DNA of 64,000 bases from assembly GCF_964204645.1 (NCBI RefSeq), contig NC_134030.1, positions 22,404,210-22,468,209 on the forward strand. The letters are read 5' to 3'. Below are positions 1-64,000 of the stretch, one piece after another (the first letter of the stretch is position 1; the number at the start of each line of letters is the position of its first letter). This DNA comes from Tubulanus polymorphus. Taxonomy: Eukaryota > Animalia > Nemertea. The position numbers and the translations under genes are program-made. Below the pieces are notes generated by a model. The model ran no database searches, had not been told where the DNA came from, and saw nothing but the letters and a program-made list of their open reading frames with translations.

Positions 1-29
1 ACTTTTACCTTATATGAAGATGCTGAATT

Positions 30-2080
30 AGATACCTAATCAATTAGTTAATTGATAATGTCCTAGCTATAATTGAAATTGTCTCGGACAATATTTTATA
101 TGGGGCTTGAAATTTCTACACGAGAAGAATTTCAGATCCGGTACGAATTTGAATTAATCACTATTTGAACTGCTGATTTTGCATCAGAGCTTTTGATACC
201 TAGCTTAACTAACCCAGAATTCCCCAAAACATAACTGATTCAACAGATCCCACATACATGTGGCCCAGTTAGACGCAGACGTCTCATCCACTGTGCAATT
301 TTGAATAAGTTTCACTTATATTCATTATATTGAATTGATTTTAATTGAATTCTAGGTATCTAAGCGAACCATTAATTAGTAATCATACTAGCTATATTTT
401 AATTGTCAGTTGAACAATATTTATATGGAGCCTGAAAATCTACACGAGTAGAATTTCAGATGTGGTGAATTCGTCACTATTTGAATTCAGATAAAAAAGC
501 ACATTTTTAGTGGTAAATTAGAAATTCCCTTAGCCGAATGGCTATATAATCTTTATTTCCCTTATATAGTACACTGTGTATAAGGACCAAAAGACCTTGT
601 TATGACCGGACCTCCCTGGTGCGGTGCGAGTCATGATGCTAGAAAATAGTTTGAAGGAGAGGGGTTAGTAAAAGATAGCTATTAGCAAGAGGAATAAGAC
701 CTAAGTTTAGGATATCCTGTCAGAATAAGGCTCTCAATCTGACATACACAGCGAAATTGAAATATTCCCCCTTCCAAATCCAGGATTGTATTTGTGCACA
801 GATTTGTTTTATCTCCCTTCGATCGGAAGTAAATCTGCGTGAAATGATTTTGGCAATATGTATCAAAACTAATACAGCTCTATGAAGACACAATAGGTTC
901 ACTTAGATACAGATAATTAAATGTGCTCAGATACACATGTATCAGCTACATTTTAAATGTCCATGGAATTAGAAATAATTTCACATAACAATTGAATTAA
1001 CCTTAATCGATCTAAGTAATACGTTAATGAGTAAATCATCTTAGATTCTAATTGTCAGTTAAACTATATGTAATATGCATCACTTGACACACAGTATGGC
1101 TTTTAGATATTAATTGAATCAGTTAGGTTAGAGTAAATTTTGGCAATATTGAAAAGCATGGCTAGTTGTCGTAAGCGCGGCAGTTGGCGTTACAGAACTG
1201 ATCAGTCAATGAGACTGATTCATTTATAGATGTGCTCAAATATATTATATATTTCAGCTATATTTCAATAAATATTTATGATATAAAAAGTTTTTGATCT
1301 AACATCAAATATTGAATTCATCTTAATTGTGAATATCTAAGCCATTTTTCCTGGCTGTATTTATGCTAATTGTCAGTCAAACAACAATTATCATGCGTCG
1401 CCCAAAAACAAGACGCAGTGTTTCAGGAATGAATTAAATCAATTAAAGCTTTGGTTTATTCTGGATTTGTCAAAGTGTTGAGACCAAATCACTGTTTCAT
1501 AAAGACCCGTAGTCCATAGTTTTCCCCATATAACACCAGACCTCAATAGAGCCCTAGACACTATCTTATGAAATTCATTACTGTTATGTGTGAGGCAGCA
1601 CACAGTATATATTGTAAAGTAAGGCCTCAATCTTTATAAATTTATCAATATATTATTTGTAAAGAAAAATCTATTAACCGACGATAAAGTTTAATTGATA
1701 TATCTTTAAGTAAAGCCAACCTTAATGTATATGGGGCCTTGAAATATCTACACCAGAAGAATTTCTCATCAAACATTACAAGATATTGAATGATTGCTTA
1801 TATCTAAGCGATTGGTTAATTATTAATTGTTCTATCTATATCTTGATTGTCAGTTAAACAATAGTCATACGAGGCCTGAAATGTCTACGGTACATTCGAA
1901 AAATTTCAAATGTCACATAAGATATTGAAATTACCTTAATTGTACGTACTTACAAAATCTTTTAATCAATAACAGACCAATCTACATTTTAATTATCAGA
2001 CCAAAGAATATTTAAAGGACCTCACTCAATCATTTCGTCTAATATTGTAAATATTCAAGCAATCATTGCCCTAGCTATAT
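30..2080. repeat. Degenerate AT-rich repeat with multiple diverged copies
   Basis: Recurrent CTAGCTATATTT..AATTGTCAGTTAAACAAT...GCCTGAAA..TCTACAC.AGAAGAATTTCAGAT blocks. Confidence 0.6.
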
Positions 2081-5000
2081 TTAAATTTACCGGCCACAGA
2101 GCTTCAATAAAGTAGTGCGGAGATTGCTGGCTCCTCAACTTCTCATTTGGGCTTCTGCAGTTTTCATCAGCAAATGGGTCGATCAGTATTCATCTACTTG
2201 TGAGTGTCTTCTTCAGGCCAATTTTTCCGAGATGTAGTTCGGCTGAAACAAAGTGAAGAAAGCAAAACATTTCAGACAGATTTATCATGATTTACGTGTC
2301 ATTTCAAATTACAAGCCACCGTGTTTTTCACAAAGTAAAATTCATTGACGTCAATTGCTGATTTAAACCCCAATAATTAATTGCAGTAGTAGGACTAGTT
2401 CATCACTGTTTAAGACTGTTTAAGTGAAGATAAAAGTTCAGCCATGTGGACCGGTAAAGGCTGTGAAGGAGGACCCGTAGGTCGAAAAGTACATCGAGAT
2501 GAGTCGCAAAAAAAACGGCGACACTTCCAGGAAGGATTGAACTTTTATATATTTCAATTCCAAGTATGCAAATTCTCATATATGAAAACGTGCCATTACT
2601 TAGTGCTAAAAAGCAGGTTTTTTACGTGTTTTTCAAGAATAAGTCCCCTAAAAATAACTTGATCACTATGAAATTTTTGTGGGCTCGAGAACTCATTATA
2701 AGCCAAACCATGACACCAAAAATCGACACTATTGGTTCAACAGCCAATGTTTGTGCCTTGTTGACAACCGGTTCTCTATTTATTTTCAATGAAAACTGCT
2801 TCATCAGACCATTTGCATAGGCAAACCTACGGTTCGCCAAAAATCAACTTACATTTCAAGTTTGCTGGGTTCAATATCGGTTAAAAAGTTCGTATCAAAT
2901 ATCAAATTACCTTTTATGATGGCTGGGTTCATTATCGGAGGATCTCCTAAGTTGGTTGGTTGAGTTTCATCCAAATTGGCCCCGTCTGTGCACTGTTCTC
3001 TAATCGGCAGATCTTAGTTGATGAGCTCTCGTTTGACTTTTTGAGTTGGTGCTTTTACATCATTTTTTGGAATCGAAGTACAGATATAGTTGTGTGATCG
3101 TCGGTCGATTTTACATCATTTTTTTTCGGAATCGAAGTACTTCTTTGTCTTCATGGGTTTCGTCGAAGCTGAAATTGAGTAAATGAAAAAAATTTTGTAG
3201 TCACACATTTCTTCATCATTAATCCTAATTTACATGGGTATCAACTTAACTTTCAAGATTGTCGAGTTCAGTATTTTTTTCGGCATCTTCTGTAGTCGCC
3301 TTCTAGCATCTTCTTCTTCAACTTCTTGGGAGTCCTGAAATGAAAAAAAAAGAAAAGAGCGATGAAAACCTGGTACGGAACAAAACTAATGTTCGAAAGC
3401 TTTTCAGCTCTCCGTCGCCGGTCACATGCCGAGAACACCAGACAATGAGCCAGCCAGGAATATACTGCCCTCTACACGCCCTCACACAGAACGCGAAAAC
3501 CAGGATGACGACGCCTCACATTCCCCATCTAACTGCAGGATGTACTGGGCGACGTCAGTAACTGACACACCTGTAAAATTGCACGAAACACAAATAGCGC
3601 AGTACAACCAGCTTGACCGGGTTGAGATTCAGGATCTCAACTAGCACCCAAAAGCGTGACAAGAGACTTCATCCACTGACCGAGGTTGTCACAAGGACAC
3701 AATGAAACTAGCACTCACAAGCCGACGAGAGACTTCATCCACTGACCGAGGTTGTCACAAGGACACAATGAAAACTAGCACTCAAACTAGAAATCAAAGA
3801 GCGTGACAGTAGAATCATCCCTCAGCCGACTCAGAATACCAGAAACAAAGAGCGTGACAGTAGAATCATCCCTCATCCGGGCGGTCACAAGGACACAATG
3901 AATGCTAGTAGCGTGACAATCCAGTATAACCGCTCCACTTGTATCCCGCGCAATCCCACAGATATGCCCGTCATTGACATCACTCAGCACACTTTGTAGA
4001 TAGGTGGGGGCAGTGAGGCGTCATCCTGGTTTTCGTGTTCCGTATGAGGGCGCGTAGAGGGCAGAATTTCCTGACCGACTCTTTGTCTGACATCCTCGAC
4101 ACGTGACCGGCGAAGGAGAGCTGACGCTTTCGGACATTAGTTTTGTTCCAGCAAACGTTGAAATTCGACAGAGAAATCGGCCCTGAAAAATAAAACGGAT
4201 TAGACCCTGAAAAAACGAACGGATTAATAAACACGGAACAGTACAGGACAGCACGGAGACGAACAGTAACGCATAAAACATAAAGACGTCGTTCCTCAGG
4301 AAGCAGGAACAGGAGCAGGAACAGGAGCGGGAGCGCAGCGAAAATCGCCAGGAGGAGAATCCACGGTAGCATGTTCACAGTGTGAGTGTGCAGAGGTGAA
4401 TGGTCTATGCTCGTGTACACCGTGGTCAGCCGGTGACGTATTCAATAGTGCGTGTCAGAATGATATCAACAACTCTGAAAAGCCGCAATTGTGTCTCTAT
4501 TGTTGAATTGAATGGATTTACATTGAGAGCTTATAGAAGTTGAATGAAAAGGTTCTACTGCCGGGTTGGATACACGCCAGTAGTCAGCTGAACAATATCG
4601 TGGAACTTTAATAAGGCCATAAAAATAAATTTCTTTGATTCCCAACAGCTCCCCTCCTAATTTTGCTAACCATGGATATAGTTAAAAACAATAATTTTGA
4701 AGCGAGACCTCACACGGCAGCTCGCGCCATTTCGCAGAGCTTCCTCGGGACCTGGTGGTGACAGGTCTGCATTATTAAACCGATGAAATGAAGGAAAACT
4801 TTATTTTTTTGGTCTCATTATAGTAATGAGTATTATAATATCAACTGCTTACCATGATAGATTAAATCTTAAGTTACTATATAAAACAATAATTTTGAAG
4901 CGAGACCTTACAAGGCAGCTCGCGCCATTCTGCAGAATTTCTCGCGACCTGTGGACCGTGGTGACAGGTCTGCATTAAAACTGATATAAATAGAAAAAAC

Positions 5001-5646
5001 TTCTTGCTTTAAATTGATGAGTTGATTTAAAATCAGTCTCCATAAAATCAGTCTCTATATTGCATTCGGCTCTTTTATACATGTTCATCATAAAAAGTCA
5101 AAAAAAAAATGAATATAAATAGTGACACTTCAGGACAGTGAGGGAGGAGTGATACCGGCGAACTGTGGTGATAGTGAGCAGATATTTTTCAGTGTCTTAT
5201 TGCGGAAAGGAAATATCAAGACCTCGATTCAGCTATCAAAAATATCCTCTAACTTCTACATTAATTAATTCATCTATACCTGAAACTTATTTTTTCCCTT
5301 TACAGAAATAGCCATTTTACACATAAATATTTTTTGAATTATTAGTCAGAACATTTTCCTTATCATTATTGTTGAATCATTTTCGATATTTACGACGGAT
5401 CAGAATATTCATTCAACTCAAAATGTTCTTCCATTCGTCTAGCACATATGCCTAGATATTTCGCCGTTTCGTCAAATATTGTTGTGAGTTTGGGTTTTTT
5501 CGGGACCTGACATGACAGGTAAGACCTGTCATGTCAGGTCTCTCTGACAGGTTTCGATTTCCGGCACTGTTGATCGAAAACGAAAACAGAAAACTTTCCC
5601 CTAAAACAAAGAAATCGGTGATAGGATTATCAGGAAGAGTTTGGAA

Positions 5647-8600
5647 ATGTCGCGAAACAACAACAGCGGAACCCCGCAATATGTGAGGAATACCCGCAGT
5701 GCTTACAGGAACGCCTACACTGGGGCAGATGCATCTCCATCAGCAGCTGCGGTACCCGCTCCGGCTGCTGCACCTTTAAAATCCATACTGAAATCGAAAC
5801 CAGCTACTACTGCACCTGCTCAGAAATTAGAATCCACATTCGTGAAATCAGGTACAGGTAACGCACCAGTTCAAAAATCAGGTACTGGTGCTGGTAGCGC
5901 ACCAGTTCAGAAATCAGCACCTGCTACAGTTCAGAAATCAGGTACTGGTGCTGGAAGCGCACCAGTTCAGAAATCAGCACCTGCTACAGTTCAGAAATCA
6001 GGTACTGGTGCTGGAAGCGCACCAGTTCAGCAACCAGCACCAGCAGCGGTGGACCAGAAGCCGACTCCGCCTGTTCAGAATAAGAGTACAGCACCAGCTG
6101 CAGCTGCTCAGAAGTCGCTAGTAGCTGCAGCGCTCGCGAGAAATATTCACGCGTCGATTAAAAATGAGCAGCCACCGCCGCCGGGGACGACGGAGAACAT
6201 GGAACAAGAAACGATTCAACAACAAGTATCGGACGCACTGAGCAAACTGAAACAAGAATCAAAACAAGAAACAGCTGAAAACGGTGAGAATTAGTCATAC
6301 ACCAGGTGTCGCTAGTAGTGACTTCTATTTCACGAGATTAAAAATCTTTCAAATTCTAAAAAGGATTAAAACTAACTATAGTATTAATCCGCCACCTGGT
6401 GGTGAGCACCGGTACTAATTTGAAACGGATGATGACACAATTTTTACCATCGTTTCAGGAATGATTTCGATTCGGATCAATTTTGTTGTTTATGTTTTTC
6501 AGGACAAAACGGCGAAACCCTGAAGAGAAAGGGCGCGCTTCTCGATTCCGACGTTCCTAAGAAACGAAAAAAACGGCGCAAGGGCAACAAAACTCCTTCA
6601 CTGATACCGAAAAACGCGTTGATGCAGTTAAACGAAATCAAACCGGGTTTAGAATTTATCGTCATCGGTCAGACCGGACCGGTACATCAGCCGGTGTTTA
6701 CGATGAAGGTCGACGTGAACGGCGTCCGATACGAAGGATCGGGTAACTCGAAACAGAAAGCGAAACTGGCGTGCGCCGAGCGGGCGTTACAGTCGTTTAT
6801 TCAGTACCCGAACGCCTTCGAGGCGCACCAGGCGCTCGGACGCCACTGTCAAAACGGCGACTTCACCGCCGACGCCATGGAACTCGGCGCCGAGGTACTG
6901 TTCAATAATTTCGACCCGAATAACCCGAACGCCGAGATGGTGGCGGCGGCGTCCGTACCGATGGACGTCGGCGTCGCGCAGATGCGGAGTCCCGTCGTTC
7001 CGACGCCGCAGCAGCAGTTGCAGTGGAAGAACCCGGTGATGATTCTGAACGAGAAGCGTCCCGGTTTGAAGTACGAGTTCGTCGGCGAAAGCGGACAGAG
7101 TCACAGTAAAATGTTCGAGATGTCGGTAACCGTCGACGAGCGGACGTTTACCGGCGCGGCCCGTAATAAAAAACAGGCGAAATCACGCGCGGCTCAAGCG
7201 GCGCTCGTCGCTATATTCAACATGGAATTCCCGGCTATACCCAGTAAGTAGATTCACGCAGGCTTTAAGATTTCAGATCTTAAGAGTTTTGTGTCTTATC
7301 AGGACAATAATGACAACTTCATTCAGCTTTGAGAAATTGTCCTGATTGGACATAAAACGTCAGCTGAGGTAAATTTCAAGGTTGTGATTTAATAACCTTA
7401 ACTCTTTGGATTTACAAATTGAATGAACTTATTCAAAGATTTTAGATCTTGTTTCGTTAAAGCGAGTCTACTGTCTAGTGTCGCAACTTTGTCGAGACAC
7501 GTTGCTCGTTTTGGTTTTACTTTAAGGTAGGCCTAATGGTTATCATGAAGTCCAAAGTGTTTCCTTTGAGCTGATACAGCGCAATAAAAAAATCATTACA
7601 AATCATTTTTGTGTATATTAATGTACAAATGGAATGCAAATCAAGATTTGACTGTACATGTATAATTACCACTTGATGTAGACATTTTGACTATATTCTG
7701 ATGTATATATATATTATTCTATTAGAAGGAAGTTGAAACGTTGAATTTGAACTAATAGCTCAAGGAAAGTTTTTGGATTGAATAGATATTCAACATTACC
7801 AACTCTGTCCTGGTTTAAGAACCTTTTAAAACTGCTGTTAAAGCGTTGATATTTATTTTGTTCTTTATGCAGGTATGCAGCCGACAGCTGGAGACGGCAC
7901 GTCTCAAATATCGACCGAACTCGCCGATACGATCGCCAGATTAGTACTCGATAAACTGAACGAACTGACAGACGGACAAACGTCACCCAACGCTCGCAGA
8001 AAAGTATTAGCAGGACTCGTGCTGATGCAAGGTAAAAATCTACCAGATCAAATCAGCCATTTTAGACGATACAATGATGTCATAGGGGGATTTATGAAGG
8101 CAGACATCTTTTCTAGAAGTGTCTATAGATCAAATCACTAGTAGACAATTTGATGATTTCATAGGGGGATTTATGGAGGCAGACATCTTTTCTGAAATAA
8201 TAGATTGGTTTGATTAATGATGTCAAAGGGGGATTTAAGGATGCAGACATCTTTTCTGGTAATGCAGCTCAAATGACTACTATAGTAGAATATTTTATTA
8301 TGTCATTGGGAGATTACATGGAAGTAGTTCAATGATGTCATAGGGGGATTCGTTAATAAATCTACTAGACTTTAAACGATGTTGTAAGGGGATTTATGGA
8401 GGCAGGCATCTTTAGAGAAGTGAGTTAAGGAGCTATTTGATGATGTCATTGGTGGATTGATGTCAGCTGACGTCTGTAAATCAATATTTGATGTCATAAG
8501 GTGATCAATTTGATCATGGGGGATTCTTAGACAAATTTTCTTCATTTCTAACTGGATGATGTCATAAGGTGATAGATGGTGTATTTATTGTTGTAGATGA

Positions 8601-11578
8601 AGATGTATCGACGGCGCGTGTCGTGTGTTTGGCGACCGGTACCAAGTGTATCAACGGTGAATGTATCAGCGAACAGGGCCTCGCGTTGAACGACTGCCAC
8701 GCGGAGATCGTCACGCGTCGATCCTTACTGCGATTCCTCTACCAGCAATTAGCCGCGTGCGTCTCGTCCGACGAATCGGTGCTCGAAATGAATCCCGATT
8801 CCGGTTTGTACCGGTTTAAACCGGGTTACGCGTTGCACCTGTACATCAGCACGTCGCCGTGCGGAGACGCGCGAATATTCTCGCCGCACGAGATGAATAA
8901 AATCGCGACCGCCGAACAGCAGACGCCGACGCCGCCGACCGGTAACGGTAACAGCGCGGACAAACACCCGAATCGTAAAGCGCGCGGCGTCCTGCGCACG
9001 AAGATCGAATCGGGAGAAGGTACGATTCCCGTACGAGCAGACGTCGTTCAGACGTGGGACGGAGTGATGCAAGGCGAACGTCTGCTCACGATGTCGTGCA
9101 GCGATAAAATCTGTAAATGGAACATCGTCGGTTTACAAGGTACGATTCATCAGGAAGAGCTTTTATTTTAAAGATGTTTTTACTTTATGTTATGATTAGT
9201 GAAAAGTGAATCTACAGTCGTCCGGACTCAGCAAAATAGTCTCTGGGAACATTTTGAAATTTGTCAGATATAATCATGGTTTCTCATTGTTACTCTGGAC
9301 CCAGTTCCACAGTTCTGTGTTAATTTTGACTCTAGAGTTAACTCATTGAAAATCAACTAACTTTAACTCAGAGTTAACTCTAACTCACAACTGTTGAACC
9401 GGGCTCTGATGGTTGTTAATCAGATTTAGGAGGCTCCCCTAGGGTAACCGGGCCCAGGTGTTAAAAACTGTCTAGATTTAGATCAGATATTGCCCATCGA
9501 GTTCAATGAGTTCCACAAAGATGGGGAGGCAATAGATTGGAAGTAGACTTGAAGTTTTAGTTGATAAAATCTTAATGACAATCTGCAGCCTGGCAGCTTC
9601 AGACAATTGTCAGCCTGTATGTAACCTGCAGCCCTTCAGACAATTGTCAGCCTGTAATCTGCAGCCCTTAAGACAATCTGCAGCCTGTAACCTGCACCCC
9701 TTAACCCTTTCGCTACGTGTGACGTTTTGGAAACGTCATATGAGTGACACGTGCTGTGCGTATGACGTTGTAGAAACGTCATGCACCTATTGATTTATAA
9801 CTCGAACGCGTACACAGCAAACAGTATGGAAACGCATGTAAGACAAGATAGTTAGCTTTCTAAACAACAGATGGCAAAAATGCGTCAGTAGTTGGTGCTG
9901 TCAGCCTGTTGAGCACATGGTAATTTGCGCGGGATTGAGATGGCTCCCCACTTACGTACCTCTACCAGCGGAAAAGGATATCCCATATCAATTGAATTTC
10001 TTTCATCCACACCGTAGCATCAATCACCAAAGACTGAGATAGGCACTTGGGTGAAAAACTGAAGAAAAAAAAATTTCTAACCCATCCTGACCCCCCCCCC
10101 CCAACACGCCCCCCCCCCCCTACAGAAAAGGCTGTTGGTATGATTTTTTACTGATTTTCACTAAATAACATCATAATCTTCGATAAAAACGCGAAAAATC
10201 GGGGTTAAAAACAATTTGAAAAAAATCGAATTTTTCGGAAAATACCTTACGTAGGGGGCGGTGCAAGCGTGTACGCAGCGAAAGGGTTAAGACAATCTGC
10301 AGCCATTCACCTCATCAGTTTTTGAAGTGTTCTGATAAAATGTCTGTTGTTTGTTAGTTTGTGTTTAGTGTGTGCGAGGTTGGAGTTTAGAATCTAAAAC
10401 ACTGAACTGTTAGTTGTATGTTTTTTTCAGGAGCTCTATTGAGTCATTTTCTCGAGCCTGTTTACCTGTCCAGTATCGTTCTCGGCTCGTTGTATCACTG
10501 CGATCATTTATCGCGGGCGATTTACGGTCGATTGAGCGACTTCAACGAAATACCGCAACCGTATCGGAAAAACCAACCGCGACTCAGCAGCGTCAGGTAC
10601 ATTTACAATCAGAAAAATTTAGAAAATATTCGGTCGGAATTTGACAAATTTTACTAAAAACTTGTAAAACTCAGTTAATTCTGATAATGCTATTGACCGT
10701 GTGTTTATTTTTGTCAATACTTGATTCGGTGAAAAATGAATGAATTGTTGAATTTTATCCGTAGAAGTTTCTCTGATTCACTCACAGGGATTTAAACATG
10801 GCATTGAGGCAAAAATCAGGGAATTCTGATAATGCTATTGACCACGTTTCTTTTTCAATACGTGATTCAATGAAAAATGAATGAATCGTAAGATTTTAAA
10901 CTAGAAATTTCTCGGGTTTTGACGTGGCAGAAAATGAGGGAAAACTCAGGGGATTAGTTTCTCTGATTCAATCACTGGGATTTAAACATGGCATTGAGGC
11001 AAAAATCAGGGAATTCTGATAATGCTATTAATAATACTTAATTGATAATGCTTATTGGTTAATGACCACATCTCTTTTTCTGATTCAATGAAAAATGTAT
11101 GAATTGTTGAATTTTATCCGTAGAAATTTTTCTGGTTCACTCAAGGGATTTTGACTCAGGGGGGGATTTGTAAATGAGTGGAAAGTGCTGCCGTCCTGCC
11201 TTGATAATTATGAAATGAATTATGTTTTCTCGTTTCAGTCACCCGGAACCGAGATTTCCGGGTAAGGCGCCGAACTTCAGCATAAACTGGTGCGCGGGTG
11301 ACGCGGATCTCGAAGTCATCAGCACGACGTCCGGCAAAGATCAAAACAACATGCCGTCGCGTTGCTGCAAACAAGTCCTGTTCAGCTCCTTCGTTTATCT
11401 TTACCCGAAAATCTGCGGCGGCCGCGCGGACTGTCCGCGTATCTATAGCGACGCGAAGCAAGCGGTCGATGGGTATCAGTCAACGAAATGCGACCTGTTC
11501 GACTCGTTGAGGAAATCGGATTTGGGCAGCTGGGTGAAAAAACCAGTTGAACAAGACCAGTTCGGACTGATTAGCTAA
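5647..11578 (+). CDS. ADARB1: Double-stranded RNA-specific adenosine deaminase, ADAR2/ADAR3 pro-ortholog; exons 5647-6283, 6503-7243, 7873-8031, 8597-9139, 10431-10596, 11239-11578
   Basis: Phase-compatible GT-AG junctions. Basic [11 protein letters not shown], two dsRBDs ([15 protein letters not shown]; [14 protein letters not shown]), deaminase motifs [36 protein letters not shown] and C-terminal [11 protein letters not shown]. Exon 1 is low complexity and the least certain. Confidence 0.95.
9297..9405. mobile_element. ~110-bp MITE family A (other copies near 15555-15662 and 28042-28151; partial near 22138-22235 and 20380-20493)
   Basis: TIR CCAGTTCCACAGTT ... AACTGTGGAACYGG with a shared internal sequence at several loci in both orientations. 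Confidence 0.75.
9705..10286. mobile_element. Non-autonomous piggyBac-type element (582 bp) in ADAR intron 4
   Basis: TTAA|CCCTTTCGCTACGT ... ACGCAGCGAAAGGG|TTAA, i.e. TIRs with a TTAA duplication. It interrupts a local repeat whose neighbouring unit shows the empty CCCTTAAGACAATC site. Confidence 0.85.
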
Positions 11579-13390
11579 CCGGTTTTAACCAGTTGAATTA
11601 GGTTGATTTGAACGAGCGACCAGACCGGACTACTACCAGACTACTTCTATTTGAGAGTAGTTTCTAATCTTCATGGTTCCGACAGATTCGCGAAATCAAG
11701 GGCGGGAGTTGGCGATTTCGGATTAATTTTTTCCCAATTTTGAAATACTTGAAATTTCTTGAAAAATTCATTCAATTTAGATTTTCCCAATAGCATTTGC
11801 CGAGTGCAGCAATTCTTTCTTCTGTCATATTTCTTGAAAATCGCATTTATCAACCAATCACAACCGAACACCCCTGTAGTACGGTGGTATCTGTTCGTTT
11901 ATATTTGGGAAAATTGAAAAATCGCCCGTGAAATACACGAGAATTTCGAATTCTTGTTACTGTGGGAACCATGCCATTGTCTTTTTAAGAGCTCAACTAC
12001 TCTTCAAAAAACGATATCAAAATAATATCAAAATCTAATTGATTTCTAGTGACTTTTTAATCATTTCATTTAAACCGCTAGATATAAATTTACGATTAGA
12101 GATAGATGTATATATCGGGTATAGTCTGGTCTGGAGGGAGAAAATCTTACGTCTTGTTAGCTGGCTGTAACCGGATAGCAACCAGTTCCGACGACTGACC
12201 TTCGTTCAAACTGTCAAACCGACAATTTTTCTCTCGCGATTAATAAATATTTTTTTCTTATATCAATTTTTAAATCGTCAAAAAAACAAAAATGATGTTT
12301 TACTCCGAGTAAGGAGTCTATGATATTTTTTTTTTTTTTTTTTTTTTAACCAATGTTTTTTTAATATATCCCCTACCTGCCCTATCCTCCTCACTCCCTC
12401 CTTTTCCAATTTTATTATTGCATGTATTTTTAGTTTTTCAAATTTAGAAATTCATGGATTTCTCGAGAAAAAAATTTCGAAAATATAAACTCCCAAGACC
12501 AATTTTTGGAAAAAAATTAAGACAAAAAATTTTTTTAATTCCTGGCAAATGAATTTTTTCATTGTTTAACAATAAGTCATACGCATTAGAAAACGTCTCT
12601 TTTCATTCTAAAGTATTTTTTTTGTTGTAAATAAATTACGTAAATCAAAAATATCTTATTAATCATCATTGTTGTCGGTCTTAGTGTTGTACGCGATCGG
12701 TGACTTTGAGTACAAATGTCATTCGTCAAATGTGTCAAAATATGATCTCGTGAAATTAACAAACTAATGAAAAATGCTTTTTGTGACACGTGTGTGTGTG
12801 TGAAATATATTTCATTTTTGTAAGTTATTATCAATGTCGTCAGTTAAATGATGTCTGCCTCAATAAATCCCCCTATGACATCAAAATAAAAAATTACTGG
12901 GGTTTTAATTCATAGACCCTAAATTAAAGATGGCTGCCTCAATATAAATCCCCCTATGATATCATCAAATCGCGCGGTGTTTTAATTCATTATAGATGTT
13001 ACTGAAAAGATGATTGCCTCTATAAACACTAAGACGCCTATTTGGAATTTGGTGACTGCCTCCATTAAATCCCTCTATGACATCATCAAACTTTATCACA
13101 GTAGTTACAATAGTGATTTCAAATACGTGTAATGAAAAATGAAGGATTGTCCTTACAGCAGCAGCAGCAGCAGCTGTAAGGGGTCAGTTCTAGATACCGT
13201 GAATGTTTTAGATGAAAAATACATATTGTATTTTAAGAAAATGAATATATCCCAAACATCTATATTTTTTGTCTTTGTTCATTTATTTACTAAGTTCAGT
13301 AAAACCGCTGATTTTAGGAGGATGAATGAGACCAAAAATTGGAGATTGGAAAAGATGAACAATTGAAGAATAATAATAGATTTGACAGTT

Positions 13391-13441
<51 letters not shown>
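13391..13441. repeat. (CAG)17 microsatellite, non-coding
   Basis: Direct reading. Confidence 0.95.
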
Positions 13442-13442
<1 letters not shown>

Positions 13443-14690
13443 CACTGTAGGAAAATCCACATATTCAACTCGAATTCTCTTCGATCTCATGATATTTAAA
13501 AAAGTTTAATTTTACATTGAGAGACGAAATCTTTCAGTATTTCGTAATGACTCGTCTTGTGTGGAGCCAGCGGCCATTATCTTTTTAAACAAAGAAAAAA
13601 CAATATCTCATAACATCGCCACAAAAAGATCTTCAGATCAAACCCAGCAGTGGAAAGTAGAGCCAAAATAATTGCTCAAAAACAAGAAAGATCAGATATT
13701 CAGTTAAGACTCAGTGAAATAATATTTATTTCCTCAATGAAGCACAATAATAAATCAACAGACAATTAAGAGTTACACAATAATCGAACCATTTAGATGT
13801 CATATAACTGAACATTTCACAAAAACAATGTTCTAGGATAGTTTCATGAAAAATTTGAACCTTGAATCAATATTCTAATTCCCTATCAATCCAGTTTATC
13901 TTAAATCGCTTTTTGTAAATTATTAATCACTTTTTGGTGGGAAAAACTAAATTACAGTAAATCACCAGTTTCAGAGTTGAGGAGGTTGGACTGGATTCAG
14001 TTTCATAAAAAATCTTTAACTAAGGATTTGAGACAAACTCAGTCCTGCCAATGCCCCCTTCAGATGAACACCTTTCAAATGGCGAAGTCTAAATGAACAC
14101 ATTTTTTCACATATCTGTCTAAAATTGACGGTTCAGACCTTACATTCTAATCAATTAAGAAAATGCCGGGGTACTACCATAGGGGGTGGGAACATGGTAA
14201 ATGTCTGAGGAGTGTTTACAGACAGCAGGAGCTGCAGTTGCTGAATAGTTGGTTGAAGATAACCAGCCGATAAATACCATCAAGTTTTAATTGTCACTAT
14301 CATTTATCCACTGGTTAACTCAAACAAACTATTGTATACACATAACCACAGATCCAAGATAGACATTAAAGTTTTACCAGTAAAATGTTTCAAACAAACA
14401 TGTTTCGGTTAAAGAGTTATTACCATATAAATAATAAGTTCACTATAGTTATACAACAATGCATTAATATCTGAATAATGTGACAAACTCGAAATAAATA
14501 AGTATATACCACACACATATACAGTAAACTCACACGGTATTTCAATCAGTCGACAATCAATGAAATTTAAATTTCAATCTCTCAGCTTTTAGTCCAAATT
14601 TACGTATGTCCGGTGAGACGAGAAGATGATAAGACGATAACGAGAGAAATCCACAATAACGAAGCCAAAAAGAGAAACTTGAATAGAAGA

Positions 14691-14775
<85 letters not shown>

Positions 14776-14900
14776 CGCAACTTATTGGCTAAAGACTATT
14801 AGCCATCATCACCACTACGCCTGATGATGGCTAAACACTATTAGCCATCATCAGGCGTACTGGTGATGATGGCTAATAGTCTTCATACATAAATTAAAGT

Positions 14901-14947
<47 letters not shown>

Positions 14948-15318
14948 CTATTCAAGTTTCTAGTTTTGGCTGAATCTATTGTGGGATTTCTCTTGTTGCG
15001 TATATCTAGTCCACCGTCATCGGAAGTCGTCACATCACTGAAGTCGTCTATTTTTTAGTCCCAATATCCGATTAATTCCTACTAAAAGTGAAAGTCGTCA
15101 ACAAAGTCATCGGACGACTTCAGCAGCTCAGCGAGTTGCAACGTATTTAACTGTTGAAAACACAAATCTTTTTTGTCTGAGTTATCTATTTTTTAAGTTT
15201 GCCTACGTTTTGCACCAACTTGAGAGAGTAAATTTCTACCGGTAATCCGACATTCTCCGACATTGTTTTTTTCTCAATGAATATTCAAATGTTTTGAAGT
15301 TCAGGGGTTAGGGGTTAG

Positions 15319-18300
15319 TTAGTCTTTCGGCTGCAGGTTGACCGACCAACCGAACACCCTGCGATCGAAACCGCATGTGAATAAATTGCACATATTATTC
15401 TGACTCTCGCCGCACCATGTCGCCGCGCAAACCATACGATTGTGACCCTGAAAAATAGATGTCACCACCGTAGAAATTAGGGCTATCATACGCTTCTCCG
15501 CAGCAGCCGCGGTCGGAAAGTAATCATGCAGAAAATTAGCTAGAATATAATCCTGGACCCAGTTCCACAGTTCCTAGTTAAGATTTGACTCTGAGTTAAC
15601 TCATTGAAAATCAACTAACTTTAACTCAGAGTTAGCTCTAACTCACAACTGTGGAACCGGGCACTGATGGTCAGGTGCCTTCGAAAAGCAGGTGTGAATC
15701 TTAGAACAAAATTTGGCTAGAAAATTTTCATAATTCTTTTTTTTTCAATAAAATCCTGCAGAATCTCCACAAAAAACACCTGCCTGGTCATTTCAGTGAG
15801 CAGAGAATAGGGAGAAACACGAGGTATTAACTTTTAGCCTTATCATCGTAATCTTTCCCCTCAATCCGCAGACTTGCACTCAGTGAACCCTCACGTACCT
15901 GTCTGCTACTGCGAGGTAGACGTCCCAGTCTAACCCCCAGTATATCGTGAACCCTCACGTACCTGTCTGCTACTGCGAGGCAGACGTCCTAGTCTAACCC
16001 CCAGTATATCGTGAACCCTCACGTACCTGTCTGCTACTGCGAGGTAGACGTCCCAGTCTAACCCCCAGTATATCGTGAACCCTCACGTGTCTGTTATCTT
16101 GTGGAATGGCAATGTTGTAATTTGAACTGTGAACGCTCAACCTGCGAATGAAATACAAGAGGAAAAGATTTGATATTCAAAGTTTAATGGAACTCATGAC
16201 GATATTGTAAACATATATTGTAATGAATCAAACTGATGTATCTAAAACTTCTACAGCGGACAGATTACTCCCATTTCGCGTTTCCATTTCACCCTCCTTC
16301 TACATAATTTCATTAAATTTTCATCTTTTTTTCTGGGTGCTTGGATCCCTACGGGACACAGCCTCCATTGGCTTTCCAAGCATCCCGCCTCGGTAAGATT
16401 CAAGAATAGGGGACTAGTGGTTAGGTTTAGGGTTAGGGTCAGGTTTAGTTCCCTAATCATCATTAATTACTATATACATTACTATCATTATATATCATCA
16501 TTATCAATTACTAATATTATTACTTAATTGATTACTATCACTACATATATATTGCTATAGTCCCCTATTCTTGAATCGCACCCCAGCCTCGTATGTATGT
16601 AAATTGTTCATAATCTATATATCATTTATACTGCATATGTACATAGTGAAATAAATATTATTATAAACTAGGCCCGATGCTTGCCCCACGGAGCTGATCA
16701 TATCTAACAAACCGGTCACTTTCCACTCATCACGTGTAAAATCAAAATTTTCATCTATGTCTTACGTATTTGATTGTGTTAATTGATCGGATTCTTAACA
16801 GATCAAGTCAGGGAAAACAACACGCATGTCAGGGAATAGTCAGCAAGTCAAATAGAAGTGGCGCCCCCTGTAGGTGTATGTTGTTTACCTGTTGACGGCT
16901 GAATCCGTTCTGATTGTGACAATCGGCGATCGCATGTTCTTCAAATCCCAAACCTTCACCGTACGATCGTCGCTTCCCGATACGATCTTATCGGTGCCGG
17001 CGAAAACTGACGTCGTCACCGGCCTGAAATACAATCACAGGACACAAATAAAGATGATAACAAGACCTATAGCCCACTTATGACCATTGTTTAAACTAAT
17101 CTGGCCAACAAGGCAATTGCAGTATAGAATGCCAATCCAGTGTCAACACAGTAATTACAGTAATTACATTTTGTTCCCTCAAAAATGGATTTTGTAATTT
17201 GAGGGATTTGAGGGGCTGTAGGAACCATTTAAATACACCTAGCAGCGACCCGACCCCGCCCGAGTGCGGGGGATACTCAGCGGCCCGACCCCGTCCTCCT
17301 CGTCTGCCGGAGATACTCACTGCGTGTGACCTTGAAACACGTTCACCTGCATGGATTTGTCGCGTAAATCCCACAGACGGAACGTCGTGTCTTTAGAAGA
17401 CGTGACGACCAGTTTCTGCTGCGTGTGCGCCCGCACGTCTGTCAGTTCAAGGTCGTGACCTAATTATAAATATAACAATGATAGAAATTATTAAAATAAT
17501 CTGTTTCATTTCATGAAATGTTTAGGTTTTTATAAATTCTATTCCTCTACTGCCCTCTAAGACTGTGTCGCTTCAACTATAAGTCTATAACCTCAGTATA
17601 AAACTGGTCAAATATCTGTCAGTTTTCTATTTGTAATGAAGAGAACTGCTCTATAAGACTGTGTCGCTTCAACTATAAGTCTATAACCTCAGTAGAAAAC
17701 TGGTCAAATATCTGTCAGTTTTCTATTTGTAATGAAGAGAACTGGTCTATAAGACTGTGTCGCTTCAACTATAAGTCTTTAACCTCAGTATAAAACTGGT
17801 CAAATATCTGTCAGTTTTCTATTTGTAATGAAGAGAACTGCTCTATAAGACTGTGTCGCTTCAACTATAAGTTTATAACCTCAGTATAAAACTGGTCAAA
17901 TATCTGTCAGTTTTCTAATGAAGAGAACTGCTCTATAAGACTGTGTCGCTTCAACTATAAGTCTATAACCTCAGTATAAAACTGGTCAAATATCAATCAG
18001 TTTTCTATTTGTAATTAAGAGAACTGCTCTATAAGACTGAGTCGCTTCAACTATAAGTCTATAACCTCAGTATAAAACTGGTCAAATATCTGTCAGTTTT
18101 CTATTTGTAATGAAGAGAACTGCTCTATAAGACTGTGTCGCTTCAACTATAAGTTTATAACCTCAGTATAAAACTGGTCAAATATCTGTCAGTTTTCTAA
18201 TGAAGAGAACTGCTCTATAAGACTGTGTCGCTTCAACTATACGTCTATAACCTCAGTATAAAACTGGTCAAATATCAATCAGTTTTCTATTTGTAATTAA

Positions 18301-21300
18301 GAGAACTGCTCTATAAGACTGTGTCGCTTCAACTATAAGTTTATAACCTCAGTATAAAACTGGTCAAATATCTGTCAGTTTTCTAATGAAGAGAACGGCT
18401 CTATAAGACTGTGTCGCTTCAACTATAAGTCTATAACCTCAGTATAAAACTGGTCAAATATCAATCAGTTTTCTATTTGTAATGAAGAGAACTGGTCTAT
18501 AAGACTGTGTCGCTTCAACTATAAGTCGATAACCTCAGTGTAAAACTGATCAAATATCTGTCAGTTTTCTATTTGTAATGAAGAGAACTGCTCTATAAGA
18601 CTGTTTCGCTTCAACTATAAGTCATAGTTGATTTCTAGCTGTCAAATTTCAAGTCCTACCTCAGTGTAGAATCCATGTTCTATACCTAGCTAGCTACTTA
18701 TTCCTGAAGCCTGAGACCTGTGACATCATAACTGTCAGCCAATCACAGCTAACCCTAACCCTAGGTCACCTGACCAGCTGTGACATCATAACTTCTGGTC
18801 AGCCAGTCACAGCTAACCCTAACCCTAGGTCACCAGACCAGCTGTGACATCATAACTCTAGCCAGCCAATCACAGCTAACCCTAACCCTAGGTCACCTGA
18901 CCAGCTGTGACATCATAACCCTAGCCAGCCAATCACAGCTAACCCTAACCCTAGGTCACCTGACCAGCTGTGACATCATAACTCTAGCCAGCCAATCACA
19001 GCTAACCCTAACCCTAGGTCACCTGACCAGCTATGATATCATAATTCTAGCCAGCCAATGAAATCATTAGATCACTGAAGCTGATTGAGGTGGTCAGACA
19101 GACAGACAGGTGTATGTGTGTGTGTGTCACTACTCAAACTAGTTCAATACAACACTATGACTATGTATTCAATGTTCAGAATATAAGAACCACAAACTGT
19201 GTGTACAGTTATAATTCTATCCTAGCTAATCCTACTTCAGACTACAGGTCTATAACCTCAGTATAAAACTGGTCAAAATAATATCTATCAGTTTTCTATT
19301 TGTAATAAAGAGAACTGGTCTATAAGACTGTCACTTCAAATATAAGTCTATAACCTCAGTATAAAACTCATGATTTATAGCTGTCAAATATCTGTCAGTT
19401 TTCTATTTGTAATAAAGAGAACTGGTCTATAAGACTGTCACTTCAAATATAAGTCTATAACCTCAGTATATAACTCATGATTTCTAGCTGTCAAATATCT
19501 GTCAGTTTTCTATTTGCAACTATTTATGTCATATAGAATCTACTGGTACATTCCTAACTGACTGAAACTATAAGTTTCTTATAGATTTAAACAACTGAAT
19601 TCATAGATTAAACATCAAAGTTCCAAAAAGTCTCACACAAGCTACTAAAAGATTTTCATTTTCAGTTTTTAAAAGCTCCGTGTGCTGACGTTATAAACGA
19701 ACCTGTTAACGAATGAACCAAATCTCCGCTCTCCGAGTCGTAGATGTTCGCCGCTCGGTCCCACGACGCGGTGACCACCTGTTCACCGCCGGCTAGCCAA
19801 TCAGCTGCGATGATTACCCCCGTGTGACCGGATAACTCGAGTAGAGGAGTTCGTAGAATCATGTATTCATGTAAAACATCGGGTTCTATAATAATATAAT
19901 GAGGAAAATATTGAGTTAATTTCAAATTCTTGATTAACTATGGTTAAAAGACCACAGTCTCACAGTGTCAAGTTGGAGTCAATTTAGTTCATTATTGATG
20001 TCTTCAGAGTCATCCTCGACCTGTGGTTTGACTACAGCTAAAATCAGTCCAGGGGCCAGTCGCGACTTAAGTCCAAAGGCGGTCTTAAAACTTTAGACTG
20101 GTCTTAAGTTGTTAGATTGGCTATAGAATTAAGTCTTAGACTTGTCTTAAGTCTAAGCCATGACTATGCAACCGCCCCAGAACTATATAACCAGGTTCAG
20201 GACTCCCAGGACTCTGAAGAGTTGAATAATTAGTTCATTTCTAGTAACTTTAACTCTTGAGTCAAATTCATCATAAAACTGGAGTTTGACTACAAATAAA
20301 TGAGTTAATTTTCAACGTTTGAACATTTATAGTCAAACTGGTTTCCAATAGAATTCCACTAGAATTCCACACAGGATTCCACTAGGATTCCACAGTTCTC
20401 AAAGCTTATTTTTGACTCGTACAAGTTTGAATTTGAGAGTCATTTTCAACAACTCTTAACGTATGAGACTCCTAGAACTGTTGAAACGGGTCCCGATCTT
20501 GGAATAACGACTTAGCAATATGCTTACCTTCCAAAGCTTCATCTTTTTCCGAACTTTCAAAATCATCTTCACCGGAAGAATGTGATTTCTAAAAAAACCG
20601 AAACAATCAAAGGGTTAGTTTCACAAGAAGACTGATTAACTGACAACTAGGGTAAAATTTTGACAGTTATTTCTGTTATTTTTTGAATATTCAAACTATA
20701 CGCACCATAGGCTCGACGTTGATGGGTAAGTTGAATTGAGCGCGCCAGATGTGCGCGGTCTGATCGCCGGAACCGGTTAACACTAATTCCTGGTTCGGAT
20801 GAAATCTGATGGAATTCACCGAGCCCTGGTGCCCGGAGTACTGCAGCACGCAGGACCCGGTCTCTATACAATATAACCTGGCCGTGTGATCTACAAACAA
20901 ATTGTCAAAAACTCTCGTTCAATATCTGACCACCAGATGGCATTACTAACAGCCAGTTTTACGTCGAAATCAGAATCAGTTCATTTTGTAATTTGTATTT
21001 TACATCTTTTTTTTGATTATCAAACGAGCCTCGAAAAAGATCCACACTTTTCACTTGTTGGTGTTTAATATCATTTTCATTGATAATTGATTTACTCAGA
21101 GACGAAAATTTGATTCAGTTTTAATTGAAATTGAAGAGGAACTACTAGTGACACCTGGTGGATTCTCACTTGTCACAAGTGGAATCCTCTATTGCCGCAG
21201 TAGTTGATGTCCTACTGCACACTAGTGACACCTGGTGGATTCTCACTTGCCACAAGTGGAATCCTTTATTGCCGCAGTAGTTGATGTCCTACTGCACACT

Positions 21301-23211
21301 AGTGACACCTGGTGGATTCTCACTTGCCACAAGTGGAATCCTCTATTGCCGCAGTAGTTGATGTCCTACTGCACACTAGCGACACCTGGTGGATCCCTAC
21401 TCGCCACTAGTGGAATCATCTAATGTCACAGAACCATTAGAGGTTCCATATTCAATCAAAAACCTATAAGACCCATATAATGAATGCTTTTTTCATGCAG
21501 AAGCCAAAACTTTGATGGGTTTTTCGAATAACATTTTAATCAAAAATGTAATTTTGTATAATTTTACGTACCGGCTGAGGCCGTGCCGACAACTTGGGGT
21601 GACGTACAAGAGACATTCACCTCCCAGACTCCGTCGCGGTGTCCGCGGTATTCCCGTACGAACTGACAACCGGTCGACGCCGTCTTGAAACTCGACACAA
21701 TTCGACTCGTCGAAGCTTTGTAAGTCGTTTTAATCTTCTGCGATATCTGACTACCGGCTGAAAAACATAAATACACCGTCAATCACAGCTGCAGATTTAT
21801 TTGAACATTTTTAGAAATTCAACCCCAGGGCATCAAAGATCAAGCATGCCGCTATAGCATGTCTACACTGCTGTGCGGTGTATTGTTAATAACTAACAAC
21901 CCTCCTCTCCGTGGTGTACGATGCAGTTTGACTCACATTTTTTAGCTTTAGCTCCCGATGATTCGGTCGTATTGTCGTGAGTACAGAACCGGTCGCCGGT
22001 CGCCTCTAGACGATCCTGCAACGTCTTCACTTCATCTTGCACTGGAGAAAATCAAACAAATTCAAACTACAGTAAGCGGTTATAGAATCAGACAAACCGT
22101 CGGTTCATAGTTGTGAGATAGACTTTACTCTGAACTCAGGATCCAGTTCCACAGTTGTCAGTTGTTAAGAGTTAACTGTGAACTCTGGATCCAGTTCCAC
22201 ATTATAAGTTAACCCTCAACCATGGAACTGGATTCTGATTGGTTTAAGTGAAACTTACATGTTAAATTCTCGGCGTAGAGATTTTCAAATTCTCGTTCGA
22301 TTTGACCGAACAAATCGTCCAAACGACACCTGATAAACATAGATAACAATCCATCAATCAACACTTAACGGCTTTATATAAATCACCATTTGACATCAAC
22401 AAATATGTTACGAAAAAGATTTGATCTCAGAGATTGTTGCCTCCATGAATCTCTCAATATCTAGAGATCTGATGTCATAGGGGGATTTATGGAGTCAGCC
22501 ATCTATCCTTATAGCATTATTGAGGTATCTATAGATTAAATCACTAGACTAGTAAATGAATTGATGATGTCATAGGGGGATTTATGGAGGCAGCCATCAT
22601 TTCGGTAAGGTTCTGAAGAACAAATCACAAGTAGACAATTTGATTCATGGAGGCGGCTATCTTTTCTAGGAGGGTCTATAGATCAAATCACTAGTAGACA
22701 ATTTGATGATGTCATAGTGGGATTTATGGAGGCAGACATCTTTTCTAGCAATGTCTATGGATCAAATCATTAGCAGACAATTTGATGATGTCATAAGGGA
22801 TCTATGGAGGCAGACATCTTTTCTAGCAATGTCTATAGATCAAATCATTAGCAGACAATTTGATGATGTCATAAGGGGATTTATGGAGGCAGACATCTTT
22901 TCTAGAAATGTCTATAGATCAAATCGCTAGAAAGTAATTTGATGATGTCATAGGGGGATTTATGAAGGCAGACACCTGTTCTATAATTGTCTATAGGCCT
23001 AGATCAAATCGCTAGATTTGATGATGTCATAGGGGGATTTTTTTTTTTACATCTTTCAGAAATGATAGTATGAATGTATGTACCTGAAATGTGCTGGTAT
23101 TAAACTCTGTTCCGAGTCGATGTGAACGGACGTGACCTCCGACGCGTCTGTCGCGCTGCGGCCTTTACGTATCATACTCTTCAGTTTCAACGCTCCGTCT
23201 CCTCCGGGCAT
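15319..23211 (-). CDS. WDR37: WD repeat-containing protein 37; exons 23084-23211, 22259-22329, 21937-22041, 21572-21757, 20706-20890, 20528-20588, 19703-19885, 17321-17459, 16889-17023, 16027-16141, 15319-15447
   Basis: Spliced translation gives [61 protein letters not shown] and [15 protein letters not shown]...LFTCGFDR, all matching WDR37. All junctions are GT-AG and in phase. Confidence 0.95.
15883..16088. repeat. 64-bp tandem repeat (~3.2 copies) spanning a WDR37 exon-intron boundary
   Basis: GTGAACCCTCACGT recurs at 15883, 15947, 16011 and 16075. Confidence 0.95.
16397..16577. mobile_element. MITE with 20-bp inverted repeats and internal TTAGGG-like units
   Basis: GATTCAAGAATAGGGGACTA ... 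TAGTCCCCTATTCTTGAATC; interior GGTTAGGTTTAGGGTTAGGG. Confidence 0.65.
17559..18625. repeat. ~92-96-bp tandem array (~11 copies); related units at 19240-19520
   Basis: Recurrent AAGACTGTGTCGCTTCAACTATAAGTCTATAACCTCAGTATAAAACTGG. Confidence 0.95.
18715..19060. repeat. ~63-bp tandem array containing (TAACCC)2 and a CCAAT per unit
   Basis: Recurrent TGTGACATCATAAC...GCCAATCACAGCTAACCCTAACCCTAGGTCACC. Confidence 0.9.
21145..21418. repeat. 77-bp dispersed tandem repeat family (also 27612-27880 and 32947-33141 in the opposite orientation)
   Basis: Unit CTAGTGACACCTGGTGGATTCTCACTTGCCACAAGTGGAATCCTCTATTGCCGCAGTAGTTGATGTCCTACTGCACA and its reverse complement. Confidence 0.9.
22465..23040. repeat. ~79-bp dispersed tandem repeat family (also 8070-8570, 12850-13090, 27260-27380, 30130-30780, 32393-32425)
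   Basis: Core TGATGTCATAGGGGGATTTATGGAGGCAGACATCTTTTCTAG, present in both orientations. Confidence 0.9.
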
Positions 23212-24357
23212 TCTGATCTAGTCTTAACCCTCTGCCTGACGTCTTCCTCCGCAGCAGCAGTCAGTTTTTCATTCTCCTGCTGAGAATAGGAAAACATCTA
23301 GTTTTATTAATTAAGCTACTGGGAGGATTCATCTGCAACAAAATCAAAAATGGTTAGGTCTATGGAATTGAGGTATCAGTTTACCCTCACCTGCCCACAT
23401 GGATCGTTGGGTCCTGCATGAAAATTTTCATTTATTTCATTATTTTCATCCTTAAAACGATGAAAACGATTTTGATTATTTGACATTTTTCCTTGTTTCT
23501 TTTTTGACCGTCAAGTCAATCTTTTTTTTGAGTGAGGAAAAAAATTCTTTAAACATGGAATTATGGAACTTAAAAATGAATGCAATACTTACATCAACAA
23601 CAGAGTTCAACAAACAAATCCTCTCTCAAACAGAGTTTAATCTCTCGTGCGGCTGTCACGTCGTATTTGTAAATATCTCTTGTAATTTTTCCAATTGTCA
23701 AATGTCAAATTTTACTTCCGCCATTGATTTCGCTGTGTTCTCTAAAACGCGTATTCGGACTAATCGAAAAACGCGTATCTGGACTTACGAGGATCAAATT
23801 ACAAATTTGCGCGCGCCGGCATTGGTGCCGCGCATCGGGAGGATCTAGGAGGTATTTATGGTGCTCCCTCCACTCTTCTCATTCAGGTTGTCGCCGTTTA
23901 GGCTCATCGAGAATTTAGGCTGCCGAGAATTTGACATGGGATCGGATCTATTGTGCGCACGACGATGGCCGCCCCCACGGGTCGATTTTTGTTTCTAATA
24001 CGGCCACCAGGGTTAGGGAACCTCTCATTTGCAAATCTTAGTAACGAGCATAATCATAGATATCTTCATTTATTTAGCATTTCAATACGGTAAAAAATGT
24101 TTGCCGGCACTACACGACATTGCTCCCCTCAGCACTGAGTGCCGGACAATCCGCAGTGCTGCGGGTAAACGACATAAATAAGCATCGAAATATTCAGATG
24201 ATTATTTTTACGAATACTTCACACTTTCAGTTTTTCGCGGAAATTTGAATAATTTTTTTCATTTTTTGCGCATTCTTTTAAGCGTGCATCACATATCGAC
24301 TCTTCCGGGCTTCAGACTATGGTTATGAACAGAGACGGCGTGAAATATACGCGTAGA

Positions 24358-26469
<2,112 letters not shown>

Positions 26470-27457
26470 GTTGCCCCAACTCGAGATGATACGACCAATA
26501 ACACGGCGGCAAGTCCGCCTTCATCGATTTCTCTCTGCTTACAGTAAATTCAATTTCACCCAATTCAGCTAGTATTTTTTCGGAAGAGAAGAAATAATGG
26601 ACGCGACCGACCGCGACGACGCGCGCGTCACGCTGCTGTGTAATTCGCGGTGAAAGTGGAAGGGATTTCGGTTTGAAAAACACCTAGAATTCCGCTCTCT
26701 AATCTTACACGCAGCGGCGCTAGGGCCGTTGAAACAGCGACTGAATCCCGCTCAGCTTCACTGGCATGATATTCATAATGCTGAATTGTGGCAAAGTTGT
26801 GATGTCATCACTAATCGTATTGGAAGAAACCCTGAAGTACCCCCTGGTATTATTTCTAATCAATATCAGTGAATTACCGATTGAGTATCAGTATCAGTAT
26901 CAGCCCGCCGAAGCTCACACCAACACAAACCCTGGCCCGACCAATGAAGGGTTGCGGTCCAGGGTTTGCGGCGTGAGCTTCGGCGGAAGGCAATCAAACC
27001 CTGGCAAGCGAGGGTGGGTGTCAAGTGCAGTTTTGTGAAGCTGGTTCCATAGCCGGGCGATCTCGATCAGTTCCTGTTTACGCAGTCGCGTAATTCTTTG
27101 CTACCAGCAATAAATAACACCACGAAACACATTCATTTTCTACCAAAATATTTGAGACATTTTATTTCTTTTTTTCTCTCGTGAAAAATCGTTACAAAAA
27201 CAATGAGATCTACGCATTTCTAATCTACACAGCATACGTAATATCTATACAGATCAGATTCCTCCGTAAGTCCCCCCTTATTACGTCATCAAATCTAAGT
27301 ACAAAGTTCATATATCTCTTGAGAAACAGTCTAGAAATCAAATGATGATGTCATAGGGGGATCAAGGATGCAGCCATGTTTATTCCGTTGCTTCATTTCA
27401 CAGGCATTTAAAACAGTTTGAGATTACGAGAGGCGCCCCGACAGACCGAGCCTGGTG

Positions 27458-30400
27458 TTATTTTACTGGTGTAATAACATGTGTCTGATACGGCAGAAGT
27501 TTCTGGTTTTCATCACATTTGTAAATCCACTCGGGATTCACAAACTGTAAACTACCGTTCTCTGATAGCGCCTGAAAAATATCAAAACAGAACAATCAGG
27601 TACAGGTTATGCTGCGGCAAGTGAGGATCCACCAGGTGTCACTAGTGTAAAGTAGGATATCAACTTCTGCAGCGATAGATGATTCCACTTGTGGCAAGTG
27701 AGGATTCACCAGGTGTCACTAGTGTAAAGTAGGATATCAACTTCTGCAGCGATAGATGATTCCACTTGTGGCAAGTGAGGATCCACCAGGCATCGCTAGT
27801 GTGAAGTAGGACATCAACCACTGCGGCAATAGAGGATTCAACTTCTAGCAAGTGAGGATCCACCAGGTGTCGCTATAGTGCAAAAGATAAAAGATAATTT
27901 ACGAACCTTGTCGAAATTTTTGTCCCATATTTCCTGAGTTAAGACGTAATTCACACTGTCGTTCATGTATTCCTCAACGTGGCTGAAAGTGACACCAGCA
28001 GAATATTAGAAATTTGAGACGATCGAACAAATTCAAGTCCAGGATCCAGTTCCACAGTTGTGAGTTAGAGTTAACTCTGAGTTAAAATCAGTTCATTTTC
28101 AATGAATTAACTCAGCGCTAAATCTTAACTCAGAACTGTGGAACTGGACCCAGGGGCCAGTTGCTGAAAAGTTGGTTAAAGATAACCGGTGGATAAATAC
28201 CATATCAACAATGAACTTCTAATTGTCACTATGTCAACTATCCACTGGTTAACTCTAACCAACCTTTGAGCAACTGCAGCCCCAGATGAATCGAGCAATC
28301 CTCTGTATGCGAGGGGAATGAATGATGTGTGATCGTGTGTGTTTAAAGGTGGCCCAATGCTCCAAACAAGCATTCTTGCTTTTTATTGGGCTATCCTTCA
28401 CTAGATATTATATCATCTTGTTGACTCTTTATTTATATTCATATGAAATGTTATGCATGACCATCTGTTATAATTTCTCTTAAAAATAAACTATATATAT
28501 ATATATATATATCCTCCCTGAACCCTCGGACTCACTCACCCATTGTAAGCTACAATCAGTCGATTCAAAAACCTGCGTTCTATTTCACTAAACGTTCCGT
28601 ACAACAGGAAGTGTTTACCGGTGAACAAATCCAGTAAAACCGGTAAATTTAAATCAGTTCCCGCGTCTGCTGATGGCTGCGTTACCGTGGCGTTATCGTC
28701 GTCTGTGTCCTCGTCAGTCGATGCCTCGTACGCAATTTCGCGTTTTACTTTCTTCGCCGGACTTCTTTTGACCGGCGAACCTTTTTTCGGTGAGGGTCCT
28801 TTTCCTTTCCCAACATTTGTTTCAAGCCTATATGACAAGATAATTATGGTAACAATTAATTCATTCAATGAAAAATTGATTAATTCAATGTGAATTTAAG
28901 AGAATTAATTCATTGGAAAATTAATTAATTCAATGTGAATTTAGGAGAATTAATTCAATGAAAAATTAATCAATTCAATGTGAATCTAGAATCAATTCAA
29001 TGAAAAATTAATTTATTCAATGTGAATTAAGGAAAATTACTTCATTGTAAAATTAATTAATTCAACGAAAATTAATTAATTCAATGTGAATCTAGAATTA
29101 ATTCAATAAAAAATTTATTAATTCAATGTGAATTTAGGAAAATTAATACAATGAAAAATAAATTAATTCAATGTGAATTAAGGATAATTAATTCAACTGA
29201 AAATTAATTAATTCAATGTGAATTTAGGAGAATTAATTCATTTAATGTGAATTAAGGATAATCCATACATTCAATGTGAATGTGAATTAAGAAATATTGT
29301 TTGAATTGAGGATTATAAAAGGACTTACTGTTTGATTTCATCCTCGGTATCACCGGCTGAATCACTGATATCATCGGCATCTATTAGAATCAAATACAGG
29401 AAACAATAAAAAACAGCAGATCACATTCTAAAATAGACAGGCAGTTCAGGGTCCGATCTAAACACTTGTCTGATTACCCGGGTCAAGTATATTCTTATTA
29501 GGCTCAACTAGGTTACGTTATCATTATCACTTGTCCATCAGGCATAGCACAATTTTATGTCTCGGAGCTTTTTTTCCCACTCGATACAACGGATGATAGC
29601 GCCACCAATCGGACTGCCTGGTGTAGGTAAGTTGATTTTTGAGGGGGCAAGCGAAATTTCAGATATGCTTGCCCCGGGGCAAGTGGCTTTCATTCCTTAG
29701 ATCGGACCCTGCAGTTTAATGTTTAATGAATAGTTACCCCTTTAATCTGTTTAGACCCATAACTGTTTTAATGTTACGGTTTCCTTTAGTTTTTATCATG
29801 TCTGATCATTTCTGGTCTCATTGTTCATTGGATTGTAAATATTTCATAATTTCTGTTTTAACATTATCACTGAAGATGACTATTAGGAAGTCATAGTCTA
29901 TAGAACATCGAATAAACTACTATTTGCTCAAGGAATAATTTCAATTCTCAAAACGTACCTCGTGGCGAAGGGGTTGATATCACAGCGGGTTGCTGCGGCT
30001 CCTCGCCCTCGGAGGATGACTCCGCCGATTTATTAGCCGGAGAACCACTCCGAGATAGACGATATCTGCAGAGAAAAATGAAAAAACTTTAAAAAACATT
30101 TTGAGACTAGAAAATCAGAACTCAAGAAAAGATGGTTACCTCCATTAACCTCCCTATGATATCACTAATCAATCAATTATCTGTAAACCCTTACATTAAA
30201 GATGGCTACCTCTGTTAATCCCCCTATTTAACCTAACACTTACTTTCTCCAGGGAAGAAGTTTCTTGTATTTATAACAATCCCGAATCCAGTTTTCGTCC
30301 ACTATTCGACCTTTACCTTTGACGACCGCGAATTTCGGAGTATTCACAAATGCACAACTATCAAAAACATAACCACAGAAACACATCATTATTCCCCCTA

Positions 30401-33400
30401 TGACATCATCACTTCTAATTGTCTACTAGAGAATTAATCGTATCCAGAAAAGGTGTCTACCTCCATAAATCCCCCTATGACATCATCAAATCGTCTACTA
30501 GTAATTTGTTCTATAGACACTTCTAGAAAAGATGTCTACCTCCATAAATCCCCCTATGACATCATCAAATCGTCTACTAGTAATTTGATCTATAGACACT
30601 CCTAGAAAAGATGTCTGCCTCCATAAATCCCCCTATGCCGTCATCAAATTGCTCTCTGATTTCATTTTCAAAATCTTCTAAAAGATGTCTGCCTCCAAGA
30701 ATCCCCATATGATGTCATGAATGAATTGTCTCATGATTTCATTTTTAAAATCTTCTAAACAATGTCTCCTATGATATTGTCAAAATAATGACCAGGTGAT
30801 TCTTACATTAAATGTGTACAGGTCTGGTCGTTCCAGTCTGGTTTATATTGAGCTCCCATCTCGATAGCCATATCTCTCAATTCTCCGCGTTTAGGATTCT
30901 GATATCCGCTCATTACGAACACGACTCTCTTCATTAATTCACCGAGTGGCTTCGACGATTTCCTCGCTAAAATATATGAAACAAATCACATTTTCCTCTT
31001 TTGAAAGATCTGTAGTTTATCATGATGAAGGTCACCTGGAATCGTAGAATTTCATAGTAAACTAACACCTCTTGTAATAGCAGGGTGGCACCACTTTCCG
31101 CCAATTTACAAATCCCTCATGTTTTCCCTGATTTTTCCAGGTGATTACACAAATTCCCCCTGCGAGTGAATCTGTGAGAAATTTTACAATTCCTTCATTT
31201 TTCATTGGAATCAAGTACCGATAAAGAAAACAATTGTTCAATTGAATTATCCAAATTGCCTGATGTTTTTCTAGAGTTTTCTAGGTCAGTGGCGCCACCC
31301 TGAGTTTACCATCACATGCCAGGGTTTGCTGGAGCAGATGGGCATTTGTTTAGTTATTTACCTGTTTCACTACTTGAACGTTTAGAAGTCGAGTCTTGGC
31401 GCTTTGTTTGAGATACTTGGGTTTTTGGCGTAGCTGTTTTTGATGTACCCATACTTGTTTTTGGCATAGTTGTTTTTGGCGTAGCTGTTTTTGGCGTAGT
31501 TGTTTTTGGCGTAGTTGATTTCGGCGTAGAGTTGAGTCGTTTTGGTTCAGGACTGTCGCTACTGCTCGAGTGTTTGCGTTTACTCGTCGGCGTGACGACG
31601 GTCGTCGACGGATACTTCGTCTGTCGTTCCGACGACGATCGCTCCAGATTCGGAGCCGGAGGCCGGTCGTCTTTCCGCACCGGTAATCGGTCGTCTGCTA
31701 GTTTAGCAGCTGCGCGCACAGCTGCAGCACCTGAAAGGAAAACCAATCATGAGTCAGTTTATCAGATATATACCTCATACGTGAACTAATCAAGAGACAT
31801 TGAAACAAAATTGTTTCCTTACTTCTTATTGGACATTTTGCTGAATAACTTAATATATGGACCAATCAGAGGCCTTCAAACTATGTTCTGAGTTCTTATT
31901 GGTCAGTTTAAACAGATATACTAGGATTATCATACACCTCAAAAATGGACCAATCAGAGAGTGTATAAAAATAAATTTGGTTCTTTGTTCTCATTGGTCA
32001 GTTTACAGAAATACCACATAAATCGACCAATCAGAGTCTATAACATTGAATCGTGTTCTTAGTTTGGTTATTTTCCTGAACATCCATAACAATCATAGAG
32101 TTTCATTTTCATCATTCTGAGTCCAAGTGTAATCAATTCTGATTGGTCAGTTTGATCAAATTCCCCATCAATGCACCAATCAAATCATCCGTTACAAACC
32201 TGTCAACGACGTCTGCTTCGTGTCTTTCCTCTGAGCGAATAAACTGCCCGTTTTAATCGGATCGTTCTCAATTTCCGTTTCTTTCTTTAAACCAAAACCA
32301 CCAAACGTTTTATTGCCCTTAGATTCCGTACGACCATCCTACAAACAGCAGAACAAGCATCAGTCAATTATTACACTCCTACTTAACATACATGTCTGCC
32401 TTCATGAATCCCCCTATGACATCATCTAATTCGATATCAGCCTTTTTTATAATAATGAAATGAAAATGAAACTTACTCCGGCAGCTGAGGAGGTAGATGG
32501 CGCCGCTGTACCATCATCCGGGGATCGAACTGTGATGAATGAAAGGCCGTACTGAATATTCTAAAAAAATAAAATACCCAAACAAAATTAGACGTCAAAC
32601 AACAGAAATCTAATTCCAGTGATTGAAGGTCAAATTGTTTAAATAGAGTGAGCAAAACAGGGTCAAGTGAAACAGGGTCAAGCGAAACTGGGTCAAGTGA
32701 AACTGGGTCAAGCGAAACTGGGTCAAATGGAATTGTGTCAAGTGGAACAGGGTTCAGTACCTTATTGAAAGGTTGAGAGCAGACGATTTTTATGCGGTCC
32801 CATTTTTCCTCGAGGCACGACTGAGTGAGTTTATCTTTCTCGAACAAACGAACTCGGTTTAAATTCTGATTCGATCGACTCTCCAGCGGGTTCATAAACG
32901 CAGACGCTACCAGCAACACCTACAACACAAACAATAATATCTATACGATCCACCAGGGGTCGTTAGTGTGCAGTAGGACATCAACTACTGCGGCAATAGA
33001 GGATTCCACTTGTGGCAAGTGAGGATCCACCAGGTGTCACCAGTGTACAGTAGGACATCAACTGCTGCAGCAATAGAGCAATAGAGGATTCCACTTGTGG
33101 CAAGTGAGGATCCACCAGGTGTCGCTAATGTGCAGTAGGATACCGCAAATGATCCACTGACCTTGTAATCAGATTCTGTTGCCGAAGAACGACCGACCAG
33201 AATTTCTATAAAAGCCGACGACTCATTCCCGATATCCAAAGACTGAATCTTAGTTGACTTCTCAAACTGAAACGGAAGAAGAAAAGTTTAATCCAAATAA
33301 AAGGCAGGCCGGCTCAGTGGAAAAATTCTGATTTCTTTACCCCAACCTACCTGTAGGACAACTGTGGCATTCTTCTCACCAACTCCTGCCGTTTTCCACT

Positions 33401-33632
33401 TTCGAAAACCTCCCGGCTTCAATAAATTCTCCGCCGGGTTATTCTACAATACAAAAATATCTTCCAATTCCGTATTTTAGCGATATGATTTTACGGTTAT
33501 GACGCGACACATTCGTAAACAATACATTTTTATGAGAATTCTTTGCTTAAAAAGTCGAAATCTTTGGACAATTCGATTTACCTTATCTTCGCTGCTGAAA
33601 GATACCACATGTTGGAATTTAACTTCGGGCAT
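27458..33632 (-). CDS. XRCC1: DNA repair scaffold XRCC1; exons 33582-33632, 33351-33443, 33162-33266, 32761-32919, 32477-32560, 32200-32338, 31362-31730, 30807-30966, 30244-30357, 29959-30065, 29329-29380, 28540-28827, 27907-27982, 27458-27571
   Basis: N-terminal domain MPEVKFQHVVSFSSED...AENLLK...DIGNESSAFIEILVG...WDRIKIVCSQPF; BRCT1 VVFVMSGYQNPKRGELR...CTHLICAFVNTPK; CK2/FHA-binding motif YEASTDED; BRCT2 at the C-terminus. Junctions are in phase. Confidence 0.95.
28152..28284. mobile_element. ~130-bp MITE family B (copies near 14229-14330 and 37066-37165)
   Basis: CAGTTGCT..AAGTTGGTTAAAGATAACC ... GGTTAACTCTAACCAACC..AGCAACTG inverted termini; dispersed copies. Confidence 0.65.
29447..29711. 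mobile_element. Non-autonomous DNA transposon (265 bp) in an XRCC1 intron
   Basis: Perfect 15-bp TIR CAGGGTCCGATCTAA / TTAGATCGGACCCTG, flanked by CAGTT on both sides. Confidence 0.8.
31081..31302. mobile_element. MITE with CAGGGTGGC termini
   Basis: CAGGGTGGC...GCCACCCTG inverted termini about 220 bp apart. Confidence 0.55.
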
Positions 33633-34389
33633 TTCTTAATATTAGTCCGAAATGAAGCGCTTAGCACAGTTTATTGTTGTCAAACTATTTGTGGAGCCAC
33701 AATGGCTGCGAGATCGATAATGCAAACCGGTCTGCTGAACTGACGCGTATTCAAACGATGCCGATGAAAATCTTTTCATATTTCTAACCACCAATAATAA
33801 ATATTGTTCTTCATTGTGCTGGAAATTCTACTTTTTGGTTGATATTTTAGTTCACAAGTCTTCAAATCGTACTTAAGCATTATCTCTGGCAAGCGAGTTT
33901 TGGAAATTCCCAGTTGTCGTTTAACAGAATTGATCGATATTTCGATCATTTGTTTACACTTAAACATAAATTTAAATTCTAACTTTTGCAATTATAGAAT
34001 ACTATATCTAAACATTACAATGACTCGGTGAATGTTTTCAAATGGATCCTTTAAAAAGTAAAAATAGTGTGAAGATATTGAAAATATTAGACCAACAAAC
34101 GAGGCCTGGGTTTGTAATAGTCGACGCTGATTGGCTGCCTCATAAATAACTGAACGGGAAAACCCCGAAACCAGGAAATAACTTTCAACAAAAGCAAAAA
34201 ATAGCACAGGTTAGAATCGTTTAGCTCGTTATAGTTAAGTAAAACATTGTGTTCAAACGCGTCCAAAATAACTGTCAGTGTGTCACAAACGCGATCGGAT
34301 TTCAATCAATCCACTGACGATTTCTATATAGAGTTAATTAACCGAATTTAGTGTGATTTAGGTCGCGTCGATTCAAAAATTTGGGGGCG
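33633..34389. promoter_or_regulatory. Divergent promoter region shared by XRCC1 and the nuclear IkB gene, with kB site GGGAAAACCCC (34156-34166)
   Basis: Start codons are 757 bp apart head-to-head. Inverted CCAAT near 34129, kB consensus site, TGACG half-site near 34315 and TATATA near 34325. Confidence 0.6.
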
Positions 34390-37300
34390 ATGACTTCATC
34401 GGTTCAAGTAACGACCGGAGAGGAAGAACCAGGTGTTGTGGAATCAACACTTGAATCTGAATCGAAACTGACTCCCGAAGAGGAAGAAACCGAAGGTAGG
34501 AATAGATAATTTCTTTGACTCTTCTCTGGCTTGTTTTTAATTGAACAAAATTATTTTTCTGCCTCATCGTCATCGACTCAATATTAACAGAGTCAGTAAC
34601 CTATGTGGTTTATAGTTTTTCGGATATTTTCACTTGGTATGAGCCCGTACAGTTATAAAAGCTTACTACCATCGATAAGGCAACTAACTGCCTCAATGGG
34701 CCCATGGAACAATTTGCGGAAATACCATGACGTTTTCACAAATCATCCGTTAAAATGTTTTATTTAGAGAATATATATAATCTTAACTAATTTTATATTT
34801 AGGACATCAATTTTATCTACCTTAGGAGTTTGATCTTAACAGTTTAAATTATGTGTAATTACAATGACAAGTAAAGTTTATCCATCGTTTATCTTTAACC
34901 AACATTTCATTGAGCAGGTGCGGCCCTGGCCCTGGCTTTAAATTTACCAAAAGGCAGCTAGCGTTCGGTGGTCACTTTTTTATCGGATCATTTTAAAATG
35001 TTTGGTTTGTAATCGAGGAATTTTGGATTCCCTGGATTTGTAATAATGCTTAATTTTCCTAAAGGCTTCTACAGTATGGTGAATCACTGGACTCAAGATT
35101 CACTGTCAATCAAATGGAAATTAACTATGAGAACTCTTTAAATCGATTACATTTTTTCATTGATTCAGTTTATCTGAAATCGGTTATAACGTAAAACCCG
35201 GCCGCCACTTAATGCTGCAGATGACTAAAATCTAGCTGTTTAAAAACCCGAGAATATCCATCAACATGTCGACCAGGATGTTAGAAATCATCTCATTGTC
35301 TCTATTTTTAATACCACTATAACCACTGCGGTTGTATTTCTATTTCAGAGAAATTTAAAAATGACTTTTGTCAGGCGGAATTATTTTACACCAATTCGGT
35401 GAAAGGGGTTAATTAGAGGTCGAAGTTGATTGTGCTTGGGGAAGTTATTCAAACTAGGCTTTTTAACACGTAGAAATAGTGACTCTTTAAACTAAGGCTT
35501 CGGAATAGGGGGACTTTGCCCCTCTCTCCCCCTCCTCCCTCCCCACTACAGTTGTCTCAGATGAACATGTTTTGTTCTGATCAGGGAGCACCTCCCTGTT
35601 CTGATATTCTTTTCAAAAGTGTCATGATGGCAAATCTGTGGACCTACAATAATCATCCGGTTTATTGTTTTGAGTTTATGCCGACACATTTATAGTCTAT
35701 TAACATATGTACATAGATCTGTAATAATCGGGGAATTTTCGCTTGTTATTATGGCTGGTTAAAACCTATACAACCTGTTACTCCTTACATGTGTAAATAA
35801 TAAACAATTGTTCAGCATATCAGCATAAATCTACCCCAAAGATATAGTCATGTCAGGTCTATCAGGTTTGTTTTTGAATTCCATAACATCATTAGGTGCT
35901 ACTACAGCACTGGCAAATGTTCCAGTAAATAAGGCCTCTTTTTGATTACTGGAACACAGATTATTTTCTAGAAAAAGGTGCGAAGGGAAAAATTAATAAT
36001 AGAATAAAATTATCAACAATAGGAATTTCAAAATGGAAGGGAACAAAAAAAAAATCAAAATCAACTTTTTTAACGATTTGAGTATTTTCCACATAAAACC
36101 TTGGAAGGACTGCAGGAAAAATAAAAAGGAGTGAAAATTGAGATGAATTTGAAATAACCAAATCATAGTTTAGAAATTAAGATGAACATTACTTTTTTAA
36201 GTCACTAGATGAAACTAAGAGAGAAGATTTTTCTTTTTTTTGTTGAAAAATTGTGATGAAAACGCGAAGAACTAAAGACAAGAAATTTTCTTTTTTGATT
36301 CGATGAAGCAGAATTCTGGAGGGACAAAATCCGTGCTCCAAGTTATAAAAAATGCCTAAAGCTTTTTTTTCATAATTCACTGCTTGTGAAAGTGTTTTCC
36401 AATGCATCAGTTTCGTAAAAAGGGTAAACTATAAATTTGAAAAAGTTTTTTCATGTTAAATAGGACTTCACTTTTTCCGAATTGCAAATTGTGAAATCTT
36501 CAGCACAAATAAACTTGTTTAAACTTGTCAATCAACTCCCCCTCCTGCCCACGCGATTATTTCTGATTGGTCGAAATATTCGTCTAACCAACCAATCGAA
36601 TTCGCGAGTACTCTAATGAAATTCCTCTTGGACTAAACTTTTTTTCAGATTTTCGGAAAAACTCCAAAAACGCGAATTTTTTTTCGCTCGGATAAAGGAA
36701 AATATTTGCAATTTTTTTTTTACATTTTGAACATATTTTTAGACTAATTTTTATTCGTAGTGGGGGGCGGGAGGGTTGGGTTTTTTTATGATTCTTGAAT
36801 TCGGATGTTTTTACCAGGGTCTTCTTAAATGCTGCGGCCATATTGGATTTTTATTCTCAATATCTCAACGCCCTAACATGGCGGCCCGGGATTTATTTAA
36901 CGTATGTATTTTATATCTTTCACTTGATATTTTTCAACCATTAAACTATCGCGTAAAACTTTCCGATGGCGAATTCGAAATTGCTGCAGTAGCTGAAAGT
37001 GAGAATAATTTCCAGAGCTAGTTTACACAACTACTCATGTCTGGGAAACTCTGAGAACCGCCTCAGGCTGTAGTTGCTGTAAAGTTGGTTAAAGATAACC
37101 AGCGGAAAATTGAACTTTAGTTTGATGTTATCTACTCACTAGTTAACTCTTTACAGCTCTCGACACAGGGTTGTTCTTTTATCGGGAATTTGGGAGTGGA
37201 TTATGGATGATTTTGGTGATTTAGTTGTCACATTACTGAAGTCATTTCTATTTTTGAGTCTCAATTTATATTTCTAATTCTATTTACTAAGTTTAAGTCA

Positions 37301-40300
37301 TCATTTGGATAAGTCGTCACATTACTGAAGTCATCTCTATTTTTGAGTCTCAATTTATATTTCTAATTCTATTTACTAAGTTTAAGTCATCATTTGGATA
37401 AGTCGTCACATTTCTGAAGTCATCTCTATTTTTGAGTCCCAATTTCTATTTCTAATTCAATTTACTAAGTGTAAGTCATCATTTGGACAAGTTGTCACAT
37501 TTCTGAAGTCATCTCTATTTTTGAGTCTCAATTTGTATTTCTAATTCAATTTACTAAGTGTAAGTCATCATTTGGATTAGTCGTCACATTACTGAAGTCA
37601 TCTCTATTTTCTAGTCTCAATTTGTATTGCGGTGGTGACGCAGTGAAAGGGTTAAAAGGAAGAATTGTTTTGACCTCATGAAATCTTAAAATCTTTAGTT
37701 TTTCAGGGAGTGAGTTGTTGATATAAGAGACTATACGCCCCTCACAAATAGTGAATCATGAATCATGATAAACGAATCGATAAATTCTGTTAATAAATTG
37801 AATAAACACCTCAAACAGCGACAGCGAGGCACGGGCTACATCTAAATTAATAATAATCATGATTTATGATCGAAAAACAGACACGCTGAACAAACATTAT
37901 TGGCCTGTTACCCTGAACACCACGGAGCTCCACTCGCGGTACCTCCTCAGCCCACGGAGCTCCACTCGCGGTACCTCCTCAGCCCACGGAGCTCCACTCG
38001 CGGTACCTCCTCAGCCCACGGAGCTCCACTCGCGGTACCTCCTCAGCCCACGGAGCTCCACTCGCGGTACCTCCTCAGCCCACGTAGCTCCACTCGCGGT
38101 ACCTCCTCAGCCCACGGAGCTCCACTCGCGGTACCTCCTCAGCCCACGGAGCTCCACTCGCGGTACCTCCTCAGCCCACGGAGCTCCACTCGCGGTACCT
38201 CCTCAGCCCACGGAGCTCCACTCGCGGTACCTCCTCAGCCCACGGAGCTCCACTCGCGGTACCTCCTCAGCCCACGGAGCTCCACTCGCGGTACCTCCTC
38301 AGCCCACGGAGCTCCACTCGCGGTACCTCCTCAGCCCACGGAGCTCCACTTGCGGTACCTCCTCAGCCCACGGAGCTCCACTCGCGGTACCTCCTCAGCC
38401 CACGGAGCTCCACTCGGGGTACCTCCTCAGCCCATGGAGCTCCACTCGGGGTACTATGGTTCTTACAAGTTGTAGAAAGTTTCTGAAAATTGGAATGTAT
38501 TTTCCAGACTCTTAAAATCTATTTTTTCTCTCTATGGCTATGGAAAAGAATAGGAAAATTAGAAAATGGTCTCATAACTGGACTCAGTTTTATTCTATTT
38601 TGAATTTTAGGCTGTCTGCCTTAATGTCTACATTTGATAACAAACTCGTATAATTAACCAAGAAAATTGTGACTTTCCAAAAAACATGTTAAAAACCTCC
38701 AGACACTCATCGCATAGATTTCAATTCACACGAAATGAAAGACACTGTCTTTCGAAACCTGATTTTTGTCAATGAAAAAAAAAATTCTGCGAAAAAAAAG
38801 AATAGTCATTGACAACAAATCTCTGGTAAAACCGTAAATATTTCGGCCAATCACGAGTTACCTGTCGTGTGATTGGTTAATTTGGCGTGCGGGAATTCCT
38901 GATCTATCGGACTATTGTCAATAACAACAGAATGAATTATCACTCACTGTTCACTGGTTTCATATTTGATAACAATCAGTTTATTGCTTTTATACAACGT
39001 AATAATAAAAACTGCTCCCAGTTTCAAAGTTCAGAGATATATCTATTAACCCAGTTCCACAGTTCTGAACCCAGTTCAACAGTTCTGGACTCATTTCCAC
39101 AGTTCTGAACCAAATTCCACAGTTCTGGATTCAGTTCAACAGTTCTGCATCTATTTCCACAGTTCTGCATCTATTTCCACAGTTCTGCATCTATTTCCAC
39201 AGTTCTGGACTCAGTTCCACAGTACAGGATCCAGTTCCACAGTTCTGGATCCAGTTCCACAGTTCTGGACTCAGTTCAACAGTTCAGGACTCGGTTCCAC
39301 AGTTCAGGACCCAGTTCTACAGTTCTGGTTCCAGTTTAAGATCCATTTCCACAGCAAATGAATCCAGTTCCTCAGTGCTGGACTCAGTTCCACAGTTCTG
39401 TGATCCTCATTTAATTTTTGTTTAATTTTTCTTAAACCCTGTTTAATTGTTTGATCCACTGCGATCGAGTGTGATCCAATGCGATCCAATGTGATCCAAT
39501 GTAATCCAGTGCGATCAATGTGATCCAGTGCGATCCAATGTGATCCAATGTAATCCAATGCGATCCAATGTGATCCAATGCGATCCAATGTGATCCATTG
39601 TGATCCAGCTCCTATTTTATCGCTCAGTTTTGAGGTTGACTTAGAATTGATAAAAATCTCTTTTCAGAAACTGAAGAAATGAAAGTGATGAAATGTTCAC
39701 CGGCCGACCATGAAAAACTGTGCGAACAATTCCAGAAATTAACGACGAACACCGACGCCAGCCTTGACCCAGAACCGTCCAACAATGACTGCCGAACCAT
39801 CGAGGTCAAGGCCATTACCGTAATAACTGAAGACGCACCCGTAATCTACAATGCGGTCGTCACCAAGGTGAAGCCGGTCGCCGAGGGCGACGATGAATCA
39901 ATTGTTGGTTTATGCGGGGAATTTGAAGCAAAAATGAAAACCGATGAGGATTTTCAGCCGAAGGGCCGTCTGGGCGATGGCGCCAATATCGAGGCCACCG
40001 AACGCCTGCCGCCAGGTAAGGGTACCCACTACGAAGCGATGTTACCGCTGAATCGAAAGGTGCCGGAAAAATCCAAAAATCGCAAAATGATCGCGACCGA
40101 CTCCGGGCAACAGAAGGCCGTCGCCTATGACAACGGAACAATGCCGCTGAAACTTACGCGTACGAACCAAGAACCGGTCGAAAACGAAGAACCGCGAGAA
40201 ATAATCACCGACCTGTCGCCGTGGTTACAATTCGATAATTCGGTGCCGTTTACTAGTAGCAGCAGCAGTAACAATGCGTGTATGTATCCGGGGCAACCGC

Positions 40301-43300
40301 AGTATTGTAATATCAGCCGTTTTAACGCGGTCGCCGAGCTGACAATCCCGACGATCGGCGCTCAAAAACTGGCACCGATCGAGAGTATTTTTTCGACCGA
40401 GTATCAACAACAGCCGCAGCAGACAGCGGACGAGTACCTGAGTACTCACTCGCCAAGCTCCGACGATCAGGGGTACTCGTCCCCGTCGAGTAGCCACGGC
40501 AACGTCAACAGTCCGCTGAGCGACGCCGCGATCATCGAAGATGACGACAAACAGATTCTCGAACTCGTGAAAGAGATGACGGCGAAAAACGACAGCTGGT
40601 TTTTTAATATGACGACTTCGACGAGCGGCGGGCAGACGGCGGCGGCCATAACTCAACAGATTCCAACCGTCAGCAACACCGTAGTACGACCGACGTATAA
40701 TCAGCAGCCATTACGAGCCACCGTCGATTATAACCATCTGATTACGCAACAGTCATGCGCGACGTATCCTTACACCGCCGCCGCTGGGACGATTTACTGC
40801 CAGCAGCAACCGACTAATAATTACACGATGGAAAATAGGCCGATGCCATATTTTAATGTGAATAACAGCAATCAGCTCGGAGTGATGCAGCAGCAGCAGC
40901 AGCAGCAGCAGTACACGATGAACATGATGGGTCCGCGACCTCCCCCACCTCCTTACCCGACGAATAGTATCGTTACGAGCACAATAGGTGGCTCTGGGGG
41001 CTCGATGATAACGTACAATCAAATACCTGAGACTGTGCAGTTACTGACCAATAATCTAACGCAACAACCGCCGATCACCATGACTACGCCCATTCAACAA
41101 ACGCCTGTTTCTACGACGGCGATGACCGGTCAGATGGTCAACGTGCCGGTCAATATGGTTGTGCAGGTGCAGCAGCAGCAGCAGCAGCAGCAGCGGCAGG
41201 CGTCCGCTAACGGTAAAACAACGAAAAAGAATCATCATTCATCGTCGAAACTGACGTCGCTGCCACCTATTGCTCCGAAACCAAACCCACAAATAACCAG
41301 TGAACAGAAGATGTACCAGCAGCAGCAGCACCAGCAGCAGATGTACCAGCAGCAGAACAATGGTGTCTGCTACGGGGCTGAATTCAAGAAACCGTTTCCA
41401 GTGAAACCAACTCCGAAACTAAACATCGCGACCACTACAACAACAACATCAACTCAGAACGGTAAGTTAATGAGTACAGAGAGTGGGAGGAGAATGGAGG
41501 GAAACACAGGGAGGAGGGAGTGGAGCGTAGTGGAGGGGAACTAATGAGTAGGCCTACAGGGAGTACTATTCTAGTCATTCTAGTCCGCTTTCTGGTACAA
41601 GAGGCAGAGCTAGATCTGAGGGTCTCACCTCATACGTGTATGAGTCACTTACAGTTTTTGCAATATTATGTTATGGGTAAATTCCAAACCGAAAAAGGTC
41701 AAGAATTTCCTATAAAGGTCCGCGATGATTTTGTACTGATTGCACGGACATGTTTTGTCCTCCAGGGCAGCTAGATTTGAGGGGCCTAAGACATGAACGA
41801 GATAGTTTTTGAAACAGGAAAATTTTACCGTTTGCCGGAATTTCTCGTTTAATTCTGCTTTCATTTTACACAAAAAACATTTTCAATAATTGGGCCGCTG
41901 AATATTTCGAAAAAAATAACATTTATTTGTGGAATAAAAATCTGCATTCCTCGCTCGATCACTGGGTTTTTGTTATTGAAAATGTGATAATTCACTAGGG
42001 GGAATTCCCCTCGGTAATCTGGATGACCTTTATTACGGGAAACCCTCTCCGGTATGAATGAGGTTTTATTCTGTGAGGTTTTATTTCGTGTTTGTGTTTG
42101 GTGATGGATTCACTCATGTTACGCTTCGTCTGCTCATTGTAGTTGCGAAACTACCGACGCCACCTACGATGCCGGAGATTATCCTCACGAAACTCGACCT
42201 GGCTCGCGCTCAAGTCGCCAAGATGTCGATGGAGCGTATGATCGAACCGGACTCTGAGGGAGAATGGTAAGTGTTAGTTGATAACCCCCCTCTCATCCCT
42301 CTTCCCCTCCCCCTCTCATCCCCCTCCCCCTCTCATCCCCCTCTCCCTCTCATCCCCCTCCCCTCTCATCCCCCTCTCATCCCCAGCAAACATTTAATCA
42401 TATACTATTCTTATTTCCTAATATCTTTAAATATCTTCTTTTTTGATTTTGAAATTTTACGTAATTTTGTTTGCATTGTTTGTTATACTCGTTTTCCACC
42501 CCTTCTAAAATCCATAGTAACCAGAGTTGCACGGAATTTTCATTTTTACATTGTTAGATTAGCTATAGAACTCAGATGGTCTGAGAGACTGGTCTACAAG
42601 CTTAATCCACAATTGTGCGACTGTGGCCCCTGCTGTTTTAACCCCCTTCGTTCGACCCTCAAAGAAATTCTATTCAAATTACGAAATAGCTGATCAAAGA
42701 TTTTGAAACATTTTTCAGGATCCCTACGATTCCTTGACAACAACTTCTTAAACAAAAATGTTTTTCAATATCCTCCTCGAATAATCCTTGAATTTGAGCG
42801 AAATGCTCGAAAGTCCTTGAAACAACTCCTTGAATTTTGAGAAATTGGCAATATTAGAAAATCTTTAGGTTATTATGCACACAGATTCCAACGAATTAAA
42901 TGGTAAAGATAAACAGTACTGATTTAGGAGGAGTCTATGGTGGGATATGAAAGTGATTCTGAATTTAGGAGGAGTCTACAGTAATTGGGATATGAAAGTG
43001 ATTCTGACGCTTCCACGAAATTTGAAATTTTCTCGTTGAAAACTCCTTATCTCCAGGAATGACTGAAATCCTGTTTTTCCCCTATTTAAACATCTTTTAA
43101 TCTTGAAAGATGTTTTCACGATGCGCTGTTGTTAACAACTGTTTCTATTTGTTGTTTTCACAGGACGATTCATGGAATCATCGATTCCGAAGAGGTTTTA
43201 TTCCTGCAGGCGTACCTCGAGCGTTTACGACGAATCGACCAAAAAATGCCGGGAATCGAAGCGAAAATTCTCAGCGCCAAATCGGACGACTTCGTACGTA

Positions 43301-45805
43301 GAATTCCCGATTTCTCAAATTCATACGTTCTGTATACGTTCACCAGGGGGCGTTGACTATTGAAATTGAGTTTTTACTAAACCCCCGGGGCCGGTTGCAT
43401 CGTCGTGGCTTAAGTTCAAAAGTGGTCTTAAATCTTAAGACTGGTCTGAAGTCTTAAGATTGGCTATAGAACTAAGTTCGTCTTAGACTGGTCTTAAATC
43501 TAAGCCATGTCTATGCAATCTGCCTGTGGTTCTGTATACATTCACCAGAGGGCATTGAATATTGAAATAGAATTCTAAGAGCTCCAGTTCTACAAACATT
43601 CACCAGGGGGCGTTAGAGAATGAAATTGAGTTTTATAAACCCACTGATTCTTTGTATGATCACCAGGGGGCGTTAGATAATGAAATTGAGTTTCATAAAC
43701 CCACTGATTCTTTGTATGTTCACCAGGGGGCGTTATTTATTGAAATTGATTTTCTATTGGCAGACGCCGCTGCACCTTGCCGTTCTGATGTACAATAACT
43801 GCGACATGGTGCGACTGTTGCTCGAATACGGAGCCAGCCCGAATGAGTTGATCCGGGTTCGTGACGCGTGCGGTAACGGTCACTGGAAGCGTCTGCTCCA
43901 TGTAGCCGCCAGCGGAGGGTTAGAATGGTTCCCGGTCTTACAGGTTCTCGCCAAGTTCCAGGGAACTAATAAAGAGGAGAAGGATTCGCATGGTAGGTTC
44001 AATAAAGGTGGTGCCACGCTACGGCAATCTCTTAAATGGGAGGCTGTCAAATATGTCAAAATATCTGAAAGGAACAGAGTCTCTACTGTACCATCCAACT
44101 CAGATATCACTGTCAATCAAGAATATCTGACTTGAGCGGAGTCTGCTGTACCATACAACTCAGATATCACTCTCAAGTCAAAAGATCTGACTTGAGTGGA
44201 GTCTACTGTACCATCCAACTCGGATATCACTCTCAAGTCAAAGGATCTGACTTGAGCGGAGTCTACTGTACCATCCAACTCAGATATCACTCTCAAGTCA
44301 AAAGATCCGACTTGAGCTGAGTCTACTGTACCATCCAACTCAGATATCACTCTCAAGTCAAAAGATCTGACTTGAGCGGAGTCTACTGTATCATCCAACT
44401 CAGATATCACTCTCAAGTCAAAAGATCAGACTTGAGCGGAGTCTACTGTATCATCCAACTCAGATATCACTCTCAAGTCAAAAGATCAGACTTGAGCGGA
44501 GTCTACTGTATCATCCAACTCAGATATCACTGTCAATCGAAAATATCTTACTTGAGCGGAGTCTACTGTACCATCCAACTCAGATATCACTCTCAAGTCC
44601 AAAGATCAGACTAGAGCGGAGTCTACTGTATCATCCAACTAAGATATGACTCTCAAGTCAAATGATCTGAATCTTGAGCGGAGTCTACTGCATCATCCAA
44701 CTCAGATATCACTCTCAAGTTAGCAGATCCGACTTGAGCGGAGTCTACTGTATCATCAAACTCAGATATCACTGTCAAGTCAAAAGATCTGACTTGAGCG
44801 GAGTCTACTGTATCATCCAACTCAGATATCACTCTCAAGTCAACAGATCTGACTTGAGTCTACTGTATCAATAAATCATCGACCGCCCCATATCTTCTAA
44901 TATTTGATCATTTCATGTAAATATATTGAAGGTTTGACTGCTCTTCACTGCGCTATCAAAGAACACGCACAACCGAAAACTGACAGGAAAACAGGACGCG
45001 AGATTCTGAATGACAGTACACCAACTGTGTGTATGCTACTGAACTGTGGAGCCAGCGCTTTTCAAAAGGTATCTTTTATACTCATGAAACTTTATAAATT
45101 ACGGGAGTCAAAATTTGGACACTTTTGCCAATTGTACAAAAATAAGTAAACTATTTCGTAGATTCTTATGGGAGGCCCAGAGAAAATTCTGTTTGTTGAA
45201 ACAAATGCGAATTTCAAGAATGAGTTGCCCAGTTGCAAGTTTAATCCATTTCATTTTGCCTTTCTGGGCAACTTGACATTTTAGAGGGTGGGTGCCCATC
45301 CCCTGCACCCTCCCTTCAGATCCACCATTGAATCAGAAGCCCAGAAAATCTAAAATGTAGAGGATTAATTTGAATAAATTTGCATATTTAATTAGGACGA
45401 TAAATCTGGACAGACGGCAATTCATTTTGCCGTGGCAACGCAGGACTACCGTCTCGTACATGAGGTTCTCCGCATTACGCCAAACATAGCGGAGGTAATA
45501 AATATTCCTCGCATGGATAAGAACACGCCGCTCCACCTGGTGGCCGGAATGGAATTCAGAACGCCAGACGAGCACGTGCACATGGTTCAGATGTTGCTGC
45601 ATTACGGGGCCGAGCGTGAATGCAAAAACCAAGAGGGGAAATATCCGTATCAAGTCGCCAAAGGCAACCAACAGGTCGGTTTGAAAAGAAAACGTATTCG
45701 AAATTTCGTAAATACTCGATTCTAATAAAAGATGGCGCTGCTGCTACATTTTTCTTTCGTTTGCACATTCAGATCGAAACCCTGTTGAATTTGAAGAATC
45801 GATGA
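34390..45805 (+). CDS. Nuclear/atypical IkB-family ankyrin protein (IkB-zeta/IkBNS/Bcl-3-like); exons 34390-34495, 39668-41461, 42143-42266, 43164-43293, 43764-43992, 44932-45068, 45396-45674, 45773-45805
   Basis: Long Q/P/S/T-rich N-terminus followed by C-terminal ankyrin repeats (TPLHLAV, LLHVAA, GLTALHCAI, DDKSGQTAIHFAV, NTPLHLVA, GAERECKNQEGKYP). The pre-ankyrin helix LDLARAQVAKMSMERMIEPDSEGE resembles IkB-zeta/IkBNS. Exon 1 is inferred from a phase-1 match. The exact ortholog is unresolved. Confidence 0.8.
37225..37628. repeat. ~89-bp tandem array (related unit near 15025-15110)
   Basis: Recurrent GTCACATTACTGAAGTCATCTCTATTTTTGAGTCTCAATTT. Confidence 0.9.
37920..38454. repeat. 32-bp GC-rich minisatellite (~16.5 copies) in IkB intron 1
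   Basis: Unit CCCACGGAGCTCCACTCGCGGTACCTCCTCAG. Confidence 0.98.
39050..39606. repeat. 20-bp array derived from the MITE A TIR (39050-39400) and a 10-bp GATCCAAT array (39460-39606)
   Basis: CAGTTCCACAGTTCTGGA repeats; GTGATCCAAT repeats. Confidence 0.85.
41998..42046. promoter_or_regulatory. Paired intronic NF-kB sites
   Basis: Palindromic GGGGAATTCCCC (41999-42010) and GGGAAACCCT (42037-42046) in intron 2 of an IkB-family gene. Confidence 0.6.
43387..43524. mobile_element. ~135-bp MITE family C (copy at 20052-20178)
   Basis: GGGGCCGGTTGCAT..TCGTGGCTTA ... TAAGCCATG.CTATGCAA inverted termini and a shared interior at two loci. Confidence 0.65.
44078..44870. repeat. 60-bp tandem array (~13 copies) in an IkB intron
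   Basis: Unit CAGATATCACTCTCAAGTCAAAAGATCTGACTTGAGCGGAGTCTACTGTACCATCCAACT. Confidence 0.97.
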
Positions 45806-47304
45806 TGTTGAATTCTGTGTCTCCGAACAAAATGGCCGTCGAAACAAGATCCAAAGTGAAATATAGAAACTTTAACCCCCCTCTGTCAGTGTGATGCTGG
45901 CCCGCTGCCCGGGCAGTGTGATGCTGGCCCGCCACCCGCCTGCAGAAACAATGAAATTGTAAATATCTATTTAACTAGTTCTATAACGGTGAAAAACTAG
46001 AGATTGAAATTGAGATTTTAGAGAATTTTTTTGTTAAATGTAATTTGAGGGATTTTTAAGGTAAATCGATGCAATTTTAAAATTGAGGGGATTTTGAGAG
46101 GTAACTCATGAGGTTATTGAAGATGTAACAGAGGCAACACATTATTTACTTCATTGTTAGAGATAAGTTCCGAGCCAATACTTGTTGTCGATTGGTCGGT
46201 GATAGATGTCAAGCGTTGCGATTGGTCAATAATGCAGTCAGGAAAAGCTTATGATTGGTTTATTTTGTTGATGTCATTGTGAATAATTATGATTAATGTT
46301 AAAATTATGCCATCCATTAATGAATGTTCTCCTACTTGTTGTGTTCAGACTGTGCCTGTTTTTAATACAGTAAACTCCTCCTCGCTCGATACTGGGCAAC
46401 TTAGGGAACTGTCCAAGTCTTGGGGGAATTTTACCGGTATTTTTTTGGATACATTTTCCAAGTTTCCTGATTCTTGACTAGATGAAATATTTACAGCAGT
46501 CCCAATGCTACCAACCTTTCTCGGGCTGGTTCCTTAGTCATCAGACCTGTTGAAGATCATCCGAGTTCTGCGTAATCCAATTTTAAACAACTTAAGACCA
46601 GGTTAATAACCACTTTTCGACAAGAACCAGACCCGGATTAAGGCAAAGTCTACATTGTACTAGGCTTGCTAATTCGATATGTAACTACGCCTTTCATGAA
46701 GTACATGTAAATATCACACATGCATGCAGAATAGGAGGGGATGACTCATGTTCAATGTAAATACCACTCTTTTTAACGCACCTTTCTCGTTAGAATACCA
46801 TGTTTTCTATTGGTGCCAGCAGCAGCAGCAGCAGCAGCAGCATTATAAAGGACTTTAACTTTTATGGGTTGTTGAAGATTTTTGCAAACAAACTTGATGA
46901 CGACAGAGCTGCCAAAAACCATAATATAAATCATAGAATTGGGCATTATGATTATTATTCATATAATTATTATTATTGTAAGAATTCATAAATTCTATTT
47001 AATTACAGCAACTATTATTTGCACATCACTGAAGATATGTATTTTACAAACTCTATACATGTGAGATATTCTTTAGATTAATGAAATAAACTGCCAAAAC
47101 ATTGTTCAAATGAAATTCGTTTTCAATGTAAATAGAAAAATAAACTGTTTTATCTGTGCTTCTCATATTTATGATTAAATTAGTTCGACTACTGAATTTA
47201 TAGAATCATTTAAGAAGCGAAATAAAAATATTTTAACGTTTTTTGAAAATGATTTATTTTGTTTTCGTGATTCAAGTTTCTAGAACTAAAGTCAAACTCG
47301 CTGT

Positions 47305-48235
47305 ACAAACATCAGATATTAGACATTTTATCAGCACAGTTTTAAAAACGGAAGTTCACACTTCACATGTGTTCAGTGCTTCACCTGAGACATTTCTAAT
47401 TGAAAATTAACTACAAACACCAGACATTAGATATTTTATCAGCACACTTTCAAAAACTGATCGTCCACACTTCACATGTGTTCAGTGCTTCACCTGAGAC
47501 ATTTCGAATTGAAAATGAACTACAAACACCAGATATTAGACATTTTATCAGCACACTTTCACAAACTGATCGTTCACACTTCACATGTGTTCAGTGCTTC
47601 ACCTGAGACATTTCTAATTGAAAATTAACTACAAACACCAGATATTAGACATTTTATCAGCACACTTTCAAAAACTGATCATCCACACTTCACATGTGTT
47701 CAGTGCTTCACCTGAGACATTTCTAATTGAAAATTAACTACAAACACCAGATATTAGACATTTTATCAGCACACTTTCAAAAACTGATCGTCCACACTTC
47801 ACATGTGTTCAGTGCTTCATCTGAGACATTTTTGATTGAAAATGAACTACAAACACCAGATATTAGACATTTTATCAGCACACTTTCAAAAACTGATCGT
47901 CCACACTTCAAATGTGTTCAGTGCTTCATCTGAGACATTTTTGATTGAAAATGAACTACTAACACCAGATATTAGACATTTTATCAGAACACTTTCAAAA
48001 ACTGATCGTCCACACTTCACATGTGTTCAGTGCTTCACCTGAGACATTTTTGATTGAAAATGAACTACAAACACCAGATATTAGACATTTTATCAGCACA
48101 CTTTCAAAAACTGATCGTCCACACTTCACATGTGTTCAGTGCTTCATCTGAGACATTTTTGATTGAAAATGAACTACAAACACCAGATATTAGACATTTT
48201 ATCAGCACAGTTTCAAAAACTGATCGTCCACACTC
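47305..48235. repeat. 109-bp tandem array (~8.5 copies)
   Basis: Recurrent ACAAACACCAGATATTAGACATTTTATCAGCACACTTTCAAAAACTGATCGTCCACACTTCACATGTG. Confidence 0.97.
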
Positions 48236-48822
48236 CACTGACAAAATCATCATTATTATGATGGTTGCCAATAGGAAACAGATCCAGGCTTTAGATTGAT
48301 ACTGTTATCAGCAAAATGCAAAAACTAATTTGCCGAGTCGAGCCTGATTGAAGAAGGCCACAGTTTGAACTACTAGGAACTGTTAAAGCAAAGCATACAT
48401 CGACAAAGCGACTGGAGACAACTAGTTGCTAGTGAGTGAGTACCCACACACATCAAAAATCTAATGAAAACCAGCAACTGCATGGCTCATGCCAGTCGCT
48501 AGGTCCATAGCGCGTACATTCAGCAACTGAGATGTGTTATCTAGCAAATATTCTAAAGGCATCTCAAGTCACGTGACTCATTGCTTTGTTTTAGTCAGTT
48601 GCAACCGTGTGTTGTTGATTGTGGAGCGCTCACATCGACGGATATGACGGCAACTGAGTACAACTAGTTGCTCAAAAGTAGAACATGAGCAACTGGCTGG
48701 AACTGGAGACAGATGGACGCTAACCAATCATAAGCAAGCTCACACTGATTGTATCCAGCCAGTTGCTCTCATGCCCCGAAAACGTCGCTAGGCTTTAGAA
48801 CGGATCGAAGGAACGCTAAATT

Positions 48823-49401
48823 TCACGTCATCGTTTTCTGATCAAGTTTTTCCCGCTCGGTTAAAAATCGTCTCTCGTTTTCGACCGCTAACTCGTAGAG
48901 TTTCATATCTAACCCGTCGACGCACCGGCTGACGAACGCCTGCAGCACCAATCCGCCGCTGTCGTCGTTCAACGATAGTTCACCGAGGAATTGAAAGAGG
49001 GAGCCACCGGCCGAATGAAACGGTTCTATAAACGCGGTGTTGACGGTTAGTAGGTGATTTTTAGCAGACGGATCCTCGATTAGAACCAGACACGACGAGA
49101 AATCGTGATCGACTAGTCTGAAACAGAAAACGAGGAATCAATTAAATCGGGAATCTGAAAACAGGAATCGGCATAAAAAACAGGAATCATCAATCTGAAA
49201 ACGTTAGGAATATGAAAACAGGAATCGGCATAAAAAACAGCTGAATCATCAATCTGAAAACGTTAGGAATCTGAAAACAGGAATCAGGATAAAAACATGA
49301 ATCAATAATCTGAAAACATTAGGAATCTGGAAACAGGAATCAGTAATCTAAAAACATGAATGAAGAATCTGAAAACATTAGGAATTTAATATTCAATTCA
49401 T

Positions 49402-49433
<32 letters not shown>

Positions 49434-49654
49434 TGATGACATCATCCAACCGAAATTCGTAGCATCGCTTCACTTCAACTTAATATTTTGCGGTTTTAGA
49501 TCGAGTGTCATCGCGAAATAATGAATTCAGCGTTAAAACATAATTGAAAATACCTGCCGGTTACTCGAACGATGTTCTCTGATCTTTTAGTAACGATATC
49601 TGGGCGTAATTCTCTGACGAAATAAATTCGACCGGTCGAACAAACCGCCTCCAT
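48823..49654 (-). CDS. TEN1: CST complex subunit TEN1 (OB fold, ~131 aa); exons 49554-49654 and 48823-49117
   Basis: Manual translation MEAVCSTGRIYFVREL...VRVTGRLVDHD...VNTAFIEPFHSAGGSLFQFLGEL...LQAFVSRCVDGLDMKLYELAVENERRFL matches the TEN1 pattern (R.TGRL, EPF...GSL...LGEL, CVDG.D..L). GT-AG intron in phase 2. Not in the ORF track. Confidence 0.9.
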
Positions 49655-50010
49655 TTTTTGTTAACGGACGCTGCAGTATGGCGAATTACGGGATTCGAAC
49701 CCGATCAGCTAATCGATGACAGCGATGTGAAAATCTGAAAAACATAATCTTATAGATCCTGTTTTAAATTGTAACCTAAATAAGCAAAATTCCTTGACCG
49801 ATATGATAATAGAAAACATTTCTATAGATTTTAAATTGATTGAATTGACTTGAAGGGGTAGCAATAATAATGCGGATGCGGACACGACAACCGGACTAAT
49901 GAAAAACCGGACTAATGAAAAACCGGGCCATGATTCGGCCGGGACGTTATCCTCACTGCCGTTTGGCTTGGTTGACTCTAGTCCAGCCGAGGCAAAAAAA
50001 ACAACAAAAC

Positions 50011-50185
50011 AAAAACAGCGCGAGATGACTTCAAAATAAAACAGCGCGAGATGACTTCATCAAAACAGCGCGAGATGACTTCAAAATAAAACAGCGCGAG
50101 ATGATTCATCAAAATAGCGCGAGATGACTTCATCAAAACAGCGCGAGATGACTACAAAATAAAACAGCGCGAGATGACTTCAAAA
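50011..50185. repeat. ~22-26-bp array upstream of TEN1
   Basis: AAAACAGCGCGAGATGACTTCA repeated about 7 times. Confidence 0.9.
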
Positions 50186-52664
50186 TGTGGTGAAAGGCAC
50201 CGCGTGATTTATCAATTCGATTTGAATTAACAATTAAACCAAATTTCATCATCAAAAAACTGCATCTTCTAAAAATATACGCGAAAAAATCGACATCAAA
50301 ACAAACAGCGCGCGACCAAAATCAGCCAAGATATCAGTAAATAGATTCAACCAAATTGACCAGAAACCTAGGTACCACAGGAATAGGGCCCGACCGGGAG
50401 GGGTTGAGTTGGGTGGATGCTGTCTGAACCTGAAACCAGTTGTACGTAAATGTCATTTGTATTTTATAAGAAGTAGAGTTCAACAGTTCAACTCTTCATC
50501 TTACTCAAATCACACTTAACTCACAAACTGTCAAACATTTTCAATCAAGTTCAATTGTAAATAAATGCAACTTTTAGTGTTAAAAAGTTCCGCTTGAAAT
50601 TACAATTGTATTTTATATTAACAGCTGAAATTATGTTCTAATTTATGGATCATCTAACTATTAACTAACTTTTCTAACTACTGAGGCAGGGTGAGGTTGA
50701 TGTGAGGGGATACTGAAATAGAATATAAACGATTAGACATATTATATACAGGTCGCACCTGAATTCTTCAGTCACTCTGTCATCATCATTCAACTTCAGA
50801 TTCAATCTTCTGTGACTAGGGGGTCTTGTTCTTCTCACTGAAATAGAACATACAGGCCGCACCTGAATCGGGCCACTCTGTTGTGTGCTGGGGGTGAAGA
50901 CACGTACTCTGTGGCCTAGTTTTCTGGGGTCTTGTCTCAGCGATGACCCTGAAATTGTTCTGTTTATTTCAAGAAAGTACATAATAGGCGTTGTCTAGTA
51001 AAACAATGAATTTGAAAAAACGGAAATTCTTAAAATAGAAAAAAACACCTGAAAATAGAGAGAAACCCTGGAAAAAAGAACGATGAAATACGGGATCCTG
51101 AAATGAAGATATTAGGCATCAAAATAAACAAATTGCTTCCTCCAACTGATGTCCACCTGAGATCTCCCAGGTCCCTCGCCGCTTATAGCACCCAAATTTA
51201 TATTTACTTAAACAACCGCATTTTATTTGATATATTTTGTACTAATTTCTATAACTTACTAACTCACCGAGTAAGTTCCTAATAAATAACTAAACCTATA
51301 AAACATAATTTCAGCTGTTAATGTTTTTCTAACTTACAGTTTATCCAATCCTGTGTGTGTAATGTATGAATCCAGTCATAATCATAGAGTCAATTTGAAT
51401 CCTTGTGTTTTTAACAACAGTTCATTTTTTGAGAACAGTTTATATTATATAATCCTGAATTAGTTTGAACGCGATTCCATTCCAAATAAATCCTGAAAAA
51501 GCAAGAAATTCCCAGAAATTCATAGGCCAATAAAAATGCAATTTTTGACTTTACATGTATGTGAAATGAACCTACCGGGTTTGGGTGGCGCTTATAACCA
51601 AATACAGGAAAAGGATCCAAAATCGCGACCAAACGCGAAACCTACAAATAAAATCATACAATACAGATTTAAAAAATGAATTGATTTTTGGCAGTTGTAC
51701 AAAATACAGAGTTTTCACCGCTTTCAGAAAATATTTTCAAATCGTCAATTAAAGTGTACTCATTCCAATTACGGGGCCTCCATTGAGTCCCGTATTGTTA
51801 TTTTTCGTCACTACCTCCCCGTGCCGGGAGTGGGTAATAGAATCTTCAAATTTGGGTCAGAAAATTGTTGAAGAAATCAACATAAAATTGGTGGCAAATA
51901 TTTCAATGTTTGACTTTATTAAAACTACGACAAACTCACCTTTACCAGTTACATCTTGAACTATTTAGAATATGTGTAACTCACAAGAGGTACATGTGAT
52001 ATTTGTCTGATTTTACGGGAGACATGTGCGAGCACCTCTAGGTTTGAAGACATACCAGTTGTATAAGAGGTCTATCTATGGTACAACGCCACGTACGACA
52101 AGAATGGTCGAACAATGCGTTACATTTTACATTATCTAACTATTGGGGTCAGTAAACTTACACATGTCCAACTGTTATAATCCATCTTCGCTCTATAAAC
52201 TGCGGAGCTTTACTTAAATCAATTCATTCCCCGATTGAATAAGGTAAACATGTGTGTATCAGAGACTTAAAATATCTTATAGCAATTGATTTGATTTAAT
52301 AATTAATATTTTATGACATCAACACCGGGTCCAGCTCCTAAAACATCATCATCAGTGATTGGACGCATAATCAGTCAAATACTCGTCACTGATTGGCTAA
52401 ATTAGAACAAAATCTGCATATCTAAGTAGAGATAGCGAAACTGGTTTAAACCGGTTTAGCGCGTATCACGTGACCTCGTATTGGCCGAGAACAAATGAAT
52501 GACATTTTAATAATTATTTAGGATCGAGGACGTTTTGAGTCACCGAAGTTTTATGTGTATATCAACCCACTTTAGAAATAAAAAAAGTTTTTAAATAGCG
52601 TGACCTGTAAACATCTGAGTCGCCAGTGACCCCAATCCTAGCTATTTAGTAACCCTAACCCTAA

Positions 52665-52728
52665 CAGGACTCGATCCTGACACCTTCAGCATGTCAGCCG
52701 AGCTTGCTAACCACTAGACCATAGATCA
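52665..52728 (-). pseudogene. tRNA-derived fragment (SINE head or tRNA pseudogene)
   Basis: TGGTCTAGTGGTTAGC A box, anticodon-like arm around CTGACAT, degenerate B box GGATCGAGTCC. No acceptor stem; followed by (TTAGGG)2. Confidence 0.55.
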
Positions 52729-53813
52729 GTGGTGACTGACATAGGATTTAAGTTTGTCTGGTCAGTGTGGTGACCATTTCGCTGTGGTGACCAGTCGGGC
52801 GTGGTGACTGGTGATCAGTCAGGTGCGGTAACTGGTGGCCAGTCAGGTGTGGTGTCTGGTGATCAGTCAGGTGTCGTAACTGATGGCCTGTCAGGTGTGG
52901 TGAGGAGCTCAAACTACTCCCACTTCAATTCTTAATGATGAAAAAAGTTTCTGTTTCTGCCAGAGATTTAAAGTAAGGCCCTTTTGTCGTAAATTGTCTA
53001 AAATCAGAGTTTGAATTCACTCTTGATACCAGATACCTTGATATAATCTCAAACTGGATCGAAACCTCAGTTGCCCTTTAGATACTGAATGTATCTGTGT
53101 GGTTTTGTACACGCCGCGACTCCTATACCCGTCAGGAGACAAGACTATTCTCCTATACCCGTCAGGAGACAAGACTATTCTCCTATACCCGTCAGGAGAC
53201 AAGACATCCTCCTATACCCGTCAGGAGACAAGACTATTCTCCTATACCCATCAGGAGACACCGTGGTTGAGAAAATGGTCCCATATGTGTAACAAGTGGG
53301 AACTGATGCATTTGTGGCTACTGTTTCATGTTTATTTTCGACTCATTGAGACATGATGATTCAACCCCCTGTTACCGAAAGATTTGGAGTCTTTTCTAAA
53401 ACAAAGAATAACCCTAGAATTATATATACACTGGAAAACAATATCCATAGACTAGAACTCTCGTCAACAAAACCCCGGAGCGCATAGTTGATTTAAAATT
53501 TGTCTTTTTATTTTAATATTTCAAAAAGCAGTAACGAACAACATTGACTTCAGATTTAGGATAGAATATTCTATGATAATCCAGCAACAGATAAACCCTA
53601 TATTCGCTGAACAACCAACTTTCTTATCTGGATGATTAATGGGAATCAATGAAATTAAAAAATGCTAAAAAAGCAAGAACGAAATTCATCGTTTTAGAAA
53701 ACAGATTCGTTATCAAATAAAGCTTTTGAATCGACAACAATCGATTACTTTTTTGATTAAACCTAAAACCCAAAATTCGTTTTTGCATGAATAGATCCTG
53801 AAAATTAGACTAC

Positions 53814-54210
53814 GTAGAACCAGGGAGGTGGGAGTGAACGAAGAACCAGGGAGGTGGGAGTGAACGTAGAACCAGGGAGGTGGGAGTGAACGTAGAACCA
53901 GGGAGGTGGGAGTGAACGTAGAACCAGGGAGGTGGGAGTGAACGTAGAACCAGGGAGGTGGGAGTGAACGTAGAACCAGGGAGGTGGGAGTGAACGTAGA
54001 ACCAGGGAGGTGGGAGTGAACGTAGAACCAGGGAGGTGGGAGTGAACGTAGAACCAGGGAGGTGGGAGTGAACGTAGAACCAGGGAGGTGGGAGTGAACG
54101 TAGAACCAGGGAGGTGGGAGTGAACGTAGAACCAGGGAGGTGGGAGTGAACGTAGAACCAGGGAGGTGGGAGTGAACGTAGAACCAGGGAGGTGGGAGTG
54201 AACGAAGAAC
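53814..54210. repeat. 26-bp G-rich minisatellite (~15 copies); a separate 32-bp array at 53120-53260
   Basis: Unit GTAGAACCAGGGAGGTGGGAGTGAAC. Confidence 0.97.
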
Positions 54211-55264
54211 GAAGTTAATCAGAGACCCGAGAGGCTGCGCGCGCAGGTTACTTGATCAGTATATAATAGTATGGTCTGGAAATTTTGGTGCATAATCCTG
54301 AATTCGCTAAAAGTTCAAGTTCAAATCTATTTCATAGAATGCTTAAGTTTAGTCGTCGATAGAATTATTCATTCAAAACAAACTAGTGAGGAATAATGTG
54401 TGGAATTTGACTCTAGTTTATTCCTCGCATGCCACAGTTAGATAGCGAGGCCGTGTTTCATCTCAACCGTTCAGTGCTGCCCCTATGAATGACGATAGCG
54501 GAATTTCTGTGAACTAAGATCTCCCCGATTTCATCAACGTCAATGATTTATCTGGCACGCGAGTATAATGCTAGTTCTCGTTTTTTCCGCTGTCGTTATA
54601 CGCAGCGGCAGCACCGGACGGTCGAGATCCGACCTCCTCGCTATTTTTACGGTGGCGGGTGAATTGTTTCAATCATTATGATTCCATCAACGCTTAATGC
54701 GTTATTTCATAAAATACATCTTTGAATGAATTCTTAAAGCTTCTTTTGATTAGAAATGATTCTCAATTTGTGTTTTTTTTCGAACTAGACGCTTCACTTC
54801 ATACTCATCTAATCATTTCTGAATCCAGCGTGTCTGAGTGGTTGTCGTGTAAAATTAATTGAGTTCGGCAAGAATTTTATTGATATTTTATAGATAGGAG
54901 ATATGAACAAGTTAACAGTCAATTCTTGGAGAGCGCTATAAAATACCGATAAGTCACCCGATCACTTGATCGACACAAACGAAATTGAACTCATTTTTTT
55001 AAATCATCAAAACAAACTCGATATTCATAATCTAAATCACGTGTTAATATTACGTCTGTATTTAACGACGACGACCTATTTTTGAAACGGTAAAATTCTT
55101 ACCGAACTGGTTTTTGCCGCGCAACCCGCACTTCGTACAGTTACTATTTATAGACGCATATCACGGAACCCTGGAAATACCACTTGATTGTTCTTATTGG
55201 AAACTTATGCAACGCCTAAAAGGTATTAGTTTGTTTTTGGTGGGCGTATGCTGAACGTCTGAAC

Positions 55265-57056
55265 ATGGCTACCAGTAATCCTGATCGCTTTGAACTTTCC
55301 GTTTCTTTCCAAGGACGTCGCGTTAATGTTTGGTCCGATGAGGATAATGTCTACAGGACGATACAAAATTACTTTTATCAGCCGTTGTTTAATTTGGAAT
55401 CAGATCGGATAACTGTGGATGGAAATTTATTACAACTAGATATAATTATGTGGAGTGAAGAATTAGAGAATGTAATTAAACACGAACTGAACACCATTTA
55501 CACAGGACATGTAATAGCGGTGCAAATGATGCCGTTTGATGAGGTAAAAATCTATCATTTTCATTTTCACTTTCATCGTCATCCGCGTATGATACTAGAT
55601 GGGTTACCACTGCGAGGTGAGAGACAAATAAAACTATAGTTTTTTTTTCTTTCAGGTGAAATTATCATGGAGAGGAGCGCCACCTGGTGTCGAGATACCG
55701 GATCATCCCATCCCGTTCAATCACCAACCTCAGAATCATGTGTTTGTCGTTAGATGTGAAAGTAAAGAAATGTGTGAAATCTACAAATCGCGACTTCAAC
55801 AATCACCGCAATCGATAGGTTCGGGTCTTGTGATCGGTGCTAGTCGTCACGGGAACGAATACGTGTTTAGAGTGAACACTGAACCGATCATTGGAGCGCA
55901 GACAGTTCGACCAGACATTGATGAATGTCACGATCATGTTAAACTGTTTCATGATAATTTAGTAAATCAATTCTGTCAAATGAAACACACTTTAGAAACA
56001 GTTGAAGAGAGATTGAACCAGGGCTGTACTGAACACCAGCTTGTAGCATTGGAAGCAAAACTGAACAAAACTATCGATGACGCGATAGGGGGAACTACTG
56101 GTGACGTCATAGGGAGAATTGATGAATTAGAAAGATCTACTGATGATCTCACATGCCATATGGAACATGACGTCATCGATTCATTGATGATCAATACACA
56201 GGTTCAGATAGACTTCTCACCCGTTCTAGTGACGTCACTACCTGGTGGGCACGTGGGTCGACAGTCACGTGTAATATGTGCGGACTGGGGGTCCAGCAAT
56301 ATTTATTACATGGATGATGATAACGTAATGAAGAGATACGTTAAGTGTAATGGCCGTGTTATAGGACTCCTTAATGATAATTACGGACATCTGTTTGTAC
56401 TCGTGAAGAAAAAGACGAAATTCTACCTGAGAAAATATAAAAATCGAGACAAACTGATTCAAGATGGTATCAATGATATCCTGCCTCATTTTACAACCCT
56501 AGTAATCAGTGGTGACAATATCTATATACAGTCAGGGAGGGACATTCGTGTTTTACATTTACTAGAAAACCCTAAAAACAGTTTGATAGATAGAAACCGA
56601 GTGAATAAATATCAGCTCCCGGATGGAGAGTACAGTCATTTCAATTGTTTCACTGTCGACTCACGGGGACGGATGTTCGTTTATTGTAATCGTACGAATA
56701 GTTTTTTATTTTTAACAGCAGAAGCAAAACCGATCAGTTCTATTGATATCAAAGATTGCGGGCTTACATTCGATCCAAGGCGGGGACGCCCGTGCATTAT
56801 AAGTGATAAACACGTATTATTATCGGTAAACCCTGGATACCCTGATTGCAGAGGAGCTGTGATGAGTTTCAGATATAATGATCAGGGGTTCATAGATCGC
56901 CCGCGTATAGTACTGAACTCAACAGACAGTGTGACATGTCAGATATATCAAGTGCGTGACAGCAACACTGTAGCTATCCGTCACTATGATGACAGAAATG
57001 ATCGACACTCATTGAGAATTTATAATATAAACAATATACATGCTCTTACGAAATAA
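55265..57056 (+). CDS. Uncharacterised 559-aa protein, paralog A (N-terminal alpha/beta domain, coiled coil, predicted NHL-like beta-propeller); exons 55265-55543 and 55656-57056
   Basis: Two ORFs joined in frame by GAG|GTAAAA...TTTCAG|GTG. Heptad-like central region; beta-rich C-terminus with FTVDSRGRMFV. A second intact copy lies 5 kb downstream. Confidence 0.8.
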
Positions 57057-57593
57057 AATCAGTTTACATGTAGTTTACCGAACTATACAGACAGTGTGGT
57101 GTGTGACAGTAACACTGTAAGTGCTGTCTATCGCTATGATTAAGTAATAAACATGAATCACTTGTATAGAGTCAACAAGAGACCAGCCGGTTTGAAGTAT
57201 AGAGACTTTATAAAACCGGTGTACAATCGAGTAGAACAGATTTGACCTCCGTAATCAATCATCCTGATTTCATACCGATATTGATTAACAACAAACGATA
57301 AGTTTCTAAAGTTTATTACTGTAATAATAAAAAGATGAGGAAAGTACGTGTCACGTGACATATTCTTAGCTCTATAAGGCTGAAAAATGATACCATGTTT
57401 CTCCAAATTGGCCGGGTCAATTTTGTAAACTGCAATAAGATTTGTAATCAGTTTATTTCTATAGCTTATATGGGTCTGTTCTGGCAAGCCTGAATATGAT
57501 TTTTTTTAAAGTTATGTACAGGGTAGATATAGGCAGCCGGTCGGGTCAATTTTTAAACTCAGCGGACGTAGAGACAAGGTATCATTTTAATAC

Positions 57594-57821
57594 GATAAAA
57601 ACCCACTATCTACAGATTAAAAGAATTTAAAAACAAGAATTTATTTATTCAATCTAAAATATATAGAATACACGACGTTTCGATCTCACCCTAGAAATCA
57701 TCGCCAGGTGTGATGATCTCTAGGGTGAGATCGAAACGTCGTGTATTCTATATATTTTAGATTGAATAAATAAATTCCTGTTTTTAAATTCTTTTAATCT
57801 GTAAATAGTGGGTTTTTTATC
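57594..57821. mobile_element. Penelope-like retroelement terminal-repeat remnant in inverted arrangement, with a minimal hammerhead motif
   Basis: Near-perfect inverted arms of ~108 bp. The minus strand reads ACAC-CTGGCGA-T-GATTTC-TAGGGT-GAGATC-GAAAC-GTC-GTGT. Confidence 0.7.
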
Positions 57822-58549
57822 TTATTATCCGTTCACCACGTTTCAGTGCACAGGTTATCGTTCTATAAGGTATAATTTTATTAGCGTAAAATGATAGTTA
57901 ATAAAAGTTCGTAGAGTTAATTTTGATGATCTTCAACTTTACAGGAAATACATGTATCTTATCGCCATTAAGAAGCAACTCAGTTAGAAATGTTATCTTT
58001 AAGAAAACTAGGAGTTCATAGGGACACTTGGATGGAGTGCTCGACGACTCCAATATTCAACAACCCGGTGAACGAATACCAGTAACCACTTAACCTTAGA
58101 ATTCATCACAATAATCTGCACGTGGATCTGATACATTGACAGTGACCGATTCTTGTGGGCGGGTAAGAGGGGGACTGCATGGTCCACGGTTATAAACAGT
58201 AGAACCATCTGGTCGCTCGGAAGGCTTCCACCTATAAGGCGCTGATGATGTATATTGTCTTCTAGGGTATTCAATTTGTTGTCTTAACGAATAATTTTTG
58301 TATTATAGAACCTGCCATGAGCTAGATTTAATTGCGGTGACAAAAAGTGCATGGTGCCAATTTATATCTGGAAATACCATGTGGGCTAAAAAGGTGCACT
58401 TTTAGAAGATTTAACTTTGACTCATTTATTGTAAATTGGTGAAAGAGTATAAACACCAGATTCGACAAAATAAATGAATTTCATTTTGATAGTTCTATAA
58501 TATTTCGACACTTTTTTGTTCAATTTTTGCGCAACAATGTTGGTTTTAT

Positions 58550-59032
58550 TCAAATCTCGGAATCATCGAGCTGGCCATTATCCTGATGATCTTGTTGCTC
58601 CTCATCCTGATGATCTTGTTGCCCCTCATGTTGATCATCCTGTAGCCCCTCATACCTCTCACCACGTTGCCCCTCATTGTGATCATCCAGCAGCCCCTCA
58701 TGGTGATCGTCCTGCTGCACCTCATGATCATCCTGCTGCCCCTCACCCTGATCACCATCATGCTTCCCCTCACCAGTCACCTTGACATATTGTATTAACT
58801 CAATTTTCAAATTCTGCTGGAAATGATTTTGAGCCGCATTTGAGGTTTCATCCTGATCACGATCTTCAAATGGGATTGGCCCAGACTGATCAGCACCATC
58901 AGTTTGTGATCTCAGGGTCGCTTCTTCAGCATCTGTATCTTCGGCTGCTGCAGCAGGTGCGTGACTCGTGCTACATCGAAAATTCACCACTACCAGAAAA
59001 ACGACGAATTTCAGGGTTGTCATCAGATACAT
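58550..59032 (-). CDS. Putative small acidic His/Gln/Asp-rich repeat protein, possibly secreted
   Basis: 160-aa ORF with a hydrophobic N-terminus (MTTLKFVVFLVVVNF) and degenerate 8-residue repeats (DDHxEGQQ). The hydrophobic start could instead be a polypyrimidine tract and acceptor. Confidence 0.4.
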   Translation of the reverse strand: MYLMTTLKFVVFLVVVNFRCSTSHAPAAAAEDTDAEEATLRSQTDGADQSGPIPFEDRDQDETSNAAQNHFQQNLKIELIQYVKVTGEGKHDGDQGEGQQDDHEVQQDDHHEGLLDDHNEGQRGERYEGLQDDQHEGQQDHQDEEQQDHQDNGQLDDSEI

Positions 59033-60292
59033 TAATTATTCGAGACCAAGTAAAGAATGACTGAAATTATAAACAAACTAAATCTCAGTTGTGTTCAGCA
59101 TATATAAATATACAATATTGAGAGGGTGTGGTCTATCTGATATGTAGCGAGTGTGACAATGACTGTCTTATGCGGCACTGGCATGTAGGTAATTCTAACA
59201 TACTCTGGCAAGTGAGGAATTTAACTTTTCTCATTTTACGATCATCTCCCGCCAGGGATTCGAACCCGCTACGCTAAAGCCGTTCCCATCACGACTGGTC
59301 CTTACCAGCCGCAAGAACTGGCCTAAGCAAACTGATATAACACTGTTCCCTACGAAACAAGATCTGACACTTTAGTCATGTTATTTGAATATCTAATAGT
59401 AAAATCAATAACCCGTTACTTGAACACGTACCTTACTACGTCACACTCTCGCGGGCGATAGGTAAACAACACTCACCTTCAGCTTCCGCGAGTTGTTACT
59501 TTAAACGTCTGTCTATGTCAACTCCGAATAACACCATCTGTTCCCCATAAAATACAATTCAAATTCTTTTTTAAACAGTCATAACTGTCATAACATCGGA
59601 TAGTGATCGCAATATAACTATAAATTTTTTCAGTTAGATAAATGAGAAACTTACGAGTTCTCTAATTCTGCAGCAGCCGTTTCTACGATATCATCATCAG
59701 TCAGCAGATCGAAGATAACTAGACACTGATAATTCAACCACACATTTATGAAGATGAAAATTCTATACCATATGTGAGTAGCCTCTACAATTGAGACCCC
59801 GAACGTGAATTATTCGCTCGAACTGTTAAACCACGAAATAAGAAGTGTAACCTGTCGTGTCGTTCGAACTAAGTATATTCAGAGTAAACAAGACGAAATC
59901 AAGTTTACCCAGTAATTGGTTGATTAACACCATCGATCTCCACAAGAGTCTCTGCACCGAGCATCGAACTGTTCGACTATATTATACAACGCCTAAGTGT
60001 ATTTACATAATTTCTGGTGTTGGAGGTAACAACATTTAAAAATGGTTTCATTTGTTTATTTTTCTAAATCACGTGTTTGTATTACATCTGTATTTAACGA
60101 CGACGACCTATTTTTGAAACGGTAAAATTCTTACCGAACTGGTTCTTGCCGCACCCGCCTTTTGTATAGTTATAATTCATAGACGCTAAACAGAACCCTG
60201 GAAATATCACCCGATTGTTCCGATATAAAAGTTATGCAACGCCCAAGTTGTGTATTTAGTTTATATTTGATGGTCATCAATAACGCGTCAAC

Positions 60293-62069
60293 ATGGCTAC
60301 CAGTAATCCCGATCGCTTTGAACTGTCCGTTCCTTTCAAAGGGCGTCGCGTTAATGTTTGGTCTGACGAGAATAATGTCTACAGGACGATACAAAATTAC
60401 TTTTATCAGCCGTTGTTTAATTTGGAATCTGATCGGATAACTGTGGATGGAAATCTATTACAACTTGATATAATAATGTGGAGTGAAGAATTAGAGAATG
60501 TTATTAAACACGAACTGAACACCATTTACACAGGACATGTAATAGCGGTGCAAATGATGCCGTTTGATGAGGTAAAAATCTATCATTTTCACTTTTACTT
60601 TCATCGTCACCCGCGTATGATACTAGATGGGTTTCCACTGCGAGGTGAGAGACAAATAAAAATGTGGTTTTCTATTTCAGGTGAAATTAGAATGGAGACA
60701 AACGCCACCTGGTGCGGAGATACCGCATCATCCCATCCCGTTCAATCATCAACCTCAGAATCACGTGTTTGTCGTTAGATGTGAAAATGAAGAAATGTGT
60801 GAAGTCTACAAATCGCGACTTCAACAATCACCGCAATCGATAGGTTCGGGTCTTGTGATCGGTGCTAGTCGCCACGGGAACGAATACGTGTTTAGAGTGA
60901 ACACTGAACCGATCATTGAAGCGCAGACAGTTCGACCAGACATTGATGAATGTCATGATCATGTTAAACTGTTTCATGATAATTTAGTAAATAAATTCTG
61001 TCAATTGAAACTGTCAGTAGAACAACTTGAAGAGAGATTGAACCGGTGCTGTACTGAACAACAACTTGTAGCATTGGAAGTAAAATTGAACAAAACTATC
61101 GATGACGCGATAGGGGGAACTATTGGTGATGTCATAGGGAGAATTGATGAAGTGGAAAGATCTACTGATAACGGCATATTTAATTTAGAACTTGACGTCA
61201 TTGATTCATTGATGACCAGTCAACAAGTTCTGACAGACTTCAGACCAAACCTAGTGACGTCATTACCTGGTGAGCAGACGGGTCGACAGTCACGTATAAT
61301 ATGTGCTGACTGGGAAACCAGTGATATCTATATTAATGCAGTGAATAAATACATAACATGTAGTGGCCGTGTACTAGGACTCGCAACTGATAGTGACGGG
61401 TGTCTATTTGTACTCGTGTGGAAAAACACGAAATTCTACCTGAGAAAATATAAATATCAACAGAAACTGTTACAAGAAGATATTACTAGTATCGTGTCTA
61501 GATTTCAAACCTTAGTAATCAGTGGTCATAGTGTCTACGTGCAGTCAGAAAGAGACGTTCATGTTTTACGTTTGCTAGAAAACCCTGTAAACAGTTTGAT
61601 TGATAGAAACCGAGTGAAGAGATATCAGCTCCCGGATGGGGATTACCGTTTTGTAAAGTGTTTCACTGTCGACTCACGGGGACGGATGTTTGTTTATTGT
61701 ATTCGTTCAAAAAGATTATTATATTTAACAGCAGAAGCGGAATTAATCAGTGTTATTCATATGATGAATTGCGGGCTTACATTCGATCCACATGCGGGAT
61801 CCCCGTGTGTTATAAGTAATAAACATGTATTACTATCGGTAAACCCAGGAAACTGTGATAACAGAGGATCTGTTATTAGTATCAGATATAATAATCAGGG
61901 GTTCATAGATCGCCCGCGTATAGTACTGAACTCTACAGACAGTTTGACATGTGAGATACATCAAGTGTGTGACAGCAACACTGTAGCTATCCGTCACTAT
62001 GATAACAGTAATGAACGACATTCATTGAGAATTTATGATATAAACACTGTTCCTGCTCATAGGCAATAA
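60293..62069 (+). CDS. Uncharacterised 555-aa protein, paralog B; exons 60293-60571 and 60681-62069
   Basis: Same exon structure as 55265-57056 and alignable over its whole length; only in-frame indels between the copies. Confidence 0.8.
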
Positions 62070-62244
62070 GGAGGGCCTGTCCAGGGGCAGACTTTGACAG
62101 GAGCAAAAAATGAAAAGGGCATATTATATACTGAATAGGGCAAGCTAAGTATCCACGCAGCCCAAAAAAGGGTCTAGAAAATCCGAAATTTCAGCACAAT
62201 TTCATGCAATTTTTAGGCACTTGAGGGACATAAGAGAAACCTCA

Positions 62245-62568
62245 AGGCACATTTGTTTGAAATCTGTTTTCACAAACCATTTCAGTTAGTAGGAAAATCG
62301 TCTTTGTTTATACCAGTTTACAAACCGGTTTTGCATAAACCGACGTCTTTATTCAGCCGTAAACGGTTTGCGCAAACCGACTAAAACGTTCACGGAGCAA
62401 CATCAAACCGACTTTTCCAAGATGGCGGAATAAGGAAATTTTCGATGTCAGCTGACTTAAATTGACTTTTCGTTCAGTCCCAATTGTTCACAGTACGGCA
62501 AACCGATTTATGACGCAATAAACCGATTTAAACCGGTTTATACAAACCGATTTCAAACAAATGCGCCT
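62245..62568. mobile_element. MITE (~325 bp) with AAACCG subterminal repeats
   Basis: AGGCACATTTGTTTGAAATC ... GATTTCAAACAAATGCGCCT TIRs and many internal AAACCG motifs. Confidence 0.75.
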
Positions 62569-63463
62569 CCGACTCTACTTGTTTAACGGTGTGTTGTGCG
62601 CAAGACGCTTTGTTTTCTACCCGGTTGCGAAGATCCTCAGTACTAAACGTCACCGTGCTTCTGCGTTACATATTTTAAACGTATAATACTAAAATAGTTT
62701 CCATTACACTCATCGCTATAAGACAACCGTTAATTGTCGTTATACAGAATTGTTTTATTTTTCATACCGAACAAAATGAGAAAATATTTTTCAAGATAAT
62801 GTTAGATTTAAACGTTAGAAATACGCAAATTTTGAGAAAACTCAACAGCGCTTTCAATCCGAACCATGTCTTTATTGTCAGATGTACACATGGAGTAGCT
62901 GGCTACAAGGGTAGGACTGTCTAATTTCAGTATGACTTTCCCTACGCCTCTCTTGGACCAGGTCTGCACTTCCCTGTCGAGTACCGACACATAGTTTCAG
63001 TCTGGTGCAGTGATGAGTTTGGTAGAAAAAAACTCCGTGTATTTTCAAGGTTCAAATCAAACTGAATTTGGATTAAAAACGCAGATGAAATTAGTTCAAT
63101 CCTCGTTCGGGTACCGGCACACACTTGATGGCGTAAAAATACACCGGGTCATCCGTACTGGAAATTGGTTCATTTTCAATGAGATTCTAACTGGATCTTT
63201 AGACGTCCAAATCCGAAAAAAGATGCACTTTCACACTCAGTGATTATAGATTTCACTGAAAATCTATTTACTATTTGGAAAAGTTGAATTCGAATTTAAG
63301 TGAAATGTAGAAGTGAGACTGAAGCTTGATAACCCAGTAACTATTAGGGATACCTGGTAGATCCTCGCATAATACTCACAATGCCACACAATAGTGGTGC
63401 CGGTAACCTAATTGAGTAAAGAGTTGATGAAAAGAATTAGGTGACGTTTATGTCGTCTCGCGT

Positions 63464-63628
63464 CTATTTCTGTCGACAGGGCTTCGAACAAATAGCTGGC
63501 ATCTTATGTCGGCATGGAACATCGTTCCAACGACCACCAATTCGGTACATTTCAACGCAAGGTTCATAAGAACTGAATTTCGTATTACCATTTCCATTCG
63601 GTTCTCCATGCTCCCATTGTCTAAAATC
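63464..63628 (-). CDS. C-type lectin domain, terminal exon (rest of the gene probably lies beyond the window)
   Basis: W..GEPN...EPCVEM...GRWNDVPC......IC signature, with acceptor AG ending the exon at 63628 or 63620. EPN plus WND indicates mannose/GlcNAc-type Ca-dependent binding. Confidence 0.85.
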   Translation of the reverse strand, partial: DFRQWEHGEPNGNGNTKFSSYEPCVEMYRIGGRWNDVPCRHKMPAICSKPCRQK

Positions 63629-63932
63629 CTGCAGCAATACGAATGAAAATATATTATGATTAACCTTTTCGCTGCGTATCACGATCTCAGCCCGTCATAT
63701 ATAGTTAATTGTATATTCATGTATAGCACTATTATTCATTGCACAACTCATGTACGCGCAGACCAGACTACTTTAACTAGTCCTGATTTTTCTGCTGAAG
63801 AAGTGGCGAACAAAACCTTATATCTATAGTTTATACATGTGAAGGACCCGCTTGGGTAACCACAGAACTATAAACTAGCTATGGTATAACCACTGGTCAA
63901 AGAATATGAATAAAATTGGTAAATAGGACTAG

Positions 63933-64000
63933 TTCCATTGGTCTACTGGTTAGCACGCATGCTGTGTACGAGACCCGGGTTCGATCCCCGGTGATTGTGT
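63933..64000 (+). pseudogene. tRNA-derived fragment (SINE head or pseudogene) at the window edge
   Basis: A box TGGTCTACTGG (63939-63949) and B box/T arm CCGGGTTCGATCCCCGG (~63975-63991); anticodon arm shortened. Confidence 0.6.

Follow-up and report, generated by a model that had tools for sequence, protein, structure and literature searches.

An expanded gene family in the nemertean Tubulanus polymorphus that may encode diversified intracellular recognition proteins with an NHL-like propeller

In many invertebrates, expanded and fast-evolving receptor families supply recognition diversity without antibodies. The finTRIM/B30.2 genes of fish, the C1qDC proteins of bivalves, the FREPs of snails and the NLR expansions of invertebrates are diversified multigene recognition families. 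TRIM-NHL proteins, including Brat, Mei-P26, Thin/TRIM32, TRIM2/3 and LIN-41, are conserved and few in number, and in them a six-bladed NHL-type propeller comes after a coiled coil. Apaf-1 carries a propeller, the caspase is a separate protein, and a CARD and a STAND ATPase form the bridge between the two. Each new receptor family shows another way of building a sensor.

The genes of Tubulanus polymorphus that we report in this paper resemble the finTRIM, C1qDC, FREP and NLR families in their tandem expansion, in their pairing of a constant with a variable module, and in the concentration of replacements on a putative binding surface; they differ in that the variable part is an NHL-like propeller and the constant part a new N-terminal domain (N-domain). 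The comparison with such families draws partly on PMC6835236. We propose, with a probability of about 0.55, that these head-stalk-propeller genes form an undescribed, germline-encoded and diversified intracellular recognition family, with a constant N-domain and a variable propeller face; our literature searches did not find a description of such a family. If so, it would add the NHL-type propeller to the known variable binding parts.

The two genes lie in tandem on the forward strand, at 55031-57056 and 60063-62069 of the 64,000-nucleotide stretch of DNA that was analysed (the window), and are 85.7% identical at the DNA level. The duplicated block starts with about 230 bp of upstream DNA, as had been claimed from the sequence in an earlier note (55031-55264 in gene 1 and 60063-60292 in gene 2; 234 and 230 bp, 82% identical). 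A TATA-like run, read from the sequence and possibly part of a promoter, lies at 55145-55152 in gene 1, and a similar run lies at 60171-60176 in gene 2. In both genes, exon 1 (55265-55543 and 60293-60571) encodes residues 1-93, the first half of the N-domain, and is followed by a GT..AG intron of 112 bp (55544-55655) or 109 bp (60572-60680). Exon 2 encodes the remaining 466 residues and the stop codon in gene 1 (55656-57056) and 462 in gene 2 (60681-62069), giving proteins of 559 and 555 aa. Both genes are thus intact two-exon genes, and the NCBI model P0001 (559 aa) of gene 1, the uncharacterised LOC141907375, is 100% identical to our reading, with identical splicing; this protein was taken as the full-length sequence in the analysis.

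Alignment of the two copies bears out most of what the earlier note had said of their divergence. Exon 1 is 95.3% identical in DNA, and only 3 of its 93 residues differ. The introns are 89.9% identical with a 3-bp indel, so that ‘nearly identical’ was slightly generous. Exon 2 falls to 85% in DNA and 73% in protein, with numerous replacements and a single in-frame indel of four residues at positions 312-315, in the stretch that the note had quoted. The duplicated block ends at the stop codon, and directly past that of gene 1 is a short relic (57099-57152, forward strand) that resembles the 3′ end of the propeller-coding sequence, with 80% identity over 55 bp to 61965-62016.

Structure models and Foldseek support a three-part build of folded, conserved N-domain (residues ~8-170 of gene 1; 55265-55886, spanning the intron), helical stalk and six-bladed propeller. 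The stalk (residues ~185-260; 55929-56156) has modelled helices at 188-213, 219-236 and 241-257, and in gene 1 it holds one copy of a 13-residue Cys-containing repeat whose number, and hence the length of the stalk, varies among paralogs. Paralogs give weak Pfam matches to coiled-coil families, and those with long stalks match a Galaxin-like repeat model, a match that arises from the Cys repeats. The predicted helices place a coiled coil ahead of the C-terminal domain, as in TRIM/RBCC proteins. The propeller (residues 265-555; 56169-57041 in gene 1 and, by alignment to it, about 61194-62054 in gene 2) is modelled with six blades and 24 strands at a pLDDT of about 88. Its top Foldseek matches are the NHL domains of Brat, Thin, Mei-P26 and TRIM2 (E 1e-9 to 4e-8; target TM 0.60-0.70, rmsd 4.7-6.7, identity 11-16%). 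A profile search against the PDB returned NHL-type proteins in its eight best rows, yet at E 0.04 or worse, while hhalign aligned the family propeller with Tubulanus TRIM-NHL propellers at 76.7% (E 2.1e-5, 147 columns). The Pfam NHL model (PF01436), which finds 26 canonical repeats elsewhere in the Tubulanus genome, matches neither window protein at E<=1 and no paralog at E<=0.1. As modelled, the C-terminus is a very diverged six-bladed NHL-like propeller.

These are not ordinary TRIM-NHL proteins, as the earlier note had maintained. Pfam detects no RING, B-box or other family in the exon products of either gene (E<=1) and no RING or B-box in nine full-length paralogs, and where TRIM-NHL proteins have their ligase half, the first 170 residues form another, unrelated alpha+beta domain without a name. 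The Tubulanus family is also species-restricted, tandem-arrayed and fast-evolving, unlike TRIM-NHL proteins. No hydrophobic leader precedes the window proteins, which begin at once in the folded N-domain. Nor did our searches find a full-length match to a characterised family.

The tandem pair is real but not isolated, and belongs to a large unnamed family of probably 50 or more loci. Family matches in the genome amount to 132 pieces, with tandem clusters near 2.0 Mb on C12 and at 0.67-0.71 Mb on C8, the latter at a spacing of ~4.35 kb. Full-length alignment with eight paralogs (56-72% identity) recovers the N-domain, the Cys-repeat stalk and the propeller in all of them; the boundary between exons 1 and 2 is common to 20 loci, and the start position to all paralogs. 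Among 1.84 billion protein representatives, every match at E<1e-30 came from Tubulanus, and the propeller-bearing family was not found outside it. Word-based homolog searches that started from distant paralogs or from the group combining the N-domain with C1q added only P0015 and P0100. A transposon origin was considered and rejected, the copies being in regular tandem arrays and the sole link to a transposase being one tardigrade gene model.

Rates of change differ sharply along the protein, here given as dN/dS (w) from NG86 counting, which takes no account of transition bias or recombination. Exon 1 of the window pair has a dN of 0.014 and a dS of 0.204 (w 0.07), compared with a w of 0.79 for the propeller; nonsynonymous to synonymous counts were 14:14 versus 110:38 (P=0.013). 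Because synonymous sites have diverged (dS 0.20) while dN is 0.014, the constancy of the N-domain is maintained by purifying selection and not by gene conversion. A C-terminal w well below 1 together with conversion, the outcome that the earlier note had named as telling against its reading, is therefore not what this pair displays. The rapid C-terminal diversification that it had claimed stands in part: the propeller outpaces the N-domain, and top loops exceed a w of 1 in young paralogs, but this pair itself, at 0.79, does not reach 1, nor are its changes significantly enriched in the top loops (P=0.17). Across 43 young pairs, the median w is 1.10 for the propeller and 0.14 and 0.39 for the two N-terminal parts. 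With loop classes assigned from the secondary-structure string and standard propeller topology rather than from coordinates, the predicted top-face loops of seven young independent paralog pairs have a w of 2.27 (83 nonsynonymous to 10 synonymous changes, P=0.007), compared with 0.77 for the bottom loops and 1.04 for the strands. Indels cluster in the B-C loops. Over the whole domain, w exceeds 1 in only one of 13 independent pairs at an uncorrected P<0.01.

At six or more other loci, a single exon encodes the same propeller ahead of a caspase domain. At C8:3716485-3717609 and C11:13881404-13882702, one open frame runs from the propeller into the beginning of the caspase, and there are at least four further loci. 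In Pfam, Peptidase_C14 matches the sister genes P0019, P0022 and P0026 only, with matches at E 3e-67 and 6e-57, P0019 retaining the SHG and QACRG motifs, and is absent from both window genes. The arrangement recalls Apaf-1 and the WD40-linked caspase or metacaspase proteins, in which a propeller sensing module is coupled to caspase activation. It differs from Apaf-1 in the lack of NB-ARC and CARD, in a propeller that is NHL-like rather than WD40, and in window genes without a caspase; no NACHT or NB-ARC ATPase was matched by Pfam in the window genes or paralogs.

A recognition family built in this way might work as follows. The top face of the propeller would bind variable targets, either protein or RNA, possibly from a parasite, a virus or a mobile element; the stalk would multimerise the protein; and the constant N-domain would relay binding to some conserved partner or assembly that acts downstream. 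In the propeller-caspase genes, a sensor of this kind would lead straight to cell death, and such a direct link between propeller and caspase would make the coupling of recognition to cell death testable in a little-studied phylum. The ‘output’ role of the N-domain, an ‘effector’ in the earlier note, is a guess, since none of its conserved residues looks catalytic and its fold is not a known one; a part in immunity, which the note had also inferred, is likewise conjectural.

Neutral birth and death offers an explanation in which the variation is not adaptive: unequal crossing-over generates the arrays, the propeller is under relaxed constraint in redundant young copies, and the 5′ half is partly homogenised by gene conversion. 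The dS of the 43 young pairs, 0.07-0.09 in the 5′ parts against 0.24 in the propeller, supports it, as do the dS of 0.03-0.08 over codons 1-90 of exon 2 in the window pair and the existence of several fragments and stop-codon copies. Taken over the whole domain, young pairs have a w of about 1 and older ones of 0.3-0.8, a fall with divergence that is also expected if slightly harmful changes are purged late. We nevertheless regard this explanation as unlikely, since most copies still have open frames, with indels that stay in frame, no replacement is seen at 57 of 275 propeller sites, and core residues are invariant even among paralogs at 27-33% identity. The contrast between top and bottom loops in the same pairs speaks against it as well, as do the exon 1 rates, which point to selection.

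The remaining two explanations concern what the protein does. In one, the family comprises RNA-binding regulators of the TRIM-NHL type, whose ligase half was lost or never present and which diversify to track many RNA targets, such as the RNAs of transposons or viruses or germline mRNAs, the top face binding RNA as in Brat or LIN-41. The closest structures are indeed NHL domains that bind RNA (Mei-P26, TRIM2 and RNA-bound Brat), the order of coiled coil and NHL is that of the C-terminal half of TRIM-NHL proteins, and the weak sequence matches are all NHL-type; but the lack of a Pfam NHL match in any member and the low identity to NHL structures count against it, and fusion to a caspase is easier to reconcile with a sensor than with a regulator of mRNA. 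We consider it quite unlikely in this form, although it overlaps with the recognition reading, as RNA could be the ligand. The other, which we rate as very improbable, holds that the proteins are secreted or structural (mucus, proboscis or toxin-related), with the Cys stalk forming disulfide fibres and the propeller acting as a lectin-like adhesive head. It would suit the paired cysteines of the stalk repeats, the Galaxin-like match of long-stalk paralogs and the frequent signal peptides and lectin-type ends (Xlink, C1q and Collar) of N-domain relatives in tardigrades and on other contigs. In Tubulanus, however, the proteins have neither a leader nor an upstream exon, the shared start codon follows the TATA-like run by ~115 bp, and the caspases to which the propeller is joined are enzymes of the cytosol.

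The N-terminal motif that the earlier note had picked out does mark a genuine domain, one that has no name and that other invertebrates also possess. It is a conserved alpha+beta domain of ~165 aa (AF2 model pLDDT 89.8), with P40, W63, F123 and C127 invariant in a 48-sequence alignment and no conserved catalytic-looking residues. In the 1.84 billion proteins, hmmsearch finds homologs at E 4e-13 to 1e-3, and hhalign matches the domain to its tardigrade counterpart at 99.1% (E 1e-18). In tardigrades (Paramacrobiotus metropolitanus and Hypsibius exemplaris) and in other eukaryotic contigs, the homologous N-domain keeps the invariant P, W, F and C and likewise precedes a long middle and a binding-type end, but that end is an Xlink, phage-tail Collar or C1q module, and a signal peptide or membrane anchor is present in many of these proteins. 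Since many relatives outside Tubulanus carry signal peptides, the N-domain is not tied to the cytosol. The family would thus contribute a new conserved domain, found across phyla and swapped among binding heads. A wider and more tentative reading, which we consider possible but doubtful, is that the head-stalk-propeller and propeller-caspase genes together form an undescribed innate-immune or cell-death system, in which the hypervariable propeller is a germline-diversified sensor and the N-domain a new signalling or assembly module, wired to propeller, C1q, Xlink or tail collar according to phylum.

The fold of the N-domain, although well modelled, has no solved relative: Foldseek against the PDB gave no match at E<=0.001, and the best Z in the VIA wide search (6.9) fell inside the background. 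Sequence searches of the PDB returned nothing significant, and feature-based searches of the ESM atlas gave no usable match. The domain merits a name and an experimental structure. TRADD-N was rejected as its identity, being absent among the 50 VIA wide matches listed and giving no match with Pfam TRADD_N, and weak PADLOC matches to Cas6b (E about 1e-3) were put down to chance or to a ferredoxin-like core in common. Among predicted structures, the N-domain fold also appears in one protein of a giant virus, Medusavirus, and in bacterial hypothetical proteins.

The window, from the nemertean Tubulanus polymorphus (G000:C6:22404210-22468209), holds two complete two-exon genes in tandem on the forward strand. 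Gene 1 comprises exon 1 (55265-55543, 93 aa), a GT..AG intron (55544-55655) and exon 2 (55656-57056, 466 aa); its 559-aa product is identical in sequence and splicing to the NCBI model LOC141907375 (protein P0001). Gene 2, with exons at 60293-60571 and 60681-62069 and an intron at 60572-60680, encodes 555 aa. As the earlier note had claimed, upstream DNA was duplicated along with the genes: the block 55031-57056 matches 60063-62069 at 85.7% identity, from 234 bp (gene 1) or 230 bp (gene 2) 5' of the ATG through the stop codon. Identity is 82% in the upstream segment, 95.3% in exon 1 (where segment alignment gives the 3 changes in 93 residues counted before), 89.9% in the intron and 85% in exon 2 (73% in protein, with one 4-residue indel). 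Full-length protein analyses used P0001, and database searches otherwise used the separate exon products.

Pfam finds nothing in the first 170 residues. When 1.84 billion representatives were searched with a profile, about 45 distant relatives came up (profile positions ~11-170, E 4e-13 to 1e-3), the named ones from the tardigrades Paramacrobiotus metropolitanus and Hypsibius exemplaris and the others on short metagenomic or eukaryotic contigs. The N-terminal motif pointed out in the earlier note is confirmed, with P40, W63, F123 and C127 invariant in a 48-sequence alignment. Tubulanus-only and tardigrade-only profiles of the N-domain match in hhalign at 99.1% (E 1e-18). In tardigrades the domain is followed by Xlink or phage-tail Collar, and in another relative, P0033, by C1q (a weak Pfam match). 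The domain is homologous across phyla, with its binding heads swapped. Many relatives carry signal peptides and none of the Tubulanus proteins does. On two eukaryotic contigs, L034 (Logan SRR11509473) and L042 (GCA_031546405.1 JAVQIL010028119.1), N-domain genes lie amid, or directly upstream of, small C1q-domain ORFs, the C1q ORF of L042 being 1.1 kb 3' of the N-domain gene; this suggests N-domain+C1q genes within a C1q-rich genome.

A model built from the 48-sequence alignment (pLDDT 89.8, pTM 0.81) is consistent with N-terminal hairpins and a beta-alpha-beta-beta-alpha-beta core at residues 55-157, as read from the strand and helix string rather than coordinates. Structure searches gave no match among solved structures. 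For the model of P0001 residues 1-185, counterparts that are themselves predicted structures were found in ESM-atlas clusters of bacterial hypothetical proteins (720-783 aa, TM 0.57-0.61) and in an uncharacterised Medusavirus stheno protein of 417 aa (Foldseek E 1.6e-6 with query TM 0.57).

The C-terminal domain (residues 265-555) is predicted by AlphaFold2, from P0001 and family sequences, to be all-beta with 24 strands (pLDDT ~88). Its top Foldseek matches are NHL propellers, led by Brat (1q7f, E 1.2e-9) and followed by Thin, Mei-P26 and TRIM2, with target TM 0.60-0.70 and 11-16% identity. The eight best rows of a family profile against PDB sequences are likewise NHL-type propellers, all at E 0.04 or worse, and three TRIM-NHL propellers of Tubulanus align with the family propeller in hhalign at 76.7% (E 2.1e-5). 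We therefore use the label 'NHL-like propeller'. The Pfam NHL model detects nothing in the propeller, although it picks out 26 canonical repeats at other places in this genome. The fold is established, and homology to NHL domains is probable rather than settled. RNA regulation of the TRIM-NHL type is one of the two main rivals to the recognition reading given below, and overlaps with it.

A six-frame search with exon 2 gave 132 matches in the Tubulanus genome, including a regular tandem array on contig C8 (670340-710607, spacing ~4.35 kb), a second array on C12 (2.00-2.06 Mb) and, close to the window on C6, additional copies and fragments. In word-based and exhaustive protein searches, strong relatives came from Tubulanus only. 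Between paralogs the stalk varies in length, a 13-residue Cys-containing unit occurring in one to more than eight copies. Open frames with at least two propellers each, at C40:20558-22459, C8:759802-762720 and C11:8502474-8508836 (771, 1068 and 2257 aa, respectively), indicate that members with several propellers exist. A 1309-aa ORF at locus L033 (G000:C2:4701824-4707957, ORF 2001-5930, minus strand; compare P0020, 1435 aa) ends in a distant propeller copy (26-29% identity). N-terminal to this copy come a long coiled coil and three acidic repeats, nearly identical and ~150 aa each; the N-domain is absent.

Three Tubulanus proteins that match the propeller profile have Peptidase_C14 C-terminal to it: P0019 (Pfam E 3e-67), P0022 (6e-57) and P0026, a partial one with CUB after it. 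At C8:3716485-3717609 and C11:13881404-13882702, a single frame runs without interruption from the propeller into the first 56-60 residues of the caspase, so the fusion is real and not a gene-model artefact. Similar loci lie at C8:929428-930558, C8:2265634-2266764, C8:2305559-2306758, C8:3083267-3084394 and C8:3230669, and we count at least six fusion genes. The SHG and QACRG motifs are kept in P0019, whose propeller is 75-80% identical to those of the C8 array; the Cys loop is altered in P0022. Judged from these sequences, the propeller has been reused as a caspase prodomain.

For the window pair, NG86 counting, which ignores transition bias and recombination, gives dN 0.014, dS 0.204 and dN/dS (w) 0.07 in exon 1; 0.048, 0.081 and 0.59 in codons 1-100 of exon 2; 0.144, 0.208 and 0.69 in the stalk; and 0.205, 0.259 and 0.79 in the propeller. 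The earlier note had offered recent gene conversion as an explanation of the N-terminal identity. By the exon 1 values, the constancy of this exon is due to purifying selection and not to conversion. Silent sites have diverged less in the intron and over the 5' portion of exon 2, where a partial conversion tract is possible. The ratio of nonsynonymous to synonymous changes is 14:14 for the N-domain and 110:38 for the propeller, a difference with Fisher P=0.013.

The same contrast is strong across 20 paralogs. In the 43 young pairs, those whose propeller dS is below 0.15, w has a median of 1.10 in the propeller, 0.14 in the N-part of exon 2 and 0.39 in exon 1, and the closest pairs of both the C8 and C12 arrays reach a w of 2-3; by these codon counts, the head is far more constrained than the propeller. 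In the same paralog pairs, dS of the 5' parts is below that of the propeller, so the constant half also undergoes a degree of concerted evolution. The other main rival is neutral birth-and-death with relaxed constraint. Domain-wide, w in 13 phylogenetically independent pairs picked from the ML tree runs from 0.34 to 2.95, one pair being nominally above 1 (P=0.009, uncorrected). With loops assigned by the order of strands in the model and the usual topology of propellers, rather than from coordinates, the top loops (B-C and D-A) have w 2.27 in the seven young pairs (83 nonsynonymous to 10 synonymous, P=0.007) and 0.78 in the six older ones, against 0.77 and 0.42 in bottom loops and 1.04 and 0.51 in strands. 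Thus w exceeds 1 on the predicted top loops of young copies. B-C loops are also the main site of indels (10 events), and the window pair's own, at residues 312-315, lies in one.

The architecture of the family, its expansion and its restriction to Tubulanus are shown. We infer that its members would be intracellular, multimeric recognition proteins, in which the propeller may bind variable ligands and the N-domain may couple to a conserved partner. An immune, cell-death or anti-parasite role would be plausible.

Several minor features accompany the pair. A short relic of the last propeller blade (57099-57152) lies directly past the gene 1 stop codon, and C12-array genes have a 66-74-aa open fragment of this blade ~240 bp 3' of the stop (L009:2787-2987, L012:2772-2969, L014:2764-2964); such pieces may be the scar of a duplication or else an alternative last exon. 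Between the genes, a 160-aa ORF (58550-59032, minus strand) with a hydrophobic N-terminus and short Q/D/H/E-rich repeats overlaps a His/Pro-rich ORF on the opposite strand (58516-58785, plus), neither having a Pfam match. Upstream are tandem repeats at 53734-54314 (26-bp unit, ~22 copies, identity up to 99%) and 53117-53260 (30-bp unit, 4-5 copies). A single-copy 621-aa ORF (39679-41544, plus), Gln-rich with low-complexity runs and no Pfam match, sits within a stretch of raised G+C (0.47-0.49). The ORF at 43680-44135 (plus) encodes an ankyrin repeat (Pfam E 1.3e-9) and probably belongs to a larger gene as one of its exons.
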